Shown piece after piece: positions 1-64,000 of a stretch of DNA of 64,000 nucleotides. The stretch covers positions 12,722-76,721 of IMG/VR virus record IMGVR_UViG_3300035142_000030; one strand, given 5' to 3'. Both the position numbers and the translations under genes were made by a program. How positions within the stretch are numbered: the first letter of the stretch is position 1; each line of letters opens with the position of its first letter. The notes under the pieces were generated by a model. The model was not told the DNA's origin and did no database searches. It worked only from the letters and a program-made list of their open reading frames with translations. This DNA comes from a virus.

Positions 1-28
1 TCATTTTGATGGTACTAACTTTACGCAA

Positions 29-301
29 GTGTCTTCTGAAAATATAGATTTAGGAGCTGGTATTTCAATAAAATGTTTACAAGATGGCACTTTATTAATA
101 TGGAGAGATACGACAGAGAAGATATATAATTATAAGTATATAAATGGAGCTTTACATGTTCTTGATAGTGGCACAACGTTGAGAGCTTCTGTAGATTATG
201 GTGTAATTAATCTTATGTTTGATGGGAAGATTTTAGGACATTATACTGGAACTAGTGCCGATACTCCAGTTGATTTGTATTTTAGATATAAATTTTCATA
301 G
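29..301 (+). CDS. C-terminal part of a virion/tail-associated protein (probably starts upstream of window)
   Basis: Frame is open from the window start; lies just before the tail module. Confidence 0.4.
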   Translation: MSSENIDLGAGISIKCLQDGTLLIWRDTTEKIYNYKYINGALHVLDSGTTLRASVDYGVINLMFDGKILGHYTGTSADTPVDLYFRYKFS

Positions 302-661
302 ATGAGAAAAATTATTTTATGTTTGTTATTATTATTGTTATCTTTTATAGGTTTATCCCAAGTTAGGGATACTATAATTATTGATAACATAAAATATGAA
401 ATTATTATTAATACTATAACCCATAAGGTTAAGAGTTGTGAAATAATAGAAGAGGAAACATTTTTTGAAAAAATTTATATTGGATTTTCTACTCCTATAA
501 ATTATGGAAATTATAAGCAAGAGATTATATACGATGCTAGTGAGTGGGGAAAACTGTCGTTGGGATATGATTTTGGACATAAAGCAATAACTATTGGAGC
601 TTATGTTAGTTTAGGAAGGTTACATAAAAGAGAAGACAAAATTAATGTAATATATTTTTAG
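302..661 (+). CDS. Hypothetical protein with N-terminal signal peptide
   Basis: MRKIILCLLLLLLSFIGLSQ hydrophobic leader. Confidence 0.6.
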   Translation: MRKIILCLLLLLLSFIGLSQVRDTIIIDNIKYEIIINTITHKVKSCEIIEEETFFEKIYIGFSTPINYGNYKQEIIYDASEWGKLSLGYDFGHKAITIGAYVSLGRLHKREDKINVIYF

Positions 662-663
662 AT

Positions 664-1413
664 ATGGCTTACACAAATAATGATATATTAAATATAATCA
701 ACTTCACTATACGTAAAGATACTAATGGACAACCTCTAACACAAGAAAGGTTTACGAATCTATTAGATATGAGAGGATTAGAATATTTTGAGGAAATGTA
801 TGATAGATACGAACAGACTCAAGAGATGACTGATTCCTTAAAAAGATTTAAAGTGACAAATAGTTCTTTAACGCCTAGTGGTACAAATTATTTAACAATA
901 CCCACTAACTATGCTCATTCAGGATATTTATATTATAAAAAAGAAGGTATAGATATAAGGCCAGTAGAAATTGTGAGTGACGATCAATTTATGATGAGGC
1001 AAAGTTCATCAATAGAAGTCCCTAGCTCTAGTTATCCTATTGCAAGATTTACTACTGATTATATAGAATATTTACCTGCAACATTAGATGATAATTATTT
1101 TACTCTATCTTATTTGAGGTATCCAACATCTCCAGTATATGATTATTATATAGATGCTAATGGTATTGTACAGTATTTAGAGGTGGGAGAAGGTCATAAT
1201 TGGTCTGATGGAGAAACAGATTCAAGTGGAGTAGTACATAATGAAGCTAGTACGTCTGTAAGTGGATACGAATATACATCACAAACAGTAGAGTTGGATT
1301 TTAATGAAGAAGACAAGTTAAAGATAGCGGCTAAGATATTACAATCTATGAGTATTTCGATTAATGAAGCAGGAGTGTTCCAGTACGCAGAAAAAATTAA
1401 AAACGAAAGCTAA
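664..1413 (+). CDS. Tail ring/tubular adaptor protein (crAss-like)
   Basis: 249 aa; first of three similar-sized genes before the muzzle-like gene; YLRYP motif; podovirus tail gene order. Confidence 0.6.
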   Translation: MAYTNNDILNIINFTIRKDTNGQPLTQERFTNLLDMRGLEYFEEMYDRYEQTQEMTDSLKRFKVTNSSLTPSGTNYLTIPTNYAHSGYLYYKKEGIDIRPVEIVSDDQFMMRQSSSIEVPSSSYPIARFTTDYIEYLPATLDDNYFTLSYLRYPTSPVYDYYIDANGIVQYLEVGEGHNWSDGETDSSGVVHNEASTSVSGYEYTSQTVELDFNEEDKLKIAAKILQSMSISINEAGVFQYAEKIKNES

Positions 1414-2042
1414 TGATTACTAAAAAAGAATTAATAGAGCTAGTAAGGCATCGAGTGAATGGAGAATTTCAAGCCAAGCAGCTAGGTAAGGTTGGAGATC
1501 AGATGTTAGCTTATTATATAGGAAGAGCATTTAATCAGATGCTCATTGAGGTTTTTAGACGTAATCTAGCAAACTTTGATCCTTATACAAAAGAATATAC
1601 AGGTATAGCTATAAGTCAAGATGAAACTACTAATGTTTATTATTCCACATTACCAGCACCAGTAGTACAGTTACCTAGAATAGGTGATGGAGTGTTACAG
1701 GTAAGTGGAGACACTAGCGCAAGTTTAGAATTTGTGCCAATAACAAACAATTGTTTGCAGGTTAAAGATGGATTAGATGTAGATACGATAGATGATGTTG
1801 TTGGTTATTGTTTTAAGAATGGTCGAATAGAATATCAGGGGATAACTAACACGATTGCAGAAGGAACGGTCAGAATGCTTCTTGTAATACCTTTTGAGGA
1901 ATATTTAGAAGATGACTATGTTCAGATACCAACAGGTACAGATGAAGCTCTTATACGGTCTGTAATTGATCTTCTTATAGGTACTCCAGATGCAGATAGA
2001 GCTAACAACGCAAATTCACTAAATAAAAATATGATACAATAA
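1413..2042 (+). CDS. Tail ring protein (crAss-like)
   Basis: 209 aa; overlapping stop/start; position in tail module. Confidence 0.55.
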   Translation: MITKKELIELVRHRVNGEFQAKQLGKVGDQMLAYYIGRAFNQMLIEVFRRNLANFDPYTKEYTGIAISQDETTNVYYSTLPAPVVQLPRIGDGVLQVSGDTSASLEFVPITNNCLQVKDGLDVDTIDDVVGYCFKNGRIEYQGITNTIAEGTVRMLLVIPFEEYLEDDYVQIPTGTDEALIRSVIDLLIGTPDADRANNANSLNKNMIQ

Positions 2043-2761
2043 TGGCACACTCAAGTGGATGGATAAGTATAAAAAACATGACTAAAGAAATACTTCTTGA
2101 GACAGGTCGTGATATGGGAGAATATAAGAAGTTAATGCACTATGTTATTAACGGGGTTCGAGACCTTAACATATACCATTATGACAACGTAAAGACGGTA
2201 AAGAAAATATGCAATGATATAGGAGTTATAAACTTCCCTTCAGATTATGTGAGCTTTGTATCATTAGCTATGGCTGATGGAGGATTAATATGGACACTTA
2301 CACGTAGAGATGATCTGATACGCACAACAACTGAATTAAACGGAGACGAAACTTTAGATTCTACTATTGGAGAAGGGGTAGATATAGATACAGGAACGAA
2401 TTATGGATATAAAACTATCGGAGGGAAGAACGATTATTATTATACTTTAGAGGAAGAAAATAATAGGATAATAGTAAGACCAGTTTCTACTACTAGAACA
2501 TTTTTCTTACAATATATTACATCAGGAATAGATTTAGATGATGGAAACGAAACAACCATTCCAGTAAAAATTAAAGAAGCATTAAAATATTGGGTTTTAT
2601 ATAAAGAAGCTATGAATAGCGATAGTGGAAATAAGAATCTTGTGGCTATGTATAAGAACGAATACAGAGAAGAAGTAAGCAAATTAAGATTCTTACAGCT
2701 TCCTACAGCAGACGAATTAAGAGATATGGTATATGCTAATTATGAAAGATTAAATAGATAA
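2042..2761 (+). CDS. Tail ring protein (crAss-like)
   Basis: 239 aa; FPSDYV and IPVKIKEALKYWV segments typical of tubular/ring proteins; position. Confidence 0.55.
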   Translation: MAHSSGWISIKNMTKEILLETGRDMGEYKKLMHYVINGVRDLNIYHYDNVKTVKKICNDIGVINFPSDYVSFVSLAMADGGLIWTLTRRDDLIRTTTELNGDETLDSTIGEGVDIDTGTNYGYKTIGGKNDYYYTLEEENNRIIVRPVSTTRTFFLQYITSGIDLDDGNETTIPVKIKEALKYWVLYKEAMNSDSGNKNLVAMYKNEYREEVSKLRFLQLPTADELRDMVYANYERLNR

Positions 2762-5700
2762 TGAACGATATTACAGATCAAATATTATTTACAGGTGGAT
2801 TAGATCAAGACTCAGATGAGAAGTTTATACAACAGGGAGATTATGTGGATGCTAAGAATATAATTACAGTTGAAGATGGGAGTAAAGGTATAGTTATTAA
2901 CATTAAAGGAAATGAGTTTATTTTTTCTGCTGGAGGATATGGAAACTATATATATGATTTACTAGGATGGACATATTATGACAGGACAAACAGCGTTATT
3001 TTATTTCTCAAAGGAGTTCAGACAGGTTCTCCAGTTGTGGGGCAATTAGAGCAAATTATAGAATATAATCCAGAAAGTGATTCGTCTACAGTTCTTATTG
3101 ATGACACCGATGTATCTTTAGGTTTTTTAGACCCCAAAACTAATGATTATTACATTGATATAAAAGTAGCAGGAGATTGGTTGGCATGGGCAGACAATGT
3201 AAATCCTCCTCGTATGATTAATATTGAAGACGTTAGGAATGGAAATATTACTATAAATGAGGCATATCTAGATTTACATAAAAAAAGACCAACAGCATCA
3301 TCAGCAAGCAAGCATATTCCTCCATTGGTTTCGTTGGGATATGATTCCGATAAAGAATACAACAATTTAGATACAGGATATCAATTTAAATATAGATTTG
3401 GTTATTCAGATTTTAGATATAGCACATGGAGTCCCGCTTCTGATTTGGCTATTAATCGTAATTTAGTTAGAGCGGGAGATAATTACAATTTGTTAGGGAC
3501 AGAGAATTACATTGATGTACAATTTAATTCGGGAGATGTTAATGTAGATTATATAGATATAGCAGTTCGTGAAGGAAATACTGGTAATTGGTTTCGTATT
3601 ATTAAGATAGATAAAAGCGATCCAGAAAAAGTATACAGTACAGGAGGTGTTTTACAAACAAGTGCATTGTCTGACGACACAGATTATGATTATAGGTTTT
3701 ATAATAATGAAGGTAGAATAGCTGTTAGTAATGACGAAGCTAATAAAGCTTATGACATCGTTCCAGATACATGTGAAACTTTATCTTTTATTGGGGATAA
3801 TAGATTAGTGTTAGGAGGATGTGTTGAGGGTAAAAATCTAATTAATATAGATGTTAGCTTATCTGCTTATGATGTTTCAATAAACCAATTTGAGTCTTTA
3901 GGAATTAGTTCCGTTACTTTTTCTGGAAACAAAGTATATGTTGATTTTGATCTTTCTAATTGTATTTTTGATGACAACGGTGAAGCTTTAGCAGGAGACT
4001 ATGTTTATTTTTATTATAGGGTTGAGGTAACCTTAACACTTGGTGCATCAGATACAGCTGAAGCTGATCCGACTTATTGTGTGTTTCCAAATAATATTAC
4101 GGGGATTGATAATATAGGAAATTATTTAGCAGACAATTTAACGATTGGAGATAGTAGAAGTTACAATAGTTCAACAAATGTATTGAGGATAACATATCAA
4201 TATCCTGGATACAATGTAACAGGTGTTCAGTCTCCACCTTACACGACTGACAGTTCCTTAATATTTACTAAATCATATGACTTAAACACCTCTACTACAG
4301 GGTACGTAAATGATTTAGGTTTTAGTGATGGAACTACTCATAAATTTGCATTAATTTATGAAGATAAATATGGAGTTAAGTATCCAGCACTAACATCTTC
4401 AGACACAGAAATAGAAATTGAACCGATATCCAGTGGTACAACTCCAAAACACAGGTCTATAAGCTATACTATAAATAATACAGCACCATCAGGAGCAGTT
4501 GCTTATAGATGGGCGTATGCTTACAAACAAAAGAATTTTGTACAAACAATTATAACAGATGTTAGTCAATTTGAAGACGAAACAGGAGACCTTAATACAA
4601 ATATGTTAGCTTTAGATGTATCAGGTTATAGTCAAATTGATAATTTTGGATATACCTTTGAATCTGGGGATCATATTCGCATAATAAGGGAGGGAGGGAG
4701 TTATGGTTCTCTTGGATCATATGTTGATGACGCTCCTTTTTTTGTTGTTGAAGACGTTAAGAGCGTTATTAATGATGGAAGTGACGATCTTTATGGGAAA
4801 TGGTTAATTATCAAACAATCTTTAGTAGACGGATATTCCATATCAAATATAGGAGACCCATCTAAATTTATGAACGCTTTTATAGAAGTGCGAAAGTTAG
4901 AAGAACAAGACCAAGATTATGTGTTTTATGAAATAGGTAGTGGAGGGTATTGTGTAGGCGGAACTACGAATCACGATGATTGGTTTACTGGAACAAATAC
5001 TGGATATCTAAATCAAGGAGACGTTTGGTATCGTAATATTGTTGGGTATAGGAGAGAAGCGTCTGGAAAGGGTTCTGTTTCAGCAGGATCACCTTTTGGG
5101 CAGTCTCCACTTCCTTATGTAAATGCGCCCCGTAGGGATGTTGGGATTGCAGATGTTAATGTTGAATTTCCAGAATCAGAAAATAAATATTTTAACATTA
5201 TACGATGGTCTAATAACTTTATAGAAGATACTAAGGTAAATGGTTTGTCTACATTTGACAATTTAGATAGAGTTAAAGTATCTGAAAATCATGGAAAGAT
5301 TAAAGGATTAGAAGAATTAGGAGATAGTTTAGTTGTTATATGTGAAGAAAAGGTACTTAGTTCATATGTAGGAGCTACAGAGTATACAGATACGCAAGGA
5401 AATGTTAATGTAGTAAAAAGTACTACACCATTAAGTTACTTAAGGGCGCACAACGAAAGATATGGAACGTTCTTAAAAGAAAGCATTGTAAATACGGGTA
5501 GTTATATATACTTCTATGATTTATATAATGGAGTTGTAGTGCGCAAGTCTAAAAATGGATTATATCCTATATCTGGAAGAATAGAAACTTCTAATGGAGG
5601 GTATGACTATAAAATGAGAACATTCTTTAAACAGATATCTGATGATTTAGTTTCTACATTAGAAGATAATGACGTTTATGATGTTAAATGTTTTATGGGA

Positions 5701-6309
5701 TATGATCCATATTATGAGAACATTTACATTAAATTTTTAGATAGACAAACAGCAGCTAACAACAAATGCCTAATCTTTCACGAGCCATCAAATAGGTGGA
5801 TCGGAGAATATGAAGTAGATGATGGTAGTAATAAGTCTACATTATTCCCTTTTACTAAAAAAGATATATTTAGTTTTATTGAATCAGATGGAGGTTTATA
5901 TATATTAAACAGCGACAATGTTAATAGATGTAATATTTATGGATTAGCAAGAAGCTGTTACATCCAATTCGTAACGCATGAAAAACCTAATCTAATAAAA
6001 GTATTTAACAGCATAGGTATACATGCAGACAGCCAATGGACAGTAGACCCTATAGAAGGGGAGGCGAATAGCAACTATCCTAATGGATTCTATTCTAAGA
6101 TTATAGATAGCGAATTTATCAAAGAAGAAGGAGTGTGGAGAGTAGCTATGCCTCGAAATATGAAGACGCGTAGTTCGTCAGCAACTAATTACGATAGAAT
6201 TAACGGTGATGAAGCTCGCGGATATGTATTAAAGTTTAAATTGACCAATAGTGATACTGATGAAGCTAAACTATTTAAAGTGGACATTAATTCAATAGTG
6301 AGTAAGTAA
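2761..6309 (+). CDS. Tail muzzle/nozzle (P22 gp10-like stabilization) protein
   Basis: 1182 aa beta-rich; N-terminal FTGGLDQDSD..GDYVDAKN, WADNVNPPRMINI, C-terminal KEEGVW..INGDEARG as seen in crAss-like muzzle proteins. Confidence 0.75.
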   Translation: MNDITDQILFTGGLDQDSDEKFIQQGDYVDAKNIITVEDGSKGIVINIKGNEFIFSAGGYGNYIYDLLGWTYYDRTNSVILFLKGVQTGSPVVGQLEQIIEYNPESDSSTVLIDDTDVSLGFLDPKTNDYYIDIKVAGDWLAWADNVNPPRMINIEDVRNGNITINEAYLDLHKKRPTASSASKHIPPLVSLGYDSDKEYNNLDTGYQFKYRFGYSDFRYSTWSPASDLAINRNLVRAGDNYNLLGTENYIDVQFNSGDVNVDYIDIAVREGNTGNWFRIIKIDKSDPEKVYSTGGVLQTSALSDDTDYDYRFYNNEGRIAVSNDEANKAYDIVPDTCETLSFIGDNRLVLGGCVEGKNLINIDVSLSAYDVSINQFESLGISSVTFSGNKVYVDFDLSNCIFDDNGEALAGDYVYFYYRVEVTLTLGASDTAEADPTYCVFPNNITGIDNIGNYLADNLTIGDSRSYNSSTNVLRITYQYPGYNVTGVQSPPYTTDSSLIFTKSYDLNTSTTGYVNDLGFSDGTTHKFALIYEDKYGVKYPALTSSDTEIEIEPISSGTTPKHRSISYTINNTAPSGAVAYRWAYAYKQKNFVQTIITDVSQFEDETGDLNTNMLALDVSGYSQIDNFGYTFESGDHIRIIREGGSYGSLGSYVDDAPFFVVEDVKSVINDGSDDLYGKWLIIKQSLVDGYSISNIGDPSKFMNAFIEVRKLEEQDQDYVFYEIGSGGYCVGGTTNHDDWFTGTNTGYLNQGDVWYRNIVGYRREASGKGSVSAGSPFGQSPLPYVNAPRRDVGIADVNVEFPESENKYFNIIRWSNNFIEDTKVNGLSTFDNLDRVKVSENHGKIKGLEELGDSLVVICEEKVLSSYVGATEYTDTQGNVNVVKSTTPLSYLRAHNERYGTFLKESIVNTGSYIYFYDLYNGVVVRKSKNGLYPISGRIETSNGGYDYKMRTFFKQISDDLVSTLEDNDVYDVKCFMGYDPYYENIYIKFLDRQTAANNKCLIFHEPSNRWIGEYEVDDGSNKSTLFPFTKKDIFSFIESDGGLYILNSDNVNRCNIYGLARSCYIQFVTHEKPNLIKVFNSIGIHADSQWTVDPIEGEANSNYPNGFYSKIIDSEFIKEEGVWRVAMPRNMKTRSSSATNYDRINGDEARGYVLKFKLTNSDTDEAKLFKVDINSIVSK

Positions 6310-6343
6310 TATTTATATATTTATATGGTTGGGTTAAATTTAG

Positions 6344-6351
6344 TATATTTG
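6344..6351 (+). promoter_or_regulatory. Bacteroidota -7 promoter element (TAnnTTTG)
   Basis: TATATTTG 25 bp before the 6377 start. Confidence 0.6.
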
Positions 6352-6376
6352 TAAACAGTTTAAAATATTATAAGAT

Positions 6377-6976
6377 ATGAGTTTAGATATTGGCGCAATT
6401 GTACAAGGAGGTACTGGAATTGGCGAGATTGTTGCTGGCATGTTAATACAAGATAAAACAAGTGATAAGCTTAAATCTAATTGGGAAGATAGACCTGTAT
6501 ACGAAATTCCAACAAGTATACAACAACAAGTAGAGCTGTTGAGACAAAGAGCCCAACAAGGATTACCGGGAGAAGATTTAATAAGTTCACAAATACAACA
6601 AGAGACAGCACAAGGAGTTTCGGCTAGTAGGGAAGCGGCAACGTCAGCAGCAGATTTGTTGGGAGCTACAACTAATTTATATGGACAACAAACACAGGCT
6701 TTGACAGATTTGCAGATACAATCAGCAACGCAGAGAGCGGCTAATGAATTACAATATGCACAAGGTTTGGGGACTATGGCTCAATATGAAGATAAAGCTT
6801 GGAATTGGAACGAGAGTTTAGAGTGGCAAACTAGAAGGAATGAATTAATGGGAATACAACAATCTGCATATGATATGTTAGTAGGTGGCGTAAATACGCT
6901 AGCTCAATCAGGGGCTAATATGAGCGGTAGTGGTCAGAGCTTTAATACATCATCTAGTAACCCTAACAACTATTAA
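6377..6976 (+). CDS. Internal virion/ejection (cargo) protein 1
   Basis: Gly/Ala/Gln-rich helical protein with hydrophobic Gly-rich N-terminus, directly after the muzzle gene. Confidence 0.6.
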   Translation: MSLDIGAIVQGGTGIGEIVAGMLIQDKTSDKLKSNWEDRPVYEIPTSIQQQVELLRQRAQQGLPGEDLISSQIQQETAQGVSASREAATSAADLLGATTNLYGQQTQALTDLQIQSATQRAANELQYAQGLGTMAQYEDKAWNWNESLEWQTRRNELMGIQQSAYDMLVGGVNTLAQSGANMSGSGQSFNTSSSNPNNY

Positions 6977-7013
6977 TTCGAGGTCAATATATGTACAGAT
7001 AAATAAACAACAT

Positions 7014-8468
7014 ATGACATCAACACCAATAATATACACAGGCAAAGAAGTAGCAGTACCTAATTGGAATGAGTTTAATAGGAACTTCAATGCTCGTATG
7101 GCTCAAATAAGTCAACAAAGGCAACAACAGAGACAATTTGAACAACTACAAAAAGAAAGACGAAGAAAAGAGTTCTTTGAAAGTTTAGATATTGATCAGT
7201 TTAACTTTACAAGCGAGAACTTAAAATCTAAACAATATCAAGTTGTAAAGGGTGTTGAGGATTATATTACAAATACTCTTAAACAAAGTGATGGAGATTT
7301 ATCTGATGAAGATTTATTAAAATCAAGAATGCTTTCAGGGAGAGCCCAACAAGAAATACAGAAATATGCTAATTGGGAAAAGAATTGGAAAGTAGACTTA
7401 CAAGCAGCACAGGATAGCTTAGGAGTATTATATGACGAAGAAAAAGTTAAAGAACTTATTGCTGGTTGGGATGGTAACACACCTTATAAAAAATCAAGAT
7501 TAGAACAAGCTTTTAGAGATGTATCTCCAGAAGAAATTAGAGCAAGAAGATTCCAAAAAACACAAGACCCTAATTATATAAATGTAGTAGGACGCATGAA
7601 CGGTAAAGACGTTCAAGGAAGAGAACAATATGACGAAGCTTATTATAACAAAAGAGTAGATGAAGACGGTAATGAATATCTTGTGCCAGACTATAGAGCT
7701 CAGGTTGGATTTTTAAAGTCAATGACAGTAGAAGAAGAAGAGCAAGGATTGTTGGCAGAGAGAGCATACGATAAACAGTTTAATTCTTTAGGGGATGATC
7801 TTAAAAAGACATATATAGAAAAAGCTAAGGGATTAGGATTAGGAGAGGATGATGCTAAATATGTATATGAATTAGATCAAGCGGGAGGAGCATATTTTTC
7901 ACAGCCTACTAAATTTAAGGCTACAGAAAAACAAGACCCTAAGACAGGAGGTAAAGATAAACGAACAGTCATAGATGTAACGTCAGGAAGTGGTCAATTT
8001 GGAGATAAGTCTATAGTATCATCAGGTACTAAAATGTACTTTGATAAAGAAGGGAATAAGAAAAAAGGAACATTTAGAAGAGGAGATTTAGTATATACAG
8101 ATATTGAATGGGCAAAAAATCCAGAAACAGGAGATGAGGAATGGATGGTTAAAGGATATATCCCTAAAGCAGGAGAGATAGACATTCCAGAAGACGCATC
8201 AGAATCAGAATTAGTAAGAGCTATACTACAAGCATCTGCTATTAAGGGTGAACGTGCAGTAGAAGAAGTAAGAATACCTTACGAGTTCATTAAAGAAGAG
8301 ATGGATAGAAACTATAGGTTAGAAGGTATGGATGATTTTGAGCCACTTACAACTACCTATGTTTATAATGGTGCAGAATATAGTGAAGATGAAATACGAC
8401 AAGCAGCAGATGCGTTAGATATGTCTGTTGATGCGTATGTAAAAAAATACAAGATAAAGACTCAATAA
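7014..8468 (+). CDS. Internal virion/ejection protein 2
   Basis: Probable start at ATG 7014 (MTSTPII); Q-rich coiled-coil N-terminus; position. Confidence 0.55.
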   Translation: MTSTPIIYTGKEVAVPNWNEFNRNFNARMAQISQQRQQQRQFEQLQKERRRKEFFESLDIDQFNFTSENLKSKQYQVVKGVEDYITNTLKQSDGDLSDEDLLKSRMLSGRAQQEIQKYANWEKNWKVDLQAAQDSLGVLYDEEKVKELIAGWDGNTPYKKSRLEQAFRDVSPEEIRARRFQKTQDPNYINVVGRMNGKDVQGREQYDEAYYNKRVDEDGNEYLVPDYRAQVGFLKSMTVEEEEQGLLAERAYDKQFNSLGDDLKKTYIEKAKGLGLGEDDAKYVYELDQAGGAYFSQPTKFKATEKQDPKTGGKDKRTVIDVTSGSGQFGDKSIVSSGTKMYFDKEGNKKKGTFRRGDLVYTDIEWAKNPETGDEEWMVKGYIPKAGEIDIPEDASESELVRAILQASAIKGERAVEEVRIPYEFIKEEMDRNYRLEGMDDFEPLTTTYVYNGAEYSEDEIRQAADALDMSVDAYVKKYKIKTQ

Positions 8469-8471
8469 TAT

Positions 8472-11400
8472 ATGTCTACACAAAAGCCAATATTACCAGG
8501 ATTAGAAGGAAGCAATGTTTCTAACAAACCAATATTGCCAGGCCTAGATGTAAAAAAAAAAGAATTTACAGAGGAGCAATTAAAAGAAGCAGAAACTTCT
8601 TTAAAGGGATATTCAGTAGTGTCTCAAGAATTAAAATCAGAAGTCCCTTCTATTACTAAAGAATCCACAGAATTAGACATTGTTCAAGAACAAATAAAAA
8701 ACATAACTGATTTACGTGATAAAGCACAAGCAGAAAGAATGTCATATGCTCAGCGTAAGATATCTTTAGAAAGAGAAAAGAAACAACTAGAGAGACAACT
8801 TTCTTCATTGCGTGGATCATTAAGTTCCCCTACAGGAAGAACATCTGTTAAGATAGATAAGTCAAAACAGCAAATACAGGAGAGATTAAAAGAGATTAAT
8901 GATGAATTTAAGGTATCAGACCAAGATTTACAAACAACTATAGATAAAGAAAGAGATTTAGAGCAAGCACATGACTTCCTTAAAAAGTCAGAAACACTAC
9001 TAGAGCAACCTAATGACAATAGTCTAAAAACATTTAAAGAAGGGTTATTCTCTCCATTAGCTAAAGATTTTTTCACTTTAGGCGTATCGCAGATGGCTAG
9101 TCAATATAATATTATGGATATTGCTAACAAGTACAGAGAAGAGGGAGAAGAGGCTTTATCTAAAGAAGAAAGAGCCACTCTTGGTGCTTATGGTATGTTT
9201 TTATTAGCCAATCAACAGCCGCAGTCGGTTACATTTAATGTTGGTAAAGCAATCGCAGAAATGATCCCTTATATGGCTCAATTTGCGTTAACAGGTGGAG
9301 TAGGAGATTTAGCTAAAGGAGCAACCCAAACGTTACTTAAGGCTGGAACAAAAAAAGGAATACAAAAAGCACTATCTCAAGGTACTGCATTTGCAGCTGG
9401 GGCTCTAGCACGTACGCCATTAATGACAATGACGCAAGAAGGCTATGCTCGACGCAGAACGGGTTTAGTTGAACCTAAATTAACAAATGAGGGTATTGAG
9501 GGGGAAGTGAAAGCAGGAACGGAAGATAGTGTGGGAGAAGCCGCATATAAGGCATTTGCAACTACATTTGCAGAAGTGTTTACGGAAGAATTAGGAGGAA
9601 TTGTTACTAAACCATTAGGTAAATTAGCTAATAGAATAGGTATTAATAGTCTCACTAAGAATATTGATAACGCAATAATCTCAAGAATAAAAGATGTTGC
9701 TAAATTTAATGGTGTTGTAGGAGAATATTCTGAAGAGCTTATAAATAGTTATTTACAAGCAAGTCTTACTAGAGATCAACCTTTATCTGAGGTTTGGAAT
9801 GGCAAACAGCAATTAGAAACATTATTAACTGTTGGTACTATGGGGTCTTTATTTATGGTAGCGAACGTAACACTTCCTAAATCAAAAAAGAATAAATCTA
9901 AATTATCTGATGAAAGAACAAAGTCATTTGATAAAATTAACGATCAGTATAAAGAAGAAGTTCAAAAGATTTCAGATATAGAGGATGTTACCGAGAAGGC
10001 TACTGTTATGGAACAATACCTCTATGAAAAGAATATAGAAAGCGATCAACTAAAAAATATAGTAGAATACTTAACTTATGATAATACGATTAAATCTATA
10101 GATGTAGTAGAGGATGAAATACGCCCAGAAACTAAAATAAAAGCCGACACAGGCACTCAAATAGTTTCCGAAGAAGAAACTACCACAGAACAAAAAGAAG
10201 CCGTTAAGCAGGCTAAAATTAAAAAAACGGAGGTAAAAGATGTACAAGAGCAAGAAAAAATGCAAGAAGAAGCCTTACAAAAAGAGCAAGAAATACAAGC
10301 GCAAGTAGAGGTTTTAGAGAAAGAGAAAGATAGCTTACAAAAAACTTTAGAAAGAGTTCCTGAAGATCAAAAACCAAAGATTGAACGGGAGATAAGTGAT
10401 GTAAATCAACAAATTGAAACACTTAAAGAAGATGCCGAAAAAATTACACAGGTGCGTCAAGAAGTTACAGAGGAAGTGGTACAGCGAGAAGAGCAGTTGG
10501 GCGATATGCAAAAGCAGCCAAAAGAAGAAGCACAAAAAAAAGTAGAACCTTACAAAACGAAAGAAGAATTTAAAAAAGATTTCTTATCAAATGAGGTTAT
10601 TGGAGAAACAGGCAAGACTATTGCAGAGATTAACTTACAAGATACTAATGTTCCAGGTTTAAAAACTTCAGAAAAGATTTCTGCTGCTAAGAACTTGCGA
10701 GAGGGTAAGATGACTAAGCAAGCAGAGATATTGAAAGACTATCTCAATAAAGCTTTTGAATCTGGCACATTAGAAATAATTCCTATAAAAGCAGGAGGCA
10801 AATCTGTTAAAACAAATATGCCTATTACTGAAATTGCAAGACCGCAGCAAGTGATTGAAGAAACTCCTTTAACCAACAAAAGAGCTATGGGGCAAAAAGC
10901 TTTAGATTCTAAAGTATTAAATTCAGAAGTTAAAGCTAAAATAAAACAACATGGTATTGATTATTTTGTAAGAGGAGATCAAGTAGTAACCGAAGAAGCT
11001 AATGAGATAGCAAGAATATATCAGGTTACAGGTAATAGAGATGGATTAAAATCACTTATACTAGATACTACTAATAACATAAAAGGCGATACTCGTACAG
11101 AATTAGCTGTTGCTTACGCAGAAGAAACTCAAAAATTAGTAGATACAGCTAAGACGGTAGAAGAAAGAAAAGTTTATGAACAAGATATAGCTGATGTTTA
11201 TATAGCAGAGATGGAAGGAGCTACGGAGACAGCAAGAGATTTAAGATCAAAAGTAAGATGGCAGCGTGTTTTACAGAACAATCCAGATGTAGTTGTTGAG
11301 TACAAAAAGCGTCAAGTTAACAAAGAAAACCAAGAGTTTTTAGAAAAAAACAAAGACGACATAAAAACAGCTAAACAAGTTATTGATGAGTATTTAGAGA

Positions 11401-14237
11401 GTGATGACTTTAAAAAGAAAGTTAGAGAAGCTGTTAAGTTAGAAAAAGGAGAATCTATAACTAAACGTCGAGAAAGAGGACAACAAAAAATATCTAGTGC
11501 TTTAGATAAATTAGCAAATCTTTCAGGGGCTAAAAAGAATTTTGTAGCAGATAATGATGTAAATACTAATAAGGCAGATATTATTGAAGCTGTTACAGAA
11601 CTTGCTAGTGGGATATTAGACTTAGGAGTTGCCAATATAGAAGATTTAATTCATAAAATAAAAGTTCAAACGAGAGAATATCTTTCTCCAACAGTTATAG
11701 ATGATATTAAGGATAAGGTAATAAAAGCCACTGATGCTGAAAACAATCTGCAAGAGAAGAAGCTAACAGCAAAAGATGTCTTAGATTCTAAAGATATTAA
11801 GAAAGTTGTTGATAAGATATATTCAAAGGCATTAAAAGCAAACAGAGCAGACCTTAAACGAATACTCTTAGAATCTATTGATGTAATATTAGAAGAAGGG
11901 AGTATAGATAGCAATGCTTTTCAAGAACTATATGCTAAAGCAGCAGGCAAACCTTATGTAGATACAGAGCTATCCAATGAAATAAGACAGTCTCAAGAAA
12001 CCATAAATGATGCAAGAAAGATACGTAATAATATTGAGTCATTACTAGATGAGGCTATTGCCGAAACCAAGAAAGATAGTCCAGACACAGAGAGACTAAA
12101 AAGATTAGAAGATCAAATTAAAATACAACAAAAAGAGTACAAGAAAGCTTATAGAGAGGCAGAAAAAGCTAATGCCAACCTATCGAGGATATTTGCTCCA
12201 GAGATGACAGGAGCGCAGAAATTAAGTTCTGGTGTCCAGGCAGGACTTATGACGTTTTCTACATTCCTATTAAACCCATTAGCTAATATGGTATCTACTA
12301 TTCCTAGAACTGTAAAGATGTATATAGAATGGGGACTCGATTATGGAATGTATAGATTAGGAACAATAAAAGAAATATGGTTAGATAAACTAGACAGAAA
12401 AAAATATCCAACACTATATAGAACGATAGCTACATTGCCCGATCCTATAATGACAAGAAATGCACCTGCCTTTAGTAAGTATTATTTTAAAAACATCCCA
12501 TCAGCAGTTAAGCAATCATTTCAAGATGTACTTACAGGACAAACCCCAGATGATGCCTACGTAAGAGAAATTGCAAGGGGGCTACATCCTTTAGATGCAG
12601 CTATAAGAGTTTATGAGAGATTAATAGGCAAGCGCAAAAGAGATTTTGGAAAACTATTAGGAGATATGTGGGAGTCTAGTTTAGGAGCTTATGCAGAAGG
12701 AGTATTTAGACTTTTAAACTTAGGAGATAAACCATTTAGGATTCCTGCTATGTTAGCAAGATTAAATGAGATTGCAACCATTAAAAAGCTAAAAGGGTTA
12801 GAGAGGGAGAAATTCTTAATAAATCCTGATGAAGAATCTTTAAACGATGCTGTGCAAACAGGATTAGAATCAACATTCCAACAAACAACAAAAGCTTCTA
12901 AGATGATTATACAAATGAAGAATTGGGGGAATGATTTACCTTCAGACAATCCATTATCTAAAGTAGCTAAAGGGTTTGCAACATTATTTACTACAACACA
13001 AATACCTTTTGTTAAGACATTAGTAAATATAGCCAATGAAGGCGCTAAATACACATTTCCTTGGTATTCTGGAGTATTAGGGACAAGAGATGTGTTGCGA
13101 GGGAATAGACGGGGAGCATTGGATAACTATTCAAAAGCTATTGTAGCAAACATTATAGGAATGGGTATTGCAGAGCTAATGGCTACAGGTCTGATGACAT
13201 TAGGACGAGGAGGAAGAGAAGAAGATGATGATAAGTATAACAGAAGAAAAGTAGAAAAAGCTGAATATGTTGGTGATTATGGTGCAAACAGATTAAATAT
13301 AACAGGTACATTAAGATATTTAGCAGGAGGCAACCCAGAGTGGAGAGATGATGATGTGACGATTAATTATCAAGGATTAGGAATTATGGGAGTTGCAGCA
13401 TCAGCTAAAGCAGAAGCATATAGAGGATTATCGCCAGAGGAAATACAAGAACAAGCATGGTTTGATTATACATTAGGAATGGCGTGGGGTACGTTGCAGG
13501 GGGTGACAGAACAACCATTTTTTACAGGGCCAGCTACATTCTTGAGAGCATTTACAGAAGGAGGATACGCATTAGATAATTGGATTCAAAATACATTAAG
13601 TGCGTTAAAAGTAGCAGCAATACCAAATACATATGTAGCAATTAATAAATATAGAGATAATAGGATTAGAGAGGTAAGAGAAAAATATTTAGAACAAACT
13701 AAGAGCAAAGGATGGAAGGAAGTTAAGAATAGATTAATATCAGAACTAAAACCAAATTCAGACTTACCAGTTAAGGTATCTATTTATGGAGAAGATGTAG
13801 AGAGATATAAAGATAAGCAGTGGTGGAATTTGATTGATCCGTTAAAAATTAAAAGACATGAGTCAGACTTTGCTTTTAAGGTATTTGATTTATACAATAG
13901 GACTAAAGATGAATCTGTATTCCCATCATATCCTAAAGCATCTATAAAAGATAAGGACATTAGTAATGAATATGTAAAATTAGATGCTAATCTGTATAAC
14001 AAATACGCAAAAACATTGTTGTCATTTAAAGCTACAATTCTGAAAGCAGTAGTTAATTCTGCTGACTGGGAGCAAATGTCAGATAATGATAGAGTTGCTG
14101 TTTTAAGAAAAATACATGATATGTATATGCGAGAAGGAGAAGCTGGTTACATAATGAAAAAGGTTTTTATCGCACAAAATTATGAAGAGCTAAAATTATT
14201 AGCAGAAAAACAAAAGAAAGAAAAAGAAGATAATTAA
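8472..14237 (+). CDS. Large internal virion/ejection protein
   Basis: 1921 aa, helical/coiled-coil with hydrophobic segments; third gene of the ejection trio. Confidence 0.6.
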   Translation: MSTQKPILPGLEGSNVSNKPILPGLDVKKKEFTEEQLKEAETSLKGYSVVSQELKSEVPSITKESTELDIVQEQIKNITDLRDKAQAERMSYAQRKISLEREKKQLERQLSSLRGSLSSPTGRTSVKIDKSKQQIQERLKEINDEFKVSDQDLQTTIDKERDLEQAHDFLKKSETLLEQPNDNSLKTFKEGLFSPLAKDFFTLGVSQMASQYNIMDIANKYREEGEEALSKEERATLGAYGMFLLANQQPQSVTFNVGKAIAEMIPYMAQFALTGGVGDLAKGATQTLLKAGTKKGIQKALSQGTAFAAGALARTPLMTMTQEGYARRRTGLVEPKLTNEGIEGEVKAGTEDSVGEAAYKAFATTFAEVFTEELGGIVTKPLGKLANRIGINSLTKNIDNAIISRIKDVAKFNGVVGEYSEELINSYLQASLTRDQPLSEVWNGKQQLETLLTVGTMGSLFMVANVTLPKSKKNKSKLSDERTKSFDKINDQYKEEVQKISDIEDVTEKATVMEQYLYEKNIESDQLKNIVEYLTYDNTIKSIDVVEDEIRPETKIKADTGTQIVSEEETTTEQKEAVKQAKIKKTEVKDVQEQEKMQEEALQKEQEIQAQVEVLEKEKDSLQKTLERVPEDQKPKIEREISDVNQQIETLKEDAEKITQVRQEVTEEVVQREEQLGDMQKQPKEEAQKKVEPYKTKEEFKKDFLSNEVIGETGKTIAEINLQDTNVPGLKTSEKISAAKNLREGKMTKQAEILKDYLNKAFESGTLEIIPIKAGGKSVKTNMPITEIARPQQVIEETPLTNKRAMGQKALDSKVLNSEVKAKIKQHGIDYFVRGDQVVTEEANEIARIYQVTGNRDGLKSLILDTTNNIKGDTRTELAVAYAEETQKLVDTAKTVEERKVYEQDIADVYIAEMEGATETARDLRSKVRWQRVLQNNPDVVVEYKKRQVNKENQEFLEKNKDDIKTAKQVIDEYLESDDFKKKVREAVKLEKGESITKRRERGQQKISSALDKLANLSGAKKNFVADNDVNTNKADIIEAVTELASGILDLGVANIEDLIHKIKVQTREYLSPTVIDDIKDKVIKATDAENNLQEKKLTAKDVLDSKDIKKVVDKIYSKALKANRADLKRILLESIDVILEEGSIDSNAFQELYAKAAGKPYVDTELSNEIRQSQETINDARKIRNNIESLLDEAIAETKKDSPDTERLKRLEDQIKIQQKEYKKAYREAEKANANLSRIFAPEMTGAQKLSSGVQAGLMTFSTFLLNPLANMVSTIPRTVKMYIEWGLDYGMYRLGTIKEIWLDKLDRKKYPTLYRTIATLPDPIMTRNAPAFSKYYFKNIPSAVKQSFQDVLTGQTPDDAYVREIARGLHPLDAAIRVYERLIGKRKRDFGKLLGDMWESSLGAYAEGVFRLLNLGDKPFRIPAMLARLNEIATIKKLKGLEREKFLINPDEESLNDAVQTGLESTFQQTTKASKMIIQMKNWGNDLPSDNPLSKVAKGFATLFTTTQIPFVKTLVNIANEGAKYTFPWYSGVLGTRDVLRGNRRGALDNYSKAIVANIIGMGIAELMATGLMTLGRGGREEDDDKYNRRKVEKAEYVGDYGANRLNITGTLRYLAGGNPEWRDDDVTINYQGLGIMGVAASAKAEAYRGLSPEEIQEQAWFDYTLGMAWGTLQGVTEQPFFTGPATFLRAFTEGGYALDNWIQNTLSALKVAAIPNTYVAINKYRDNRIREVREKYLEQTKSKGWKEVKNRLISELKPNSDLPVKVSIYGEDVERYKDKQWWNLIDPLKIKRHESDFAFKVFDLYNRTKDESVFPSYPKASIKDKDISNEYVKLDANLYNKYAKTLLSFKATILKAVVNSADWEQMSDNDRVAVLRKIHDMYMREGEAGYIMKKVFIAQNYEELKLLAEKQKKEKEDN

Positions 14238-14266
14238 GTACAACAAACGATTAACTATTAATTTAG

Positions 14267-14274
14267 TATATTTG
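14267..14274 (+). promoter_or_regulatory. Bacteroidota -7 promoter element
   Basis: TATATTTG before 14298; same TTTAGTATATTTGTAA context as at 6344. Confidence 0.6.
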
Positions 14275-14297
14275 TAATAATTTTAAAATAGATAGAT

Positions 14298-14573
14298 ATG
14301 GGTAATGGATTTGGATATATTTTAGCAGGTAGAGGAGGAGTAGTTCCTTACAAAGGTACTACAGAAATAACAGAAACTTTTTATGGTTTTATTCCTCAAC
14401 AAGATATGACGCCAACATCATTAAAAGAGCATGGAAGCACAGATAATGTAGTTAAAGCAGGAGTAACCTACAAACAAGGACACTTCTATGCAGCAAGAAG
14501 CACTTACTTCACAAGTATGGTTATGGCTAATGCGGATGATGAGGTTGATATTGTATTGACTAAAGAACAATAA
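14298..14573 (+). CDS. Small virion protein (hypothetical)
   Basis: 91 aa ORF after promoter. Confidence 0.5.
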   Translation: MGNGFGYILAGRGGVVPYKGTTEITETFYGFIPQQDMTPTSLKEHGSTDNVVKAGVTYKQGHFYAARSTYFTSMVMANADDEVDIVLTKEQ

Positions 14574-14583
14574 TAGTGATATT

Positions 14584-15492
14584 ATGCCAGGAGTTGGAAT
14601 TATAAATAGAACACCAAGTATATTAAGAGCTGGGGCAGGATTACCTTACCCCACAGAAGGTTTAGAAATACAATTATTAAACTCAACCTATGAAGATGGT
14701 GGTACTACATATTACCGTAATTTATTAGGTCAAGATATTCCTGTAGTTGGAACTGATGGAGGCGATGATATACTTGATTTTTCAATTTTTAATGACGATA
14801 GATTTGATAAAGGGGCAGTAGTAGGTAATAGTTTAGGATTACCAGAATATTATAATAGTCCTTTAGATGATTATTTTTATTACGACGACACAAGTCAAAC
14901 AACAAGAAGATACTGGAAACTGAAAGATTTTCATTATTTTTATGTACAAAGGCAAACTGATATTACACCAAGATTATTAAATAACGAATTTTTCTTAAAA
15001 GCCAAAGCTACCACAGATACAAGTAATGTAATTGACAGTATAAGTGAGTTATTAATATATTCAACCGAACAAACCGATAACAACCTTTCTAAACTTAGAA
15101 AGTATATAGGTATTCAAGATGATTTTGAAATTAATATTTATGATTTTGGCGGATTTATTACTGACAGTTGGATTGCCAGAACAGGTGGAAGTATTGATTC
15201 AGAATATACAATATCTGGAAATGGAGCGTTTACAAATAATAAAATATTTGCAAGTGGCGTAAAATATAGATTATTAGTAGCGAGTGATGATTTTTCTAAT
15301 GTAAACAGTTTTTATGGTTCAGGATCAAGTGGAACAGATTGGTTTTATATAACATCGGATTTTGAAGATAATATATTTGTAGCTGGTGGTGATGGTGTAG
15401 TCGATAGAGGAATAGTTATAAATACATCTGGTCAATTTACCGTAGAAACTATATGTGTATGTCAAATATATGAAAACTACTATAAATCATGA
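14584..15492 (+). CDS. Putative tail fibre/appendage protein
   Basis: MPGVGI N-terminus; beta-rich S/G/D C-terminal domain; between ejection and lysis genes. Confidence 0.4.
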   Translation: MPGVGIINRTPSILRAGAGLPYPTEGLEIQLLNSTYEDGGTTYYRNLLGQDIPVVGTDGGDDILDFSIFNDDRFDKGAVVGNSLGLPEYYNSPLDDYFYYDDTSQTTRRYWKLKDFHYFYVQRQTDITPRLLNNEFFLKAKATTDTSNVIDSISELLIYSTEQTDNNLSKLRKYIGIQDDFEINIYDFGGFITDSWIARTGGSIDSEYTISGNGAFTNNKIFASGVKYRLLVASDDFSNVNSFYGSGSSGTDWFYITSDFEDNIFVAGGDGVVDRGIVINTSGQFTVETICVCQIYENYYKS

Positions 15493-15869
15493 GTGGAAAC
15501 AGAAATTTAAGTATAGAAATAAGAATAAGTGATATATCAAATATACCGCAAACTATAATTGATAAATATGATATTCAATTTTCAAGTAAAGAAAATTGTT
15601 ATATTCTTTGGATACATCCAGATGGATATAAATCATTTGATCGTAAGTTATTACCATATATGCAATATGTAAAAAGTGCTTACAATCGAAGAACGAAATC
15701 AGACCATTTAGATTTATTTATCGAAAGCAAAGAAATTGACGAATATGGAATTATCATCGGAGAAATCAAATATAAAAATATTCGATGGTCAGAGATTATG
15801 AATGTTGATTTATCTAAAATATTGCTTAAAAAAGAAATTGAAACGTTACAAAAACAAATGTTTAATTAA
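15489..15869 (+). CDS. Hypothetical protein
   Basis: 126 aa ORF, overlapping start. Confidence 0.5.
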   Translation: MSGNRNLSIEIRISDISNIPQTIIDKYDIQFSSKENCYILWIHPDGYKSFDRKLLPYMQYVKSAYNRRTKSDHLDLFIESKEIDEYGIIIGEIKYKNIRWSEIMNVDLSKILLKKEIETLQKQMFN

Positions 15870-15929
15870 TATTATAAATTATGAAAAATTTTAAAAAATT
15901 AGAAGACGAATTAGAAAAAGAAAAAGAGG

Positions 15930-16337
15930 GTGAAGATGATAAAAATAATGATGAAGTTGAGCCAGATCCTGATTAATAAAAAATTAATTTTACTTTTTAC
16001 TTTTTTGTTTATACTGGGAAGCTATCATTTGCTAATGACATTGGTAAAACTTAATGTATTTAATTTAAATGAAGAAGCTATTCCAAAAGTTACGTTTATA
16101 TTAATAAGATTTTACCATTTTAGTTATAGCATGTTAATAGGTTTAGGAATATCTTTTAAATGGGCAAAAAATATAAACTGGATTTGGTTATATTTAACAT
16201 TTAGGATAATTTACACTTTTTCAAGGCTAATACCAATTATAGATGATATTGTTAGTAAGACATTAATAGATGGTTTAAGTTTTGGAATTTTGATAATAGT
16301 GATATTGTTAATTTTCAGAAATGAAAAAAATTGGTAA
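15930..16337 (+). CDS. Multi-pass membrane protein (lysis region)
   Basis: About four hydrophobic segments; exact start uncertain. Confidence 0.5.
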   Translation: MKMIKIMMKLSQILINKKLILLFTFLFILGSYHLLMTLVKLNVFNLNEEAIPKVTFILIRFYHFSYSMLIGLGISFKWAKNINWIWLYLTFRIIYTFSRLIPIIDDIVSKTLIDGLSFGILIIVILLIFRNEKNW

Positions 16338-16521
16338 TTTTATATTGAAAAGTTTATACATTTTCATTTTGATGATATTATCATTAATTTTGTTTTGGGA
16401 ATTATACGCTAAAAATTACGTTCAAAAATATATCGATTTTGAATACGGTCACGACATCAAAGAAACTAAGAGTAATAGTAATTTAATAATTGAAATGTTA
16501 AACGATGAGCCCGAAGGATAA
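16321..16521 (+). CDS. Small membrane protein
   Basis: Single N-terminal TM segment. Confidence 0.45.
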   Translation: MKKIGNFILKSLYIFILMILSLILFWELYAKNYVQKYIDFEYGHDIKETKSNSNLIIEMLNDEPEG

Positions 16522-16828
16522 CAGTAGATTGAAAATAATAACTTGGATAGTCGCAATATTTATGCCCTTAATGTTTGCAATTCTTGTTGCTTATTTTCCG
16601 ATAATAAACAACAATTCAAAAGCGGCTACAGAAGCGTTGGTGGGAATCAAAAATTTAGAAAAAAGTCAAGCAAAAGAATTTGAAAATATTAACGATCAAA
16701 TTAACAATGTCAAAACCGATATTAGTATAAATAAACAAAATTTTAGAATAGTTACGGATAAATTGCGAGATCAGGGATTATTGAAAAATGTTGTAATAAT
16801 CGATAGAAGTTTTATTGAAAATAATTAA
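16505..16828 (+). CDS. Membrane-anchored coiled-coil protein (holin/antiholin-like)
   Basis: TM plus coiled coil immediately before the endolysin. Confidence 0.45.
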   Translation: MSPKDNSRLKIITWIVAIFMPLMFAILVAYFPIINNNSKAATEALVGIKNLEKSQAKEFENINDQINNVKTDISINKQNFRIVTDKLRDQGLLKNVVIIDRSFIENN

Positions 16829-16839
16829 AAATAAATAGC

Positions 16840-17214
16840 ATGAATTTATCAAATCATCAATTTGAATTTCTAAAAGATTTGTCGTCTTTGATTGATTTTA
16901 TATCAAATGTCAAAAAAATAAAAATAACAGCTACATGGTTGCATAGACCGCAAGAAGTTCAACAACAATTATATAATGAAGGTTTAACAAAAACATTAGA
17001 ATCAAATCATTTGTATAGTTGTGCGATTGATTTAAACATTTTTATTGGAAATCGAATTTTAACAAATTTAAGAAAAAAAGATTTAACAAAAGAAGAAGTT
17101 TATTTGTTAAATGAAATTGGTGCTTTTTGGGAAAATTTAAATAAATTAAATCGTTGGGGTGGTTTTTGGAAATCTATTTATGACCCTGGTCACTTTGAAC
17201 GAAATGTTAAATAA
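16840..17214 (+). CDS. Endolysin, M15 family L-Ala-D-Glu peptidase
   Basis: R..E.Q..LY, SNH....AIDL, RWGGFW, DPGHFE motifs. Confidence 0.85.
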   Translation: MNLSNHQFEFLKDLSSLIDFISNVKKIKITATWLHRPQEVQQQLYNEGLTKTLESNHLYSCAIDLNIFIGNRILTNLRKKDLTKEEVYLLNEIGAFWENLNKLNRWGGFWKSIYDPGHFERNVK

Positions 17215-17235
17215 TATAAAAAAATATATAATGAC

Positions 17236-17445
17236 ATGAAAAACGCAATGAAGGATTGGATCACTAATATAGTAGCTATATTATTATGGGGAATTAGTAC
17301 ATATGCTTATTTCTTTACCGATAAAGAAATGAAGTTCTTAGTTTATATTGGAGTGATGATGTTAGGTTTTTCTTTTTTGTTTATAGATTCTAAACAAATA
17401 AGAGCATTAATTATTAAGTTTGTAAATAAGAGAATAGAATCATGA
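17236..17445 (+). CDS. Putative holin
   Basis: 69 aa, two TM segments, basic C-terminus, next to endolysin. Confidence 0.6.
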   Translation: MKNAMKDWITNIVAILLWGISTYAYFFTDKEMKFLVYIGVMMLGFSFLFIDSKQIRALIIKFVNKRIES

Positions 17446-18155
17446 AAATACTAACAAAACTACTAAACGTTTTGGCAATGATCTTTGTGGTAATCGGCAT
17501 CTATTCGACTATCATGTATTTTATATCCATAAAACCATTAAAAGAAAAACACAGTGAACTTGTGCAAAAGAAGCACAGGTTGGATAGTATAATTCAAAAT
17601 AATGACAAAACAATAAATATTTTAAGGGATTCTATAGAAGTAAAAGAAGCAGAAATAAGATATTCAGAAGAGAGGATAGGAGAATTAGAAACAGACATCT
17701 ATAATCTAAAGAAGAAACATAAAGAAAAACTACAAGAGTTAGAGGATTACACTTTAGAACAAGTTTTAGATTATATTTTAGATTATTATGATACAGATAG
17801 TACAGAAGCATGTATCAGAACCACAGATAAAGGTATTGAGATCGTCATACAACCACGTTTAGTGTATGAGTGGACATATACTATAGAAAAACTAGAAAGT
17901 ACCTCAAATGAACTTATATTAACCAAAAATAAAGCATCAGAATATTCTATATTAACAGAAGACCTAAAAGATAAGATTAATTTACTAGAAGGAAGGGATA
18001 GTGTGATGGTTAATTCGTTGGAAACGGCACAAGAAAAGAATGGAGTTCTTCAACAGTTGATTGAAAATAGAGATAAACGCATCAAACAAATCAAAACACA
18101 ACGTAATATAGTTGCAGGAGTAGCAGTGATAATAATAGTAATTTCTTTAATATAG
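17442..18155 (+). CDS. Putative spanin-like protein
   Basis: N-terminal TM, long coiled coil, C-terminal TM; last gene of lysis cassette. Confidence 0.55.
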   Translation: MKILTKLLNVLAMIFVVIGIYSTIMYFISIKPLKEKHSELVQKKHRLDSIIQNNDKTINILRDSIEVKEAEIRYSEERIGELETDIYNLKKKHKEKLQELEDYTLEQVLDYILDYYDTDSTEACIRTTDKGIEIVIQPRLVYEWTYTIEKLESTSNELILTKNKASEYSILTEDLKDKINLLEGRDSVMVNSLETAQEKNGVLQQLIENRDKRIKQIKTQRNIVAGVAVIIIVISLI

Positions 18156-18178
18156 TTTCTTTTTCATGATTAGTTTTG

Positions 18179-18212
18179 GCGTCTGGCTTTTAGGAGTCAG
18201 ACGTTTTTTTTT
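18179..18212 (+). terminator. Intrinsic terminator ending late operon
   Basis: GCGTCTGGCT..AGTCAGACGT stem followed by T-run. Confidence 0.8.
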
Positions 18213-18303
18213 ATGAATAAATGTTAATAAATACTTGTTTATGTCAAAATTTAGTTGTATTTTTGGATAAAATTAATAGGTAAAAATTATGAAAGATGAA
18301 ATT

Positions 18304-18436
18304 TTATACAACGTTAAGCTTATGATACGTTGCGTTTAATAACATAACTTTTTGATAAAAATAAAAATTATATAAAATGAATATACTTAACAAATTAGCA
18401 AAATGTAAGCAATGGATTATACGCATTGTTAGCAGT
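18304..18436. repeat. attC-like imperfect inverted repeat (array 1, site 1)
   Basis: ACAACGTTAAGCTTATGATACGTTGC ... GCAATGGATTATACGCATTGTTAG; same subfamily as 38548-38677. Confidence 0.7.
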
Positions 18437-18757
18437 AGTTTATCTGGGAGGGTTTTTTATGATAATGGTAAAAAATATATTATTCCTAAACACGTTTGGT
18501 TTAGCACAACTTTTAAAAAATATGGGAATGTACATAAAGCAAAGTTTGTTATCAACAAATACTCAAAGTCAGAACCAAAACGAAGAATATGTAAATACAT
18601 AGATGTTACAACTGGAACATATTTTTGTTTTGTAACCGCAAAAAGCAAAATAGAAGCACAAAAATTATTTTATAAGCAATTGTGCGAATCAGGTGTTATT
18701 TTAAATGAAGAAGAAGAATGGAATCAATTTTTTTTCGGGCATGAACAAAGCGAATAA
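18377..18757 (+). CDS. Hypothetical cassette protein starting inside the repeat
   Basis: KQWIIRIVSSS is encoded by the repeat arm. Confidence 0.6.
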   Translation: MNILNKLAKCKQWIIRIVSSSLSGRVFYDNGKKYIIPKHVWFSTTFKKYGNVHKAKFVINKYSKSEPKRRICKYIDVTTGTYFCFVTAKSKIEAQKLFYKQLCESGVILNEEEEWNQFFFGHEQSE

Positions 18758-18768
18758 AATTTGACATT

Positions 18769-19041
18769 ATGGATATAGTAGAACATGCCATTAATAGAAT
18801 TGAGTTTAATGAACACAAAATAAATGAATCTTTAAAAGAATTAAAAGAACTTAAAGATAATTTAATTGTAAAATATAAACATCCTGAAATTGATATTAAG
18901 AGATTACTTCAAGATGAAAAATATAGATACATTATAGCACTTAAATTATCGAAAAATAATGTAGAAACTGCTAAATTATTAGGAACTACTGAAAGAACAT
19001 TTTATAGAAAAATGAATGAATTTAATTTACATAACCAATAA
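18769..19041 (+). CDS. Fis-type HTH protein
   Basis: ALKLSKNNVETAKLLGTTERTFYRKM resembles a Fis/HTH_8 motif. Confidence 0.75.
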   Translation: MDIVEHAINRIEFNEHKINESLKELKELKDNLIVKYKHPEIDIKRLLQDEKYRYIIALKLSKNNVETAKLLGTTERTFYRKMNEFNLHNQ

Positions 19042-19053
19042 AAATTAGAAATT

Positions 19054-19263
19054 ATGAGACAAGAAGTAAAATTTAGAGCACCAATTAAAGTAATTGAAAG
19101 CGACAACTATTATTTGGTAATAGAGGATGCCGTTGGAGTTACGCATTATTTTCACAAAGAACATGATAATAAGTATGGAAAATTTAAACAAGGCGAATAT
19201 GATGGATGGAGTAAACAAATTCGTAGTTTAAATGATAATACGAAAAAATGTTGTGGATTTTAA
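19054..19263 (+). CDS. Hypothetical protein
   Basis: 69 aa ORF with AT-rich leader. Confidence 0.55.
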   Translation: MRQEVKFRAPIKVIESDNYYLVIEDAVGVTHYFHKEHDNKYGKFKQGEYDGWSKQIRSLNDNTKKCCGF

Positions 19264-19355
19264 TGTCCCGTTTAGAGGTATATCCCGAAATAAAAAAAAA
19301 ACTCGTAGAGTTTTGGGGGTACGGGATGGGTTGTGGGAATACCGAGCAAGCAATG

Positions 19356-19431
19356 GTTTATAACACAGCGGGATTTATGGGACGGTTTGGGGCTTTTGCC
19401 CCAAAATGGACTATGAAATCACAGTTAGGCA
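19356..19431. repeat. attC-like site (array 1, site 2)
   Basis: GTTTATAACACAGCGGGATTTATGGGACGGTTTGGGGC-TTTT-GCCCCAAAATGGACTATGAAATCACAGTTAGGCA; extra G on the sense strand. Confidence 0.75.
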
Positions 19432-19445
19432 TAAAATTTTTTGAT

Positions 19446-19646
19446 ATGGAATTTATAGTAGAATTAGAAGAAGGTGTTTATTTGGCTACTTGGTCTGGCG
19501 ACCCTGGGCGAACACTAAAGATTGAAAACGCACAAGTATTTGTCCGCGATAAAGATGCTGATAATGCTCTTGTTAGAGCCAGATATTATAGACCATTTAA
19601 GTATGCCAAAGTGCGAAGGCAAAAGGAAGGGTTGCGAAGCAGCTAA
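19446..19646 (+). CDS. Hypothetical cassette protein (MEFIVELEEG...)
   Basis: Likely true start is 19446, since the upstream part of the track ORF is repeat DNA; bounded by 13-bp IR 19424-19436/19660-19672. Confidence 0.6.
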   Translation: MEFIVELEEGVYLATWSGDPGRTLKIENAQVFVRDKDADNALVRARYYRPFKYAKVRRQKEGLRSS

Positions 19647-19664
19647 GGATGGGGGGGATTTTTA

Positions 19665-19760
19665 TGCCTAACGGTTTGGCTATGTTTAGTAGCCTAACCA
19701 CTAACTTTGAAATATTTACTAAATTTGCATAGGCTATTAAATATAGCTTTTGTTATAAAC
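19665..19760. repeat. attC-like site (array 1, site 3)
   Basis: TGCCTAACGGTTTGGCTATGTTTAGTAGCCTA ... TAGGCTATTAAATATAGCTTTTGTTATAAAC. Confidence 0.8.
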
Positions 19761-19799
19761 TTTTAAGGGGGCTTCTTCGGAAGTATCAGCAGAAGGGGA

Positions 19800-19874
19800 A
19801 CTTCGATAGCACAGTTGGTATGAGGCAACGACTTCAAACATCGTATATCGTAGGTTCGATTCCTACCGAATGAC
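19800..19874 (+). pseudogene. Degenerate tRNA-like sequence, apparent anticodon TCA
   Basis: TAGC..TGGTA D-region and GTAGG-TTCGATT-CCTAC T-arm; anticodon and acceptor stems imperfect. Confidence 0.4.
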
Positions 19875-20024
19875 TTAAAACGAGGCGTTACTGCACGCCT
19901 ACCCTCTGCCCCCTTAATTGTTTTATAACTATTAAATAAACACACCTGCATTAAAACTATTATATTTAATATAAATTTTAATATAAAAATCAAGAATTAC
20001 CATAAAATTAGGGGAAATTTTTAT

Positions 20025-20032
20025 TATATTTG
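20025..20032 (+). promoter_or_regulatory. Bacteroidota -7 promoter element
   Basis: TATATTTG immediately before 20037. Confidence 0.55.
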
Positions 20033-20036
20033 TATT

Positions 20037-20390
20037 ATGAAAACACTAATATTATTTCTATTATTATTTCCTATCTATTCTTATTCGCAACAGGTAGGAG
20101 AAAAACTAACCCAAAAAGAATCATTAGCTCTTGTAGAAAAAGATCATTGTAACAAGTACTATTATACCTCAGAAGATAGTATCATTACTATTAGGACAAG
20201 AAAGTCAGATGATCTTATATGGGATATAGACTATCAAGTAAAGAGGACAAGTAAACTTTCATGGGTAACACAATACACTCAAATAGGAAGAAACGTATTC
20301 TATGATGAAGGAGATTATTATTTTGTATTTATTATAGGAGAATATTATTTAATACAGATTAGGAATGCGGAGAAAGTGTCGTCCTTATAA
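20037..20390 (+). CDS. Secreted hypothetical protein
   Basis: Signal peptide MKTLILFLLLFPIYSYS-Q. Confidence 0.6.
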   Translation: MKTLILFLLLFPIYSYSQQVGEKLTQKESLALVEKDHCNKYYYTSEDSIITIRTRKSDDLIWDIDYQVKRTSKLSWVTQYTQIGRNVFYDEGDYYFVFIIGEYYLIQIRNAEKVSSL

Positions 20391-21054
20391 TTATGTTAAT
20401 GTACATGAAATTATTAAAAGTGATAAGGTTTATGTGCCTAAGTTGAAATGGAAATTTGAATATGAAAGCTATTTTTTAAGTGGTGATAGGCAGCAAATAT
20501 TGGATGCTATGTTTCAGCCCAAAAGTAAGGTTGTAAGAACAAATACAAGTTTTATCAGGAAGTTGGTTATAGAGATAGGGATTCAGGAGTTAAAGATTCG
20601 TAAGATAGTAGAAGGTAAAACAGCTAAAGGGTATCCTAAGATTATAGTATCTTGGCATAAACATCCTGGAAAGTATATGATAGATGGGGAGGAGTTTAAT
20701 AATTCTAGCGCTAGCAATAAGGACAACATTTATGATACTATAGACTGTTTGCATTTAGTACAAGATAAAGATAGAGCTTCTTTTGCAAAATATTGGTTTA
20801 GACCATTTACTAATTCATTTTCAAGGGAAACATTATTAAGAATCCCTAAGGGAAGGAAGTTTAAATGTATAGTTGCTCATGTAGAAGAAGCTTTTAAGGA
20901 AAGAGACAAGCAGATGTATTACAAACAAGGGAACAGAATAGGGCAGCCAATAGTATTATTAAAGCCAGAGATAGTTAAGGTTTATCCATTAGAAACTCCC
21001 AATAAGGATATAAAAATAGATTATTTTAAATTATATAAACCTATAAAATTATAA
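20365..21054 (+). CDS. Hypothetical protein
   Basis: 229 aa ORF in operon. Confidence 0.55.
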   Translation: MRRKCRPYNYVNVHEIIKSDKVYVPKLKWKFEYESYFLSGDRQQILDAMFQPKSKVVRTNTSFIRKLVIEIGIQELKIRKIVEGKTAKGYPKIIVSWHKHPGKYMIDGEEFNNSSASNKDNIYDTIDCLHLVQDKDRASFAKYWFRPFTNSFSRETLLRIPKGRKFKCIVAHVEEAFKERDKQMYYKQGNRIGQPIVLLKPEIVKVYPLETPNKDIKIDYFKLYKPIKL

Positions 21055-21057
21055 AAC

Positions 21058-21399
21058 ATGGAACAAATAATAGAGTATGAAGCTTTAGAAAGGAAAACAA
21101 TATCTCGTGTTGTATGGTTAGACATGGATAGAGTGTTTTTTATTTTTAACGATGATTCTTTTTGTATTATTAAAGGAAGCGGGTGGGAAGAACCATATGC
21201 TGAAATAGATACAAATGAATATAATTTAGAACCTTACGAATGGAACTATAATGATTTATATAAATTAGGATTCATATCGAAAGAAGAATATAAGAAAATA
21301 GCTAATAATGCTAAGGATATGCACAGAAAGAGAATAGAAGAAGCAGATTTAGAAAAAATAAACATACTAAAACAAAAATACCCACAATATTTTAAATAA
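21058..21399 (+). CDS. Hypothetical protein
   Basis: 113 aa ORF in operon. Confidence 0.55.
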   Translation: MEQIIEYEALERKTISRVVWLDMDRVFFIFNDDSFCIIKGSGWEEPYAEIDTNEYNLEPYEWNYNDLYKLGFISKEEYKKIANNAKDMHRKRIEEADLEKINILKQKYPQYFK

Positions 21400-21400
21400 C

Positions 21401-22684
21401 ATGGATACACAATTTTTTACAATAGATGAAATATCAGCCAAAAACTTTAAAGGGCTTAAAGATTTTAAAGCTGACCTAAATAATGTTTCTGTAATATTAT
21501 CAGGATCAGAAGGAGTAGGCAAGTCTAATATCTATCATTTGGTTGAAGGATTAAGAAAATTTAAAGGAGCTAAAATTACTAAAGGGGAAAAAGAAGGTAG
21601 TGGAGAGATCAGCATAAGTAAAGGGGACACTAACTATCGATTCTGCTTTAGTTTTACAGAGGACAATAAACATAAACTAACAACATATGTAGATGGAGAA
21701 GCTAAACCGATAACAAAAGCAAGGCAAGCTTATATTTTAGAACAACTATTAGCTCCAACATTTGATATTGATGCCTTATTAAACTCTTCAGGACAGAAAC
21801 AAGCAGAAATGGTAAAAGAGGCTTTACGGATAGATACTGTAAAAGAAGAGGCATACTACCAACAGAAGTTTGAAGAAAGAAGAGATTTAAAAAGGGATTT
21901 ATCTAAAAATCCTAAACCAGAAGAAGTGCCGGAAGCTAAAGAGGTAGACATAAATGATCTTTTAAAGCAGAAAAAGGCGATAGAAGAATTTAATGCTGAA
22001 CAAGACGCTAAACAAAAGATTATAGATTTCTATTTATCTATGAGTAAGAAGTTAGATAAACAGATTACCGATCCTGGTTCAGATGCTTACCTTAAACATA
22101 TAGCTACCTCTAAAAACATGCATAAAGATATTATTAAGTTTATCACAGAAAACATTTTCAAGTTAGATCAACCTAAAAAACATAAAACGCTTGAAGATGT
22201 AAATAGAAGCCTTGAGGGTGCGCAAAAGACTAACGAGAACGCTTTAGCTTATAAAAAATATTTGAGCTCTATAAAGGCTTTTAATGAGCTTAAAATAAAA
22301 GTTGATAAAGCAGAAGATGAAGTAAAGGAGGCTAGAGAAAGATTGTTAAACAAGATGAAGCAAGTGGACATTCCTGTGGACGGGCTTGAACTAGATATGC
22401 AGATGTCAGATAGTGGAAAGATAAGCACTACATTAACTTATAATGGGCTAGAGATGAACGATGCTAATATTAATACGAGTAAAAAATACGCCATTGCAGC
22501 TTACTTACAAATGAATTTATTTAAAGAAGGGAATCTAGGAGTATTCCATGTTAATTCTTCATTTATGAGTAATTCTACATTGCAAGATATAGCAAGGGAG
22601 TGTAGAAGATTAAATTTACAATGTCTTTTTGAGATAACTAGTAGAAAAGCTAATGAACCACTTAAAGTTGAATCTATTTTATAA
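21401..22684 (+). CDS. SMC/Rad50-like P-loop ATPase
   Basis: ISAKNFKGL, Walker A GSEGVGKS, central coiled coil. Confidence 0.75.
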   Translation: MDTQFFTIDEISAKNFKGLKDFKADLNNVSVILSGSEGVGKSNIYHLVEGLRKFKGAKITKGEKEGSGEISISKGDTNYRFCFSFTEDNKHKLTTYVDGEAKPITKARQAYILEQLLAPTFDIDALLNSSGQKQAEMVKEALRIDTVKEEAYYQQKFEERRDLKRDLSKNPKPEEVPEAKEVDINDLLKQKKAIEEFNAEQDAKQKIIDFYLSMSKKLDKQITDPGSDAYLKHIATSKNMHKDIIKFITENIFKLDQPKKHKTLEDVNRSLEGAQKTNENALAYKKYLSSIKAFNELKIKVDKAEDEVKEARERLLNKMKQVDIPVDGLELDMQMSDSGKISTTLTYNGLEMNDANINTSKKYAIAAYLQMNLFKEGNLGVFHVNSSFMSNSTLQDIARECRRLNLQCLFEITSRKANEPLKVESIL

Positions 22685-22696
22685 AACAATTGCTAA

Positions 22697-22897
22697 ATGA
22701 GAATAAATAAGTGTAAACTATTTGGTCATAAATGGATTCCTGTATTTATTAAAGGAGAATATAATGGAAAAACCATTAAATTTATTGCTTGCTTTTGTGA
22801 TAGATGCAGGAAAGGATATAATGAGGCACATGATATTAATAAGGCAGCAATAAATAGAGAATATGGAACTTATAGTGAGAAATATTTTAAGGATTAA
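22697..22897 (+). CDS. Small Cys/His-containing hypothetical protein
   Basis: CKLFGHKW ... CDRC. Confidence 0.5.
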   Translation: MRINKCKLFGHKWIPVFIKGEYNGKTIKFIACFCDRCRKGYNEAHDINKAAINREYGTYSEKYFKD

Positions 22898-22900
22898 GTA

Positions 22901-23170
22901 ATGACCCAACAAAAGAAAACATTTCTAATTAAATATACGGCTTTTGACAAGAAAGGGAAGGTTCTTAAAGCTAATGGTGAAATGAAGGTCAAGAATAAGG
23001 TTAGTAAATTTGAAGCTCAATGTAGCTTTGAAGAACATCTTAAAAAGAAGTATAATGATTTTGGAAGACTTGTGATTCATGGTTGCACTGAAGATATTGT
23101 GAGTAATATGTTTGGCGATATCGATTCGAATGCAATGGATATTTTCAATAAAATGTTTGGAGGATTATGA
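22901..23170 (+). CDS. Hypothetical protein
   Basis: 89 aa ORF in operon. Confidence 0.55.
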   Translation: MTQQKKTFLIKYTAFDKKGKVLKANGEMKVKNKVSKFEAQCSFEEHLKKKYNDFGRLVIHGCTEDIVSNMFGDIDSNAMDIFNKMFGGL

Positions 23171-23314
23171 AATGATACTACTATGGATATTATTTATATT
23201 AATCATTGTTTACTATATCTTTAAACCAGATATAGATATAACAAGAGAGAAGGATGTAATTCTCTATTATAATTGGTATAATACCAGAAAGTACATAATA
23301 GTGTTTAGATTGTA

Positions 23315-23725
23315 ATGGAGCTAAAAATATACGACGAACAGTGTAAATTAGATTTGTATAATGAACTAAAACGTAGGCGGCTGCCCTATAAGGTTAAAAT
23401 AGCTCCTATATTTCAGAATAGAACTCCTACACAAAATAAATATTACTGGAGTGTTGTGGTTAGGGGGCTTTCAGAAGAACTTGGGTACTATCCACATGAG
23501 ATACACCAACTACTGTTAAGTATGTTTGCTATGTTAGAAGAAAAAATAGATGAATATGGGAAAGCATACATAGTAGTTGAAAGTACAGCAAACATGGATA
23601 GCGTAAGAATGGAAATCTACTTAGATGACATTAGAAACTTCTTTTTGGCTGACTTTAATATTTACATACCAATGCCAGGAGAAGTTATTATAGAAGAAGT
23701 AACAGAGAAAATAATATATAAATAA
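23315..23725 (+). CDS. NinB/Orf-like recombination accessory protein
   Basis: RTPTQNKYYW...ELGY..HEIH..L...STANM motif pattern. Confidence 0.65.
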   Translation: MELKIYDEQCKLDLYNELKRRRLPYKVKIAPIFQNRTPTQNKYYWSVVVRGLSEELGYYPHEIHQLLLSMFAMLEEKIDEYGKAYIVVESTANMDSVRMEIYLDDIRNFFLADFNIYIPMPGEVIIEEVTEKIIYK

Positions 23726-23727
23726 TT

Positions 23728-24201
23728 ATGGAAAACAGAAAATCTAAAACAAAAGAAAGAAAGTTTTATAAGGAAAGCGAATATAACGGAAGATCACAAT
23801 TTACTTTCTTAATAAAATTTGAAGGTGATGACAAACAATATGTTTATAATTCATCTGTGAAAGAACCTAAATATTTTAAAGAGGGGGAGGAACAAGAATA
23901 TACCTATGAACATAAGACAGGAACAAAAAAAGATGGCACATCATGGGAGATGCATGTAGTAAAGCCCGTATACCCTAAACCTAATTTTGGAGGAAAAGGA
24001 GGATTCCAGCAGATGACTATTGAGGATTACATTCAAAGACAGAAAGTAGATTCTGTAGGATATGCTATGAGCTATGCAGAGAAGTTAGCAGAAGCTAAAG
24101 CAATAGAAATAAATAATCTATCGGAATACGCTAAGATAGTCCTTAACTGGATGTTAGCAGAAATAGATGAAGTAGCTAAAACTTTTAAAGAAAACGAATA
24201 A
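23728..24201 (+). CDS. Hypothetical protein, possibly ssDNA-binding
   Basis: Beta-rich N-terminus with Gly-rich linker in recombination module. Confidence 0.4.
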   Translation: MENRKSKTKERKFYKESEYNGRSQFTFLIKFEGDDKQYVYNSSVKEPKYFKEGEEQEYTYEHKTGTKKDGTSWEMHVVKPVYPKPNFGGKGGFQQMTIEDYIQRQKVDSVGYAMSYAEKLAEAKAIEINNLSEYAKIVLNWMLAEIDEVAKTFKENE

Positions 24202-24869
24202 TGGAAGATTACACAGAACAAAGATTAATAAATGTCCTTACTTTGGATATTGAAACGCTGCCATCGGGTAATCGCTTGACAGTTGATGAAATGAGAGAGA
24301 ACGCCCCCAAAAACTATAAGAAAGAAGACACCATAGTTAAATGGTGTGAGGAAAATATAGAAAATGAATATAGAGGTAGATCGTTAGATAGTTTAAAAGG
24401 GCGCATTTTATGTATTGGAATGAAATATAATGACGAAGAACCTATCATTATTCCTTATTATAAAGATGAGAGAGACTTAATGGATGATTTTACAGAGAAG
24501 CTTAACTCAATAGGTAAAGAAATCTATTCATGCGCTATTATGGGACATAACATTCGCAAATTTGATCTTCCTTGGCTTATACAGAGAGGTTTTAAATATG
24601 GTTTAAAAGATATTATAAGATTACTTCCTACAGATAAGTTTGATAAAAGATTAGTAGATACTAATGAATTGTTTAATGTGGGAGTGTATGCTCATTATAC
24701 GAAATTAAAAGATATGTGTATGTTCTTGGGGGTAGATACTCCGAAAGATGATATTGACGGCTCAGAAGTATATGATGTGTTTATGAAAGGAGAATTAGAC
24801 AGAATCTATACTTACTGCAAAAAAGATGTAGTTGCTACTTATGAATGCTATCAAAAGATGTTACCATAA
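24201..24869 (+). CDS. DEDD 3'-5' exonuclease (PolB-exo/DnaQ-like)
   Basis: LDIET, GHNIRKFDLP, YCKKDV motifs. Confidence 0.85.
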   Translation: MEDYTEQRLINVLTLDIETLPSGNRLTVDEMRENAPKNYKKEDTIVKWCEENIENEYRGRSLDSLKGRILCIGMKYNDEEPIIIPYYKDERDLMDDFTEKLNSIGKEIYSCAIMGHNIRKFDLPWLIQRGFKYGLKDIIRLLPTDKFDKRLVDTNELFNVGVYAHYTKLKDMCMFLGVDTPKDDIDGSEVYDVFMKGELDRIYTYCKKDVVATYECYQKMLP

Positions 24870-25072
24870 TGAATATACACTACAAAAAGGGAAAGCGTGC
24901 CAAAGAGTTATTAAATATATATAAGAATCCTTATAGACAAAATACTTATGAACACGAACAATGGAAGAAAGGATTTGATGAGGGCATACATGAACCTATA
25001 GATTATGAAGTAGAGATTCCTGATTGTGATGATGTATTAATTGAATATGAACCCTTAAATATAGATAAATGA
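24869..25072 (+). CDS. Hypothetical protein
   Basis: ATG overlapping the upstream stop. Confidence 0.45.
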   Translation: MNIHYKKGKRAKELLNIYKNPYRQNTYEHEQWKKGFDEGIHEPIDYEVEIPDCDDVLIEYEPLNIDK

Positions 25073-25356
25073 CAGAACAGCTATATAGGAAGAAAGGACG
25101 TAGATATGTACCAATAGGATATTCGGATGGCTTTAATGGCTTTCCTAGTGATGGATTTTGGTTAGTTCAGCAACGAGATGGGGTTAAGTCTTCAGAATGC
25201 ATTATTAAGATAGATGATTTAGAAAACTTAAAACCTGCTGCTAATTTTATATATGCATATAAGGATAGAATAGTCGACTTTATGTTGAAAAATGAGGTAA
25301 GTAGCAACAGTCTTAATCAATATGTTTTACAAATGATAAAGAATATTACAAAATGA
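25069..25356 (+). CDS. Hypothetical protein
   Basis: LYRKKGRRYVPI N-terminus; overlapping ORF. Confidence 0.55.
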   Translation: MTEQLYRKKGRRYVPIGYSDGFNGFPSDGFWLVQQRDGVKSSECIIKIDDLENLKPAANFIYAYKDRIVDFMLKNEVSSNSLNQYVLQMIKNITK

Positions 25357-25652
25357 GTATGGGAAAAATATTTAATATTAACGATGATTATAGAATAACA
25401 TCAGATAAATATCAGTATATCGTACAGAAACGATTCATTATTGATAAAGAAGGATCAAAGAATCATGGACAAGTGGACTGGCGTAATGAAGTTTACTTAC
25501 CTAAAATAGAAGATGTATTAGAATATTTTATGGATTTAGGAATTAAAGACCACATAGAGCACATCCATATGATTAATGAATATTTTAAAGATATGAGTGG
25601 TAAGTTTAAAGAGTTCTTAGATGCTTATAAAGATAGGAAGGGAAGGAAATGA
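25353..25652 (+). CDS. Hypothetical protein
   Basis: YRITSDKYQYIVQKR; overlapping ORF. Confidence 0.55.
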   Translation: MSMGKIFNINDDYRITSDKYQYIVQKRFIIDKEGSKNHGQVDWRNEVYLPKIEDVLEYFMDLGIKDHIEHIHMINEYFKDMSGKFKEFLDAYKDRKGRK

Positions 25653-26161
25653 TAAAAATAGGAATCGATCCAGGAAAGAATGGATTTATATGCATAATGG
25701 ACGATATATCTGATATTGGATATATAGAGTGTAGATACTATCCTATTCCAGTTATTGGCAAGGAAATAGACTTAAAGGGATTAAATATTATATTTGAGAA
25801 CCCTAAATTGAAAATGGGAAATATACATTGCGTAATAGAAGATGTACATGCTATATTTGGTTCATCAGCTAAAGCTACATTTAGCTTTGGATGGATAGTA
25901 GGAGTATTAGAAGCTATGTTAGTGGCACATCAAATTTCTTATACTAAAGTTAAACCTAAAGATTGGCAAAAAGTAATGTGGGAAGGTATACCTAAACAAA
26001 AGAAACCTAATGGCAGAACAGACACTAAAGCTATGAGCTTATTAGCTGCAAAGAGATTGTTCCCTAATGAGGATTTAACAGCTACAGAAAGATCAATTAA
26101 ACCTCACGATGGAAAAATAGATGCTTTATTGTTAGCTGAATATTGTAGGAGGAAATTCTAA
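25649..26161 (+). CDS. RuvC-like Holliday junction resolvase
   Basis: IGIDPG, VIEDVH, FSFG, PKDWQK, HDGKIDALLLA motifs. Confidence 0.85.
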   Translation: MIKIGIDPGKNGFICIMDDISDIGYIECRYYPIPVIGKEIDLKGLNIIFENPKLKMGNIHCVIEDVHAIFGSSAKATFSFGWIVGVLEAMLVAHQISYTKVKPKDWQKVMWEGIPKQKKPNGRTDTKAMSLLAAKRLFPNEDLTATERSIKPHDGKIDALLLAEYCRRKF

Positions 26162-26655
26162 TGCCCAAACAATGTAAATATCCTGGATGTACAAATATTC
26201 CTTTCAGCAACACGCATGGATATTGCCTGTTTCACATGCCTAGAGCTCGTATAAAGAAAAAAAACATTTCTAAAGGGGAAAGTATTACAAAAAAGAGAAA
26301 GTCGATAAAAAACGCTTATTTTGGCTTTAAAACGCAAATGGAAATGTTTGACTATATATGGAACACAAGACCACACATTTGTTGGATGACACGAAGGCAA
26401 TTAAAATATGGCAAAGGAGATAGTAAATGGAAAAATCAGTTTGCACATGGTCTTCGTAAAGGAACTTACACATATTTTAAGTTGAATCCTGACAACATAA
26501 AACTACTTGATCCAATAATACATGATCTTGTAGATAATTTTAAAGAGGAATATAGACAACAACTTCCACATATAGATTTTGATAAATGGTTTAGTTACCA
26601 AGCAGAAATGAAAATTAAATACAAAGATTTTAAAGATAAAAATTTATTGGCATGA
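26161..26655 (+). CDS. HNH-like/NinG-like nuclease
   Basis: Cys-rich N-terminus; FAHGL.K..Y..FKLNPDNI.LL...H. Confidence 0.5.
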   Translation: MPKQCKYPGCTNIPFSNTHGYCLFHMPRARIKKKNISKGESITKKRKSIKNAYFGFKTQMEMFDYIWNTRPHICWMTRRQLKYGKGDSKWKNQFAHGLRKGTYTYFKLNPDNIKLLDPIIHDLVDNFKEEYRQQLPHIDFDKWFSYQAEMKIKYKDFKDKNLLA

Positions 26656-26927
26656 GAACTCCAAGAACAGACTTCGAAAAATTATTATTTGCTCATAATT
26701 ATATTAAGATACTCAAAAAACAAGTAAAAGATTTAGAGTATAAGGTGTATTGCCTTAGTTATTTAGAGAATGAAAAAGAAGTTAATATAGAGTCTAATAA
26801 GTTTAAAAAATATAATAGGAATCTAATTAAACAGAATAAGGATTTAATAAAAAAGAATAAACAGCAAAAGGATAATATTAACCAATTGCAAATAGCAATT
26901 AATAAATTAAAGAAGGAAAAAGTATGA
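26652..26927 (+). CDS. Coiled-coil hypothetical protein
   Basis: 91 aa overlapping ORF. Confidence 0.5.
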   Translation: MRTPRTDFEKLLFAHNYIKILKKQVKDLEYKVYCLSYLENEKEVNIESNKFKKYNRNLIKQNKDLIKKNKQQKDNINQLQIAINKLKKEKV

Positions 26928-27109
26928 AAATAAGCAAAACAATTAAAGAAGGCAAGATAACATCATTCTCTATCACATTTGAAGATGACGAGGAGGTAGG
27001 ATGTGCTGAAGATATGACTATATTCTCGGAAAGAGCATTGGTTAATCATTTTGAATATAGAAATAAACTACCAGATATTGTGTCACGCATTAAAAAGGAA
27101 CTACAATGA
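26924..27109 (+). CDS. Hypothetical protein
   Basis: 61 aa overlapping ORF. Confidence 0.45.
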   Translation: MKISKTIKEGKITSFSITFEDDEEVGCAEDMTIFSERALVNHFEYRNKLPDIVSRIKKELQ

Positions 27110-27288
27110 AAGAATATGAGCAATTTTTATTGGATGAATTTAATAATCTTAAAGAAGAATATCCAGCATTAATAAACACAGCAAAGGAATACAAAGAAGG
27201 ATTTAATATAGTCCTTGCAGCAATAGAACGTAGAACAAAAGCACATAAAGCAGTACTTACAAAATGGCTAAAGCAAAAACTATCATAG
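27106..27288 (+). CDS. Hypothetical protein
   Basis: 60 aa overlapping ORF. Confidence 0.45.
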   Translation: MKEYEQFLLDEFNNLKEEYPALINTAKEYKEGFNIVLAAIERRTKAHKAVLTKWLKQKLS

Positions 27289-27731
27289 AAGACCCTAAAA
27301 TAGATTCTATATGGAAAGTTATAGAATCTACAGTGTTGGGCGCATTGAATAAAGAACCTATGCTATTTGGTTCTCCTAAACATATCGTAACAGTAGATAT
27401 GTTACGCAATAAAGGGCGTAAAAAGGAAATAGTTGTATCTCGACAGTTGTGTTATTATTTTGCTATGTATGTTTTTAACGATGTACTAAACGATCAACCG
27501 GGACGTAATAAAGTTAATTATATGGCATTAGCATCCAGATACGATCAAGATCATGCTACAGTTATTCATTCAATAGAGACTATAAAAAAATATCGTGACA
27601 CAGAACGTCAAATATTACGTCTTATTCTTTCTTGTATAGACAAAATATTGGGTAAAATTAAAGACGGAAGTATAAGACAGCCAGCCCATAAATACTACGA
27701 TTGGTTGTATCCTAAAAGCGAAATATATTAA
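27264..27731 (+). CDS. DnaA C-terminal (domain IV) HTH-like protein
   Basis: GRKKEIVVSRQLCYY ... DHATVIHS signature. Confidence 0.75.
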   Translation: MAKAKTIIEDPKIDSIWKVIESTVLGALNKEPMLFGSPKHIVTVDMLRNKGRKKEIVVSRQLCYYFAMYVFNDVLNDQPGRNKVNYMALASRYDQDHATVIHSIETIKKYRDTERQILRLILSCIDKILGKIKDGSIRQPAHKYYDWLYPKSEIY

Positions 27732-27808
27732 TACATTTGTTTTGTTAAATTATTATTCGTATATTAGCCCCTTTAAAATTAACCAAATGTTAAACGAAAT
27801 TAAAAGTA

Positions 27809-28333
27809 ATGAAATGCGTAATAATAACTTTAATAGTCATTTTTATTAATTTAAGCACATTTAAAGGACTTTATACCCCGAATCTATCTAACTATGTCAC
27901 GGAACAAAAAGAGTCGAATATAGAGCGTAAAATACGCTTAAACGAAATTTTAAATCAAAAAGAGTTCTCTGAGCAAGCCTTAAGAGAACTTTTAGTATTA
28001 TTAGAAGTACCTGATCCTAAAATTTCTTTTAATCAAGCAAGACTTGAAACAGGAAACTTTACATCAAGAGTTTTTAAAGAGGGGAATAACTTATTTGGCA
28101 TGCACATGCCAAGAGTGAGAGACACTTATGCTTTTGAATATATGATAGCTGATAATAATAGAAGGGTAGCAAAGTATAGAAGTTGGCAATCAGGAGTGCT
28201 TGACTATGTACTTCTTATTAAATATTACTCTGATTTGGGGTACGACACTACTTGTTTTTATACATTTTTAATAAATATAAATTATTGCGAGTTAGGGGGA
28301 GGGTATCTAGATATTCTCAAACAAATGACGTAA
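27809..28333 (+). CDS. Glucosaminidase/FlgJ-like peptidoglycan hydrolase with N-terminal TM/signal
   Basis: QARLETGNF...NNLFGM ... Y.SW..GV.DY motifs. Confidence 0.75.
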   Translation: MKCVIITLIVIFINLSTFKGLYTPNLSNYVTEQKESNIERKIRLNEILNQKEFSEQALRELLVLLEVPDPKISFNQARLETGNFTSRVFKEGNNLFGMHMPRVRDTYAFEYMIADNNRRVAKYRSWQSGVLDYVLLIKYYSDLGYDTTCFYTFLININYCELGGGYLDILKQMT

Positions 28334-28365
28334 AAAAGGGAAGACTAATCATCTTCCCTTCCTTT
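28332..28365. terminator. Probable bidirectional terminator between convergent blocks
   Basis: AAGGGAAGA..TCTTCCCTT stem at the convergence point. Confidence 0.55.
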
Positions 28366-28563
28366 TAATACATTTCGTAATACTACGACATCTTCATTCT
28401 GTGTAAGCACCTTTCTAATCTTTCTAAAATCACCTGTTTTACTTTTGAAGTTATTGCGCTCTATACATAGCTCTACTGCTTGAGCTTCTTCTACAGGGTT
28501 TAACTTATAACTAAATTCAGGAAAATCTTGCATTACGCTTTCTAATTGTACTGTATCAATCAT
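28345..28563 (-). CDS. Hypothetical protein
   Basis: 72 aa ORF. Confidence 0.5.
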   Translation of the reverse strand: MIDTVQLESVMQDFPEFSYKLNPVEEAQAVELCIERNNFKSKTGDFRKIRKVLTQNEDVVVLRNVLKGREDD

Positions 28564-28626
28564 ATATGTTTATAGGTTTTAAATAAAGTAAAAATGGATT
28601 GTAAATATACTTCAAAAAAGGTTACA

Positions 28627-28899
28627 CTATTGCTCTATATTTTCTTCCTTAAAAACAAATAGTTGACCTGATTTTATATATTTAAGCAGATGTTCGTCTG
28701 TGGTGTGTTCGGTTATTTCATAAAGCTCATATCTTTTTGAGAGACATCCATAGATAAGATATTTCATTCCTATATTACGCCTGTGATAGTTCCATTCATT
28801 AGGGTCTATGGTTACAAAAGCCCATATACTTTTACATGGGCTTGCGTTGTCTGGTAGTTCATTGTAGAACTCTAATCCTAGAAAGTCTGTTTTATGCAT
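28627..28899 (-). CDS. Hypothetical protein
   Basis: 90 aa ORF. Confidence 0.55.
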   Translation of the reverse strand: MHKTDFLGLEFYNELPDNASPCKSIWAFVTIDPNEWNYHRRNIGMKYLIYGCLSKRYELYEITEHTTDEHLLKYIKSGQLFVFKEENIEQ

Positions 28900-28945
28900 C
28901 TTTATTTCTTATTTCTTTTTATTAAAACGCAATCTTTGTTATCTT

Positions 28946-29224
28946 TCATATCTTAGTATATTTAATTAATTCTTGAGGAAGTCTATATAGTGTAATAAGA
29001 ATATCATCATGAAAGAAAAATACATTCTCTCCATATATTCTAGGATTATTACATACTTTATGTATCTTCCATTTTCTGTTTAAATATTTTGTTAGTTTAC
29101 TTTTTGTGTCAGCATGAGTCATGCCTTCTTCAAATGCTTTCTTAGCCATTCTTTCTAATGTCTTGTTCTTCCATTTGAAGCGTTCTTTTGCCTTATCTTT
29201 GGCGTGAGATGTTATTTGTATCAT
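28946..29224 (-). CDS. Hypothetical protein (ITSHA..KA.ER motif, possible small RNase-like fold)
   Basis: Likely start MIQITSHAK. Confidence 0.45.
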   Translation of the reverse strand: MIQITSHAKDKAKERFKWKNKTLERMAKKAFEEGMTHADTKSKLTKYLNRKWKIHKVCNNPRIYGENVFFFHDDILITLYRLPQELIKYTKI

Positions 29225-29552
29225 AATATAATTCTTTTTTATCCGATTTCCCTTTAATGGCATATACTACTTGATCTCCTTTTTGAGTTTTAGGAATAGT
29301 GAATTCAGCAATAGCTAAGATAGTAAACTCATCAACTTTTGTAATGGACATTAAATACTCATCTATTTGTTTTATTTCGTATTCTCTTATTTCTTCCCAA
29401 TATTTATCTAATACAATTTCTTCATCAAACATAGGAATATTTTCTCCTTTAGGAGTCATCCAGAAGAAACTATTAGGGTCTAATATGGGCTTTGTATATA
29501 TCTTAACAACAATATCCCCATCTTTTATTTCATTTCCTTGCCAGTCTTTCAT
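29193..29552 (-). CDS. Hypothetical protein (YopX C-terminal-like start)
   Basis: KDWQGNEIKDGDIV. Confidence 0.5.
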   Translation of the reverse strand: MKDWQGNEIKDGDIVVKIYTKPILDPNSFFWMTPKGENIPMFDEEIVLDKYWEEIREYEIKQIDEYLMSITKVDEFTILAIAEFTIPKTQKGDQVVYAIKGKSDKKELYYDTNNISRQR

Positions 29553-30217
29553 AATATAGCCATTACATCTTTACGTTGAAAATAAACATATTGATTACCA
29601 TCTAATCTTAATTGGTATTCAGCTTCTAAAACAGGATAATTTTTAGCTTTAGTAATTACTTTACTTCCTTCAGTAATTATAGGATCATCGGTTATGTTGT
29701 CATCCTTGTAGGCAGTGTTATGAACTCCTGCTACTTTTATTTCAAATCTATCCTCGTAAAAGGATTCCTTAATCTCCAATTCAGATCCCTTTGTTTTAGG
29801 TAGTTTTTGAGCCAATACAAAGCCGTTTAACATCTCTGTGGTATCAGTGTCCATATTGGGATTTAATTGCAATATGAGGCTTCTATATGGTAATACGTAG
29901 TATATTATATTATCACATACTACTTTTTCACAGGTTATGCCTTCGAGGTAACCGAAATAAACAATGTTACCTATTCTAGGGACAGTAGGGTTATGCCAGG
30001 GAGTTCCTGCTTCGTCATAAGTAACGCTTTCTGGTAACTTAGTTATATAACCACGCCTTACGCTATGCTCACCAGCGTCCCAGTCTAATCCATCCTTTGT
30101 TTTGCCTAACTTTATTTCTACGTCTCCTATGTTTAGCTTATCAGTATCATCAATGATTTTTACTAAAACATAGTTCTTTCTTATTTTAGCTTTTTCTATA
30201 TCTGTTATTTGTATCAT
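29549..30217 (-). CDS. Tandem GroES-like co-chaperonin protein
   Basis: Two cpn10-like repeats (NYVLVK..G.I..GNIVYF; GFVLAQK..GSKVI..YVYFQRKDVMAIL). Confidence 0.55.
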   Translation of the reverse strand: MIQITDIEKAKIRKNYVLVKIIDDTDKLNIGDVEIKLGKTKDGLDWDAGEHSVRRGYITKLPESVTYDEAGTPWHNPTVPRIGNIVYFGYLEGITCEKVVCDNIIYYVLPYRSLILQLNPNMDTDTTEMLNGFVLAQKLPKTKGSELEIKESFYEDRFEIKVAGVHNTAYKDDNITDDPIITEGSKVITKAKNYPVLEAEYQLRLDGNQYVYFQRKDVMAIL

Positions 30218-30447
30218 ATTTTAGTTTTTATATATTCTTTAACATCTCGTAAAATAGTTCCATTATGCTTACATACAATATCAGCTATTTGTATATCATG
30301 CTCAAGTTCGTCATCATATTGAACATGTTCGATACTGTTATTTAATTGAGCCTCCAATGGATATACTAATAAGGCAGCTAATAAATCATTGTATTTGCCT
30401 AATAGTACCTCCATATACTTTTTATTAAAATATTCTTGTTTTGTCAT
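30214..30447 (-). CDS. Hypothetical protein
   Basis: 77 aa ORF. Confidence 0.5.
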   Translation of the reverse strand: MTKQEYFNKKYMEVLLGKYNDLLAALLVYPLEAQLNNSIEHVQYDDELEHDIQIADIVCKHNGTILRDVKEYIKTKI

Positions 30448-30449
30448 AA

Positions 30450-30680
30450 TTAATATTGTTTTAATGGTTCTTTAGAGTCTGGCCTTCTCATAAAATTTAA
30501 ATCGTTTATCAACTCTTTTGGTAAATGATCTAACATATGCATTTCAAAAACATTGTCCTCGATATGTTCAAACCAATAGGATAAAAATCTATATTTTATT
30601 ATACCCTCATGCGATATTTTAGTTCCGTGATTGATTAATAAATTCACTACATCTTCAGATAATTTTATTGTATATTTCAT
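30450..30680 (-). CDS. Hypothetical protein
   Basis: 76 aa ORF. Confidence 0.5.
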   Translation of the reverse strand: MKYTIKLSEDVVNLLINHGTKISHEGIIKYRFLSYWFEHIEDNVFEMHMLDHLPKELINDLNFMRRPDSKEPLKQY

Positions 30681-31615
30681 AACATATTTGAATTAAATTC
30701 TTCTGCTCTGCTTTCGAGCCTAAATATACGCATAAAGACACCTAACTCTTTGTATAAATATTCTTTTTTATTAGAGTCATTATTTATTACATAATTAAAT
30801 TCTGTGTCTTTCATGTTAAAGCGTCCTTTGTCCCTATCTACTCTTTCGTCTCCTACAGATTCTCTACGATCAAATTCTCCTCTGTGTATACGTACACTAT
30901 ATATATCATACACTTCTCCCCATTCTTTTTGTAACATCTCTAATCCATCTTCAGTAATAAGATAAGTATTTATATGACTCATATCATTAGTTAAAGAACA
31001 ATAGCTATATTGCTCTTTACCTTTTTCCCCAAAAGTAGTTTCTGCTAATTTTTCTCCTAAAAGATCATTATATTCTTTTGTAGATAGAAATATATGATCG
31101 GTATCTTCTGGATTACGTTGTTTTCTGTTTGTGTAGCTATTAACTAGATTAATATTATAATGATTATATAGATATTTAGCGGCTAGAGATTTTCCAGCTC
31201 CACTCTCACCAATAATACATATAATACAAGGTTTCTCTATAAATTCAAATTGTTTTAATGATGTATTCCAGAGTTGATTGTTATAATTCTCTAAACCAAT
31301 CATCTTTTTAAGGGTCACATCATTTAAGCTCTTATCATCTATATACACATCAGCGCTTATCTTTCTTGTGTCCGTACCATAACGTTCTATCAATAATGAA
31401 TCGTTCTCGTTAAAGTAATCGTACTTGATTCCTTCTGCTTCTAACCATATCTTAGCCTGTTCTGCATAATGTAAAGCACGACAAGTGTTGATTACAATTG
31501 TATGTCCCCTATTATATAAATAGTTAATACAATATTTTGCATTAGGCAATATGTCCCCTATAAAAGGATATTCTTGTTTACAAATAGTTCCGTCAAAATC
31601 ACAAGATATTACCAT
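30677..31615 (-). CDS. HAD-family phosphatase fused to guanylate-kinase-like domain
   Basis: DFDGT, NTCR, ADVYIDDK (HAD); GESGAGKS and SYTNRKQR (kinase). Confidence 0.8.
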   Translation of the reverse strand: MVISCDFDGTICKQEYPFIGDILPNAKYCINYLYNRGHTIVINTCRALHYAEQAKIWLEAEGIKYDYFNENDSLLIERYGTDTRKISADVYIDDKSLNDVTLKKMIGLENYNNQLWNTSLKQFEFIEKPCIICIIGESGAGKSLAAKYLYNHYNINLVNSYTNRKQRNPEDTDHIFLSTKEYNDLLGEKLAETTFGEKGKEQYSYCSLTNDMSHINTYLITEDGLEMLQKEWGEVYDIYSVRIHRGEFDRRESVGDERVDRDKGRFNMKDTEFNYVINNDSNKKEYLYKELGVFMRIFRLESRAEEFNSNML

Positions 31616-31617
31616 AA

Positions 31618-31914
31618 CTATTTTAATTTAGTTTCTAATATTCCTATTAAGTTACGACAATGTATCAGAATACCATCTTCAGTATCTTTTGCCCCAGATG
31701 TTGTAAAAGTTACCACATCTCCGGGTTCAACTTTTTTTTCTGTCCATTCTCCCTTTACAGCTAACTTTAATATAAGTACATATACATCATCTTTTATAGC
31801 TAATACAGTACCCTTACGCTCCTTTTTAAGATATTGTTTAGGTATATATATAGAAGAATTATTTTCTTGCTTATTTACTTTTAATAATACATATTTTCCT
31901 GTAGGCTTTATCAT
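31618..31914 (-). CDS. GroES-like co-chaperonin
   Basis: IKPTGKYVLLK...IYIP...GTVLAI...VEPGDVV. Confidence 0.7.
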   Translation of the reverse strand: MIKPTGKYVLLKVNKQENNSSIYIPKQYLKKERKGTVLAIKDDVYVLILKLAVKGEWTEKKVEPGDVVTFTTSGAKDTEDGILIHCRNLIGILETKLK

Positions 31915-32065
31915 AATAGTTTTAAATTAAATTCTTTAATAAGCCCCAGAAGTTGCTTATTCTTTTTATACATGATAATTATCTTCTCCTGGGGCGTTAG
32001 TTCTTTACCTTCTTTAGGTGTATGTTTCTTGTTTTTCATATAAGTCCTCAAAATATATTACCATT

Positions 32066-32428
32066 TTAGAATGGTAAAGGATCATTATCATTATCTTCCA
32101 CAGGTGGTATTTCTTCATTAGCAGAAGTTTTATTTGCTTCTACATGTGTTAGACGCCACGCTTGAAGACTATTAAAATAACCAACCCTACCATCTTTTTC
32201 CCACTTTCTGCCTCTTACATTAAATTCTACTTTAATGCCTTCTCCTACGGAAAAACTATCTAATGCAGATACGTTATTTTGGGTTATCTCAAACTTAATA
32301 TAGTCAACAAATTCTTTTTGTCCCACTAGCTCTGTTTTAGTAATTACAAACTCTCTTTTCTTAAATTTGTCAGATATTACTATAACATCTGTTTTCATTT
32401 CTAATTTTCCTTCAATTGAATAATTCAT
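32066..32428 (-). CDS. DUF3127 family (Bacteroidota SSB-like) protein
   Basis: FKKREFVI, FNVRGRKW, YFNSLQAW, acidic DPLPF tail. Confidence 0.85.
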   Translation of the reverse strand: MNYSIEGKLEMKTDVIVISDKFKKREFVITKTELVGQKEFVDYIKFEITQNNVSALDSFSVGEGIKVEFNVRGRKWEKDGRVGYFNSLQAWRLTHVEANKTSANEEIPPVEDNDNDPLPF

Positions 32429-32819
32429 TTTTTTCTTTTTTATATTTATAATTAAACCATGCTTCAAATTCTTTTTCTGAAAACTCTCCACTTAATTCTT
32501 TTACGTCTCTATAACATTCTTTTAGCTCTTCTTTTAAAAGTTTTTCAATATCTTCTTCTATTCGATAATACCTTAAAAGGTCTACTCTATAACCAGTGTT
32601 GGATTTCTCCTTGTATTTGTAGAGTATGTTATCAATTTTATCCTCTATCATTAAAATTTTAGATTCTACATCAACAACATCAGATATATTTAAATCTTCT
32701 GCTTGTGTAGTCATAGGATAAAATTCCCATTTAACTTCAGGGTTAAATTCATTCATTTTGCTTAAGAAGTTATCTAAAGCAACTTTATTTTCTGGATTTA
32801 AGTTTTTTATATTTGCCAT
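32412..32819 (-). CDS. Hypothetical protein
   Basis: 135 aa ORF. Confidence 0.55.
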   Translation of the reverse strand: MANIKNLNPENKVALDNFLSKMNEFNPEVKWEFYPMTTQAEDLNISDVVDVESKILMIEDKIDNILYKYKEKSNTGYRVDLLRYYRIEEDIEKLLKEELKECYRDVKELSGEFSEKEFEAWFNYKYKKEKNELFN

Positions 32820-33289
32820 AATAATAAATTTTTATTGGTTATTAATTCTAATATATATTTGTACTGCTCTCAGCGCAACAATTTATAACTACGTATAAAT
32901 TCAAAAACCATGTGATAAGCTCATAAACTTTAAGATTACTCCGTAATCCAGTTTCTGAACTTATACGTTTGAACGTTAGGCTCAATCGCTTGCACTCCTT
33001 CCCTCATTTAAAATTGTATCAATTTGTTATTTTAAATGCTAAAATATCAACAGTTAATCGGATTTAATACGGTTAATTGCTTATATTTAAACAATTTTAA
33101 ATTCCATCCTTACAACCCTCAAAATGCCAAATATTATTTTGCCTAACAATTTGGAAAATAAGCCTTCACACAAGTCCTTTAACGTCTCTTCTATCTGTTG
33201 CATTTTACCTAATATTACAATGCCTAACTAGTAAATAAAGTCCATAAAAATCAAAACTCTGTGTTTATAAAAAATAAAACCACCGCACA

Positions 33290-33586
33290 CTACCAACTGT
33301 TATAGAATCTGATTTTATGCACACCTTTAGGTAAATCTTTAATAAATATCTCATATCCAGAAGAAGCATCGTCATCATATTCTTTATAATGTTTTCCTGC
33401 TTCTAAGTTTATTTCTAATTTTTCATCCAATAAGTATTCTTCTGGATATTCACTGCCAAAATATTCAGCAGTAGCCTTTGGTAAATCTACATCAGCTTCT
33501 AAACAGGCTAATAATACTTTTTTGTGTTTTTGGTAAGTTTCATCCGTATCAGGTATGAATGCTTGTACATGTGTTGACATTCCCAT
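33290..33586 (-). CDS. Hypothetical cassette protein
   Basis: 98 aa ORF in the loop of a degenerate site. Confidence 0.65.
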   Translation of the reverse strand: MGMSTHVQAFIPDTDETYQKHKKVLLACLEADVDLPKATAEYFGSEYPEEYLLDEKLEINLEAGKHYKEYDDDASSGYEIFIKDLPKGVHKIRFYNSW

Positions 33587-33637
33587 CTCTTTTTATTTTT
33601 CCGTCAAACATATTTTTAATTTTTCATAACGTTCAAA

Positions 33638-33874
33638 TTAACAACACAAAAATTCAATCGCATCTTGTTCTTTTTTAAAGGGGCTTTCACATCCTTCAAT
33701 TAAAAAAGATGATTTATATGGGTAAATAACACCAATAACAGATAAGCATCCTTTATTTGCTACAATTAATTTATTTCCACATCTTTTAAATAAGAATTTA
33801 GGAAGTTTAATTTCTTCTTCTTCTTCTACATTATTATTTTTAATAAAATCTAATGACAAAATTTCTTCTTTCAT
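33638..33874 (-). CDS. Hypothetical protein
   Basis: 78 aa ORF downstream of a TACATTTG promoter on the minus strand (~33898-33905). Confidence 0.5.
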   Translation of the reverse strand: MKEEILSLDFIKNNNVEEEEEIKLPKFLFKRCGNKLIVANKGCLSVIGVIYPYKSSFLIEGCESPFKKEQDAIEFLCC

Positions 33875-34027
33875 AATAGTAAGTTTTAAAGTCTAATCAA
33901 ATGTATGGTAAATATTTTTAATATGCAAATTATATCCCTAAAAAGATTAATATAATTACTACAGATTTAATAAAAAGAAATCCTCCTATTATCCAAAGTA
34001 GTGCTACTGCTAGTAATTTTAACTTTT

Positions 34028-34330
34028 TCATAGTTTTCTATTTAAAAATGTAAATAATGCTGGTATATTCTCTCTAAATATAGAAGCATTTAACTCAGTA
34101 CCCTCTATTTCTTCATATAAAGCTGTATAGTCGTCTTTCAATACTTTCATATATATTTGCCCCAAATTAAGACCATTATACTCCTGAGCGAGTATATCTG
34201 CCTTTAAAATGAATTGATTAAATTTAACTTGCTTGTCCATAATTCTATGTTTTATGAGTTGTTTTCTTTTTAGTTCTTTTAGATGTTTATGGTTTAACAT
34301 CTCTAAGTGATCACATATAAAATCATTCAT
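34028..34330 (-). CDS. Hypothetical protein
   Basis: Likely start MNDFICDHL. Confidence 0.45.
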   Translation of the reverse strand: MNDFICDHLEMLNHKHLKELKRKQLIKHRIMDKQVKFNQFILKADILAQEYNGLNLGQIYMKVLKDDYTALYEEIEGTELNASIFRENIPALFTFLNRKL

Positions 34331-34745
34331 TGTTTTTATTAATATCCGATAATTTTTCAAAATAAAAAACTCCATCAAAAGGTTTATTCTCAGTAATTCC
34401 AAAATATTCAGCAACTTTTAATAAATACTTTTTACGCTTAATAGACTTTTCAGTTTTTGGATTTTTAGGTAACTTTCTAAGTCTTTTATGTAAGCCGCCT
34501 AAATACCAAGTTCTGAAAGTTTCTAAATCTAGTGATCCTTTATAATGGTTTATTATTTTTTGAACGGGAAACATATTTTCAATATTATGCGCTCTTTCAT
34601 TCATAGCCGTATTAGTCCACCAATTTCTAATTAGTGGTTCAACATGGTCTACTTGCCAATCATCTTCCAGATCAGTTCCTGAATAGGCACATTTACCATT
34701 GAATTTTGGTCTTATAATTTCTCTATTCTTTTTTGAAATGTACAT
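34323..34745 (-). CDS. HNH endonuclease
   Basis: KCAYSG...WQVDHVEP...NMFP....INHYKG. Confidence 0.8.
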   Translation of the reverse strand: MYISKKNREIIRPKFNGKCAYSGTDLEDDWQVDHVEPLIRNWWTNTAMNERAHNIENMFPVQKIINHYKGSLDLETFRTWYLGGLHKRLRKLPKNPKTEKSIKRKKYLLKVAEYFGITENKPFDGVFYFEKLSDINKNNE

Positions 34746-34803
34746 ATATTACAAAGTTTTCGAATGCTATTAATAAGTTCTATTTGGTAAAGTCTAAGTA
34801 AAA

Positions 34804-35049
34804 TCATACAATCATTTTTTCAATAATAAAAAAAGTTTTTCCAAGTATTAAATAAGGAATTTTACCTGATTCAATTCTGTTTCTAACAGTTTTATCATTT
34901 ACTTTATATTTTTTCACATATTCTGATATTTCAATTAATTCATATTGATTAAACATAAATACAATTAATTGTAAATATTCAGAATAATCGAGATGCTTAT
35001 TTACAATTTTTTGTATATCAAATAGACAATACTTTCTTATATTGTTCAT
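34804..35049 (-). CDS. Small HTH DNA-binding protein (excisionase-like)
   Basis: ISEYVKKYKVNDKTVRNRIESGKIPY. Confidence 0.55.
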   Translation of the reverse strand: MNNIRKYCLFDIQKIVNKHLDYSEYLQLIVFMFNQYELIEISEYVKKYKVNDKTVRNRIESGKIPYLILGKTFFIIEKMIV

Positions 35050-35109
35050 AATATCAATTAGTTAAAATTTATGTTCCACCTATCGATTAGTTAGCTGTAA
35101 TAAAATTTA

Positions 35110-35379
35110 CTATCGTTCTACCCAAAAAGGATATTCCCCTGTATAAACTACTTTATTGCCAGCATTTGGCACGTATTCCCCTCGCTCGGTTTTCATCCAG
35201 TTCATTAGTGGTTCAAATGATGTTTTAGTTTCGTAACCGAAGCATCCATATTTAAACTTTATCTCCTTTTTGAAACCTTCATTTTCAGTTAAATCTCCAA
35301 ATGGTGTAACATAAGGGAATACTACCATATCACCCTCGCACACTTCAATTCCGTTTTTATCAAATATATTACTTTTCAT
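35110..35379 (-). CDS. YopX-family cassette protein
   Basis: DKNGIEVCEGDMV...IKFKYGCF; likely start MKSNIF (track extension is repeat DNA). Confidence 0.7.
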   Translation of the reverse strand: MKSNIFDKNGIEVCEGDMVVFPYVTPFGDLTENEGFKKEIKFKYGCFGYETKTSFEPLMNWMKTERGEYVPNAGNKVVYTGEYPFWVER

Positions 35380-35545
35380 GCCGTAAATTTTACATACCGC
35401 TAACAAGCGGTCATAGTTAATAAAGCCAATTAAGTTTAGTTCGTTGTAGGTTGCGGTAGTGGGTGGCTTTACTAACCATACCGCATCTACGTTACAGACA
35501 ATTGCCCGCACGGCATTCCGCACGGGCTATCGCTCACAACCCACT

Positions 35546-35902
35546 CTAAATTTTGTTTAGAATTTGTTCCAACGCCCAATACTCTGGATTTGCAAGAGCA
35601 GTAACTACATTATTAATATCACAAATACTAATAATCAGCCAAATACATAAAATGATTGCAAGTATAACAATTGCAATCCAATGTCCAACTTCAGTATCAT
35701 TATCATAGCATTTTTGATAATTTTTAGCAAACCATTTTATGTATCGCACATATGGTATAATTAAGAGAAAAGAAATAATGATTAAGGTAATTCCCACAAA
35801 TGCATCAATAGGTGCTTGCTTAATCATAACTCCCCACAAGTATTCGGTCGTTGTACCAAGCTTACTTGCTAAGCTTTCTAATAATGTTGTTAATTCATTC
35901 AT
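35546..35902 (-). CDS. Membrane protein (cassette)
   Basis: LASKLGTTTEYLWGVMIKQA, two TM segments, NPEYWAL; bounded by a 14-bp IR. Confidence 0.7.
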   Translation of the reverse strand: MNELTTLLESLASKLGTTTEYLWGVMIKQAPIDAFVGITLIIISFLLIIPYVRYIKWFAKNYQKCYDNDTEVGHWIAIVILAIILCIWLIISICDINNVVTALANPEYWALEQILNKI

Positions 35903-36280
35903 TTTAATATAATTTAGTTAAACAAAATTTTCTAATGTCAATTGTCTGTAACAGTCGCCTAAATACAGCATTCGTCGCAGCTTCGTATCAAATTGGTTCA
36001 TATCGTATTGAAACCCTAAGGCAACTATCTGTAACTACTAAATACAAGCCAGCGAGACAAGCTCGCCATCGTGTATTTAGGCGACTGTTAGATTCCATAC
36101 TCCCACGGCATTCCCACAAACCCCGCTACGCCCCACCGCACAAAAACCATCGTATGAAATCTAATGGTACGGCAAGTAGTACCACTCGCTCAATACCATT
36201 TACGTATCTGAATCTTATTACTTCCTCCAACGTACAGAATCTAACTGTCAAGTCAGAGGAAAGTAATTTTAGAACTCATT

Positions 36281-36505
36281 CTAAACAATACGTTTACAGC
36301 TTAATTCCCAATGTACTTGTTCGGCAACTTTTAATCTACGAACTGAACTTTTTCCAGTTTCAGGTAATTTGCCTTCATTTAACCATAATAATATCATTTG
36401 TATAAAGTTGCCTGCTGGCAATTCTACTTTTTGACCTTTACCATCTATATAATAAACTGTATCAGTCAATTCGCTGTAAACTAATTCTTTTTTTTGCTCA
36501 ATCAT
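36281..36505 (-). CDS. Hypothetical protein within hairpin loop
   Basis: 74 aa ORF between inner arm (36242) and right arm (36537-36572). Confidence 0.6.
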   Translation of the reverse strand: MIEQKKELVYSELTDTVYYIDGKGQKVELPAGNFIQMILLWLNEGKLPETGKSSVRRLKVAEQVHWELSCKRIV

Positions 36506-36675
36506 TTCTATATAATTTTATCTGTTAATAAACAATGTTCTAAAATTCCCATCCACTACTTGCCGTACCATTGTAACTCAATTGACAGCTCTCCATCCGC
36601 ACAAGGCTTCCCATCCGCCCCGCAAAATACCAAAGCAATTGAGTTACAACGCTCGGAGTTCATTCGATGTAAAAA

Positions 36676-36930
36676 TTATGAAACACCGAGTTTATGAGCT
36701 TCTTCATCAAATGCAATTTTTATATTTGTAATTTCAGTTTGAATTTCTAATAAAAGTTCATGAAATTCTTGTTGCTTATCTTCAATTTGTTTGTCAGCAA
36801 ATTGCATTTTTGAAATTATGTTCTCCTTATAAGCATAAGCAGAGTTCAAATCATTTTTTAATTTTGTGTGCTTAGCTTTAAGAACATCAAGTCTATTTAA
36901 GTAATTACCATACTGTTCTTGAAAATTCAT
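36676..36930 (-). CDS. Coiled-coil hypothetical protein between outer and inner arms
   Basis: 84 aa ORF. Confidence 0.6.
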   Translation of the reverse strand: MNFQEQYGNYLNRLDVLKAKHTKLKNDLNSAYAYKENIISKMQFADKQIEDKQQEFHELLLEIQTEITNIKIAFDEEAHKLGVS

Positions 36931-37121
36931 AATTTTTACCTTTCTATATTTAAGTTTATAATGTTCGATACGTCACAGCGTACAACTACGTGTAATGCAG
37001 AATTGCTACAATCGAATGATGCCGATTTACGGCTTTACTTTGCCTTGCGGCAAATCGCCGCAACTCAGCATACACTCCGAGCGTTATGCGTAAAAATACC
37101 CGCATCCTAGTTCGCTAACGC

Positions 37122-37217
37122 TCACCCATCCGCATCCTCCCACTTATCAATATACAATTTTAGCTTATAAATAAGTATTCCTATTACAATTCCGATTCCT
37201 ATTAATATTAAATTCAT
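37122..37217 (-). CDS. 31-aa membrane peptide cassette (MNLILIGIGIVIGILIYKLKLYIDKWEDADG)
   Basis: Only ORF within the 16-bp IR 37083-37098/37225-37240. Confidence 0.5.
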   Translation of the reverse strand: MNLILIGIGIVIGILIYKLKLYIDKWEDADG

Positions 37218-37374
37218 ATCCAAATATTTTTACGCATAACACCAGAGAAAATATACCGTCCCGCAGGAGACGTTCTCCAGTATCTGCAAGTTTATATTCC
37301 TAATATTTCTACTCATAACTAAAAAATCATAGCACATTAAAATCAAAACTCTGTGTTTAATAAAATAAAGCCAA

Positions 37375-37725
37375 TTAATATATATTCTTTCTACCCCTGT
37401 CAGCGTGCAATGGTACTAAATGATCACACGAACCGCAAAAATGTTTAGCTTTAGTCTCCCAGTAAATTCCTTCAGAATGTGTATCAAAAAGCGAATTACA
37501 ATTGCTACACATCTCAATATGGTCTGGTAGTAAAGGAAAATGTTCTTGTAAATAATAAATTATTGCAAACGCTTTTTTAGCTGTCATCTTTGGCTGATGC
37601 CCACGCTTAAAAGAAAGTTGTTCAGGTAATTCACCTTGTAAAAAATTGTAAAATTCTTCTATCCATTCAAGGTCTGTATCAATCCTCTGATCATTATTTT
37701 TAAGCAATTTTATTTCATTGTACAT
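37375..37725 (-). CDS. Zn-finger hypothetical protein within hairpin loop
   Basis: CSNC ... CGSC; enclosed by TAAAATAAAGCC/GGCTTTATTTTA IR. Confidence 0.65.
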   Translation of the reverse strand: MYNEIKLLKNNDQRIDTDLEWIEEFYNFLQGELPEQLSFKRGHQPKMTAKKAFAIIYYLQEHFPLLPDHIEMCSNCNSLFDTHSEGIYWETKAKHFCGSCDHLVPLHADRGRKNIY

Positions 37726-37865
37726 AAGGCTTTATTTTTAATTAGTACTAAATTTATAATCATATTTTACCTGTAATTTCATCAAGTTTCAATCAATGTT
37801 TTAATTTTACCGTCCCATATTTTCTCTGGTGTTAGAAAACATGCCGTTTCGAACGGACGCAAAAA

Positions 37866-38147
37866 TCATTTTGCTTTCTTATATTTAGAGCCTTTACTAT
37901 TACAAAAATCACATATTGCATTGTTAGGTTTGTTAGATATACATGAACTGCAAAATTTCCATTTTTGCTCATGTTTTCTAACGGTTTCACGTTCGTTTGA
38001 TATTAAAATTTGATTGATAAAGTCATTCAATTGGACTATAGCGTATTCAACAGACAACATATCTAATGTGTCTTCATCTCCAATTGTATCAAGTCTATCC
38101 ATTAATATCTTACGTATTCCATCAGTATAATCTTTTTTATGTTTCAT
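37866..38147 (-). CDS. Hypothetical protein reading through a repeat arm
   Basis: NERETVRKHE is encoded by outer arm 37970-37992; Cys-rich tail. Confidence 0.55.
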   Translation of the reverse strand: MKHKKDYTDGIRKILMDRLDTIGDEDTLDMLSVEYAIVQLNDFINQILISNERETVRKHEQKWKFCSSCISNKPNNAICDFCNSKGSKYKKAK

Positions 38148-38320
38148 AATATCAAATTTTAATTATTAATACTAATTTAGTTTATCAATTCTCAACGTCA
38201 CGATTTTCTAACCAACGTTTATGCTTAATTAAAGCTATCAAACGATGCTCCGTTAAAGCTTTTCTTGCGTTTCACGCAACCGCTTTAACAAAGCATACAC
38301 GTGAAACCGTTAGAGTGCAT

Positions 38321-38608
38321 TTAATCCAAGTGAATAAGCATTTCTCCCCACGCACTTCTACCTTTCACTTTCGGTAGTGATGTGTAGTGTAGTGTCATTC
38401 CTGTAAATTCACACTCTTTGTTATTTAAACTTTTTTTAACCATCCAGTCTTTTGCTTCTTTCCTTATAATATCATCTTCATTGTTTCGATGCCAGCCCAC
38501 GCTAATTATCAAATTACCAATTCTAATTTTACTAAGTGAAAAACGCACTCTAACAATAGATAAAATCCATTGCTTAAAATGTGCTAATTCGTTACGTAAG
38601 TATTTCAT
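38321..38608 (-). CDS. Hypothetical cassette protein starting inside the repeat
   Basis: MKYLRNELAHFKQWILSIVRVR is homologous to the N-terminus of 18377. Confidence 0.6.
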   Translation of the reverse strand: MKYLRNELAHFKQWILSIVRVRFSLSKIRIGNLIISVGWHRNNEDDIIRKEAKDWMVKKSLNNKECEFTGMTLHYTSLPKVKGRSAWGEMLIHLD

Positions 38609-38764
38609 ATCAATGTTTTTATAAGTTTGAAAATTCAGTTCATTAAATCGCAACGTATCTTATCAGAGCCGTTGCACACAATGCCCCATCTAGGGGACGT
38701 GCGACTCGCTATCGCTCCTGTCGCACTCATTGTGTGCAACAGTTTGGCGTTAGCTTGTAAATAA

Positions 38765-38941
38765 TTATTCGCTCAGTACTTCTAAACTATAAGATGATAC
38801 ATAATCAATCTTTTTACCAACTATTACAACTGCATACGGTATATCATCAGCTCCCCGCACGTATCCATCAATGTATCCAACATCTCCAACCTTAAACATC
38901 ATATGTTGGTATTCTTTAATAATTTTAACTTTTGTCTTCAT
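38765..38941 (-). CDS. 58-aa hypothetical protein (MKTKVKIIKEYQH...GYIDGYVRGADDIPYAVV)
   Basis: Clean ORF between duplicated TGTGCAAC cores; below the track size cutoff. Confidence 0.55.
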   Translation of the reverse strand: MKTKVKIIKEYQHMMFKVGDVGYIDGYVRGADDIPYAVVIVGKKIDYVSSYSLEVLSE

Positions 38942-38976
38942 AATTATTTATTTAGTTATTTGTTAATTTCTGCTTA

Positions 38977-39147
38977 CTAGATGGTGCACAATGTGCAACT
39001 AGCGTTTATGCGTAATTGTAATAGGCAATTTCCAATCTCCCAGTAACTTGCGCCTAAACGTTCCAATATCATTTCAGCTTTCTCAAAGCTCCAACTTTTA
39101 TAACATTGATAAAAGTTCCCTTTATAGGTATACATTATATGAATCAT
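38977..39147 (-). CDS. Hypothetical protein ending in a repeat arm
   Basis: MIHIMYTYKG...LGASYWEIG; tail QLRINASCT is encoded by the arm. Confidence 0.5.
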   Translation of the reverse strand: MIHIMYTYKGNFYQCYKSWSFEKAEMILERLGASYWEIGNCLLQLRINASCTLCTI

Positions 39148-39532
39148 AATTTTATATTTAAAGTTTGTACTAAATTTTAACAATACCCTAAAAATCCTTC
39201 CCATATCTTTCGGAGTGTTATGGCTCAATTTCGCTACGCTCTACGATGACTTCATTTAATTGAGCCATAACGAGACAACGTATGAAGTACAGGCTCAGTG
39301 TACTATATTAATTCTATTTTAATTTATCCGCTCAACTAGAGCATAACTACATATAAGCGTAATACTATGAGCCTTACTTCAAAGCTCTCAGAATATTTCA
39401 CCGATAAAAATCGGCTCATATTCCTACGCTTATACGTTGTCTCGTTAGTAGCAAGCGGGTTCAGTTCTCGTATCAAACATTGTGCGTATTTGAAAGAAAA
39501 AGAAAAGCCCCGCCCGCTTTTGGCAAAGCCAA

Positions 39533-40147
39533 TTAGGATAAAGCTGCAAGTAGTTCAGTTACCCACTTATTTGAATCTTCACATCTTTTCAATTCTGCAT
39601 TGTGTTCTTTTGTGTGGTATTCAATATCCCAGTTGGCATCTGCAATCATATCCTTTCTAATATCAGCAGCATTTATGTTTTCTAATTGAGAATCTATCTT
39701 GCTTAACTCATCATCGTGGTACTTTGTGTCTCCATCGTGGTCAATAGTTGTCACTATCTGTTCAATCATAAATTTAGCAATTCCTTCGTGGTCTTTTGTT
39801 GGTGGTTTGAAATCCCTTGCTTTAATTAAAAACTCATCAAGTTTAACCCTTGCTTTTTTTATTTCCTTAATTCTTTCGGTGTGATAGGTTCTACTTTCTT
39901 TTATCTGTTTTTTGCGAGAGGCAATTATTTCAGAATCGGTAAGTTTCTCAGCTTGATTTAATTTTTCATTAGCTGTTTTTAACGCTTTAATATGGTAATC
40001 GCTCGGCGTTCTTGGCACGTACTCTTTATTCATACTTTCATCTCTCATATGTATAGTTGCTCCAAAAGCTCTCATACATTGTTTTGCAAAATCTTGGAAT
40101 GTTTCGGTTGTGCCGTCAATAATTCCTGCTGTGTAACCTGTTGGCAT
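39533..40147 (-). CDS. Conserved phage hypothetical protein (MPTGYTA-type)
   Basis: 204 aa helical; MPTGYTAGI..TFQDFA..CMRAFGA. Confidence 0.7.
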   Translation of the reverse strand: MPTGYTAGIIDGTTETFQDFAKQCMRAFGATIHMRDESMNKEYVPRTPSDYHIKALKTANEKLNQAEKLTDSEIIASRKKQIKESRTYHTERIKEIKKARVKLDEFLIKARDFKPPTKDHEGIAKFMIEQIVTTIDHDGDTKYHDDELSKIDSQLENINAADIRKDMIADANWDIEYHTKEHNAELKRCEDSNKWVTELLAALS

Positions 40148-40193
40148 AATTTCTAATATTTAGTTATTAATAAAATTCTTTTTCCCACAAGCA

Positions 40194-40541
40194 TCAATCA
40201 AAATAAATGACTTGCTTAAATTTAGGTTCAACAAACTCAACTTTATATTCCGTATGTGGAAATTTAGATTGAACTTTTATGTATTTGTCATTTATTTTTA
40301 ATATGCTAAAATCATAATGTTCAAATGTTTCAACGTATAACTCTTTTAAATAAGTCTTATCCATAGCCCACACACAAACTTCTTCTAACATCCACATAGC
40401 TGTATATAAGTCATTAGCTACATAAGTCAAAAACTTATTTTTAGTATCAGTTAAACTACATTTATCTCTATCAATTTTATCCCAATGTTTATTTGCAAAT
40501 TCATACATATATTCACAAATAAGTTTTTCTTCTGGTTTCAT
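40194..40541 (-). CDS. Hypothetical protein
   Basis: 115 aa ORF. Confidence 0.55.
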   Translation of the reverse strand: MKPEEKLICEYMYEFANKHWDKIDRDKCSLTDTKNKFLTYVANDLYTAMWMLEEVCVWAMDKTYLKELYVETFEHYDFSILKINDKYIKVQSKFPHTEYKVEFVEPKFKQVIYFD

Positions 40542-40574
40542 AATTCTATAATATTTTATTTTTAGTTTAATAAA

Positions 40575-40832
40575 TCATAAATTTCGTTGTTTCTGAATGT
40601 TAATGTCAGATTTACGCTGTGTTCTGTACTCTCCATCTATTTCAAATATTTCTAGATTATTATATATTTTATGTTTAGGCTTAATCCCATCACGTACTCT
40701 AAACCATCCCATAATAGTATCACGAGGTATATTTAATAAATCCCTTAAAACACCTTTATTTTTACATAGATATTGTTCTCCTGTACTACGGTCTCTTACA
40801 AATACTTTAGTAGTTCTTCTAAATATTATCAT
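40575..40832 (-). CDS. Small DNA-binding protein (NUMOD1-like)
   Basis: VFVRDRSTGEQY..LRDLLNIPRDTI. Confidence 0.4.
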   Translation of the reverse strand: MIIFRRTTKVFVRDRSTGEQYLCKNKGVLRDLLNIPRDTIMGWFRVRDGIKPKHKIYNNLEIFEIDGEYRTQRKSDINIQKQRNL

Positions 40833-41359
40833 TTTCTTATTTGTGTAAGTGGATTAATATACTTTAGTCCCTCTTTCATCCTATCGTGGAATTGCCTATT
40901 AAGGTATGATTGCCTGGGGTTGTTCCCAAATTTAGCAATTATCATTGCCCTCACTGCTTCTTTTGATATGCCAAGCTCTTTACCTATTTTAGTATACCAC
41001 CAACGCTTATTGGTAAATAGATGATATGCCTTCTCTTTAATATCGTTGGGTATCTCTTTACCTTCAATGTTAAGTGTTAGATTCTCTTTATCGTTGTTTT
41101 GGATATCTCCGTCTTTATGTATCACTTTAGCGTGAGGGTTGAATATTCCATAAAACATCAAATATTTGAACTCATCTACCGACACATCCACACGAAGCGA
41201 ATAACCGAGCATTAATCGGTAGATGTATTTCTTATTTATAAACATCACTTTTACGGGTCTTTTCTGCTTTGTATTTAATAGCTCTTCTTTTTTAGTGTCA
41301 AAGGTATACTTACCGATAGAAAGTGCCCCTAAACAAACGTACTGAGTTTTTAAATCCAT
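40829..41359 (-). CDS. Degenerate HNH-HTH protein
   Basis: VIHKDGDIQNNDKENL; C-terminal HTH YTKIGKELGISKEAV. Confidence 0.55.
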   Translation of the reverse strand: MDLKTQYVCLGALSIGKYTFDTKKEELLNTKQKRPVKVMFINKKYIYRLMLGYSLRVDVSVDEFKYLMFYGIFNPHAKVIHKDGDIQNNDKENLTLNIEGKEIPNDIKEKAYHLFTNKRWWYTKIGKELGISKEAVRAMIIAKFGNNPRQSYLNRQFHDRMKEGLKYINPLTQIRK

Positions 41360-41360
41360 G

Positions 41361-41810
41361 TTATTTATTTAAAGTTTTAATTACTTGTCTGTAGATCTCT
41401 TTAAGAGATTCTACAGGAACGTATTTTCTCCATTTATCTCCGAATATATCAGGAAAAATATTTATTCCTTTAAAATATAAAGAGCACGCATCAGAGAATA
41501 GATAGTCACTATCAAAGTGTTTATGGAACTCCTGTTTTTCATCCATAAACCCCCTATAAAAGTTAAATAGTATAGATTTTCTATTATATACTTTGCAAGG
41601 ATCAAGATTACATCCTTTTAATATTCCTTTCTCATACACAAATCTTGCATAGTCACCAAGCTCATGCATATCAGTAAAAAAAACCTTTGGATGTGTCTGT
41701 TTAGAAGATATGAACTTAAAGATTTCGCTCCAGCAATGAGAAATTACAGTCTTAGGAATATCTTTTCTTCTGGATACTATTTGAATAGTTGTTGGATGTA
41801 GTAGCCTCAT
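41361..41810 (-). CDS. Hypothetical protein
   Basis: 149 aa ORF. Confidence 0.5.
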   Translation of the reverse strand: MRLLHPTTIQIVSRRKDIPKTVISHCWSEIFKFISSKQTHPKVFFTDMHELGDYARFVYEKGILKGCNLDPCKVYNRKSILFNFYRGFMDEKQEFHKHFDSDYLFSDACSLYFKGINIFPDIFGDKWRKYVPVESLKEIYRQVIKTLNK

Positions 41811-41862
41811 AACTATAATTTTTGTGCAAGATACAATTAATTTTCATAAAAGTCAAATAGTA

Positions 41863-42075
41863 TTACAAATAATCTAAAATTAACTTAAACATTATCTGAC
41901 TATTAAAGTTGTTTAAAGAGTCTTTATTCCTATAAACATAGACTAAGAATTGTTTTCTCTGTAGGACATTTAATTGAGATACCCCCATCTCAAATCCTAT
42001 ATAATCTTGATCCTTAAAAATATCAATTAAAGAATCAAAATATAAATCCTGTTGTTCTTTTGAATCGAATCTCAT
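41863..42075 (-). CDS. Hypothetical protein
   Basis: 70 aa ORF. Confidence 0.5.
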   Translation of the reverse strand: MRFDSKEQQDLYFDSLIDIFKDQDYIGFEMGVSQLNVLQRKQFLVYVYRNKDSLNNFNSQIMFKLILDYL

Positions 42076-42267
42076 AAAATGCTTTTTTAATAGTTAGTAT
42101 TTTTATTTTGCTTTTTATATTCCTTTTAAAATATTAGTTTCATTGTTAATATTAAGAAGAACGCATTAAATTCTAATTTGCGTTTAAAATTATTAACCAT
42201 CTCTTATTGTCAATATGTAATTTTGCGTCATTGTTAAGTATTATAATCAAATCTTAGTTACCTTTAT

Positions 42268-42465
42268 TTACCCATTAGAACGTATATAATACAAGTTAGT
42301 GCATTTTGATATATACATACTACTTTCAATAGTTATTGGATTAGAAGCGTTAAAATGTGCCTTAATTAGTTTACTAAACATATAACTATCTATTTTATGA
42401 TATTCTGGTATTAAATGCCCATATATAGATAGTATCTTTTTTATATGTTCCTTATCTAGTTTCAT
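42268..42465 (-). CDS. Hypothetical protein
   Basis: 65 aa ORF. Confidence 0.45.
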   Translation of the reverse strand: MKLDKEHIKKILSIYGHLIPEYHKIDSYMFSKLIKAHFNASNPITIESSMYISKCTNLYYIRSNG

Positions 42466-42517
42466 AATCTGAGAATTATAATTCTTTTGCGTTTCCCATT
42501 TTATCGATGATTTTTAG

Positions 42518-42724
42518 TTAATATTTAAGTAATTCATTATTTAAGCCGTCTATACGACCTTTACAAAACTTAATCTGCTCGTTTATTTTGTGATATGTAT
42601 CACAAGCAAAATTACCGTGAAGATTTACGTCAGTATTATATATTCCTTTTATTTTTTTCAAAGCAGCAATACTTTTTTCATATTTTCGAATATTTTCTTT
42701 AATAATTAATTTTCTTGGTTTCAT
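42518..42724 (-). CDS. Hypothetical protein
   Basis: 68 aa ORF. Confidence 0.5.
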   Translation of the reverse strand: MKPRKLIIKENIRKYEKSIAALKKIKGIYNTDVNLHGNFACDTYHKINEQIKFCKGRIDGLNNELLKY

Positions 42725-43257
42725 AATTTTAATATTTAAATTTATTTTTAGTTAATACTTCGGTTATAGATATAACGGTTTCTATTCGTTAATATATAGT
42801 ATATAACAATTAATTGAATAGTGTATCAATTCAGAGGGTTTAAACGTCCTTTATTCGTAAAGGCAGATTAATAAAATTTAACTATATTTATACAATACAT
42901 TAACGACCAAGTTTTGAAACCGTAACAAATTGCCTGGATTTTGCTTTTAATCTGATTTTTTAGCCTCTTTTCTGTCTCTTTTGGTTTAGTTTCGATATAA
43001 TCAAACTCTGCTGTGCTAGACAATAAACAGCTATGTGTTATTGGGGTGAGATTAAAGCCAAAACAATGCAACATTGGAAAGGATTTTTCCAATAACACAA
43101 GCTGAATATTTAGTTTCTTTGTATTCTGCATTATTTTAACTTAATCTCAAATGCAAATATACAAAATATATCAATACCCTATTTTTTAGTAAATGTAAGA
43201 ACGTTTGTTTAATATTTTTTATCTGTTCATTGTCGCTGAACAAACAAAATAAATGAA

Positions 43258-43446
43258 CTAATAAGCTAAATTATAATAAATAGATGGTTCGCTAGTCACA
43301 TTATATATATAACTTCCACACTTAACAAGAAGAACATCTTTACCATAATATTTATCTTTCATTCCTTTTATACTGCCTGATGCGCTAAAATTAGGTAAAT
43401 CCTTTACTTTGTCGTAAAATTCAGCTTTTAAATATTTTGTTTTCAT
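43258..43446 (-). CDS. Hypothetical protein (putative early gene)
   Basis: 62 aa; PNFSASGSIKGMK..YYG. Confidence 0.6.
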   Translation of the reverse strand: MKTKYLKAEFYDKVKDLPNFSASGSIKGMKDKYYGKDVLLVKCGSYIYNVTSEPSIYYNLAY

Positions 43447-43471
43447 AATTTCATAATTTTAGTTAATAATT

Positions 43472-43535
43472 TTGCGCCCCTATACCGAATCGAACGGCCT
43501 TCCTTATTATTTCGGACACTCCAAGTATTAGAGGC
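43472..43535 (-). ncRNA. Short tRNA-like element
   Basis: Minus strand GCCTCTA...GCCG-TTCGATT-CGGT-A-TAGGGGC: acceptor-like stem and T-arm, no proper D or anticodon arm. Confidence 0.3.
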
Positions 43536-43644
43536 TTATTTTTAGCCTAAATAATGAACCATTAAACCAAACAGATATAAAACTATCAGAATAGATAAAA
43601 ATATCATTAAATAGGCTAATATATAGTTAAATTTGTGTTTCATT

Positions 43645-43923
43645 TTATAACATCTTACTTTTGCATCCTTGATAAGTATAATTTGTGTGTAGTAATTCGT
43701 CTTCTGATACTTCAAACACAGCTACGTGATTTGTGTCTTCACAAAAGTGCTTATACTCCCAAGCTTGTTTTGCTGTTTCTGGTTCGTTGTCCGTGCCTTC
43801 CGGGCAGAAGTCTGTTTCTTCATACATTCTTTTAAATTCCTGTTCAATTTCTTGTAAATTATCACTTGCAAACACTTCTTTTGCAATTTGTTGTCCCGAT
43901 TTATAAATTCCTATTTTATACAT
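43645..43923 (-). CDS. Acidic hypothetical protein
   Basis: 92 aa ORF. Confidence 0.55.
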   Translation of the reverse strand: MYKIGIYKSGQQIAKEVFASDNLQEIEQEFKRMYEETDFCPEGTDNEPETAKQAWEYKHFCEDTNHVAVFEVSEDELLHTNYTYQGCKSKML

Positions 43924-44125
43924 AACATTAAATCTTTTAAGGGTTAAAAAATAATACTAAGAATAGTTAAGCCAATTATAAATGATAATACAATAGCTTT
44001 TAATGTACGAACATTCTTTTTAGTAATTAGTTCGTGTTGCTTTTTGAGTTCCATAACAGATATATTATTGTTATCTGCTATAATTCTTAATTCTTGTTTA
44101 GTTAAGTTTTTCATAGTTGTATAGT

Positions 44126-44350
44126 TTAGTGTAAAACTTTATGTAATATTTTACCATTCCTTAAATAATTAAAATAGTTATCGTGAGAATCGTAAGGAAA
44201 TAAACTATTTCCTTTATTGTCCTGTGTAATTTTACAACCACATACATAGTCTATATGTATTTGTAGTTGTTTTAAACTAAATTTTGGATGTACATTGTCG
44301 TTAAAACTATCAAGACAATCAATAATGTGTTTATCGTTTATAATTTTCAT
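44126..44350 (-). CDS. Hypothetical protein
   Basis: 74 aa ORF. Confidence 0.45.
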   Translation of the reverse strand: MKIINDKHIIDCLDSFNDNVHPKFSLKQLQIHIDYVCGCKITQDNKGNSLFPYDSHDNYFNYLRNGKILHKVLH

Positions 44351-45012
44351 TATATTTTAGATATTTCAAAAACATCAAAAGTTTTTCCGCTTGCAATAGT
44401 TTTAAAACTAAAACCTACTTTTTGCATAATATCATCATAACAAGAAACGCCTACACCACCTTCTAAATGTGGTAAAATACCATAACCAATACCATAACTA
44501 AATAATTCATGATTTTTAGTCTCAATATTAATATCTTTTAAAGTATAAAGTAATTTTCTAAAAGATAAACTTTGATTTACTGCTTTTGCTACTGCTACAC
44601 TTTCCTTGTCATAGCCGCACCCAGAAATAGAACCAGAGTTAAAATGCTCGCATGTTCCATCGGTATAAAATACTGTTGCTTCTGCTGTTGGATTTTTCCC
44701 CCACATTTGGGACTTTTTCCACTCAACACTAATTGTAATGATTTTTAATTCTTTTGCGCTTTTAACTTGTTCAATGTGGCTTAATTGATCATTTAGTTTT
44801 TTAGCAGCTTTTTTATTTAATCTTTTAATTAAATAGTCTTTTAATTGGTCAACATTTTCCCAATCTCTATTCCTACTACTTGCAGGTATTAAATTATTGT
44901 AATACCATTTATTAAGAATATCCTTTATTGATGTTTCTTTTTTAAGATCGCTTAAACTCTCGTTTAACTCTCTTTTATTTTCTTCTGTGATGTGATTAAT
45001 TAAATTTTTCAT
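44350..45012 (-). CDS. Conserved phage hypothetical protein
   Basis: 220 aa; SGCGYDKES.AVA, EGGVGVSC motifs; first gene of leftward block. Confidence 0.65.
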   Translation of the reverse strand: MKNLINHITEENKRELNESLSDLKKETSIKDILNKWYYNNLIPASSRNRDWENVDQLKDYLIKRLNKKAAKKLNDQLSHIEQVKSAKELKIITISVEWKKSQMWGKNPTAEATVFYTDGTCEHFNSGSISGCGYDKESVAVAKAVNQSLSFRKLLYTLKDINIETKNHELFSYGIGYGILPHLEGGVGVSCYDDIMQKVGFSFKTIASGKTFDVFEISKI

Positions 45013-45323
45013 AGCTGTAAATTTTAGTTGTTTAAATCTTTAGCAATATTACAACCGATATTTCAAAAAAACAAATTTATTTTTAATGATTTTGTAAAAT
45101 ATTTTAAGGCCATTAATTAAAATACGCATAAATAAAGGCTTTAAACCATAAACATAGAATGATTTTAAATTAATAAATCTTTAAGGGACATAAACACACC
45201 TTATATATATAAGAACTAATACGCATGAAAAAATAATGCCCTGAAACCATTATAAAGTATAAAAAAATGAAAATAAATTAAAAATAATTAATAAAATACT
45301 TGACTTATATAATAATTTATTTA

Positions 45324-45331
45324 TACATTTG
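45324..45331 (+). promoter_or_regulatory. Bacteroidota -7 promoter element
   Basis: TACATTTG before 45370; divergent from the leftward block. Confidence 0.6.
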
Positions 45332-45369
45332 CAGAATAAAACTAAATATTAATTTAAAACTATAGAGAT

Positions 45370-45657
45370 ATGAAACAAGAAGAGATTATACAAAACAATA
45401 AACTTATTGCTGAGTTTATGACAGGACAAAGCAAAGAATCGACAGTATTTATGGATTTGAACCGTTCTGCAAATGATTTAGAATATCATTCATCTTGGGA
45501 TTGGTTAATGCCTGTAATTAATAAAATATATGAAATTCCTTTAAATCATGGGTGGTTTAGAATTAAATATATTATAGACTCTTTTTATCCTATGGATATT
45601 GAAAAGACTTATAAAGAAGTTGTGGAGTATATTGAATGGTATAACGAAAACAAATAA
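45370..45657 (+). CDS. Conserved phage hypothetical protein
   Basis: NNKLIAEFM...YHSSWDWLMPV..KI motif. Confidence 0.7.
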   Translation: MKQEEIIQNNKLIAEFMTGQSKESTVFMDLNRSANDLEYHSSWDWLMPVINKIYEIPLNHGWFRIKYIIDSFYPMDIEKTYKEVVEYIEWYNENK

Positions 45658-45859
45658 TTAATTTATTTAAAAAAATTTTAAACATATAAGGATATGAAGA
45701 CAAAAAAAGAACTACAAAAAGAAAATAAAGAATTAAAAGAATCTTTAAAAGATATAATTCGACAAGTAGAATATCCACAAAGATCATTAAGTGACAGGAA
45801 TGGAATTATGATACAAAAACCAATATTAAAGATAAAAATATTAGATTTAGTTTCATAGT

Positions 45860-47040
45860 TTAATAGTTAATTTTAGTTGATTTAAAGGCCTGTATTTAAT
45901 CGTACAGGCTTTTTTAATATAATATACCTCATAGGATATAAAATAGCCTTAAAAGCCTTAAATTATATCTTTTCGGGTATAATTACACGCATAAACTAGG
46001 AATTAACAATAATTATAACTATATTTGTAACTCTATTAGTAATAGTACCCAGAACCAAATAACAATTAATATGAATTAACGAGATGTAGACCGGCCTGGC
46101 GATAAATCCAGAAGAACACACAAGAAAAGGAATTATAAAAACAAGTGTTAAACTTATTTTTATTGTACAAATAGCCTGGTTTAAATTAGATCAGGTTATT
46201 TTTTATGCTTAAAGATTAAGTTTATTAAGTCTAAATAAACGTTAAAAGCCTAGATATTAAGATTTAAACCCTCTGAGAATTGAATATTTGAAACGCTCAT
46301 GCACTATGATACTGTACAGATTACTCTCAAGGACTTAAATATTAAGAACTTAAACAAATAACACGCATAAACCATAAATCAAACATAAAATCCTTTCAAG
46401 GATATTACATATATAAGAAAGAGACAATAACAAAAAAAAACATCAATATAATAAATAATAAATACCAGCAAACTATTTAACAATTATTATATATTTCTGT
46501 TTGCTGGATAGAATAGAGTAAGTATTTGGACAGGAAATAGATATAAATAGTATTTTAACTCCGTTAGAATTGGATATTCATATCTATTGTGTAATATGAT
46601 AGATGATATTATAAAGAATCTGTATTAAATAGATAGAATATAGTGTTATTTCAGCTAAAATATACCTTTTTGACTCACATTTTTAGTTAAAATATCATAT
46701 TTAATAATCAGGCACTTATATAATTTTGGTCTCAGTTCCACACAGCGCGAAGACCAACTTTTGAAGATTTAATATACCTCAGTTATTATCTTAGATATAT
46801 AGAGAGGATTTTAACAGGATATTAGTATTATTAAAGAATGGGCAAGCTCATCAACTAATAATATATAGCATACTACTATGTTATACCAAGTGTTTCAAAA
46901 TGGAACACTTTTAGGTAAAATAAACCCAACCTATTTTTTAGGTTGGGAACAAAAAAGGCTGTAAGGCTTATAAATACTAAAGAATTGTGAAAAACGATAA
47001 ATTGATTATTTGTCCAATAATTAGTATTTTGTTAATATGA
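45860..47040. other. Long AT-rich non-coding region (candidate origin or genome-end region)
   Basis: No ORF of 60 aa or more; terminator-like hairpins ~45886 and ~46172; repeated ACGCATAAA. Confidence 0.4.
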
Positions 47041-47050
47041 TTATGAGACA

Positions 47051-47647
47051 TTATAGCACATCAGGCTTGAACTCAAAGATATATGCTTTATGCCTAGTTT
47101 CATCTTTTAAATATCGATTAATTGTTTTGCGATCTACACCGAAATGTTTAGCCGCATCGACAACAGAATCAAACTGTAATTGTTCCCTGGTTTGTATGTG
47201 TGTGGTTAATATAGGTTTTTTCTTTGCATTTGACATTTTTATGCGTGTTTCAAGGTTGTGCGGAGGTTTTATTTTGCCTTTCCAATAACTATTCCTTTGT
47301 CCTGTCTGAAAGGATTTTAATATGTTTTCGCTATGAGTTACCCACTCTAAGTTAGATATATGATTATTTAACTTATCGTGGTCAATATGGTTAACCTCTT
47401 TCTTATATTTATTGTCGCTATATCCCTTGAAAGTGATTAATACGAGCCTATGAGCGAAGAATATCTTTGTGCGTGGTTTATCTCTGTTCTCTTCTGTCTT
47501 CTCTTGCGTAAGATGGTATAATATATAGCCACAACTATTTAGTTGAGGTTTTAAGAATCTTTGCTTTCTGATAGAATACACATCACCGTTTTCATATATA
47601 TAATATAAGTTTTCAAATCCTGGTAACATTATTGTTTTTCTTTTCAT
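47051..47647 (-). CDS. NUMOD4-HNH homing endonuclease with NUMOD3/NUMOD1-like tail
   Basis: GFENLYYIYENGDV, HRLV, VNHIDHDKLNNHISNLEWVT, FDSVVDAAKHFG. Confidence 0.9.
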   Translation of the reverse strand: MKRKTIMLPGFENLYYIYENGDVYSIRKQRFLKPQLNSCGYILYHLTQEKTEENRDKPRTKIFFAHRLVLITFKGYSDNKYKKEVNHIDHDKLNNHISNLEWVTHSENILKSFQTGQRNSYWKGKIKPPHNLETRIKMSNAKKKPILTTHIQTREQLQFDSVVDAAKHFGVDRKTINRYLKDETRHKAYIFEFKPDVL

Positions 47648-48023
47648 AATGAATTATTTAATTAATATTGATGTGTGACAAATGTACAAAATATAATTAA
47701 TATATACAAATTGCTTTTTCTTTGGCTCAAACATTTAGGAAGGAAATAATACTAGGAGTATGTTTATTTACTTAATACAGACGATCTGATGCACTTTTAT
47801 AGTATGAGCGGATACTTTTTCATTTTCAATAAGTTAATGTCTTTAAAGGGGTTAATTTTAAAGGGGGTAGGTTCGCAAATTTCGTTTTAGGTTAGCAAGT
47901 GACACCCCTCATTTTATATCTTTAAGCCCATATAGAGAATAGTACAAACATTTTAAATCCTTAAAATATACACTATTAGCTATAATAATCAGTAATAAAT
48001 TATGATATTAACTATTTTATCCT

Positions 48024-48031
48024 TATATTTG
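48024..48031 (+). promoter_or_regulatory. Bacteroidota -7 promoter element at head of array 3
   Basis: TATATTTG. Confidence 0.55.
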
Positions 48032-48208
48032 TATAAAATAAAATATAATATGTGAATGTACTAAGTTTATTTGATGAGATATCATCAAAGCTACTTCATC
48101 TTAATGGAGTCTAATGGTTGAGTATATGAGTAGTGTCCCAAACGTACAGTGGGACGCACATAAATTTTAAAAAATGTACAAACGAGAATATAAACTATAA
48201 AAACACGA

Positions 48209-48625
48209 GTGATGAAAAATTTAAAACAGGCATTAATTGAAAATATCGCTGACATTTTAGATAGTGAAGATGTACGGTGTGAAGAGGTGTTAAACGGAAT
48301 TTCCGACCCGATAAAAAGAGAAAAAAGCGAGTTGCATATAAGGATGGCAGAAGCTGCACTTGCTGAATACAAAAGAACGTGCGAGGACAGGGCAATGGAA
48401 TTAGATATTGAAATATTTGACAAAAACAGAAAGGTATTACATATAGGTAGTATTATAAGCCGTTATTTATTTAAACTTGCAGAAAAGCACGATAAAGATG
48501 TTGAAGATTTACTACTAGGTATAGAACTAAGCCAACCAATTAGAGATGATGGAAAGAACATCATAGAATTAGTGGACTTAGACCTTAATAGAATTGACAA
48601 GGTTTTATGTTCTAATGGCTTATAA
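48209..48625 (+). CDS. Hypothetical cassette protein reading through a repeat arm
   Basis: KVLHIGSIISR is encoded by the arm; stop codon falls in the next core (TATAAC). Confidence 0.55.
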   Translation: MMKNLKQALIENIADILDSEDVRCEEVLNGISDPIKREKSELHIRMAEAALAEYKRTCEDRAMELDIEIFDKNRKVLHIGSIISRYLFKLAEKHDKDVEDLLLGIELSQPIRDDGKNIIELVDLDLNRIDKVLCSNGL

Positions 48626-48709
48626 CGTTGAATGTATGGGTAGGGCGTGAAATACCTGCAGCCCTACACGCGATAGATAAACATTAAATAACATAAATAG
48701 CGAACGATT

Positions 48710-49105
48710 ATGAAACACGTAATAGAATTACTTACAGAACAATTAGAATTGATTAGTGACGAAATAAGATATGCAGAAGGTGAAGAACTGAAACAGTTAG
48801 ACTGCAGAAACACAGAAATAGGGACTGCTCTTAAAATACTGCAGTTAGTGAGCGGTGTAAATACGGAGAACGAACAAGCCTTACCTATACATATTGTTAG
48901 GGTTTGTGCTTGGGAGGATGCTGCAGACGAGGATAAAGTACCATTTTTAGAAAAAGCTGCAGAACTTGCAGGTGATTCAATGTTTTGTACGCGCGTTTGG
49001 AGTGCGTGGGGAGTTGGAACTATGAGCGAGAACGACTTTGTTGATGCTGCAGATGATGATGATTACGTATACGAAATAGCAAAAGCGATTTGGGAGGGGT
49101 ATTAA
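48710..49105 (+). CDS. Hypothetical cassette protein reading through a repeat arm
   Basis: QALPIHIVRVC is encoded by the arm; C-terminal domain CTRVWSAWGVGTMSENDF. Confidence 0.6.
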   Translation: MKHVIELLTEQLELISDEIRYAEGEELKQLDCRNTEIGTALKILQLVSGVNTENEQALPIHIVRVCAWEDAADEDKVPFLEKAAELAGDSMFCTRVWSAWGVGTMSENDFVDAADDDDYVYEIAKAIWEGY

Positions 49106-49255
49106 CCCTAACGCCTTAAAGCGTAAACTCCGTTACATGGAGAACGTAGTTCGGGAATGTAACGAGTTTAAAATGCTGTAATGGAGTTTACGCATAGTTA
49201 CAAACCGTGCCAATGGCACAAAGATTATTAGAATGTTGAACTTAAAATAAATTTT

Positions 49256-49405
49256 ATGAAACGTTTATGTAAAATGAAACCATATTATGTAATACCAAGA
49301 GTATTTTATATATATGCTGGCTATACTGGATTAGATAATGGATTAGCAATAGGTTGGCTTGGCAGAATGTTTATTATAATTATTCCTGTTAATGAAAGGG
49401 AATAA
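49256..49405 (+). CDS. 49-aa hypothetical peptide between inner and outer arms
   Basis: MKRLCKMKPYYVIPRVFYIYAG...LAIGWLGRMFIIII. Confidence 0.45.
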   Translation: MKRLCKMKPYYVIPRVFYIYAGYTGLDNGLAIGWLGRMFIIIIPVNERE

Positions 49406-49744
49406 AATTTATGCATTTTAGCTTTAAGGCGTTACAAAACCATAGGCAAACAGTGGAAACGGTGAGCGAAGCGAATAAGTTTCGTTTGCCGTGCCTCGAT
49501 GGCATGGTTTTGTAACGTACGTGTATACGCCTGTTGGTATGATTATTAATAGTATAAACTTAAATTAATAAATAATAAAATTACGTAAATTCGCAAAAAT
49601 AATAAAGACAACGAAAACAGATTTGCAGAAATGATAATACCCAGAAAAGATATTGATATAATAATTAAGAGACAAAGATCAATATTATAACAAAGTGTTA
49701 ATCAAAAATTGAATGAATAATAAACGTATTAAATATATAATATT

Positions 49745-49912
49745 ATGATAGAGCGATTTGAAGCTTTAATAGGACAATATGAAGCTGAACTAAAGAAATT
49801 ACTTAATGAATTTCGAAAAGCTGAACCATCTCCACATAAATCTGAATTAGAGATTATGATTAGGGAAAAAAAAAGAGTAATTTCTGATTTAAAGTGGGTT
49901 TTAGTTTATTAG
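49745..49912 (+). CDS. 55-aa hypothetical protein
   Basis: MIERFEALIGQYEAELKK... Confidence 0.4.
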   Translation: MIERFEALIGQYEAELKKLLNEFRKAEPSPHKSELEIMIREKKRVISDLKWVLVY

Positions 49913-49960
49913 AATAACAAACTTTAAAAAATTATTAAAAATTTATAAAAAATATGAGCG

Positions 49961-50134
49961 ATGGTAACAAGCGACAATTATTACGAAAAGAAAATTAAAA
50001 ACAGTATTGGGAAAAGATTCACACAAAAAGAAGCAATTGAATTTGAAAGAGAAATGATTAATTCCCCAACTGGCACTAACAATTATACATGGTTTGATAG
50101 TAAAACAAAACAGCCAATTGCGTTTAATTATTGA
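49961..50134 (+). CDS. 57-aa hypothetical protein
   Basis: MVTSDNYYEKK...; ends just before the 50136 site. Confidence 0.4.
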   Translation: MVTSDNYYEKKIKNSIGKRFTQKEAIEFEREMINSPTGTNNYTWFDSKTKQPIAFNY

Positions 50135-50230
50135 GCGGTAACGGTGGCAATAAGATTAAGCGTAGCGACCCGTAGGGTTAATTTTATTGCGTGTTATACA
50201 CTAGCACGAATTATTACTAAAGATGATTAA

Positions 50231-51211
50231 ATGAACGAAAGTAGCAATAACAGTTTTTTGAGCGTTGGTGGAAAAGCCGAAGGGATAAATGTAGTAAGTA
50301 TGTTTGATGGTGCAAGCTGTGGACAAATAGCTTTAGAAAAAGCAAAAGTAATGGTAAAAAATTATGTTGCTTCTGAAATAAAGCCACATGCTATAGTAAC
50401 ATCTAAATTACATTACCCAAACACTATACATGTTGGAGATGTTAGATACTTGCATGTAGTAAATACGGGTGTTGAAGTTAATATTAATAGAGCACAATAT
50501 AGAACAATAGGAATTGGATTAATTGATTTAATAATCGGTGGTAGCCCCTGCAAAGGGATAAGCAGATTAAACAAAAATCAAGAAGGGTTAAAGCACAAGG
50601 AAAGTATTTTATTTTGGGAGTTTGTGAGGGTTTTAGAACAAGCTAAACTGTGTAACCCAGATGTATATTTTTTACTTGAAAATACGCACGGAAATAAAGA
50701 AGCAACTCAAATAATAACTGAGACATTAGGCGTTAAACCTATTAGCATTAACAGTAAACTTGTTACAGCACAAAATAGACCTAGATACTATTGGACAAAT
50801 ATACCAGGCATTGAGCAACCAAAAGACAAAGGAATAACGACCAACGATGTTTTTAAATACAACGGGGACATAGTAGATGATTGTAGGGTAAAATGGCTTA
50901 ATAACGATAGTGGTAAAAACTCTGTAAAAAAAGGATACACAAGAATAAACCCTTACCCTAAAAGTGGTTGCTTAACTGCCAATGGACATAAAAAATGGAA
51001 CGAGAATTATTTGTATAAAGATGGTGTGTACAGATATTTATCTAAAGAAGAGCTAGAGGTATTGCAAACATTTCCAATTGGATATACAAAACATTTAAGT
51101 TATGATGATGCTTATGATTTAATTGGCGAGGCTTGGACGATTGATATTATAGCACATATATTTTCTTATTTGCCGATAGGCAAAAGAGGGGGAGAAAAAG
51201 ATGTATGTTAA
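50231..51211 (+). CDS. dcm: C5 cytosine DNA methyltransferase
   Basis: SMFDG (motif I), GGSPC (IV), FLLEN (VI), QNRPRYYW (VIII). Confidence 0.9.
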   Translation: MNESSNNSFLSVGGKAEGINVVSMFDGASCGQIALEKAKVMVKNYVASEIKPHAIVTSKLHYPNTIHVGDVRYLHVVNTGVEVNINRAQYRTIGIGLIDLIIGGSPCKGISRLNKNQEGLKHKESILFWEFVRVLEQAKLCNPDVYFLLENTHGNKEATQIITETLGVKPISINSKLVTAQNRPRYYWTNIPGIEQPKDKGITTNDVFKYNGDIVDDCRVKWLNNDSGKNSVKKGYTRINPYPKSGCLTANGHKKWNENYLYKDGVYRYLSKEELEVLQTFPIGYTKHLSYDDAYDLIGEAWTIDIIAHIFSYLPIGKRGGEKDVC

Positions 51212-51320
51212 TAGCAGCGGCTATTAGACCAGATGTTTTTATTGATGCCGGGATTATTTTTGTTGTCATGATTATTGGACTTATTGCAGACGTTTATGAG
51301 TTTTATCAAAAACAAACAAA

Positions 51321-51509
51321 ATGGAAAATATAAAAGATTTAGAACTAGGTAACTTTTTTAGTAATGGTCAGGTATATTTATTTAAATGTCCTGAGTGCAG
51401 AAGAGAGAATTGCGCTATAAATGTATCAACTGGTATTTGCACTTGGTGCGGATTGGATGGTAATAACTATTACAAAGATAAATTTAAGTTCGATAATAGC
51501 AATATATAA
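51321..51509 (+). CDS. Small Zn-ribbon protein
   Basis: CPEC...CTWCG. Confidence 0.6.
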   Translation: MENIKDLELGNFFSNGQVYLFKCPECRRENCAINVSTGICTWCGLDGNNYYKDKFKFDNSNI

Positions 51510-51528
51510 TATTTAGTATCTTTGTTAT

Positions 51529-51909
51529 ATGATTAGATTTAAAGAGATACGGCTATTTCCTACGGAATTTACTTTAGATGTTTATGTGGTTGATGATGCT
51601 TCTATACTTTCTGATATGTTTGAAGAAAGATATGGGGCGGATGAAAGTTTTATTCTTACCCTAAAAACTAATGAGTGTTTATCGTTTGAAACTGATCTAT
51701 ATTCTGATTTAAAAGGAGATAGGGTATTTGTGCTCATATTAGACAATTTAAAACCTTACATTGTCGCTCATGAGCTTGTACATCTTTTATGGCAATTAAG
51801 TGAAACTATAGGCGTAGAAATGAATCCTGACAGCCAGGAATGGCAAGCTTTATTTATAGAACATTTAACCTCTGAAATATTAAAAGATAATTACCACGAG
51901 ATAAACTAA
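51529..51909 (+). CDS. Zincin-like (HExxH) hypothetical protein
   Basis: IVAHELVH ... EWQA. Confidence 0.6.
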   Translation: MIRFKEIRLFPTEFTLDVYVVDDASILSDMFEERYGADESFILTLKTNECLSFETDLYSDLKGDRVFVLILDNLKPYIVAHELVHLLWQLSETIGVEMNPDSQEWQALFIEHLTSEILKDNYHEIN

Positions 51910-52034
51910 TATTATTGATAGAGTAAATCATGTTGTTGTAGAATGTCTTACTTGTAGAACCATTACAACTATAAATGATGAATATATAGTTCAGAATATG
52001 TTATCAGATATATTTAACAATCTTTCTAAAATAA

Positions 52035-52065
52035 TAAAAGCCTAGTATAATTACTAGGCTTTATT
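52035..52065. terminator. Bidirectional terminator at convergence
   Basis: AAAGCCTAGTA-TAAT-TACTAGGCTTT. Confidence 0.7.
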
Positions 52066-52068
52066 TGT

Positions 52069-52311
52069 TTAGATTTCTTTCATTTCTTCCACTATCTCCT
52101 TCTTGCGTTTTTCTTGCTCTATAATAGCATTCTCGCAGTGTTTAATGTAAGTGTTTATGGATTCTAACTCTCCAGTCAACCTTTTCTTTTTATAATCTTT
52201 GCGTTCTACTGCTTTCCCATTAATAATGTCATACTTATCGGTATCTACAATGTTGTAGTTAAACCTGACAGATGTGCTCCACCAGTTCTCCCAAAAATCT
52301 CTCTCGTACAT
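52069..52311 (-). CDS. Hypothetical protein
   Basis: 80 aa ORF. Confidence 0.55.
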   Translation of the reverse strand: MYERDFWENWWSTSVRFNYNIVDTDKYDIINGKAVERKDYKKKRLTGELESINTYIKHCENAIIEQEKRKKEIVEEMKEI

Positions 52312-52419
52312 ATTGTTTAATTTAATTGTTTAACTTCACTAATCATCTTACAAACTATGTTCCAAAATGGAACACATTCATTCTGTCAGTTAAAAACTAT
52401 TAACTATTATGACAAATCG

Positions 52420-52605
52420 TCACAAAGACTTTTCTATCTTATCTAATTTATTATATATTAATGCTCCAATCACAATAATAGACCACACAATGATAAATCT
52501 ATCATGTTTTTCTGGGGCTAAATTAAATACATAATTAATTATTACTGTTATCGTCCACACAAAACTACATGCTGATAATAAGTTCTTAACATTAAACCGT
52601 TTCAT
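52420..52605 (-). CDS. Small two-TM membrane protein
   Basis: Two hydrophobic segments. Confidence 0.5.
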   Translation of the reverse strand: MKRFNVKNLLSACSFVWTITVIINYVFNLAPEKHDRFIIVWSIIVIGALIYNKLDKIEKSL

Positions 52606-52916
52606 TATTCCTCCTCCACTTTAAGTTCTTTGCTAAATACTTCTTTGTAGCATTCTTTGATGTCTGCTTTAGCTTCTTCAGCAGCTTTCTCTGTACGATA
52701 GTATCGAATGATGTCATCAATATGATCTGCATATTTGCCTACCCGCTTCTCTAGTAATTCGTTCTTTTCTTGACGTGCTTTGTCGCCTTGTTCAGCAGCC
52801 TCATCATAAGCAGCTTTAAACGCTCTCACATCACGTCTTTTAGCTAAAGGTTTATTTAATCCCTTTAAAGCTTCTTTACCTTTTTCATATAAGGTGTCGT
52901 ATAAACTCTTTTCCAT
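52605..52916 (-). CDS. Helical hypothetical protein
   Basis: 103 aa ORF. Confidence 0.6.
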   Translation of the reverse strand: MEKSLYDTLYEKGKEALKGLNKPLAKRRDVRAFKAAYDEAAEQGDKARQEKNELLEKRVGKYADHIDDIIRYYRTEKAAEEAKADIKECYKEVFSKELKVEEE

Positions 52917-52918
52917 AA

Positions 52919-53884
52919 TTAAATTATTGGTTTGTTAATATTTATTTTAATGCGTTTTTGTTTTGATATCTTTATTTCGGGTTTTTGTAATATATTAAAA
53001 CAACACTCATTTGGAGTCATTGGAAAACATTTTCGATACATGTCTAATTCTACTTGAAGCATTGTTTTTCCATTGGAATATCTCTCAAGTAATTTATTTT
53101 TCATCCACTCATCTACGCATTCGTCCGATCCTTCAGCCCAGAAAATATTATATTTCTTAAGTCTCTCAATAACATCTTTAGCATTTTCTCCTTTTTGTGG
53201 AAAAATATCTATCTTCTTCTCAGGTTTATTCTCATGCCATTTAATAACACCGTCTTCCTCTAATTTAGTTGCTGTATGTCCATACATTACAGGACTCCAT
53301 TTTTTACTAGAATTAATTAGAGCCATATTTAAATTATTGGATGAAAAATTTCTAGGGATCAATACAAACACATCTCCTTTTTCAAATCTATTACCATTAC
53401 TAATACAAGTTTCTAATATCTCCACATAAGTACCTACACTCCATTTAGGTTTGCTAACAATGCTATTACCAGTACTATTTAAGGAATTTTCTTGAAATTC
53501 ATATATTAACTTATATTTATCATTTATAATATAACACCCATAAAGATTTTCCATTAATAATTGCTCTTTTACTGAATCAATTACAAATTCATAAGCTTTA
53601 CCATCAATGTGTTTTGCTAATACGATTTCTCCTTTCTTAAATTTAGGTCTGTTTTTTGGATATTTAAGATATTTATTAGCATCTTCAATAGATATACATG
53701 CAGTCCATTTGATACATCCAATTCCTTTTATATCAACAAGCCCGTTCTTTTTGTCTATATTTTCTACAATACACCTATAGGTATTAATCTTCTTATCATA
53801 AAAAAATGGTTCTTGTTTTATATAATCATAAGCATCTAATTCCTGTCCTTTTAAGAAAAAGGGAGCTTTAGGTTTTTTGTTCAT
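52919..53884 (-). CDS. Hypothetical multi-domain protein (SH3/KOW-like repeats)
   Basis: PKFKKGEIV, PKWSVGTYV, RFEKGDVF repeats. Confidence 0.55.
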   Translation of the reverse strand: MNKKPKAPFFLKGQELDAYDYIKQEPFFYDKKINTYRCIVENIDKKNGLVDIKGIGCIKWTACISIEDANKYLKYPKNRPKFKKGEIVLAKHIDGKAYEFVIDSVKEQLLMENLYGCYIINDKYKLIYEFQENSLNSTGNSIVSKPKWSVGTYVEILETCISNGNRFEKGDVFVLIPRNFSSNNLNMALINSSKKWSPVMYGHTATKLEEDGVIKWHENKPEKKIDIFPQKGENAKDVIERLKKYNIFWAEGSDECVDEWMKNKLLERYSNGKTMLQVELDMYRKCFPMTPNECCFNILQKPEIKISKQKRIKININKPII

Positions 53885-54275
53885 ATATCTCTAATTTTTC
53901 TACAAATATAACTTTAATATTTTAGAATAACAAATATTTTTACAAAAAAAAACGTATTATAATGTGTTTTTATTGTCAAATTAACTTATTAAAGAGTAAA
54001 TAAACACTAAAAGCACAATATAATGTGGTTTTGGTATCCATTAAAATATAATCTCTTACTCAGGGTTACTGGTTTTCCAATTATTATGTAATATCTATTA
54101 TTAACCCTTTTTTTAATATTACTCTACACCTGTAGAAGTGGACTAACAGCTCTCCTTATTTCTAGTGGGTTTTGTAAGAGATTATATATTTTATTATAAA
54201 AATCCCAACTTCGGCTAAGAAGAAGGGATGAAAAACTAACTAAACGCTGATGATACAAATATACGAATTATTCTT

Positions 54276-54866
54276 TCATACGTTTTGGGCACTAATGAAC
54301 TCTTTTAGTTGTTTAATGCTTGTCGGTTCTTTCCCATTTTTCTTAATATAATTACTAACCCATTGTTCTGTTTTTACTATAGTATCCTGATTTAATTTGT
54401 TATATTTATTTTTATGTTTAGAAATAAATTTGGATGTTTTTAGAGAAACATTTAATTCTCCTTTCCATCCTAACAAGTTTCTAAGTATTATATTCTCTTC
54501 TATAAGCCTGTTAGATGCAATATTTTCTTCATAACCATGTATTTCATTCAACAAGAATTTAAAAGTAGCTAACAGCTTAAAATATGCCTTATTTAATGAA
54601 TTTTTATATGATTTTATTACAGATTCCTTGCTACTTTGTTTTTTCTTTAAAAACGCAGCTTCTTCGTCAAAAAATTTTAATACTCTCTTAAATTCTTTTA
54701 TTTCTTTAGAGTCATAAATTTCTTTAACCCAATTTTCATACTCTGCAAGATTACATATTATATCTCTGTTTTTTATTAATACAGCAAAATCATTCTTGTT
54801 TGTTAAGGCTTTATTTAGCCTATTAGCATCTACTAAAATTTGTAATAACGTATCTTTATCCTCCAT
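54276..54866 (-). CDS. Hypothetical protein
   Basis: 196 aa ORF. Confidence 0.55.
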   Translation of the reverse strand: MEDKDTLLQILVDANRLNKALTNKNDFAVLIKNRDIICNLAEYENWVKEIYDSKEIKEFKRVLKFFDEEAAFLKKKQSSKESVIKSYKNSLNKAYFKLLATFKFLLNEIHGYEENIASNRLIEENIILRNLLGWKGELNVSLKTSKFISKHKNKYNKLNQDTIVKTEQWVSNYIKKNGKEPTSIKQLKEFISAQNV

Positions 54867-55183
54867 TAAAAAGCATTCATTATAAATTCAGAACATCCGT
54901 TTTTTACATATTCTGTATCTACATCAAACCCATCGAATAATTCTTTCATAGATACAGTCCACACTTTACTATTATCGTCAGTGAGTTTTATAGCAAACCT
55001 TTTCGTTCGTCCATTACTTGATGGTTTCATAATATAGTTTGTTTCTTCGTTTTTTACCCTAAAATAATTACTCTTTTTATAACGAGTAAATCTTGCTCTT
55101 CCAATAGGTATCCAATACTCATTAGTAAATGAAAAATCTGGATTAAAATATTCTGAATGTTCGTAAATGTCTGTCGCAGTCAT
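54866..55183 (-). CDS. NUMOD4-like protein
   Basis: EYWIPI...YKKSNYFRVKN; likely start MTATDI. Confidence 0.45.
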   Translation of the reverse strand: MTATDIYEHSEYFNPDFSFTNEYWIPIGRARFTRYKKSNYFRVKNEETNYIMKPSSNGRTKRFAIKLTDDNSKVWTVSMKELFDGFDVDTEYVKNGCSEFIMNAF

Positions 55184-55305
55184 ATTTAATAATTTGTATG
55201 TTTGCACAAAAATAATAATATTTTTTAACAATAACAAACTATTTTGCATAAAAGTTTTGTATAGTTATTTAGATTATTTATCTTAGTGTTATAATTCAAT
55301 TATTT

Positions 55306-55638
55306 ATGGAAAGACAAAGTTTAAATGATGCGAAAAAGTTAAAGCAGGTAAAGAAACATCTGTTTGACAATCGCAAGACTTTAACAGAGGATCAATTTTC
55401 TGATCTTATTCAAAGTCTTGCTCAAGAAGTATATGCTTATGCGTATAACGAAGGGTGGAAAGCACGTAATCAAATTACTAGGTCTTGTTCTACTGCACGT
55501 AGAATAAGAATGAGACAAGACTACAGTAATTTCCATGCAGAACAAGTAGCTGCTATTCGGGATATTGATGGCACAAAACCTCTTAACCTAAATCAATTAG
55601 AAATAATTTGGGATAAATTAATTAGAGATTGGATGTGA
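55306..55638 (+). CDS. Hypothetical protein
   Basis: 110 aa ORF. Confidence 0.55.
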   Translation: MERQSLNDAKKLKQVKKHLFDNRKTLTEDQFSDLIQSLAQEVYAYAYNEGWKARNQITRSCSTARRIRMRQDYSNFHAEQVAAIRDIDGTKPLNLNQLEIIWDKLIRDWM

Positions 55639-55667
55639 TCTCGGTAGTATTAACAAATAAAAAGTAT

Positions 55668-56396
55668 ATGAAGGAATATGCACCAAGAATACGCTTAAAT
55701 CAAGAAGAATATGATTTAATAATAAAGCGTAGAAAAGCTAATAAAGAAAACCGAAATTTAATAGTAGGTGATTTACATGCTCCGTTTATTTTAGAAGGAT
55801 ACTTAGATTTTTCAATAGAAATGTATGATAAGCACAACTGCAATAACGTTATTTTTATAGGAGACTTAATAGACAACCATTTCTCATCATATCACGAAAC
55901 AGATGCAGACGGTATGGGAGCAGGAGAAGAATTGAGCAAAGCTAAAGAAATGATACAAGTATGGCACGACACTTTTCCTAACTCAAAAGTATGCTTAGGT
56001 AATCACGATTTGATAGTTGCCCGCAAAGCGCAAACATCAGGATTATCTCAACAATGGATTAGAACCTTATCCGAAGTTTTAGAAACTCCAACATGGGAAT
56101 ATGATGAAGAGTTTTATATAGATGATGTAATGTATTGTCATGGCACTGCTAAAAAAGCTAAAGCAAGGGCTAAAAACGAACTCATTAGCGTAGTGCAAGG
56201 TCATTATCATTCAGAATCTTATGTAGAACATTTAGTGGGTAAATATAGACACATATGGGCGCTTCAAGTAGGATGTGGAATTGATAAAGATTCTTATGCA
56301 ATGTCTTATGGAAAACATTTTCCTAAGCCTCACATTAACGTAGGTATCGTTTTAGAGAACGGAACATTACCATTTTTAGAATACATGAAATTATAA
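55668..56396 (+). CDS. Calcineurin-like metallophosphoesterase
   Basis: GDLH, GDLID, GNHD, HG, GHYH motifs. Confidence 0.9.
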   Translation: MKEYAPRIRLNQEEYDLIIKRRKANKENRNLIVGDLHAPFILEGYLDFSIEMYDKHNCNNVIFIGDLIDNHFSSYHETDADGMGAGEELSKAKEMIQVWHDTFPNSKVCLGNHDLIVARKAQTSGLSQQWIRTLSEVLETPTWEYDEEFYIDDVMYCHGTAKKAKARAKNELISVVQGHYHSESYVEHLVGKYRHIWALQVGCGIDKDSYAMSYGKHFPKPHINVGIVLENGTLPFLEYMKL

Positions 56397-56400
56397 TAAT

Positions 56401-56670
56401 ATGAAAATAAATTATAAACCATTAAAGGATAAAGTAATTGTATTACCAGTAAAAGCAAAAGAGAAAACTACAAGCGGATTATATATTCCAGAAACGGCAC
56501 AAGAAAAACCTCAGAAAGGACATGTTATTGCCGTATCTGATGTATCAGAACTTAAAGTAAATAGTTTGGTTGTATATGGAAAATATGCAGGAACAGAATT
56601 AGAAATAGATAAAGTAAAGTATTTACTATTAAAAGAAGATGATATTTTATTAACACAAGAAGATGAGTAA
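56401..56670 (+). CDS. groES: Co-chaperonin GroES
   Basis: KPLKDKVIV..EKTTSGLYIPETAQEKPQKG..YGKYAGTE..LLKEDDIL. Confidence 0.9.
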   Translation: MKINYKPLKDKVIVLPVKAKEKTTSGLYIPETAQEKPQKGHVIAVSDVSELKVNSLVVYGKYAGTELEIDKVKYLLLKEDDILLTQEDE

Positions 56671-57479
56671 ATACACAATAGCAGTTCCATTAGGTAAAGG
56701 AACAACATGGGAAAATAACGAACTTCGATATATGTTAAGAAGTTTAGACAAATATCTACAATTTGATTTTGATGTTGTTGTATTCTGTTCCCAAAAAGTT
56801 GATTGGTTAAATTGTAAACAAGTAATAGTCTCAAGAACATATCCTAAAGAATCATTAGATTATTTTCAAGGGATACGTCATTACGAAAACTACTACGATG
56901 TATTTCATAAGTTACAAGTAGCAATACAAGATGAGGACGTAACCGAAGAGTTCTTTTTTTGTTTATGATGATGTCTTGCTATTACACGATGTATGTATAG
57001 CAGATATGAAGATGATTGTTGCAGGAAATCACTACACCAACAAACCAGAGTTCTTTGATAAACCTAAAAACAAATGGACACAAACCATACACGCATCAAT
57101 GGAAATATGTAAGTCTTATGGATATTCACTATATTCTTATGAAACTCATCTTCCAAGATATTATACTAAATCTAAGTTAACAGCTATGTTTGATAAGCAT
57201 AAGTTTGGAAATAATCATATTCCATATGCTATATCGTCTGTTTATTATAATATGTTTTATAAAGAACCTGATGTTTGTTATATGCCTAAAAACAATATTA
57301 AAGCAGGTTTTTATGGAGGCTTAATAGGTAATGATGGATTTAACTCAAACAGGAATAAAGATATTAAATATGCCGTCAAAGATAAAATGTGGATCAATTA
57401 TAATAACAGAGGACTAACAGGACATTTAAAGCTATGGATAGAAAGTAAATATACACAAAAATCAAAATGGGAAAAGTAA
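56663..57479 (+). CDS. Stealth-like sugar-phosphate transferase, split by a frameshift in a T7 run
   Basis: ELRYMLRSL motif; removing one T at 56954-56960 gives EEFFFVYDDV and joins the two track ORFs. Confidence 0.6.
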
Positions 57480-59266
57480 AAGTAACATCATACGCCAACA
57501 AGCCGAGTTTAAATTGCAAGTTTTCAATTGTAATCCCTACACTTTGGAAAAGCGATAAGCTATTTGCAATGTTAGATATTTATGAGCAATCGAAATACGT
57601 TTCTGAAGTAATTATTATTGATAACGATCCAATGAAACGTCCAAAAATATCTCACTCTAAAGTAAAAATACACACTAGAGGACAAAATATATTTGTAAAT
57701 CCAGCATGGAATTGGGGCGTAGCTTTATCTAAAAACGAAGATATTATAATAGCTAATGATGATGTTATTGTTAGAAAACTTGATTTATTGTTGCCCAAAT
57801 TGCATTTAAATAAATATCATTTAGTAGGTGTAGATTACGAAAACACAAGAACAGATTCTAAAATAAAAATAACAGAAGCTGATAAGTTAACATATGGATA
57901 TGGGTGTTTTATGTATGTCAGGAAATCTCATTACATCCAGTTGCCTTATAACCTTAAGATATGGAGAGGAGATTTTTTACTAAGAAAACATATTTTAAGC
58001 GGAAAATTTTCTGGAATCTATGTAGAAACGGAAATGAGCACAACCGTTAATGAATTTAAAAATAAAGCATATAAGGATACTTTATTATACAGAAAATGGA
58101 AAAATACACCAAAAGACCTTAGTGTTATTATTATTACGTATAATAGGCTAAAGTACACTAAAAAATGCATAGATACACTAACTAAATATACTCATTGTAA
58201 TTATTTCATTACAATAATAGATAATGGTTCTACTGATGGCACTGTGGAATATTTAAAATCTTTACCTATAGATAATATTATGATTATTCTTAGTGAAGAA
58301 AATTTAATGCCTAGAAGAAGCAATCAAATAGGACTGAAACTTTCATTTCCCTCAAAACATTATTTATTGTGTGATAATGATGGAGAATTTACTAAAGGGT
58401 GGTATGAAAAAGCTACTAATATAATGTCGGGATCGGATATAGCTTGCTTACGTAAATCAAGGTGGTTGCCTACTCATAAATTTACGACAATTACATCTAT
58501 TAATGGTATTAAATGTCATCCGACAAGATATATTGGATCATTTTCTATAATGAACCACGAAACGAGAGGATTGTTAATAGATAATTTACGTGGATTATGG
58601 ATAGGTAAACAAATAGGAGAAATAGCAATATCAAATCATAAGACTTGCATTCAAGTTGCAGATGGATATATATTAGATCAATCAGACAACGATATGGATA
58701 ATCCTGAATACAGAGAGCAATATATTGAGTTATGGAAGAAAAAAAATAGACTTAATTCTTTTAACAGAAGGATTGAGATATTAAAAATAGAGCAAAACGC
58801 AGGAGATGTAATAGAGTTAAAACAACATTATAACAACACTGCTAAAATACATATCAACAAAGAAAAAGGTATTGTTATTAAAGAGATTATTTCTAATGAA
58901 TATAAAGAACTTATAATAAGAGAAAAATATTGGTTAGGTATATTAAGCGATACTGGATTTGTTCCACAATTATTAGACCACATAAATAATAAATTAGTAT
59001 TGGAATATTGTGGAGAAGTTCTTACAGAGGACAATGCTCCCAGAGATTTATATGAGCAATTATATAACATAAACATAGAACTATTAAAACATCACTGTTA
59101 TTATAACGATTGGAAGAAAGGTAATGTATTAGTGAGAGAAGATAAAATATATTTAATAGATTTTGGATGGTGTCCTAAAATCATTGAAGATTATACGTGT
59201 GGAGCTGTAATTAATACCAATAGAATAAAGAAAAAAAGCGGAAATTATTTTACTAAAATTTTATAA
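57467..59266 (+). CDS. Double GT2 glycosyltransferase fused to a kinase-like domain
   Basis: SIVIPT..IIIDN..IANDD; SVIIITYNR..IIDNGSTDGT..CDND; C-terminal YNDWKKGNVL..LIDFG. Confidence 0.8.
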   Translation: MGKVKVTSYANKPSLNCKFSIVIPTLWKSDKLFAMLDIYEQSKYVSEVIIIDNDPMKRPKISHSKVKIHTRGQNIFVNPAWNWGVALSKNEDIIIANDDVIVRKLDLLLPKLHLNKYHLVGVDYENTRTDSKIKITEADKLTYGYGCFMYVRKSHYIQLPYNLKIWRGDFLLRKHILSGKFSGIYVETEMSTTVNEFKNKAYKDTLLYRKWKNTPKDLSVIIITYNRLKYTKKCIDTLTKYTHCNYFITIIDNGSTDGTVEYLKSLPIDNIMIILSEENLMPRRSNQIGLKLSFPSKHYLLCDNDGEFTKGWYEKATNIMSGSDIACLRKSRWLPTHKFTTITSINGIKCHPTRYIGSFSIMNHETRGLLIDNLRGLWIGKQIGEIAISNHKTCIQVADGYILDQSDNDMDNPEYREQYIELWKKKNRLNSFNRRIEILKIEQNAGDVIELKQHYNNTAKIHINKEKGIVIKEIISNEYKELIIREKYWLGILSDTGFVPQLLDHINNKLVLEYCGEVLTEDNAPRDLYEQLYNINIELLKHHCYYNDWKKGNVLVREDKIYLIDFGWCPKIIEDYTCGAVINTNRIKKKSGNYFTKIL

Positions 59267-59268
59267 AA

Positions 59269-59769
59269 ATGTATATTACTAAAAAGAAATTCGAAGAGAA
59301 AGCTCAATCAATTGGAGGAAAACACTGGGCTACTTATGAAGACCGATGGGAATACTATCAAAAAACTATTAAACTAATTAAAGAACTAAAATTAAAACCA
59401 GAAGAAATATTAGAAATAGGAAGTGTTGGAATTAAGCTGATTGATGGTTCTGATGAATTGGATTACGATGCAAAACCTGTATGGCAAACATTTAATCCTA
59501 CATATTATCATGATTTAAAATCTTTCCCTTATCCTATAAAAGATAAACAATATAAATTGGTTGTTGCTCTTAGAGTATTTCATCATTTACATGGATTGCA
59601 ACATAAATGTTTTAAAGAAATATTTAGAATAACAGACAATTTTATTATGGCTATACCTTATTCAAAATATAATATAAAAGATGTTATTGAATGGGCTGGA
59701 AGTGATCCTGATCAAATATCACCATGTGTTGACACATCTACTCATATCTATTTTTGGAAAAACATATGA
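59269..59769 (+). CDS. Class I SAM-dependent methyltransferase-like protein
   Basis: ILEIGS; HDL..FPYPIKDKQYKLVVALRVFHHL. Confidence 0.65.
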   Translation: MYITKKKFEEKAQSIGGKHWATYEDRWEYYQKTIKLIKELKLKPEEILEIGSVGIKLIDGSDELDYDAKPVWQTFNPTYYHDLKSFPYPIKDKQYKLVVALRVFHHLHGLQHKCFKEIFRITDNFIMAIPYSKYNIKDVIEWAGSDPDQISPCVDTSTHIYFWKNI

Positions 59770-60215
59770 CAAATATAAGGAAAGCAAAGCAATCAGATAA
59801 AAGATGGTTCTTAAAAACCTATAATCCTAAAGAAAACAGGTATTGGTTAGAAGATAATCAAATCCTTAGAAAAGAATGGTATAAATCATTAATTACCAGA
59901 GTATCTTCTTTATGGTTTATAATCTATAATGAAGAAGGAGAAAGAGTAGGATTATTCAATACATTTTTTAAAGGAAATAAATATCTTTTTGGGATTATCA
60001 TATCTAAACAACACAGAAGAAAAGGATATGCTAGAGATACTATAAAAGATTTCCTTAAAATAACTGATAAGAATAAAATGGATGTATACTTAGAATGTTT
60101 CTCTGATAATCCTGCTATGAAGCTATATAAAAAATTAGGTTTTCAACAAACAAACACATTTAAAACAGTTAGAGGACGAAAGTTTGTTGAAATGAAACGA
60201 AAATCGTGTGAATAA
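59766..60215 (+). CDS. GNAT acetyltransferase
   Basis: HRRKGYA, NPAMKLYKKLGF. Confidence 0.85.
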   Translation: MTNIRKAKQSDKRWFLKTYNPKENRYWLEDNQILRKEWYKSLITRVSSLWFIIYNEEGERVGLFNTFFKGNKYLFGIIISKQHRRKGYARDTIKDFLKITDKNKMDVYLECFSDNPAMKLYKKLGFQQTNTFKTVRGRKFVEMKRKSCE

Positions 60216-60254
60216 CTATTTATTTATACCCAAAACGGATAAAGAAATTTTTAT

Positions 60255-60365
60255 TATATTTGTGGCATGATTAAGTATCTCGTAAATTATATTGTTTTTA
60301 TTTTGCCGAAAGGCTAATTATATAACCAGGTGGAACTACGAGATACTTTATCCATCTGGTTTTTC
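60255..60365 (+). promoter_or_regulatory. Promoter plus leader ORF and terminator/antiterminator
   Basis: TATATTTG; leader 60267-60317; stem AACCAGGTGGA/TCCATCTGGTT plus T-run; 12-bp IR 60273-60284/60337-60348. Confidence 0.5.
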
Positions 60366-60404
60366 CTATGTATATGGACGAGATATCCAAACCACCAGCA
60401 TATG

Positions 60405-60640
60405 CGTAGTAAGATTGACCACTGGGGGGATTTGCACACAATAGGTCAAACGTGGCACTAAGAGACGAGCGGATATGTGTGACGGCTTGCTGTAAAGTCG
60501 GAAGTAGGTCTCAACCCAAAGGACGCAGCGTTTCACTTTGGGCACTATGCCGACGGGGCTCGTTTATACGAAGCAAGATTGGTATACGTGAGTTGAAAAC
60601 CTTACAACACCTGTAGGGATTAACTTCTCACGTTCACTAA
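60405..60640 (+). ncRNA. Putative structured RNA upstream of nuclease gene
   Basis: GC-richer island with nested helices (TTGACC/GGTCAA; ACGAGC/GCTCGT; GTCGG/CCGAC; CCCAAAG/CTTTGGG; ACGTGAG/CTCACGT). Confidence 0.45.
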
Positions 60641-60709
60641 CCTCAAAAGCTGATTACCAAAGCAATTAGTTAAATATATAATACTTAATATATAAATAAT
60701 AACTAAATA

Positions 60710-61183
60710 ATGGAACATATTAATAGACCTTATGTATACCTTATTACAGATTGTAGATATTATAAAATAGGGAAAAGTTTAAATCCATTTAAAAGACTAA
60801 AGCAATTGAGAACAGCAAATCCAAATTGCGAACTACTTGGATATTCTAAAAAATATACAGAAAAGACTTTGCATAAAAGATATAAGAAGTGGAAAGTTTC
60901 TGGCGAGTGGTATAATTTGCCTCAATATGAAGTGGAGCATATATTATTAGTTATGCGTTCACCTAAAAAGAAAAGAAGTCACGTAGAGTTTAAGAAAATG
61001 GAGATGTCTAATTATGTTGTGCCATATGGAGAATATAAAGGCAGAAAGTTAAATACAATGAATAGCGTTGACGAAATAAGGTATCTTAGAAAACAAATAA
61101 GAGAATTGCCAAGATTATGTGAAGAGTGGGTAATGTTTACAAGGTGGAATAAAGAATGGATTATTAATAATCCTGTTAAATAA
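60710..61183 (+). CDS. GIY-YIG superfamily (T5orf172-like) nuclease
   Basis: YVYLI...YKIGKS..P.KRLKQL.T.NP...EK.LH.....GEWY. Confidence 0.8.
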   Translation: MEHINRPYVYLITDCRYYKIGKSLNPFKRLKQLRTANPNCELLGYSKKYTEKTLHKRYKKWKVSGEWYNLPQYEVEHILLVMRSPKKKRSHVEFKKMEMSNYVVPYGEYKGRKLNTMNSVDEIRYLRKQIRELPRLCEEWVMFTRWNKEWIINNPVK

Positions 61184-61229
61184 TTTGTTTTCAATAAAAA
61201 ATATTCTTATCTCTACAACCAAATATGAA

Positions 61230-61281
61230 AGCGTCTGGCTTACATTCAGAAGATCGGTGGTTTGAATCCATCAGCAGGTAC
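61230..61281 (+). pseudogene. 5'-truncated tRNA-Val(TAC)
   Basis: TCTGG-CTTACAT-TCAGA anticodon arm and T-arm present; 5' acceptor and D-arm missing. Confidence 0.5.
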
Positions 61282-61321
61282 TATTTTTTTTAATATATTT
61301 GTTAATTTAAAATATTTTTAT

Positions 61322-61459
61322 TATATTTGCAGTATGAAAAGATTTTGGTGTTTATATAGTTATTCGTTTTTGCTTTTCGCTATACAGGCGAGAGAATAGA
61401 ATAATTGTATATATACTATAATTATTGTTTCCTCGCCAAAAGCGGGGATTTGTTGTTTT
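61322..61459 (+). promoter_or_regulatory. Promoter plus leader peptide (61334-61399) attenuator before tRNA cluster
   Basis: MKRFWCLYSYSFLLFAIQARE; terminator TCCTCGC/GCGGGGA plus T-rich tail; GGCGAG can pair with CTCGCC. Confidence 0.6.
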
Positions 61460-61461
61460 AT

Positions 61462-61536
61462 GGCTCTGTGGTGGACGCGGCAATACACAACGGTTTTAAG
61501 CACCGTCTTTCGCGGGTTGGAGTCCCGCCAGAGCTA
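61462..61536 (+). tRNA. tRNA-Leu(TAA), short variable loop
   Basis: GGCTCTG/CAGAGCT acceptor; ACGGT-TTTAAGC-ACCGT. Confidence 0.75.
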
Positions 61537-61540
61537 CTAA

Positions 61541-61615
61541 GCCCATATGGCGGACGCGGGAATACGCGATAGTCTTAGGAACTATTTTTCACAGGTTCGA
61601 GTCCTGTTATGGGCA
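61541..61615 (+). tRNA. tRNA-Leu(TAG), short variable loop
   Basis: GCCCATA/TATGGGC acceptor; ATAGT-CTTAGGA-ACTAT; GGTTCGAGTCC. Confidence 0.85.
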
Positions 61616-61619
61616 CAAT

Positions 61620-61703
61620 GGAAGGATCGACAGCGGCCTGTCAGGGAGTCTTGAAAACTCTTATGCGATGTAACAGTTGGGGGATCGACACCTCATCCTT
61701 CCG
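61620..61703 (+). tRNA. tRNA-Ser(TGA)
   Basis: GGAAGGA/TCCTTCC acceptor, G discriminator, CTTGAAA loop, long variable region. Confidence 0.7.
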
Positions 61704-61709
61704 CAATTA

Positions 61710-61776
61710 GGGGTAGAACGGGTGGAAGCCTGGTCTGTAAAACCATTGCTCTGAAGTTCGATACTTCACTACCCCA
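61710..61776 (+). tRNA. tRNA-Tyr(GTA), atypical (short D arm)
   Basis: GGGGTAG/CTACCCC acceptor; TGGT-CTGTAAA-ACCA. Confidence 0.55.
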
Positions 61777-61780
61777 CAAA

Positions 61781-61865
61781 GGAAGATTGACTGAAAGGTA
61801 AGGTGCTGGTTTGCTAAACCAAGGCTAGGGTAATACCTAAACAGGCTCGATACCTGTATCTTCCG
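61781..61865 (+). tRNA. tRNA-Ser(GCT)
   Basis: GGAAGAT/ATCTTCC acceptor; TTGCTAA loop; long variable arm. Confidence 0.8.
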
Positions 61866-61870
61866 CAAAT

Positions 61871-61938
61871 AGATGTGAGCCAAGGTGGTGATGTAGCCTC
61901 CAAAACTACAGAAGAGAGTTCGATCCTCGTACGGAGTA
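61871..61938 (+). tRNA. tRNA-Trp(CCA), degenerate acceptor (possible pseudogene)
   Basis: GTAG-C-CTCCAAA-A-CTAC anticodon arm; GAG-TTCGATC-CTC T-arm. Confidence 0.45.
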
Positions 61939-61943
61939 CAAAT

Positions 61944-62014
61944 TGCCCTATAGAATAATGGTAGTTCATCTGACTTTGGATCAGATAGTTCCAGTTCAAA
62001 TCTGGATAGGGCAT
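61944..62014 (+). tRNA. tRNA-Gln(TTG)
   Basis: TGCCCTA/TAGGGCA acceptor; TCTGA-CTTTGGA-TCAGA. Confidence 0.85.
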
Positions 62015-62056
62015 CAAAATAATTTTTATTAATTTTTATTATTAAATAATTTTTTG

Positions 62057-62219
62057 TATATTTGTAAAATACTTTAAAGGATTATGATTTCATTAGGTAG
62101 AAAAAATATGGTTAATATTGATCGTGGAGCAACGCTAAACGAACAGGAGGATTTATTTGTCTAAATGAATTAAATAAAAAGACTAAGAGCCCTCCAAGAA
62201 ATTGAGAGGGCTCTTTTAT
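62057..62219 (+). promoter_or_regulatory. Promoter plus leader peptide (62084-62164) and terminator before second tRNA pair
   Basis: TATATTTG; MISLGRKNMVNIDRGATLNEQEDLFV; AAGAGCCCTC/GAGGGCTCTT plus T-run; GGAGG/CCTCC alternative pairing. Confidence 0.55.
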
Positions 62220-62292
62220 TGGCGCATAGTATAATTGGTAAGTACGCAAGGCTGATGCCCCTGAAATCTAGGTTCAATCCCTAGTGTGCCAA
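62220..62292 (+). tRNA. tRNA with GAT anticodon (Ile), atypical body
   Basis: TGGCGCA/TGTGCCA acceptor; CTGATGC loop; CTAGG-TTCAATC-CCTAG. Confidence 0.6.
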
Positions 62293-62298
62293 CAAAAC

Positions 62299-62372
62299 AG
62301 CGGGGTGGATTGGAGAGGCTTCCAGCTCTGTCTCATAAGCAGAACGACACGGGTTCGACTCTCGTCACGACC
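62299..62372 (+). tRNA. tRNA-Met(CAT), degenerate 3' acceptor
   Basis: TCTGT-CTCATAA-GCAGA; GGTTCGACTC; acceptor pairs poorly. Confidence 0.5.
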
Positions 62373-62687
62373 TCTTATCATTTAATTAACATTCAGTTAA
62401 TAATTTTCTTCTATACATTTATTTACTATATTTGAGCTATGAAAATAGCGATTATAATACTAGTATTAATGATTATCTCTTCAGGAGAAGAGAGAAAAAA
62501 AAAACTGTTGTAGACACAGAACTATTCAAGAAAGAACTTAATGAATCTATTTTAGAAGGATTTGGAGATATGCCTAAAGAATTTCTGTATTTTGTTAAAT
62601 AATAGTATATTGTTTTTTTTATTATATTTGCCATAATTAAATTTATTATTAACTAAGTTCAAACGGACGTAAAAATTCAAAAGAATT

Positions 62688-63134
62688 ATGGCACTTGTGA
62701 CTGTAACCACCACTTATCGAAACGATAAGGTATCGGCAGAAACACTTTTATTAAACACAGCAAAGATCGTCGATTTTTATAGTAAAGATGTTTCAAACAC
62801 AATTTTTTACTATAAAGAATTAGAAGATAGACGAGAAAAAACTATTAAGTACGAAACAGCATTAACTAATGCACAATTCGAAGCATTGTTCGATGAGGCG
62901 TTGTATGTAACTAGAATTGCATTACCCGTATTAGAGATTTATTCTCCATCGAAAAGGACATTTGCAGAAACGCTGAATGTAGCAGCAGGAGATATTATTA
63001 AGGCAAAAGACATTGATACAACTACTTCTTACTTATGGTTTGCTCGTGGAGCATTCCAGAAAGTAAAAGTAAAAGTAAATGCTACAATTGCAGAAATTGA
63101 AAGCGCTTCTAGCACATCAGATTCTATTTTATAG
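62688..63134 (+). CDS. Hypothetical (probably virion-associated) protein with internal duplication
   Basis: Two similar halves (AETLLLNTAKIV / AETLNVAAGDII); TATATTTG at 62623; terminator ~63158-63190. Confidence 0.55.
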   Translation: MALVTVTTTYRNDKVSAETLLLNTAKIVDFYSKDVSNTIFYYKELEDRREKTIKYETALTNAQFEALFDEALYVTRIALPVLEIYSPSKRTFAETLNVAAGDIIKAKDIDTTTSYLWFARGAFQKVKVKVNATIAEIESASSTSDSIL

Positions 63135-63213
63135 CAGCAAACTAATTTAATTAATTAAGGGACTAGACATTAATTTGTTTAGTCCTTTTGTTGTAAATAA
63201 AACTAACCAAACG

Positions 63214-63888
63214 ATGAATATACAAGAGATAGACGGAAGCGTATTTAAGTATAATCCTACAAGCAAGAATGCTCTTAAACAACTTCAAAAGGATTATCCT
63301 GAATTTGGAGAGTCACATTTGAAGGCAGGGTTAGGAAGCAATTCTATAGAGTATGACTTAGAACCTTTTAGGGAGAATGTTCTTAAATACGTTATTCTCT
63401 TGTATGATAAAAATTCACCTTTATGGAGCACAATACAAGATTTTAATCATAGAAAGATAACAGCCTTACAAATGGCAGGGTTTAAAGTTCAACCTAATGG
63501 GCAATTCTCTGTAGAAGTACAACAAGGAATAATTATGGGAAAGAACTCTGTAGTAAATAATATGATTGTGAGATACGTGTTCTTATTTAACAATCCTAAG
63601 TTTGTTATGCTTGTAGGATTGTTACAGGTATATATAAATCTATTTACAAAAATACAAAGTTCTAGCCCTAAAAAAGAAGAGCTTCTAATGTTTAAGCAGA
63701 CAGCAGAAGATATTGATAAACTAACTGCTGATATATTTGGGGGAAAAGAAAACCAAGAGTTAGAGAATACACTATACGAAGTTCTAAACATGAATAAGAT
63801 GTTGTTTAGACCAGAACATGTAGCAGAAAGAATAGCTAACGGAGAAGAACCAACTAACGCTAAGCCTTATGAACAAAGCGCAAGCTAA
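63214..63888 (+). CDS. Hypothetical protein, possibly terminase small subunit
   Basis: YVILLYDKNSPLW; overlaps the next gene; position after tRNAs. Confidence 0.4.
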   Translation: MNIQEIDGSVFKYNPTSKNALKQLQKDYPEFGESHLKAGLGSNSIEYDLEPFRENVLKYVILLYDKNSPLWSTIQDFNHRKITALQMAGFKVQPNGQFSVEVQQGIIMGKNSVVNNMIVRYVFLFNNPKFVMLVGLLQVYINLFTKIQSSSPKKEELLMFKQTAEDIDKLTADIFGGKENQELENTLYEVLNMNKMLFRPEHVAERIANGEEPTNAKPYEQSAS

Positions 63889-64000
63889 AGTAAAATATCA
63901 TGGTACAGAATATAGAAAATATGTAGATAAATATCAAGATGTAGACGAATACCAATGGTTAAATACAGATGATATAGACCTACATCCTATACGCACAAAG
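63869..64000 (+). CDS. 5' part of next gene (possibly terminase large subunit), truncated by window
   Basis: ATG 63869, MNKAQAKVKYHG..., open to the window end. Confidence 0.35.
   Translation, partial: MNKAQAKVKYHGTEYRKYVDKYQDVDEYQWLNTDDIDLHPIRTK

Follow-up and report, generated by a model that had tools for sequence, protein, structure and literature searches.

A small phage gene enclosed by private inverted repeats and hairpins as a possible unit of an integron-like cassette array

The locus described here lies in a phage record of 76,721 bp (31% GC) that originates from a wetland metagenome, carries 127-bp direct terminal repeats and is 100% complete according to CheckV. The window, i.e. 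the whole stretch of DNA that was analysed and to which all coordinates refer, comprises 64,000 nt and corresponds to bases 12722-76721 of this record. In size, GC content, short terminal repeats and the presence of a tRNA cluster, the phage resembles the Pachyviridae phages of Flavobacteriia, a comparison taken from Bartlau et al. 2021 (PMC8776804). Its virion and lysis genes stop at an intrinsic terminator of the late operon (+ strand, 18178-18205), which consists of a 12-pair stem followed by a T run and is located 1.2 kb 5' of the cassette. The initial annotation had placed the cassette right after this terminator and a new promoter region; this needs correction, because three small + strand ORFs of 126, 90 and 69 aa intervene.

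The center of the cassette is a 66-codon gene (+ strand, 19446-19646) that is enclosed by an inner pair of inverted repeats on the same strand, GTTAGGCATAAAA (19424-19436) and TTTTATGCCTAAC (19660-19672), which are complementary at 13/13 positions or, when extended to 16 nt, at 94%. The spacing is 9 nt between the left arm and the ATG and 13 nt between the stop codon and the right arm. Outside the arms lie two + strand hairpins. The imperfect stem of H1 (19372-19420) measures about 19 bp, includes three + strand G.U pairs and one bulged A, and is capped by an apical GGGGC-TTTT-GCCCC (DNA fold z = -2.6), while H2 (19679-19748) has an 18-bp stem with three G.U pairs on the + strand, no bulge and a 34-nt loop (DNA fold z = -2.1). 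Beyond the hairpins follow the outer left box GTTTATAACA (+ strand, 19356-19365), which ends in the core TAAC, and the outer right box TGTTATAAAC (+ strand, 19751-19760), with the 9-mers GTTTATAAC (19356-19364) and GTTATAAAC (19752-19760) inside them. All four motifs listed in the initial annotation (19424, 19660, 19356 and 19752) were recovered, and the complementarity proposed for the outer cores amounts to 10/10 for GTTTATAACA/TGTTATAAAC, which enclose the inner unit and both hairpins. The elements are hence nested in the order outer box, hairpin, inner box, gene, inner box, hairpin, outer box.

The enclosed gene, referred to as the cargo, encodes a 66-aa member of a widespread family of small phage proteins (IVELE.GVWLAPW.GDPGRTL...) with a beta-beta-beta-alpha-beta fold, for which AlphaFold returned a confident model (pLDDT 86.7). 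At E<=0.001 we retrieved 409 homologues, and the family spans about 60 residues and begins at Met1 (19446). Because the family starts at this methionine, the left arm is located in a leader and the frame 19263-19445 is noncoding; on the same ground, we rejected the longer 127/132-aa reading (19248/19263-19646), which is suggested by a frame that stays open from 19248 on and, at 127 aa, by public gene callers (P0001). The protein falls into no Pfam, PHROG or PADLOC family, has no match in a PDB fold search, and a word-index protein search returned no homologue. Among 50,697 phage records, its only match is gp059 of Cellulophaga phage phi18:3, which lacks an enclosing repeat. The GC content of the cargo is 0.41 (GC3 0.30), compared with 0.21-0.30 (GC3 0.10-0.21) for the neighboring genes.

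Perfect inverted repeats within 1.5 kb were counted over the whole 76.7-kb genome, using block shuffles as the null. Those of 13 nt occur 15 times versus 4.45 times in the shuffles, those of 14 nt 9 times versus 1.05 times, and those of 16, 18 and 19 nt 3, 2 and 1 times versus 0.15, 0.05 and 0 times (for 16-19 nt together, 6 versus about 0.2). Overall, repeats of at least 13 nt are about five times over-represented in this phage, and the inner pair is not a product of chance. The outer pair, which is AT-rich, is not significant alone, its 9-mer being found 3 times versus 1.28 expected, a count that 15 of 100 shuffles reach. We then scored the 21 repeats with at least four G/C for a common end: 14 of them carry GTT/AAC within the first 6 nt of the outer end, versus a background of 14%, and 9 pairs abut. 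The inner pair belongs to this GTT/AAC-ended class, and the only part of the boxes that is conserved genome-wide is (T)AAC / GTT(A). In a chain of repeats on the - strand (35491-39447), successive helices share the tetranucleotide TAAC or GTTA. One could still regard the repeats as chance matches that AT-rich DNA produced next to an unremarkable small gene, given that about 4 inverted repeats of 13 nt within 1.5 kb are expected at such a genome size and that the count of the outer 9-mer stays inside the shuffle range, but this is very improbable: the excess holds at every length of at least 13 nt, the core is enriched as described, the ORF ends lie 9 nt and 13 nt away from the arms, and a homologous gene elsewhere shows the same arrangement, with no repeat above 7 nt around 14 other homologues.

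This homologous gene, L002, is the only one of 14 fetched IMG/VR loci encoding cargo homologues that has an enclosing repeat. It is located on a contig of 40% GC (G001) between GTTAGAAATCT, 10 nt upstream of its ATG, and AGATTTCTAAC, 6 nt past its stop codon, which form a repeat of 11 nt versus 13 nt in our phage. For the 14 other homologue loci, phi18:3 included, the best flank-to-flank repeat is 4-7 nt. The cargo homologue is the only protein that G001 and the phage share; in these two otherwise unrelated phages, the arms around the same gene keep GTTAG/CTAAC and differ with compensation elsewhere. G001 carries a small chain of abutting repeats of its own, and the flanking hairpins are absent from it (z = 0.36 and -0.5). 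Together with the outlying GC content of the cargo, the enclosed homologue in G001 makes the gene look like a travelling unit. A paralogous shell in the phage itself (- strand, 37083-37240) agrees with such a unit: its arms, GTTATGCGTAAAAATA and TATTTTTACGCATAAC, show two compensated pair differences from those of the cassette, the ends adjacent to the arms are similar, and the shell holds a different cargo, a 31-aa membrane-type ORF.

Immediately downstream of the cassette is a module without a gene (+ strand, 19752-19929) that is closed by a 19-bp interrupted stem, GTTATAAAC..TTAAGGGGGC / GCCCCCTTAA..GTTTTATAAC (19752-19772 / 19908-19929). The outer box at 19752 consequently has two potential partners, pairing perfectly with 19356-19365 or, with one bulge, with 19920-19929. 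The module contains a structured RNA with a tRNA-like core (19807-19866) that scores 25.2 bits against the Rfam tRNA model, below the cut-off of 29; Rfam 15 gave no other match in 19200-20050 or 35400-39600, and no known RNA family was recognized in these intervals. We rejected a true tRNA, a tmRNA and a copy of a host attB as identities of this region, as it was called by neither ARAGORN nor Rfam and its word is absent from GTDB genomes.

Contigs from lake-water, soil and seawater metagenomes match a 20-kb stretch around the locus only at 19668-19931, 19684-19912 and 19679-19929. Over these 229-264 nt they show 5-9 differences (about 97% identity), and outside the matches they do not resemble the window. 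Seven of the differing positions are in H2 (19702-19727), all within its loop, and one is in a hairpin loop at 19892. The shared block consists of H2 plus the module 19752-19929. On the left, where breakpoints are resolved only to about 10 nt, it begins no more than about 10 nt away from the CTAAC core in the right arm, and it ends at the TATAAC of GTTTTATAAC (19920-19929). Because the block combines H2 with the tRNA-like module between unlike flanks, H2 appears to remain with the downstream DNA while its left neighbor changes. Unrelated breakpoints, which the initial annotation had named as the observation speaking against an insertion, were not seen, since the block ends of all three foreign contigs lie within about 10 nt of the CTAAC/TATAAC cores.

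We considered whether the gene is a cassette with terminal inverted repeats of its own that moved by another route, e.g. by short-shell recombination during co-infection as proposed for PeSL motifs, by MITE-like transposition or by an endonuclease-driven event, in which case the outer GTTTATAAC/GTTATAAAC pair would be coincidental or belong to the tRNA-like module. G001 has the same gene in equivalent arms without the flanking hairpins, the paralogous shell contains another ORF, the outer pair is insignificant alone, the box at 19752 can pair with 19920-19929 inside the conserved block, and the phage encodes an HNH homing endonuclease (47051-47647), all of which would suit such a route. We nevertheless judge it quite unlikely. 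The arms show no target-site duplication (flanks caca / ggtt) and only two related shells rather than a multi-copy family were found by genome self-comparison, so that the locus does not conform to a MITE or other terminal-inverted-repeat element. Likewise, this route leaves the conserved core and the chain of abutting helices unexplained. PeSL promoter/stem-loop cassettes of T4-type phages (Arbiol et al. 2010, PMC2839356; Comeau et al. 2014, PMC4122927) are similar in that small accessory phage genes are flanked by stem-loop motifs proposed to mediate modular shuffling; there, a single conserved promoter-terminator motif serves homology recombination, whereas the arms here are private to each module and only the 4-nt core is common. 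In line with this, the genome self-comparison revealed no repeated border motif, and the arms are unique except for the one paralogous shell.

A second alternative is that the locus represents RNA architecture only, without any site-specific DNA insertion. It would then be the 3' part of an early/middle transcript folded as a four-way junction of the outer stem, H1, a long-range stem looping out the cistron, and H2, followed by a tRNA-like processing or stability element, and compensatory evolution would maintain the stems because they serve in the processing, stability or translational control of the mRNA. Several features fit this picture. The whole 591-nt stretch has z = -4.0 as RNA, and both H1 and H2 have three + strand G.U pairs. 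Toward the ATG, four U.G pairs prolong the inner stem and three that of the paralogous shell, the L002 arms differ yet still pair, which amounts to covariation, and the block found in other metagenomes varies only in hairpin loops. In addition, the sense strand of structured spacers folds 11-20 kcal/mol better than the antisense strand, in + as well as in - gene blocks, a difference that in coding controls is about 3 +/- 6 kcal/mol per 150 nt. Such a bias would suit RNA function as well as an ssDNA substrate that is used in a strand-specific manner.

Long-range processing stems that enclose genes in transcripts are well known from rRNA operons and from the RNase III sites of T7; as in these, the arms here border a functional unit on its sense strand, and the hairpins close by contain G.U pairs. 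To our knowledge, however, processing stems have no conserved tetranucleotide at the helix ends, form no chains of helices that share a core, and are not linked to the presence or absence of genes between genomes. An RNA role gives no reason why nearly every helix should end in GTTA/TAAC or why neighbors should share this tetranucleotide, nor why the gene with its arms is the sole item common to the phage and an unrelated contig. The long-range arms are strictly Watson-Crick with abrupt ends, unlike typical evolved RNA helices, which points to DNA-level sites. A 13-bp stem that stops 9 nt ahead of the ATG should also hinder initiation, a step for which the host group relies on unstructured leaders. 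Finally, no Rfam family matches the locus, and a search of the complete phage genome found no gene for RNase III. On balance, RNA architecture as the whole explanation seems unlikely, if a more serious contender than the alternatives above; if correct, it would mean that perfect long-range stems loop out single cistrons, which would be an unusual design.

The arrangement of the boxes suggests an insertion instead. The initial annotation had noted that a self-complementary site reappears once the cassette and one hairpin are taken out, and as an observation this holds. When the right arm, H2 and a G are joined to the left arm, as in a circularised unit, the product folds as DNA with -21.4 kcal/mol, compared with -12.0 kcal/mol for the standing site; the outer left box, H1 and the outer right box joined together give -14.9 kcal/mol, compared with -11.9 kcal/mol. 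Partners thus fold better when swapped, which fits the signature of a crossover within the core between two folded sites, although this test is not independent of the repeats themselves. The site-specific insertion postulated in the initial annotation is thereby upheld in part: the nested order, the folding of swapped partners, the travelling gene and the block ends near the cores speak for it, whereas neither an empty allele nor a recombinase was found. Neither an empty allele nor an excised circle was seen in the material covered, which included the assembled contigs of the source run at the locus, where no alternative joint is present.

Relatives of the locus proved scarce. Megablast of 17000-21500 and tblastn of the 427-aa, 484-aa, 116-aa and 74-aa proteins gave no match among 50,697 phage records, two flanking proteins scanned against IMG/VR found nothing, and a single-protein scan of metagenome contigs returned no relative. 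Exact-word scans with the right arm, H1 and the tRNA-like element, as well as one gapped stem pattern, had no hit in IMG/VR, JGI metagenome contigs or GTDB genomes.

Based on these findings, we lean with slightly better than even confidence towards a working model in which the locus is one unit of an integron-like, hairpin-bounded cassette array in a virulent phage of flavobacterial type. We infer the insertion event, and with it propose the strand used, the crossover point and the kind of enzyme. Each unit would combine a folded site, in which boxes of the type ..TAAC and GTTA.. flank a hairpin, with a cargo that has a private closing stem of the form GTTA-x ... x'-TAAC, and units would be joined through strand exchange within the 4-nt core. 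Because the exchange would take place within these four nucleotides, neighboring helices would come to share a core and each box would stand beside a non-cognate partner. At the present locus, one unit with the 66-aa gene may have entered a resident site with the boxes GTTTATAAC and GTTATAAAC, and insertion into this site would account for the present nested order.

Regarding the orientation of the unit, we mildly favor an arrangement with the hairpin upstream of its cargo over the canonical one. The inserted unit would then be 19365-19672 (H1, gene and closing stem), with the outer left box as its proposed left boundary and a crossover at TAA|C; the former empty site would have been GTTTATAAC-H2-GTTATAAAC, and the next unit would be 19673-19929 (H2 and the tRNA-like RNA). 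H1 plus the gene is favored as the inserted unit because the shared block, H2 plus the tRNA-like RNA, ends near two TAAC cores. The nearly identical direct repeats GGTTTATAAC (19355) and GTTTTATAAC (19920) fit the partition into 19365-19672 and 19673-19929. Alternatively, in the canonical integron orientation, the gene and H2 could have been inserted together at G|TT. The model further predicts that a recombinase is provided in trans by the host or a co-infecting phage, or else that the array is now frozen: no tyrosine recombinase candidate was detected at E<=0.1 with PF00589 in six frames of the complete 76.7-kb genome and contig G001, and no serine recombinase in the complete phage genome. 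If true, the locus would be a compact example of virulent phages swapping single accessory genes at defined hairpin sites without an enzyme of their own, and for both orientations the model states explicitly which empty site and which excised circle should exist. A strongly conserved tRNA-like RNA would moreover stand out as the cargo of a cassette.

Qi et al. 2023 (PMC9892861) found clusters of attC sites without an integrase (CALINs) in virulent phages, among them the Polaribacter phage P12002L, and showed that IntI1 recombines such sites. Similar to integrons and CALINs, single small ORFs at our locus have folded sites between them, 75 nt (19356-19430) and 93 nt (19666-19758) in length and bounded by ..AAC/GTT.., and as in a CALIN the phage lacks an integrase: no gene for an IntI tyrosine recombinase stands beside the array. 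We compared the sites with the attC definition, i.e. R'' = RYYYAAC and R' = GTTRRRY, an imperfect hairpin of 57-141 nt with an unpaired spacer and extrahelical bases, and crossover at G|TT. GCCTAAC (19666-19672) and GTTAGGC (19424-19430) fit the attC boxes exactly and correspond to the classical inverse-core and core consensus, whereas TTATAAC (19358-19364) and GTTATAA (19752-19758) do not; the spacers between box and hairpin measure 3-6 nt at both sites. Furthermore, the boxes pair best across the far side of the neighboring cassette, as expected after a crossover in the core.

Other features set the array apart from integrons. Complementarity extends 9-15 nt past the 7-bp box, resulting in perfect private cargo stems of 10-19 bp; the hairpins fold on the coding strand and, to judge from the block boundaries, the hairpin probably stands ahead of its cargo. 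In the validated phage CALIN of P12002L, by comparison, long repeats are found at chance level and form no chain. On this model, the array would work like an integron but differs from a typical CALIN in its long private stems, its folding on the coding strand and, probably, a reversed orientation of the units. A broader proposal, to which we give somewhat less than even credence, is that Flavobacteria-type phages run an integron-like gene capture of their own, with long private stems, coding-strand hairpins upstream of the cargo and a non-IntI recombinase acting in trans, and that the locus preserves one insertion beside a neighboring cassette whose cargo is the tRNA-like RNA. If so, phages would possess their own variant of integron-type ssDNA-hairpin recombination, one that obeys different structural rules.

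Elsewhere in the genome, ORFs are present in modules of both the GTTA..TAAC and the TAAC..GTTA type and, unlike in integrons, genes lie inside hairpin loops or read through the core. The idea that genes reading through the core do so with GTT in frame 0 was dropped: it applies to 3/3 genes, which is not significant as a GTTAG core leaves only two open frames. One junction falls within a 93-aa gene, and the only homologue of that gene matches just from the arm onward.

The hairpin to the right of the 66-aa gene (H2, 19679-19748) and the adjoining tRNA-like RNA module form a conserved block of ~260 nt (window 19668-19931), in which H2 is accompanied by a structured RNA whose tRNA-like core lies at 19807-19866. 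This block is present at ~97% identity in metagenome contigs from lake, soil and sea, and all differences are confined to two hairpin loops. The block had no match to any Rfam family, and when parts of it were sought as exact words in IMG/VR, JGI contigs and GTDB genomes, there were no hits.

On the minus strand, the shell at window 37083-37240 has arms and adjacent ends that are paralogous to those around the 66-aa gene (19446-19646), and encloses a 31-aa hydrophobic ORF (MNLILIGIGIVIGILIYKL...). The 8-mer GGGACGGT occurs three times (window 19379, and 37255 and 37809 on the minus strand) against 0.2 expected, each time on the sense strand; in the 18-nt repeat 37237/37817, a copy lies just inside each of the two arms.

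Some genes read through cores or module junctions. At window 18384-18432 (plus strand) and 38550-38598 (minus strand), two of them share a homologous upstream hairpin (GATACGTTGCG) and an N-terminal leader (..L..LA..KQWI..IV), which runs in-frame into a GTTAG core in both genes, while the bodies beyond the core are unrelated. A 93-aa gene (37866-38147, minus strand) crosses the junction of two repeat modules at 37977-37992. Its sole homologue, the 72-aa P0152, has the arm-encoded SNERxxVRKHEQK in common with it, as well as the C-terminal CxxC..CxxC part, and differs at the N-terminus.

The unrelated 21-kb phage contig G001 (40% GC), which carries a homologue of the 66-aa gene, has a chain of its own, made up of private repeats that abut one another (loci L016/L017, 1059-1919 and 3550-3779); one arm in it, at 1906, can pair with either 1688 or 1735. 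In the window, an HNH/NUMOD homing-endonuclease gene (47051-47647, minus strand) is flanked by three 12-13-nt inverted-repeat pairs (46360-46423 and 47238-47408) in colinear, not nested, order.

The motif GGGGAAATTTTTATTATATTTG, similar to the Bacteroidota -7 box, is repeated at window 20014-20043, 60244-60263 and 61314-61340. Because it ends only ~3 nt upstream of the ATG at 20037, it suggests leaderless or near-leaderless transcripts. Finally, window 63874-64000 repeats the genome's first 127 bases, which lie upstream of the window; this 127-bp direct terminal repeat shows that the virus record is a complete linear genome.

Follow-up and report, generated by a model that had tools for sequence, protein, structure and literature searches.

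Two ORFs of a virus from a wetland metagenome share a repeat at their 5' ends that is probably an attC-like hairpin, the site of an integron-like gene-cassette system common to Flavobacteriaceae/Bacteroidota chromosomes and phages. The DNA analyzed (the window; 64,000 nt) comprises bases 12722 to 76721 of a viral record that is complete (76.7 kb), bears direct terminal repeats, and has a G+C content of ~31%; genes are on the plus strand up to ~28.3 kb and on the minus strand from 28.6 to 45 kb. In the two copies in the window, the 3' arm lies within the gene and is read as KQWI(I/L)(R/S)IV; across the copies in other contigs, this leader precedes at least 43 unrelated protein bodies.

An earlier note on this sequence had proposed that the ORFs beginning at 18377 (plus strand) and 38608 (minus strand) have a common N terminus of ~20 aa and unrelated bodies, and this was borne out at both the nucleotide and the protein levels. 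The two are connected by a repeat of 112 nt (74% identity; E = 1.5e-12) that occurs in only two copies in the whole 76.7-kb genome, the similarity beginning 67 nt 5' of each ATG and stopping at codon 19 to 24. In BLASTP, residues 5 to 23 of ORF 18377 align with residues 6 to 24 of ORF 38608 (10/19 identical), and the bodies are unalignable. ORF 18377 (18377 to 18757, plus strand; 126 aa) takes its leader from the hairpin, while in ORF 38608 (38321 to 38608, minus strand; 95 aa), codons 1 to 18 correspond to the loop and arm and the body is the next segment. Searches of Pfam and PHROGs returned only subthreshold matches for all six ORFs to which the note had drawn attention and no family for either leader-sharing protein. 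A blastn search of both regions against GenBank phages gave no match, the hairpin alone gave only chance matches in AT-rich DNA, and the exact box A/box B sequence of the window (see below) is absent among 50,697 GenBank phage records. A search for related loci recovered none for ORF 18377 and one homologue for ORF 38608, in its body only. Outside this genome, pattern scans recovered the element from 12 viral contigs and >100 metagenome contigs. That the two window genes are diverged paralogues, or match by chance in AT-rich DNA, accords with the presence of just two copies at 74% identity in the genome; it has next to no probability and is refuted by the E value obtained within the phage's own genome, by the extent of the similarity from the untranslated region to codon 19 to 24, and by the >100 further copies in other contigs, before 43 unrelated bodies.

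The element is an imperfect hairpin of ~122 nt, with the order AAC-G, box A, loop, box B, and GTT on the sense strand, in which the untranslated box A, 43 to 67 nt 5' of the ATG, pairs over a long range with a box B that is part of the ORF. Copy 1 (18310-18430, plus strand) consists of box A (18310 to 18334; the AAC core and then G, an untranslated type-2 arm, CTTATGATACGTTGC, that pairs with 18409-18430), a loop (18335 to 18408) made up of an AT-rich spacer, the ATG at 18377, and the first 10 codons, and box B (18409 to 18430), whose GTT core (18428-18430) is Val18 and which, with the AAG codon at 18407-18409, reads KQWIIRIV. Copy 2 (38673-38552, minus strand) has the same AAC-box A...loop...box B-GTT layout, with an untranslated type-1 box A arm, TGATAAGATACGTTGC (38649 to 38673; AAC core at 38673-38671), and a box B (38552 to 38573) whose GTT core (38554-38552) is Val19 and which, with the preceding AAG, reads KQWILSIV. 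RNAalifold, run on 12 copies, paired the upstream box A with box B in the ORF. A local hairpin inside box B (CAATG...CATTG) had been a candidate; it is weak (z of 0.26 in copy 1 and -2.9 in copy 2) and was superseded by the box A/box B pairing.

To quantify this pairing, we counted base combinations in 71 copies from other contigs at 21 hairpin pairs and at six control pairs of flanking columns, the latter being mostly unpaired, as expected. The helices measure 7, 8, and 6 bp (~21 bp in all) and are separated by a 2-nt bulge and a 2x2 internal loop; the two extra unpaired bases belong to the arm of box A and of the boundary AAC. Compensatory changes among GC, CG, UA, and AU occur at four pairs, namely, 24:140 (GC in 36 copies, CG in 15, and UA in 12), 25:139 (AU in 45, GC in 19, and CG in 4), 28:136 (AU in 48 and UA in 20), and 23:141. 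When the partner was shifted by 1 to 3 columns, pairing fell from 82% to 30 to 54%, and none of 500 shuffles reached the covariation score. G.U combinations are found at pairs 18:144, 29:134, and 34:129 in 68 to 71 of the 71 copies and at 19:143 in 43, all four on the sense strand of the gene. Both AAC and GTT are invariant in all 71 aligned copies; AAC was imposed by the search pattern and GTT was not, and a scan with box B alone gave four matches, all of which carry AACG. The G directly after AAC is also present at 31 of 43 downstream cores that were found independently via the body repeat described below. Loop size varies from 9 nt in Polaribacter phage P12002L to ~90 nt in most metagenome copies and 165 nt at one P12002L site, and the loops of other hairpins in the window reach ~300 nt.

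A hairpin of this kind could instead act mainly in the mRNA, whether to control translation as an operator, to be cut by RNase III, or to insulate the gene and expose its start codon in a loop, with genes shuffled by homologous recombination between leaders, as for the PeSLs of T4-type phages. We regard this as unlikely. It draws on the four invariant hairpin G.U pairs and one pair of the body helix, all on the sense strand, on the location of the start codon and AT-rich leader in the loop, and on the resemblance of the ~21-bp helix with internal loops to known RNase III substrates. The invariant sense-strand G.U/G.T pairs are equally compatible with a structure in mRNA and with a folded strand of DNA. 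However, the box A/box B covariation is rarely broken (3 to 7 of 71 copies unpaired), a point against crossing over within the loop; a read-through ORF is missing from 14 of 80 copies, some of whose loops hold GC-rich inner hairpins in place of an ATG; and Rfam returned only tRNAs and chance matches, with no matching family. The breakpoints and host copies described below bear on the same question. A side effect of the hairpin on expression as RNA may exist in addition.

We then considered what is conserved in the translated arm. The eight box B codons (AAG CAA TGG ATT TTA TCT ATT GTT) show zero synonymous changes in 12 in-frame copies, each change in box B altering a residue, whereas the neighboring codons do vary synonymously. 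Where one window copy has TTA TCT (L S), the other has ATA CGC (I R), and the same positions covary with box A (GATAAG versus CTTATG/CGTATG), so that the L/I and S/R differences are compensatory changes. Moreover, one lineage (L005/L110) uses a different frame of the arm, which there begins a DNA-methyltransferase-like ORF containing the methyltransferase motif DIPYG. Thus, the shared peptide KQWI(L/I)(S/R)IV is, on the evidence of these alignments, best described as a passenger, a by-product of the nucleic acid arm. It is very improbable that the common N terminus is instead a functional signal under peptide selection, such as a packaging, targeting, or processing tag comparable to the capsid-targeting sequence of T4 internal proteins. 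The peptide is kept in one frame in 58 of 80 copies and is followed by a further motif, x-x-(R/S)-(F/Y), after IV; but box B, which lacks synonymous change, covaries with the untranslated box A at four positions, the R/S codon is accounted for by the G.T pair conserved at body-helix position 11, the frame differs in one lineage, host copies are noncoding, and no Pfam or PHROGs family corresponds to the peptide. Conservation at the protein level apart from that of the nucleotides, by which an N-terminal targeting peptide would be recognized, was not found. The proposal of the earlier note that the site supplies translation starts and N-terminal modules thus holds for the start codon and the first 18 to 24 codons; the peptide itself is no protein module or domain, since it results from translating an arm of DNA/RNA whose sequence covaries with the untranslated box A.

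The attC-like hairpins nevertheless keep a fixed relation to a reading frame. In the same 58 of 80 copies, an ORF that begins at a loop ATG runs through box B and GTT in frame 0 and stays open for 15 or more codons after that, compared with 4 such ORFs each in frames 1 and 2; we estimate the chance of ~35 open codons at such a base composition as ~5%. Three homologues (P0002, P0003, and P0005) start at the same ATG, and ORF 18377 has no other in-frame ATG. This conservation suggests that the loop ATG is the translation start.

The bodies that follow the leader were compared by seeding tblastn searches of the collected loci with both proteins, which gave dozens of matches confined to residues 1 to ~18 to 30. 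BLASTP comparison of the translations past the joint in 62 copies distinguished at least 43 unrelated body families, and in 37 pairs with hairpins at least 92% identical, the bodies are unrelated from the first bases past GTT. The leader of ORF 38608 precedes a third, unrelated body in P0007 (= L114), and its body follows a different N terminus in P0006 (L004, a 321-kb viral contig). Hence, the check suggested in the earlier note, separate searches with the two halves, did place the break in homology at the IV(S/R) core, and the halves do not always co-occur in homologues.

Most bodies have a 14-bp inverted repeat of their own at the two ends (GTT N7 G N3...N3 T N7 AAC). In 43 of 69 copies, the 9 nt from GTT onward recur in exact inverted form 100 to 530 nt downstream, compared with 0 of 69 in a reversed-sequence control. 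The body helix comprises 10 Watson-Crick pairs, a G.T pair (42 of 49 copies; never Watson-Crick), and three further pairs, at which it ends; the x-x-(R/S) pattern after IV is explained by the G of the G.T pair, the middle base of a CGT or AGT codon. Usually, the stop codon is in a TAAAT motif just 5' of the 3' arm, and the cargo segment mostly has no start codon of its own. The same signature is present in other phage genomes, with control cores giving ~0. In copy 2, the body (38309 to 38554, minus strand) has the 14-bp arms GTTAGAGTGC-G-TTT (38554-38541) and AAA-T-GCACTCTAAC (38322-38309), with a sense-strand G.T at position 11 and the stop codon just before the 3' arm. We looked for the 3' partner arm of the ORF 18377 body and found none. 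Inversion of a shufflon or G-segment type was considered and rejected, as the inverted ORF 38608 body, read by hand, meets a stop after ~22 codons.

The boundaries of pairwise homology indicate which unit moves. Comparison of 76 copies gave 32 pairs in which both members have the downstream body in common and the upstream DNA is unrelated, and 0 pairs of the converse kind; hairpin likeness in those 32 has a median of 0.87, versus a background of 0.71. In all pairs inspected, the homologous stretch extends from the 5' AAC to the AAC that follows the 3' arm, and the sequences on either side of it are unrelated. The sharp boundary is thus the 5' AAC and not GTT, and the cassette runs from AAC to AAC, comprising the hairpin plus the body. 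In a few pairs (e.g., L006/L007), the same body stands behind different hairpin types, implying that the GTT joint is sometimes exchanged too. The earlier suggestion that recombination at the core could produce in-frame fusions hence applies to these few pairs, while hairpin and body mostly travel as one cassette. Carrier phages (39 to 99 kb) have almost no genes in common with this phage in tblastn searches, so the cassettes cross between unrelated phages. Such exact ends at the cores, with unrelated DNA on either side and hence no homology there for crossing over, are difficult to reconcile with homologous recombination between mRNA leaders, for which the PeSLs remain the precedent (PMC2839356, PMC4122927).

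A site-specific route fits the attC-like hairpin better and can be outlined as follows. An AT-rich leader, the ATG, and ~10 codons lie in the loop of the phage hairpin, so that a ribosome starting there would read box B and the GTT core (Val) and run on into the cargo segment. Site-specific recombination at the AAC core, presumably on one folded strand, would carry the cassette from one phage to another that is otherwise unrelated, and the enzyme is likely to be a host-encoded tyrosine recombinase resembling Xer or integron integrases because the phage has none. This DNA was recovered in one sequencing run, that of the probable source sample, and in no RNA run; among the contigs of that sample, one is identical to the window, with no informative joints, and neither a recombination product nor a transcript was seen.

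We next examined the remaining ORFs that the earlier note had described as starting in a hairpin and reading its arm. All six exist and read into a hairpin arm, ORF 39150 (minus strand) by ending there; and the contention that translated arms give unrelated proteins a common peptide is right for ORFs 18377 and 38608 and not for the other four, whose hairpins are nonhomologous although of the same architecture. The short motifs ATTGTTAG, AAGCAATGGATT, and GATACGTTGCG show no enrichment in the window apart from the two copies, that is, they occur nowhere else beyond chance, and thus the other four ORFs lack this repeat. ORF 38147 (minus strand; 38147->37866) starts in the loop of an AAC...GTT hairpin with 16-bp perfect arms (37977 to 38314, minus strand) and crosses ACC GTT AGA in frame into a body segment (37982->37831; minus strand), which has 13-bp perfect arms (GTTAGAAAACATG) and encodes the C-terminal CxxC...CxxC of the protein. 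ORF 39150 (39150->38977) has its TAG inside the 5' arm (38999-38977, minus strand; partner 38693-38671) of a GTT...AAC segment, with GTT out of frame. ORF 48209 (48209-48625, plus strand) passes through a core that has mutated to ATT (at 48452) and continues into a body (48452 to 48626) with the arms ATTATAAGCC-G-TTA and TAA-T-GGCTTATAAC and the stop codon in the 3' arm. The loop of the following AAC...GTT hairpin (48624 to 48898, plus strand) holds the start of ORF 48710 (48710-49105, plus strand), in which the 3' arm reads ALPIHIV; this ORF crosses ATT GTT AGG into a body (48896 to 49112, plus strand) with the arms GTTAGGGTT ... AACCCTAAC, the stop codon abutting the 3' arm.

Copy 2 belongs to an array (35491 to 39447, minus strand) of ~15 abutting segments with self-complementary ends (12- to 19-bp perfect arms), in which neighbors share an AAC or GTT core. 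This chain and the sites at 48452-49434, with no recombinase, have the composition of a CALIN, the sites being called attC by anatomy alone. Profiles for tyrosine and serine recombinases and the IS200-type transposase (PF00589, PF00239, and PF01797) found nothing in the complete phage genome, nor did PF00589 in five other carrier genomes; NinG and endonuclease VII are lacking in this phage and the four carrier genomes searched, and tblastn found no gene common to carrier phages as a possible enzyme.

A scan of one genome per prokaryote species also placed this box A/box B hairpin in genomes of Flavobacteriaceae and of Bacteroidia, namely, in Flagellimonas, Croceitalea, Maribacter, and Subsaximicrobium and in several MAGs; the remaining matches are apparently due to chance or to phage-type contigs. 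In the hosts, body repeats that bear this G.T signature are arrayed at a spacing of ~117 nt. The hairpin copies there are noncoding, and in the three loci whose ORFs were listed (Flagellimonas L167, Bacteroidia MAG L178, and Flavobacteriaceae MAG L175), the flanking genes run on the other strand, as in classical integrons. In Flagellimonas, the Bacteroidia MAG, and Subsaximicrobium, the array lies 50 to 700 nt from a tyrosine recombinase of 375 to 409 aa that is the genome's best match to integron-integrase models; in two other host genomes, the best such match lies near a contig end. A hairpin antisense to its flanking genes and next to a recombinase is not what an element acting mainly in mRNA would lead one to expect. 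Together with the breakpoints, these arrays also caused us to drop our first working idea, a promoter/leader cassette similar to PeSLs.

The five host recombinases (355 to 416 aa) score 192 to 228 bits on NF040815 (XerA/integron integrase) and TIGR02249; two pass the NF040815 cutoff of 220, and all five, at 192 to 214 bits, are below the TIGR02249 cutoff of 265. They are unmatched at model positions ~180 to 239, which we take to be the place of the IntI-specific insertion. The combination expected of an integron, an adjacent integron integrase with that insertion plus an attI and a Pc, was found neither at the phage arrays nor at the host arrays.

Comparison with known systems places the hairpin closest to the attC sites of classical and sedentary chromosomal integrons (e.g., the Vibrio cholerae repeats), which are likewise imperfect AAC...GTT hairpins with G after AAC, a reported attC feature (PMC2727003). 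As in attC, two paired boxes are separated by unpaired spacers and end in a variable terminal loop, and one strand folds better. As in integron cassettes, the first bases are complementary to the box preceding the cassette's own site and the boundaries are at the core, and the host arrays, as in integrons, adjoin a tyrosine recombinase. The complementary flanks, however, are 14 bp long, as opposed to 7 in integrons; the phage genes are on the opposite strand, start inside the loop of the site, and have a translated arm; the host recombinase is Xer-like, with an extra N terminus of 110 to 145 aa, and falls below the integron-integrase cutoff; and the extra unpaired bases are on the arm with the crossover core, whereas in classical attC they are on the other (R''-L'') arm (PMC2727003), opposite the crossover box, and govern the choice of strand. 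The classical attC features are thus mostly present, the exceptions being the side of the extra bases and the missing IntI.

A Flavobacteriia phage with integrase-less arrays, comparable to CALINs, offers a direct parallel. According to Qi et al. 2023, clusters of attC without an integrase occur in virulent phages, including Polaribacter phage P12002L, two sites of which were called attC; IntI1 recombined attC2 and not attC1 (PMC9892861). P12002L_attC1 has the present layout, AAC-GGCTAC-stem...stem-ATT-GTT-AGGCG, and is the P12002L site most like this family. We found that P12002L carries homologous box-A-like hairpins before small genes, and the whole of its gene gp57 lies in a hairpin loop, ending inside box B. 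In its accessible part, that paper describes neither loop start codons nor translated arms, 14-bp body repeats, or host arrays (PMC9892861). The inactivity of attC1 with IntI1, the lack of a phage recombinase, host enzymes under the TIGR02249 cutoff, the extra bases on the crossover arm, and the body of ORF 18377 without its 3' partner arm count against an attC reading.

For a translation start placed within a recombination site, the closest parallels are ORF-11/ORF-18 of attI1 and the fused class 1 cassettes, in which a short ORF starts in the recombination site and spans the crossover (PMC8876359, PMC4670013). These likewise serve cassettes lacking a start and give N-terminal fusions at the joint; however, ORF-11/ORF-18 are in attI, normally stop in the cassette core, and act by translational coupling (PMC8876359, PMC4670013), while here each attC-like site carries a start and in-frame fusion to the cargo is the normal state. 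The PeSLs of T4-type phages, stem-loop leaders before unrelated ORFan genes in plastic regions with gene shuffling (PMC2839356, PMC4122927), resemble our element superficially. They are intergenic promoter/terminator motifs thought to act through homologous recombination and are untranslated, with no AAC/GTT cores and no recombinase-linked host arrays; in contrast, the 3' arm here is coding, and the breakpoints are at cores without flanking homology.

It is conceivable, though we advance it tentatively, that the attC-like site serves as a two-way adaptor, the variable loop carrying a translation start and perhaps a promoter, with the gene strand opposite to that of classical cassettes and cargo devoid of a start joined in frame at the GTT (Val) core. 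If so, the birth of a cassette would fuse a hairpin and a coding fragment precisely to the codon, the at least 43 leader-body combinations would offer a handle on the unsolved origin of integron cassettes, and the system would be a natural platform for N-terminally tagged protein fusions. More generally, the recombination site would double as a gene start, a single hairpin setting the ~20 N-terminal residues of dozens of unrelated proteins, so that compensatory changes in the stem are visible as amino acid changes. For annotation, common N termini together with 14-bp body repeats provide a signature for cassettes and true gene starts. The integrase-less arrays of lytic-type phages are thereby tied to recombinase-linked arrays of their host family, and accessory genes, including DNA methyltransferases, may thus be traded via an integron-like system run by the host.

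The cassette hairpin has a chromosomal variant, found at the bacterial loci L163, L165, L167, L171, L175, and L178 and also at L069, L073, L080, L099, and L121. Its loop lacks an ATG and holds a pair of inner hairpins that are GC-rich and conserved (GGACATTTCC...GGAAA.TGTCC and GGATTTCC...GGAAATCC); no Rfam family matches this variant with its inner hairpins. Within the host cassette arrays, we found genes for IS3-type transposases (rve) in Flagellimonas (L167, 2809-3552) and in a Bacteroidia metagenome-assembled genome (MAG) (L178, 2048-4578). At these array loci, a second tyrosine integrase, of the CTn type, lies nearby in one MAG.

Three cassettes stand in tandem in the genome G004 (L149-L151, 33381-34346), the first two of which have identical body arms (ATGCACC/GGTGCAT). 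In the second cassette, the ORF starting at the loop ATG ends 9 codons beyond the core, and the usual stop closes an internal ORF that is shorter; this may be a cassette in decay. The body of ORF 38608, one of the window's two ORFs that begin inside copies of the shared hairpin, has a homologue in a 321-kb viral contig (L004, 3926-4216; 68% identity over residues 27-95); there the N-terminus differs, being rich in lysine, and the hairpin is absent.

Several cassette segments on the minus strand of the window (35500-37250) were observed to share the repeated G-rich motifs GTGCGG, GGATGCGG, and GGATGGG, which are positioned near the segment 3' ends, immediately before the 3' arm. One short minus-strand segment (37083-37240; 158 nt) is bounded by 16-bp perfect arms, and its sole ORF, of 31 codons, encodes a hydrophobic peptide, MNLILIGIGIVIGILIYKL....

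Elsewhere in the window, a 3'-5' exonuclease/DNA polymerase exonuclease-like gene occurs at 24201-24869 (24.2 kb), and a DNA methyltransferase gene (phrog_116; 50231-51211) lies directly past the third hairpin cluster. ARAGORN called a tRNA cluster (Leu, Leu, Ser, Gln, Ile) at 61462-62293; its Ser tRNA (61620-61704) is absent from the Rfam list, and a tRNA scored by Rfam at 61781-61865 is absent from the ARAGORN list.

The plus- and minus-strand gene blocks of the window converge at a strand switch at 28333-28627. The hairpin copies at 18377 and 38608 are placed near-exactly symmetrically about this convergence (midpoint, 28492), a symmetry that may be a coincidence or may be a trace of genome architecture.

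Follow-up and report, generated by a model that had tools for sequence, protein, structure and literature searches.

Positions 35091-39447 of the 64,000-nt stretch of viral DNA analysed here (the window) probably represent an orphan array of about nine gene cassettes, part of a phage-borne system working like an integron, a reading to which we give a probability of roughly 0.68. The system works like an integron yet is not a classical one: it has no IntI, its genes lie on the folding strand and its arms are longer. The original prediction, made from the letters of the window, of excisable cassettes bounded by attC-like folded sites with AAC/GTT cores and served by an unlinked tyrosine recombinase fits everything testable and appears well supported at the level of sequence. 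Three lines of evidence bear on its inference of accessory cassettes and uphold it: arms co-vary between homologous cassettes, blocks common to unrelated phages end at the cores, and an Xer-like gene adjoins related arrays.

Architecture of the array

Inverted-repeat-bounded units tile 35091-39447, ~4 kb of a complete phage genome, without gaps. Arms are 10-19 nt long and for the most part perfect, and those of neighbouring units meet and overlap in a TAAC/GTTA core of 3-4 nt. Paired units read on the minus strand, which is the gene-sense strand, give ~9 cassettes, each made of a head and a body (Table 1). On the gene-sense strand a cassette runs from one TAAC core through to the next. The head is a hairpin, better folded on the coding strand, that starts with TAAC(G) and ends with (T)GTTA; the body has complementary ends, GTTA-X and X'-TAAC, which are private to each cassette. 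Heads z, b, m, g, i and n start with TAACG, TAACA or AACG and end with GTTA, and the arms of bodies a, f, h, j and l measure 10-16 nt. Head z (93 nt, with a conserved bulged G) and head b (142 nt) are short; heads m, i, n, d and g measure 180-598 nt with perfect 12-18-bp stems, and all of these except m hold genes or gene parts in the loop. The position of the gene varies accordingly from body to head loop, or it spans both. AAC/GTT is found at nearly all junctions, mostly as TAAC/GTTA, with AAT/ATT at one junction pair. For the gene of C9, a GTG start at 35523 was rejected, the true start being ATG 35379.

Table 1. Coordinates of cassettes and related units in the window (fractions are paired positions in the arms)
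Feature	Position	Strand	Head	Body	Genes and remarks
C1	39217..39447	-	m, 39268-39447, arms TAACGAGACAACGTAT/ATACGTTGTCTCGTTA, 16/16	mini-body l, 39217-39271, arms GTTATGGCTCAATT/AATTGAGCCATAAC, 14/14	gene not clearly recognisable
C2, irregular	38671..39220	-		imperfect arms 38977-38999/38671-38693, 19/23; second copy of left arm at 38728-38740 gives 70-nt hairpin k (13/13)	~38977-39150 and 38765-38941
C3	38309..38674	-	38551-38674, CAACGG at start, TGTTA at end	j, 38309-38554, arms GTTAGAGTGC/GCACTCTAAC, 10/10	~38321-38608, starts inside head and reads across core
C4	37831..38314	-	i, 37977-38314, 16/16	h, 37831-37982, 13/13	zinc-ribbon gene 37866-38147 (93 aa), straddles core
C5	37083..37834	-	g, 37237-37834, 18/18; 8-9-nt direct repeat GGGACGGT(A) immediately inside each arm	f, 37083-37240, 16/16	116-aa gene 37375-37725 in head loop; 31-codon ORF for hydrophobic peptide in body (~37122-37217)
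C6	36571..37085	-	n, 36648-37085, arms AACGCTCGGAGT/ACTCCGAGCGTT, 12/12	hairpin e, 36571-36649, 14/14	84-aa gene 36676-36930 in head
C7	36087..36572	-	d, 36163-36572, 18/18; core variant AAT/ATT at both ends	hairpin c, 36087-36165, 13 bp including one G:U (minus strand)	74-aa gene 36281-36505 in head
C8	35491..36090	-	b, 35949-36090, 19/19	a, 35491-35952, arms GTTACAGACAATTG/CAATTGTCTGTAAC, 14/14	118-aa membrane-protein gene 35546-35902 in body
C9	35091..35494	-	z, 35402-35494	y, imperfect arms, ~9/11	35110-35379
Second short chain	48896..49516	+			three abutting units, GTTAGGGTT (9), TAACGCCTTAAAGC (14), CGTTACAAAACCAT (14); adjoins DNA methyltransferase gene 50231-51211
Lone body unit	19424..19672	+		GTTAGGCATAAAA...TTTTATGCCTAAC, 13/13	ends are a canonical class-1-like core and inverse core (GTTAGGC/GCCTAAC, 19424/19660)

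Most inverted-repeat pairs of the original prediction were recovered unchanged (35491/35939, 14/14; 37083/37225, 16/16; 37831/37970, 13/13; 38309/38545, 10/10; 38671/38728, 13/13; 39217/39258, 14/14). The pair at 36087/36152 exists, though as 13 bp including one G:U and not as 12/14, and the one given as 36570/36636 lies at 36571/36636 with 14/14 matches. Further perfect pairs, absent from that list, were found at 35949/36072 (19), 36163/36555 (18), 36648/37074 (12), 37237/37817 (18), 37977/38299 (16) and 39268/39432 (16). Listed and added pairs form a chain of at least 8 abutting units covering 35491-38554. Dinucleotide shuffles (n=30) gave chains of 2-3 units, with one of 5, all from 10-mers. 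The window contains 41 perfect repeats of ≥12 nt, 15 of them with GTT/AAC outermost, compared with means of 16.5 and 1.5 in block shuffles. The repeats had been expected to stand out from shuffled sequence, and shuffles never reproduced the tiling; tiling and common cores are far beyond chance. The array had been drawn as 32881-39450, of which 35091-39447 stands; the left third, 32881-35090, contains no such units, just weak 7-bp GTTAGGC/GCCTAAC matches and tightly packed genes. An Rfam search of 32500-40000 returned chance-level hits at most. The source contig comes from a single metagenome at ~12x depth, and the region is unbroken in the contig of the source run itself.

Arm co-variation and shared blocks

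Cassette C4 is homologous to positions 110-660 of viral contig L241, located 450 nt upstream of a recombinase gene. Its arm i reads AACGGTTTCACGT/ACGTGAAACCGTT in the window and AACCCTTCACGT/ACGTGAAGGGTT in L241, and arm h differs between the two by a 1-bp insertion that is compensated. Both arms lie partly within coding sequence yet co-vary. A comparable swap, GCG/CGC to CGC/GCG, separates the arms of L035 and L031. Arm co-variation shows selection for pairing, and it does not tell whether the paired molecule is DNA or RNA.

Head z belongs to an 88-nt hairpin family with 80-98% identity that occurs in 58 distinct contexts elsewhere. Copies resemble each other from (T)AACG at the left end to TTGTTA at the right and no further; at least 14 different right-arm families follow. 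In 33 of 46 cases (72%) the right arm is matched, 190-400 nt further downstream, by a perfect partner of 9-10 nt with TAAC, a closure seen at ~10% of random GTTA sites. G:U pairs are conserved in the family, and the bulged G on the gene-sense strand (GCGGTcATAG, 35412) is kept in 12 of 16 hairpin copies. This extra-helical base had been predicted together with two others, CAAGTcAGAG and AAAATcATAG, for which no pairing partner was found. Contigs L010 and L016 have a head and gene in common at 92% identity, and the shared block stops exactly at TAAC; L014 carries the same head and arms with a different gene enclosed. Between non-collinear arrays, 36% of block breakpoints lie ≤2 nt from cores compared to 9.9% for random positions, a statistic that is partly circular, since heads, which by definition end in cores, make up most shared blocks, and that includes just 9 blocks of ≥300 nt.

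Recombinase-linked arrays in other viruses

The predicted absence of an integrase holds across the whole 76.7-kb genome: profile searches found no PF00589, PF00239 or PF01797 and no tyrosine or serine recombinase, and a local Xer profile gave no match. This makes the array an orphan, much like a CALIN, in which attC sites are clustered but an integrase is lacking. A tyrosine recombinase was equally absent from the other 30 viral records first searched, which counts against the integron-like reading; given its absence from the array-bearing records searched, the enzyme would have to act in trans.

Two recombinase-linked arrays have material in common with the window, a head in L146 and the whole cassette described above in L241. 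In L146, a 268-aa tyrosine recombinase (PF00589, 1.3e-29) adjoins a ~20-cassette array, where head z matches positions 8540-8621 at 83%; a head of the same family is present in L206. Relatives of this recombinase are encoded on 206 viral contigs. Across 80 loci, 261 GTTA...TAAC units were counted in 307 kb upstream of the recombinase gene versus 24 in 443 kb downstream, with a density directly upstream ~16 times that downstream. At least 3 units are present upstream in 39 of the 52 loci having ≥2 kb of upstream DNA, the median gap from the last unit to the recombinase gene being 51 nt. Cassette ORFs are co-directional with this gene in 183 cases and opposite in 6. The 261 linked units comprise 106 distinct arm 10-mers, and among 91 distinct heads 88 start with TAACG; the commonest endings, all ..TGTTA, account for 71 of 91, and the gene-sense strand folds better in 79 versus 10. 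Two features of the comparison count against the integron-like reading: in L146 the recombinase gene is oriented toward the array, unlike at other loci, and arms are 12-19 nt long in the window versus 9-10 nt in the linked arrays.

The nearest relatives of the 268-aa recombinase are archaeal XerA proteins (4a8e, 1e-35). Against the integron-integrase model TIGR02249 it scores 145 bits (cut-off 265), and it also falls below the cut-off of NF011946; it aligns with VchIntIA in two stretches.

Proposed mechanism

We infer from the integron analogy and the recombinase linkage that a cassette would be excised as a circle, in which X' and X, brought to either side of the head, would form with it one long folded site centred on the core. 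A small Xer-like tyrosine recombinase would then exchange strands at the core, so that cassettes could be excised, inserted and reordered. Private arms are expected if folded sites cross over at their cores, and since every unit would retain its own matching ends, the gap-free tiling would also be explained. In this phage the array would be mobile only if a co-infecting phage, or possibly the host, supplied the recombinase; otherwise it may be a frozen record of past exchanges.

Comparison with known systems

Integrons consist of IntI, attI and attC-bounded cassettes, where attC is an imperfect hairpin of ~57-141 nt with R'' (RYYYAAC) and R' (GTTRRRY) boxes at its foot, L boxes and extra-helical bases. 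The site lies 3' of the gene and recombines through its bottom strand, antisense to the cassette ORF; IntI carries an IntI-specific insertion. In the window, heads z and b fit this hairpin description, and heads m, i, n, d and g are larger and have perfect stems. Like integrons and CALINs, the phage arrays have co-oriented, mostly single-gene cassettes with imperfect hairpins between them. Also integron-like are the AAC/GTT cores at the hairpin foot (often GTTA/TAAC), the unequal folding of the two strands, and the complementary ends of each cassette, as expected if folded sites cross over within the R box. In contrast to integrons, arms are 9-19 nt instead of 7, genes sit on the folding strand with the hairpin in front of them, and they may occupy the hairpin loop or straddle the core. 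The linked enzyme in relatives is a simple 268-aa tyrosine recombinase and not IntI; its gene is located at the downstream end of the array and is co-directional, not divergent at attI. The junctions of the window array often depart from the RYYY/RRRY pattern (e.g. GTTACAG, GTTATGC). Its sites are not canonical attC.

The nearest published systems found were phage CALINs (Qi 2023) and rAID-1 (Ross 2019); recombinase-linked phage arrays themselves were not found in print. Qi et al. 2023 (PMC9892861) described CALINs in virulent phages. The window array resembles these in having no recombinase, unlike its relatives with a tyrosine recombinase at the array end; the published CALIN phage P12002L had no units with perfect arms of ≥11 nt. 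In rAID-1 of Bacteroidales (Ross et al. 2019, bioRxiv 10.1101/471110), an XerD-family tyrosine recombinase likewise adjoins long arrays of small, co-oriented, low-GC genes, with repetitive intergenic sequences that its authors found reminiscent of integrons. rAID-1 differs in that it lies on the chromosome, has its recombinase at the 5' end and carries immunity genes. In a weak test, limited to the 1.5-kb flanks of 30 Bacteroidales Xer-like loci, no GTTA/TAAC units were found. In virulent phages of the T4 type, PeSLs (Arbiol et al. 2010, PMC2839356; Comeau et al. 2014, PMC4122927) are likewise described as conserved stem-loops on either side of the small accessory ORFs of hyperplastic regions, with a proposed role in modular shuffling. 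They differ in being promoter-plus-terminator motifs that act via homologous recombination, and they are not known to have private complementary ends, a shared asymmetric core or a dedicated recombinase.

Alternative explanations

Coding-strand folding, G:U-type pairs and location immediately upstream of start codons count against the recombination reading insofar as they fit a role in RNA equally well. Heads and private arms could act in a polycistronic early transcript in which the 5' end of each small mRNA pairs with its 3' end to close it and stable hairpins keep neighbours apart, for processing, exonuclease protection or control of translation. The cores would then serve as motifs for cleavage or recognition, and mosaicism would arise by ordinary homologous recombination in conserved heads. 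The 79 versus 10 heads folding better on the coding strand, the G:U pairs kept in head z, the placement of heads 15-25 nt upstream of start codons, within transcripts, and the orphan-array phages that have no recombinase all agree with such a device, and arm co-variation is compatible with either molecule. We nevertheless consider it unlikely, since it leaves unexplained one conserved asymmetric 4-nt core common to adjacent helices, the 16-fold excess of units just upstream of the tyrosine recombinase gene across dozens of diverse phages, and a head-plus-gene block stopping exactly at TAAC; nor does it give a reason for arm retention within coding sequence despite amino-acid changes. An RNA role and a recombination role are not mutually exclusive.

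A TIR transposon or MITE has one terminal inverted repeat per family and a target-site duplication, and does not match what is seen here: arms differ from unit to unit and unit ends have no flanking direct repeats. More improbable than an RNA device is that the heads are small intergenic elements, mobile or prone to recombination like MITEs, REPs or T4-like PeSLs, spreading between genes and offering portable homology for phage-phage recombination, with gene-flanking arms as a by-product. That head z copies form one family in 58 contexts on otherwise unrelated contigs, and that heads make up most blocks common to arrays, would agree with this, as would the PeSL-mediated shuffling in T4-like phages available as a precedent (PMC2839356, PMC4122927). 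Target-site duplications are absent, however, the recombinase linkage is unaccounted for, and an inserting element would not produce arms outside the heads that are private, perfectly paired and co-varying. As to chance, low complexity or artefacts of assembly or amplification, for instance chimeric inverted joins, the ~12x depth of a single-metagenome contig could raise the suspicion, but shuffles do not reproduce the pattern, the source run's contig is continuous here, and the same architecture with co-varying arms recurs in independent samples and contigs; independent relatives refute this explanation for practical purposes.

Significance

Phage genomes are mosaics in which small early and accessory genes turn over fastest, and illegitimate or short-homology recombination is the usual explanation. 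Many of these small genes are candidates for host takeover or anti-defence, and the array hints at how such phages trade them. Exchange may involve units other than whole genes, as suggested by the complete tiling, the genes in hairpin loops and the core within coding sequence; in two cassettes the core has this position and the arms are conserved through compensatory change. A broader and more tentative proposal, for which the odds are somewhat short of even, is that many tailed phages, including those with 100-360 kb genomes, run their own integron-like gene capture with a minimal Xer-type recombinase and coding-strand folded sites. Cassettes would be whole genes, genes in a hairpin or gene halves joined across a core, orphan arrays would be mobilised in trans at co-infection, and the system would be a general engine of accessory-gene and domain mosaicism. 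If true, a phage-borne site-specific cassette system would provide a defined and testable mechanism of mosaicism, in which some phages encode a dedicated minimal tyrosine recombinase and others carry arrays without an enzyme. The integron principle would then reach beyond IntI and attC, and a simple pair of enzyme and site would become available for experiments.

Tiled inverted-repeat units and their arms

The 64 kb analysed are part of a phage genome recovered from a wetland metagenome; the genome, of 76.7 kb, is complete and carries direct terminal repeats. A single public run, probably the source, contains the stretch, in the form of contigs at ~12x depth; aligning these revealed no joints, so that they carry no information on circles or excision, and no RNA run containing the stretch was found. 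The G+C content of the window is ~30%, and from 28 to 47 kb its genes are encoded on the minus strand. Every inverted repeat quoted in the original prediction of an integron-like cassette array was recovered in the window, together with further ones. From 35491 to 38554 the units bounded by these repeats all abut, and neighbouring arms overlap by 2–6 nt at a core, either TAAC or GTTA (Table). When read on the minus (gene-sense) strand, two kinds of unit alternate: TAAC...GTTA, referred to hereafter as heads, and GTTA...TAAC, referred to as bodies.

Table. Inverted-repeat-bounded units of the array and other features of the window
Feature	Position (nt)	Arms (nt)	Remarks
Units z, y	35091-35494		imperfect; left side
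Unit a	35491-35952	14/14	
Unit b	35949-36090	19/19	
Unit c	36087-36165		
Unit d	36163-36572	18/18	
Unit e	36571-36649	14/14	
Unit n	36648-37085	12/12	
Unit f	37083-37240	16/16	
Unit g	37237-37834	18/18	
Unit h	37831-37982	13/13	
Unit i	37977-38314	16/16	
Unit j	38309-38554	10/10	
Units k, l, m	38671-39447		next in row
Homing-endonuclease-type gene, free-standing	40829-41359		weak HNH_3
Homing-endonuclease-type gene, free-standing	47054-47647		HNH_3 with NUMOD1/4
Homing-endonuclease-type gene, free-standing	60710-61180		T5orf172/MUG113
Five-tRNA cluster	61462-62293		ARAGORN: Leu-TAA, Leu-TAG, Ser-TGA, Gln-TTG, Ile-GAT

Dinucleotide shuffles gave longest chains of 2–3 units, once 5, and of 10-mers only, compared with eight abutting perfect units in the real chain. 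Perfect repeats of at least 12 nt with GTT/AAC at the outer end numbered 15; block shuffles contained 1.5 on average. Units without genes fold as strong hairpins (z-scores −3.3 to −6.6), with the exception of unit c (−1.8). The range first proposed, 32881-39450, holds the array in its right part, whereas 32881-35090 consists of tightly packed genes with only weak 7-bp GTTAGGC/GCCTAAC matches. An Rfam search of the window returned no credible match inside the array; elsewhere it recovered the five tRNAs (61.4–62.3 kb) and one extra tRNA-like match at 61781-61865.

Cassettes and their genes

On the strength of comparative results (shared blocks, paired arms and the homology of cassette C4), we read a cassette as running from TAAC to TAAC, i.e. 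one head plus one body. The gene may be carried by the body (units a and y) or may span the core (cassettes C3 and C4); head loops, too, can contain whole genes (g, n and d). Unit f has a 31-codon ORF encoding a hydrophobic peptide, and in cassette C2 the left arm is present in duplicate. No cassette protein matched a Pfam family. A search of viral contigs gave no relatives, or marginal ones, for the 93-aa and 118-aa cassette genes; none were found for the flanking 312-aa kinase-like gene, and the annotated phage collection gave no nucleotide match.

Cassette C4 (head i plus body h, window 38314-37831) is homologous to positions 110-660 of L241, a contig of another virus. Conservation extends to the non-coding part of the head and to the 3' end but not to the N-terminal coding part. 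In both arm pairs there is co-variation, arm i reading AACGGTTTCACGT/ACGTGAAACCGTT in the window and AACCCTTCACGT/ACGTGAAGGGTT in L241, and arm h TTAGAAAACATG/CATGTTTTCTAA and TTAGGAAAACATG/CATGTTTTCCTAA, respectively, although one arm of each pair falls inside coding sequence. The sole protein homologue of the 93-aa gene of C4 has the C-terminal module alone in common with it, from the arm onward.

Head g contains an 8–9-nt direct repeat, GGGACGGT(A), immediately internal to each of its arms (37255-37262 and 37808-37816), which resembles the footprint left when a gene inserts into a short hairpin's loop; a motif, ATATGGGACGG, is kept at the corresponding place in L241. The 116-aa gene in this loop (gene g) has 94 homologues, and 50 viral loci were recorded for it. 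In L035/L036 and L031 the homologue sits in a regular head-body chain; between these loci its arms show a compensated exchange of GCG/CGC, and G:T wobbles in the heads are confined to the coding strand. A gut-phage cluster (L042-L070) has a homologue of gene g without the inverted-repeat/core layout; the gene therefore exists outside the system too. Separately, a ~38-nt direct repeat (33246-33284 and 37335-37372; minus sense GG[CT]TTTATTTT..AAACACAGAGTTTTGATTTT.ATG) occurs directly after the stop codon of each of two small genes that are unrelated, 33290-33586 and 37375-37725 (gene g); it is possibly a module acting as terminator or promoter.

One head in many contexts

Delimiting head z (35402-35494), the head of cassette C9, revises an annotated 137-aa ORF to a 90-aa gene with its start at 35379 and a non-coding hairpin of 88 nt (35396-35484, minus sense) in front of it. 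This hairpin is 94–98% identical among otherwise unrelated viral contigs and has no Rfam entry. Its stem consists of 5 bp, a bulged G and then 16 bp, with two G:U pairs kept on the coding strand and compensatory changes at the apex (GCCA/TGGC, GCCGTG/CACGGC, GCCCG/CGGGC, GGCTG/CAGCC). Alternatively, the sequence at the 3' end, ACCGC-TTGTTA-GCGGT, can fold into a small hairpin of its own, with the core exposed in its loop.

By exact-pattern scanning, head z was located in 11 viral stretches, 54 metagenome contigs and 6 MAG contigs; including the window, there are 58 distinct contexts at 80–98% identity, always 15–25 nt 5' of a start codon. To the left, the likeness ends at (T)AACG, and the preceding DNA differs almost everywhere; to the right it ends at TTGTTA, beyond which the arms fall into no fewer than 14 different families. 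Of the 46 cases with enough downstream DNA, 33 have the arm after head z closed by a perfect 9–10-nt complement plus TAAC, 190–400 nt downstream and with one small gene between; random GTTA sites taken from these loci are closed in this way in ~10% of cases. L010 and L016 have the head and a 68-aa gene in common (92% identity), the block ending exactly at the C of TAAC, and in L014 head and arms are as in these two with a different gene between them. In the exact-pattern scan of 185,579 species genomes, head z was confined to the six MAG contigs, which bear scattered taxon labels; these are probably mis-binned phage DNA and thus provide no evidence for host chromosomal arrays of this family. 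Relatives also contain ~570-bp palindromic structures (L003:2935-3504, L012:8005-8564, L010:2542-3105), each made of three nested inverted-repeat pairs (11–17 nt), which may represent either an origin or some large structured element.

Comparison of non-collinear arrays yielded 551 distinct ends of blocks with at least 88% identity, and 36% of them lie within 2 nt of TAAC or GTTA, against 9.9% of random positions. Breakpoints are therefore enriched at the cores; the blocks are mostly heads (only nine reach 300 nt), the ends of which are cores by construction, so that this statistic is supportive but not independent of the model. In recombinase-linked arrays, 58% of left ends fall within 3 nt of TAAC (null, 6%). 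An indel between L015 and L016 was discarded as a cassette event: it is a 476-nt insertion (L016:1152-1628) encoding an HNH_3-type homing endonuclease, flanked on either side by a conserved gene and with a short repetition of the TAATGAGAGA junction, and is unrelated to the cores. In the window, a 12-nt core-type repeat pair (46360/47238) lies partly around the homing-endonuclease-type gene with NUMOD1/4.

Association with a tyrosine recombinase

The genome has no tyrosine recombinase, in agreement with the original prediction, nor do 30 related viral records (ten at least 90% complete); serine recombinases and Y1 transposases are likewise absent from this genome. A local profile built from 30 Bacteroidales Xer-like proteins and run on all collected loci matched a 268-aa tyrosine recombinase in L146, which contains PF00589 (1.3e-29) and an N-terminal SAM-like domain. 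Its best NCBIfam models are XerA/integron-integrase, every one below cut-off, and its nearest solved structure is archaeal XerA (4a8e), while VchIntIA aligns in two stretches. The L146 array comprises ~20 bodies, whose 10-nt arms are private to each, as well as a copy of head z. Relatives of the enzyme (58–82% identity) occur in 206 viral contigs, many from genomes of 100–360 kb.

Perfect GTTA...TAAC units were counted around the recombinase gene in 80 loci that encode such relatives, giving 261 in 307 kb upstream and 24 in 443 kb downstream, 14 of the latter belonging to L146. Upstream DNA of 2 kb or more was available for 52 loci, and 39 of these had at least three units; the median gap from the last unit to the gene is 51 nt. 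Cassette ORFs run in the same direction as the recombinase gene in 183 cases and opposite in 6. In L146 the gene (94-900) is convergent with the array, whereas in the other 80 loci it is downstream of the cassettes in the same direction. The 261 units contain 106 distinct arm 10-mers. Among 91 distinct heads between units (median length 124 nt), 88 start with TAACG, the commonest endings are all ..TGTTA, and the better fold is on the coding strand in 79, against 10; one head, in L206, belongs to the head-z family. Association with a dedicated tyrosine recombinase is thus tight, oriented and found in many diverse phages.

Discussion

Phage clusters of at least two predicted attC sites lacking an integrase (CALINs) have been described, some recombined by IntI1 (Qi et al. 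2023, PMC9892861). Classical integrons are nearly absent from Bacteroidetes (PMC9024848), and rAID-1 arrays in Bacteroidales adjoin an XerD-like recombinase (10.1101/471110). Core-anchored units with perfect arms of at least 11 nt were absent from Polaribacter phage P12002L, a published CALIN phage; a weak test of a rAID-1 link found no units in the 1.5-kb flanks of 30 Xer-like genes from 26 Bacteroidales genomes. We found no published phage system in which this recombinase is combined with such a site architecture. Tested against the defining features of attC/IntI integrons, the array differs in folding strand, enzyme and arm length, and we therefore file it as a system of the integron kind that stands outside the integron family itself. 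Its arms, of about 12–19 nt, also compare with 9–10 nt in the recombinase-linked arrays.

Several other readings were weighed and dropped: invertons or shufflons, which require shared repeats; IS200/IS605-type ends, given the lack of a Y1 transposase; tRNA-like genes; one large structured RNA; and MDA chimeras. Heads and arms may have a role as RNA, which could coexist with a role in DNA.

The anatomy of the units, the co-variation of their arms and their association with a recombinase are direct observations. Gap-free tiling, co-varying private arms, conserved asymmetric cores and recombinase adjacency support the reading of the array as an orphan array of a site-specific cassette system working like an integron. 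In such a system the single coding strand would fold as the substrate, crossover would take place at the core, circular intermediates would be formed, and for this phage the enzyme would be supplied in trans.

Follow-up and report, generated by a model that had tools for sequence, protein, structure and literature searches.

The gene cassettes studied here belong to an integrase-less, integron-like array of the CALIN type, and the feature that is new in comparison with known cassette sites is an additional, perfectly complementary outer arm. The window is a stretch of 64,000 nucleotides from a complete phage genome of 76.7 kb that carries a row of such cassettes. At each double-arm site one arm (arm B) has two competing partners, an inner arm with imperfect attC-like pairing and the outer arm; both pairings, first noticed in a sequence-only reading, were found in the sequence. 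The best explanation we can offer, tentatively and at somewhat less than an even chance, is that the second arms arose by templated copying and keep the cassettes frozen as a constitutive mask, rather than serving as a regulated switch.

An AAC/GTT core (GTTA/TAAC) was present at every cassette junction. The array is assigned to CALIN because it has at least two attC-type sites and lacks a neighboring integron integrase; the sites were classed independently of the standard attC covariance model. Since no intI adjoins the array in this phage, it is not a complete integron. A profile search of the complete 76.7-kb genome with TIGR02249 and PF00589 produced zero matches at E-values up to 1, and among the tested families, serine and tyrosine recombinases included, no recombinase was found encoded in the phage genome. 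Integrase-less attC clusters are known from virulent phages (PMC9892861). The cassettes start after G/TT with bases complementary to those before their own AAC, forming perfect 13-16-nt GTTA.../...TAAC stems. Between 32.5 and 40 kb, eight core-anchored perfect stems of at least 11 nt enclose AAC...GTT, seven enclose GTT...AAC, and two more have their pairing flanks outside the cores, away from the loop, while shuffles of this interval gave at most 0.3 such core-anchored stems. The stems of the array interlock in a gapless chain, with junctions of 25-30 nt that are wholly complementary to both neighbors.

A link to true integrons is provided by a cassette with a 118-aa gene. The stem that closes it pairs the left arm at 35491-35504, where the GTTA core comes first, with 35939-35952 (14 bp, perfect). 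Homologs of this gene were found in arrays adjoining true integron integrases (TIGR02249 scores of 412.7 and 270.8 bits; cut-off 265), and the integrase-linked arrays L057 and L005 show the same perfect end complementarity over 11-13 nt (GTT.../...AAC). In a Bacteroidota MAG, a homolog of the 118-aa gene is located between two GTTATAAC double cores.

Evidence of recombination at a core comes from one junction. The related phage contig L084, with 88% amino acid identity in the neighboring gene, is 78% identical to our phage up to the TAAC at 39444-39447, after which identity falls to the background of 53-56%; at the breakpoint L084 has a different, compact bulged hairpin. The core at 39444-39447 is a recombination breakpoint, and at this one junction the crossover is placed in the AAC/GTT triplet, as in attC.

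All seven arm pairs listed in the sequence-only reading proved to be perfect inverted repeats of 12-19 bp. For site E, the full pair is 37977-37992/38299-38314 (16 bp), which contains the 14 bp given earlier (37979-37992/38299-38312). In the region 35401-39500 we counted 16 perfect inverted repeats of at least 12 nt, 10 of at least 14 nt and 6 of at least 16 nt, compared to means of 0.45, 0.045 and 0, respectively, in 200 dinucleotide shuffles. The 24 stems add up to 326 perfect bp with zero mismatches and no G-T continuation at the stem ends; the segments between the repeats are 27-560 bp long. Some arms lie inside ORFs.

Site A starts within the 29-nt junction J1 (35939-35967). The left 14 nt of J1 pair with 35491-35504, the right 19 (35949-35967) make the outer arm of site A, and both share a common TAAC core. 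Arm B (36072-36090), built of a stem, a 6-nt bulge strand and GTTA, pairs perfectly with the outer arm over 19 bp. The inner arm (36032-36048; TAAC, then TA, then a 9-nt stem) is situated 83 nt from the outer core. At site B, the outer arm at 36163-36180 with the variant core AAT forms an 18-bp perfect stem with arm B at 36555-36572, where the core is ATT. The inner arm (36238-36275, with the core AAC at 36243) is an imperfect complement of 36537-36562, and a 74-aa gene is inside both folds. Adjacent is a gene-less unit (36571-36649), where a perfect stem of 14 bp closes a 51-nt loop rich in G on the gene-sense strand.

Site C has a contiguous tail at 36648-36682. It is composed of the outer arm (36648-36659, pairing over 12 bp with arm B at 37074-37085), an extension (36660-36668, pairing with 37011-37019) and a block over the stop codon (36669-36682, pairing with 36926-36939). 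The inner arm at 36984-37006 reads AAC, TAC and a stem with one extra base; arm B carries a 7-nt bulge strand and GTT. The gene-less unit at 37083-37240 follows, with a 16-bp perfect GTTA...TAAC stem and the loop motifs GGATGGG and GAGCGTTAGCGA. At site D, the outer arm (37237-37254) pairs perfectly over 18 bp with arm B (37817-37834), the weak inner arm (37316-37349) is 79 nt from the outer core, and a 116-aa gene is inside both folds. A 9-nt direct repeat occurs within both arms of this site. The next unit, at 37831-37982, has a 13-bp perfect GTTA...TAAC stem and a 126-nt loop.

The contiguous tail of site E (37977-38014) has the same order: the outer arm, an extension at 37993-38002 pairing with 38236-38245, and a block at 38002-38014 pairing with 38151-38163. 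Its inner arm (38207-38235) consists of TCTAAC, CA and a 12-nt stem with one mismatch, and arm B (38299-38314) has a 6-nt bulge strand followed by GTTAGA. A gene-less unit at 39217-39271 (14-bp perfect GTTA...TAAC stem, 27-nt loop with GAGCGTAGCGA) leads to site F, where the outer arm (39268-39283) and arm B (39432-39447) pair perfectly over 16 bp and the inner arm (39344-39373) lies 76 nt from the outer core; the GTTA core of arm B is the point where homology with L084 ends. In the array-3 site the genes are on the plus strand. Here, arm B (49109-49122) is followed by the inner arm (49177-49200) and by a tail (49402-49434) with a stop-codon block (49402-49412), an extension and the outer arm (49421-49434; 14 bp perfect with arm B). 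The attC-like hairpin Z (32888-32978) reads TAAC, T and stem on one side, and stem, TTGAAC and GTTA on the other; its bulge strand plus core finds a perfect complement of 11 nt at 33627-33637, with a 98-aa gene in between.

The inner arms pair imperfectly in an attC-like manner, as had been proposed, with scores far above shuffles at four sites (z of 4.9 for B, 6.5 for E, 7.4 for F and 7.6 for the array-3 site; none of 200 shuffles reached any of them) and weaker scores for C and D (z of 1.8 each, reached by 16 and 14 of the 200 shuffles, respectively). The inner arm of site A was read straight from the sequence. The inner arm is laid out as AAC, 1-3 nt and stem, and arm B as stem, 6-8 nt and GTT. 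The R-box pairing of canonical attC, 5'-AAC-3' with 5'-GTT-3', is seen in the inner hairpins of A, C, E, F, Z and the array-3 site, while arm B of site B has ATT. The canonical unpaired central spacer has about 5-6 nt on each arm (PMC5027507); all double-arm sites deviate from it, with 6-8 vs. 1-3 nt. A site of the related array L074 has 5 vs. 2 nt on the two arms. Inner hairpins of about 60-115 nt are within the attC length range of 57-141 nt, which the outer folds (142-598 nt) exceed. We looked for the extrahelical G in L'' and the T 6 bp away, which in canonical attC lie on one arm and determine strand choice, and found single mismatches and bulges at inconsistent positions; in the integrase-linked sites of L057, the 3' arm (gene-sense strand) has two bulges of a single base each.

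The outer arm exactly complements a stretch made up of the core, the entire spacer and 2-9 bases at the beginning of the stem. It is also specific to its site: over the core-adjoining bases, outer arms match their own arm B by 9 of 9 Watson-Crick pairs in seven sites, compared to a mean of 2.7 of 9 against other sites. The spacers are unrelated in sequence, yet the leaders of C and E are homologous (in part also those of F, Z and the array-3 site); the outer arm follows the hypervariable 6-8-nt bulge across homologous (paralogous) sites in this genome. Site B shows the co-varied core that had been reported, with AAT in the outer arm matched by a compensatory ATT in arm B; the inner arm still has AAC. 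An absence of covariation between outer arm and arm B had been named beforehand as evidence against the two-fold architecture; since covariation is present across homologous sites within this genome, this objection does not apply.

Spacing and neighboring sequence also agreed with the sequence-only reading. The outer-to-inner distance of 76-83 nt, claimed for five gene-less cases, was measured as 83 nt (A), 80 nt (B), 79 nt (D), 76 nt (F) and 81 nt (33145/33226), the last with a duplicated core and no perfect partner within the window. The bases adjoining the outer arm complement the inner arm or loop in all three cases quoted, where the chance of a perfect 9-mer complement in a given 160-nt stretch of the region is about 0.008. 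The tails of C, E and the array-3 site are contiguous (33-38 nt), have the outer arm at the end, and pair with three separate leader blocks that are 47-54 nt and 69-72 nt apart. Site F has the outer arm and one extension, spanning a 51-nt hairpin. The skipped 47-54-nt pieces self-fold, with the two ends pairing in E, F and the array-3 site. Start/stop blocks were observed in seven array genes; in three of the seven they include the start codon and pair with the stop-codon region.

Sharp stem edges and the lack of wobble pairs suggest templated DNA copying. The second arms are sharp-edged blocks of inverted DNA identity and were most likely made when the site, on a folded single strand, was copied by templated fold-back or template switching. 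Template switching is known to make perfect stems with compensatory changes in a single event (PMC8794818, PMC10710096). At three sites, one contiguous 33-38-nt tail would have copied three leader blocks, with the intervening hairpins probably skipped during copying. On the other hand, this model leaves unexplained the constant 76-83-nt spacing of the gene-less cases and the 9-nt direct repeat in both arms of site D.

The same observations could be read as a neutral footprint. In this view, template switching, or core-specific recombination that happened repeatedly, would have left arms, extensions and start/stop blocks behind as by-products in a hairpin-rich region; they would serve no function, and their perfection would reflect only their youth. 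Template switching makes just such sharp, perfect blocks free of wobble pairs (PMC8794818), and some of the arms fall within ORFs. No outer arms were found in the readable related arrays L084, L074, L057 and L005; therefore, there is no orthologous conservation to show selection, and the arms could be neutral by-products. Yet at least eight independent sites share one design (core, whole bulge and a few bases), the geometry recurs (76-83 nt; 47-54 and 69-72 nt), and zero mismatches in 326 bp, while the inner arms of the same sites diverged, are hard to square with random unselected events. We consider this reading unlikely, though it is the rival that deserves the most weight.

A mask would work as follows. 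In a single-stranded unit, the second arm would bind the unpaired spacer and displace the short canonical arm; the unit, either a gene-less piece of 140-190 nt or a whole gene, would zip into a panhandle with a fully paired AAC/GTT box at its base. Cassettes would thereby be frozen in a phage without its own recombinase. Folding of the single-stranded DNA gave probabilities of 0.93-0.99 for the outer pairs and 0-0.02 for the inner pairs. Forcing the inner fold at sites A, C, E and the array-3 site, with both arms single-stranded, was 10-20 kcal/mol worse on either strand. These are equilibrium calculations for naked DNA that ignore SSB, replication order and proteins. Given the dominance of the outer fold, we interpret the outer arm as masking the site constitutively and not as a switch; the attC-like inner fold is predicted to be a transient or local state only.

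The sequence-only reading had proposed a site with two alternating folds, one attC-like and active, the other perfect and locked. Two mutually exclusive partners speak for such a regulated switch (at site E almost all segments could pair with a second partner), and strand displacement could readily begin at the 6-8 nt of unpaired spacer. The term "locked" is a fair analogy, since pairing of the central spacer makes an attC a poor substrate of IntI, with strongly lowered recombination (PMC5027507), an effect established for IntI only; by this analogy the paired form is probably inactive for the putative enzyme acting here. The switching itself is unsupported: ssDNA folding puts the equilibrium wholly on the outer fold, and we found no trigger, ligand or protein. 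Moreover, in the gene-less cases the outer arm is just 76-83 nt away and would be exposed together with the site. We judge regulated switching to be improbable.

Equally improbable in our estimate is that the double-arm units are snapshots of cassette birth, in which snap-back copying wraps a gene into a recombination-ready cassette. A single strand ending at the stop codon would fold back, anneal to the start region and leader of the same gene, and be extended as far as the cleaved AAC core, which would write the perfect second arm beyond the gene. If true, this would provide a concrete mechanism for the origin of integron cassettes and attC sites, a long-open question.

Slightly less credible again is the view that the perfect fold is the active one, and that the bulged inner hairpins are relics. 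With both neighboring stems formed, each junction would become a fully paired box of 26-30 bp with AAC/GTT in the middle, which would mimic a double-stranded dif-like site for a putative Xer-type recombinase of the host or of a co-infecting phage; for such an enzyme the fully paired stem could be the substrate. The 25-30-nt junctions, fully complementary to both neighbors, fit this idea, as does the outer core being a better partner of the cassette's other end than the inner core (10/10 vs. 8/10 in A, 13 vs. about 10 in E). Against it, sites of the same class in L084 and L074 use bulged hairpins without perfect arms, and the phage encodes no Xer-type enzyme.

A structure acting in RNA has about the same low standing. 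The mRNA tail would pair with the leader and the start-codon region, and the resulting panhandle would control translation, processing or stability. The gene-sense strand carries all the motifs and is the one that folds better, and the gene-hugging blocks that include a start codon and pair with the stop-codon region (three of seven) hint at a role in mRNA. Still, the 326 bp have no G-U pairs and sharp edges, gene-less units share the architecture, and both the conserved AAC/GTT cores and the loss of homology at one of them are features at the level of DNA. An Rfam search returned tRNAs only, with no known RNA family for the sites. Terminator-like sites numbered 6 vs. 2.9 expected, with none after an inner hairpin. 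The tRNA-only Rfam result, the lack of a terminator after the inner hairpin and the lack of G-U pairs all speak against an RNA switch or attenuator.

Invertible segments (invertons or a shufflon), each with its own inverted repeat, are suggested by perfect inverted repeats flanking 27-560-bp segments and are hardly credible, since neither a serine nor a tyrosine recombinase is present as an invertase, each repeat pair is unique and would limit a common protein site to 4 nt, double-strand inversion needs longer loops than the 27-51 bp found in some units, and genes and motifs all have one orientation in an assembly that is of one form (contigs only).

For bacteria, and apparently for their phages too, integron-type cassette arrays are among the main ways to trade small accessory genes. 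A natural arm tailored to its site, whose reach is exactly the unpaired spacer plus the crossover triplet and which is the predicted winner in folding, would provide a built-in means to freeze or license a cassette. The sharp-edged block copies offer a testable mechanism for making arms, perhaps whole sites. Even as mere by-products, the arms would be a sign that recombination hairpins in phage genomes are strongly mutated by template switching.

The claim that canonical integrons lack such an architecture held in the literature searched, where no paper found describes the double-arm add-on. The nearest known systems differ in several respects. The promoter-stem-loop (PeSL) cassettes of T4-type phages, reportedly described by Arbiol et al. 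in 2010, are said to have conserved direct repeats carrying a promoter. They resemble our array in that small accessory genes are bounded by structured elements with a proposed role in shuffling; the arms here, however, are unique per unit, inverted and anchored in AAC/GTT. Template-switch hairpins (Monttinen and Loytynoja 2022, PMC8794818; PMC10710096) likewise combine a perfect new arm, compensatory changes and sharp edges in one copying event, but were described from RNA genes and miRNAs of cellular genomes, not from recombination sites or phage cassettes. In the attC mutants with paired spacers (VCR2; Bouvier 2009, Nivina 2016, PMC5027507), as in our outer fold, exactly the canonically unpaired spacer is paired; those are engineered single hairpins, whereas here a natural separate arm is 76-560 nt away. 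Another close likeness is to Polaribacter phage P12002L (Qi et al. 2023, PMC9892861), also a phage without an integrase, with a row of small genes, site-specific imperfect AAC/GTT hairpins, complementary cassette ends and a homologous cassette gene that occurs in true integrons. In contrast to P12002L, most sites of our array carry a further arm as a perfect partner, the two sides of the bulge are very unequal (6-8 vs. 1-3 nt instead of 5-6 per arm), genes can sit within the hairpin, and the stems form a gapless interlocked chain.

Each double-arm recombination site combines a shared arm (arm B) with two partners, an imperfect attC-like inner arm and an outer arm that the sequence-only reading had described as the exact complement of arm B. 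Every pair named there was indeed a perfect inverted repeat, with outer arm and arm B at 35949-35967/36072-36090 (site A), 36163-36180/36555-36572 (B), 36648-36659/37074-37085 (C), 37237-37254/37817-37834 (D), 37977-37992/38299-38314 (E), 39268-39283/39432-39447 (F) and 49421-49434/49109-49122 (the array-3 site). Between positions 35401 and 39500 we found 16 perfect inverted repeats of at least 12 nt, compared to 0.45 in dinucleotide shuffles, and six of at least 16 nt, compared to none in 200 shuffles. The imperfect inner arms were real at sites B, E and F and at the array-3 site (z 4.9-7.6) and clear by direct reading at A; those of C and D were weaker (z 1.8). The inner arm always had the form AAC, 1-3 nt, stem, and arm B the form stem, 6-8 nt, GTT. 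The outer-to-inner spacing of 76-83 claimed for gene-less units also held, the five core-to-core distances being 83, 80, 79, 76 and 81 nt; for the fifth (33145/33226, 81 nt) a perfect partner was absent within the window. This spacing was constant across the gene-less cases, and genes, where present, occupied different slots. The complementarities that had been noticed between sequence beside the outer arms and the inner arms or loops were likewise present.

Abutting perfect stems formed a gapless chain in two stretches, 35491-38554 and 39217-39447. Every junction of the chain was a GTTA or TAAC core whose left flank paired with the previous junction and whose right flank paired with the next one; therefore, each TAAC junction is the exact reverse complement of the circle-excision joint predicted between the two flanking GTTA cores. 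The core-anchored perfect stems of at least 11 nt in the 32.5-40 kb region included eight running AAC...GTT, which are the outer arm/arm B pairs, seven running GTT...AAC, and two whose paired flanks sat beyond the cores as seen from the loop (shuffles gave at most 0.3). At two junctions (36568-36577 and 36643-36650) the cores stood back to back, ATTGTAAC and GTTACAAC, forming zero-length units between two hairpin units, comparable to GTTATAAC in the array of a Bacteroidota MAG (L074). At site D, each 18-bp arm was directly adjoined on its loop side by one copy of a 9-nt direct repeat (TACCGTCCC; 37254-37262 and 37808-37816). The repeat resembles a target duplication left by an insertion into what was once the loop of a small perfect hairpin.

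Gene-less units had in common the motifs GAGCG(W)TAGCGA, GGATGGG and GGAATRCCG, which are G-rich on the gene-sense strand. Such units were located at 36087-36165, 36577-36638, 37094-37149, 38684-38727, 39231-39257, 35505-35530, 19304-19405, 19604-19668, 49459-49503 and 50133-50172; within the three arrays the motifs were on the gene-sense strand in all cases. At site B, the 74-aa gene had GGATGGG on one side and a GAGCG-like word on the other, as if this gene had entered a motif-bearing loop. The 98-aa and 116-aa cassettes had about 35 nt of homology just downstream of the stop codon, inner arm included (33250-33285 and 37338-37372), although the genes themselves differ.

The source record (76,721 bases, GC about 30%), of which the window covers bases 12722-76721, is a virus entry of IMG/VR that has direct terminal repeats and is rated complete. 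It carries structural genes, two HNH endonucleases and one C5 methylase; ARAGORN predicted five tRNAs, and there were five Rfam tRNA matches, one of them at another place. The double-arm sites sit within a block of small minus-strand genes. Neither a near relative nor a protein-level match was found in the phage collection. The sole sequencing run containing the phage was a wetland metagenome (DNA, kept as contigs), probably its source sample, and one contig of this assembly spanned the region with zero joints and zero variants, contigs being uninformative on excision or expression. No RNA run containing the phage was found.

By three lines of evidence from sequence comparison, the GTTA/TAAC cores are the predicted crossover points of an integron-type recombination system. 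A related phage contig (L084, Ga0316187_10293222), whose neighbouring gene was 88% identical in protein to that of the window, ran collinear with the window as far as the TAAC core at 39444-39447, the final 120 nt being 78% identical and the final 30 matching at 26 positions. Past this core, identity was at background (53-56%) and the genes were different. At the breakpoint (L084:925-932) there was a different compact bulged hairpin with 6-nt and 5-nt spacers, a 13/14-nt stem and a 7-nt loop.

The 118-aa cassette gene (35546-35902) had 66 relatives in viral contigs, two of which, in L057 (IMGVR_UViG_3300049489_000585) and L005, adjoined genes scoring 412.7 and 270.8 bits with the NCBIfam integron-integrase model (cut-off 265 bits). 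These IMG/VR 'viral' contigs with a true integron integrase and an array holding the 118-aa homologue (L057 with L071:1447-2544, L005 with L072:1177-2127) had array genes with perfect 11-13-nt GTT.../...AAC ends and attC hairpins of about 60 nt between them. Therefore, the GTT...AAC stems of the window are ordinary cassette-end complementarity, only longer. We also observed that the cassette genes of L057 were on the same strand as intI and pointed towards it, and that its attC sites had single-base bulges on the 3' arm of the gene-sense strand, which places the genes on the strand resembling the recombining bottom strand. In the MAG (JBAXXB010000011.1), the 118-aa homologue was positioned between two GTTATAAC double cores, and its array showed the asymmetric bulge again (5 vs 2 nt), together with G-T pairs on the gene-sense strand. 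This same-style array (L074:2800-4820), with its double cores and GTTA.../...TAAC stems of 10-16 nt, had ORFs that begin within a hairpin and extend across an arm. The MAG is incomplete, and none of its genes passed the integron-integrase model.

Perfect AAC...GTT stems were absent from both integrase-linked arrays, where only the GTT...AAC cassette-end stems were perfect, and the density of perfect repeats was 0.15 per kb across 66 related loci compared to 3.9 per kb here. Therefore, the outer arm is an addition. Viral-contig relatives reached through a 204-aa neighbour gene and a 599-aa ORF (L001-L003) had no such repeats, and zero relatives were found for the 116-aa and 84-aa cassette genes. 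The added arm was specific to its site: across seven sites, the nine core-adjacent outer-arm bases matched their own arm B at 9/9 positions, compared to a mean of 2.7/9 for the arms of other sites. The leaders of C and E were clearly homologous, and F, the array-3 site and the attC-like hairpin at 32888-32978 had a stem motif in common; the 6-8-nt spacers of these five were unrelated, and each outer arm tracked its own spacer. Two positions distinguished the extension block of C from that of E, with matching differences in their partners, and at site B the core read AAT (outer arm) and ATT (arm B), with AAC retained in the inner arm. Covariation of the outer arm with arm B, proposed earlier as a check, was found in this way between paralogous sites of this single genome; no orthologous double-arm sites were found.

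Folded with DNA parameters, all tested units were more stable on the gene-sense strand. With the outer arm included, P was 0.93-0.99 for the outer pairs and 0-0.02 for the inner ones, and imposing the inner fold cost 10-20 kcal/mol at A, C, E and the array-3 site. When the outer arm was left out, the inner hairpin was complete only in E and partial in A and F. The outer arm can bind first to precisely the 6-8 bases that the canonical fold leaves unpaired. We tentatively propose, with a little less than even confidence, that the double-arm sites may be attC-like and belong to a cassette array without an integrase, each with a masking arm that is self-made, specific to its site and constitutive. 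In ssDNA, the outer arm would close the unit, often with its gene enclosed, as a panhandle whose AAC/GTT box is fully paired. Recombination of integrons drops strongly when the central spacer is paired (PMC5027507), and by analogy the cassettes would be frozen by the paired spacer.

The outer arms of C, E and the array-3 site each ended a contiguous 33-38-nt stretch at the gene 3' end, in the order of a stop-codon-overlapping block, an extension and the outer arm. This tail paired perfectly with three separate blocks of the approximately 150-nt leader (the start-codon region, a 9-10-nt block and the base of arm B), which were 69-72 nt and 47-54 nt apart. The skipped 47-54-nt leader pieces self-fold, their two ends pairing in E, F and the array-3 site; site F had the outer arm and one extension, across a 51-nt hairpin. 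Seven array genes had a perfect 11-14-nt AT-rich inverted repeat between the region just upstream of the start codon and the stop-codon region (35548-35559/35919-35930, 36265-36275/36537-36547, 36669-36682/36926-36939, 37362-37372/37728-37738, 38002-38014/38151-38163, 38758-38768/38940-38950 and 49247-49257/49402-49412), including the start codon itself in three of the seven. Among about 20 genes outside the arrays, no such block of at least 10 nt was found (there was one 9-nt match). A 93-aa ORF (37866-38147) ran through the outer arm of site E into the next unit, and the block at 38002-38014 suggests that this gene originally ended there and was later fused or extended.

Helices selected as RNA are expected to have wobble pairs and frayed ends, and templated copying gives blocks of exact inverted identity. 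The 24 stems observed here amounted to 326 perfect bp, with abrupt edges, unpaired next positions and no G-T run. Perfect new stems and one-step compensatory changes are known to arise by template switching (PMC8794818, PMC10710096). We infer that a strand may have been copied from the folded leader, with the hairpins skipped and the end flush at the core. An origin of both arms by tandem duplication was rejected, similarity being limited to the arms themselves. The stems could, on the same evidence of exact copying, be young neutral footprints of template switching, which we regard as rather unlikely.

The sequence-only reading had suggested a conformational switch between an active attC-like fold and a locked perfect fold. 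In the folding models the two folds are real alternatives with a one-sided equilibrium, and a true, regulated switch is improbable. Slightly less probable still is that the perfect stem, dominant in those models, is the real substrate of a Xer-type enzyme. The phage encodes no tyrosine recombinase, no serine recombinase/invertase and no Y1 (IS200/IS605-type HUH) transposase. We give an equally low rating to a role at the mRNA level, which pairing of start and stop regions might suggest; the stems had no G-T run, and Rfam returned tRNAs only. A sigma-70 promoter scan was not usefully above shuffles. That the inverted arms bound invertible segments is highly improbable with no invertase encoded. 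The unique, inverted arms also led us to reject PeSL-type repeats.

The array to which we assign the masking arm is CALIN-like by definition, a CALIN being an integrase-less attC cluster. A C5 cytosine DNA methyltransferase gene (50231-51211) directly follows array 3, and methyltransferases are the most often reported cargo of phage CALINs. The literature searched held no description of a second perfect partner arm, of interlocking chains or of genes inside a hairpin. Already known are the structure of attC and the presence of CALINs in phages, which have been reported from virulent phages (PMC9892861).
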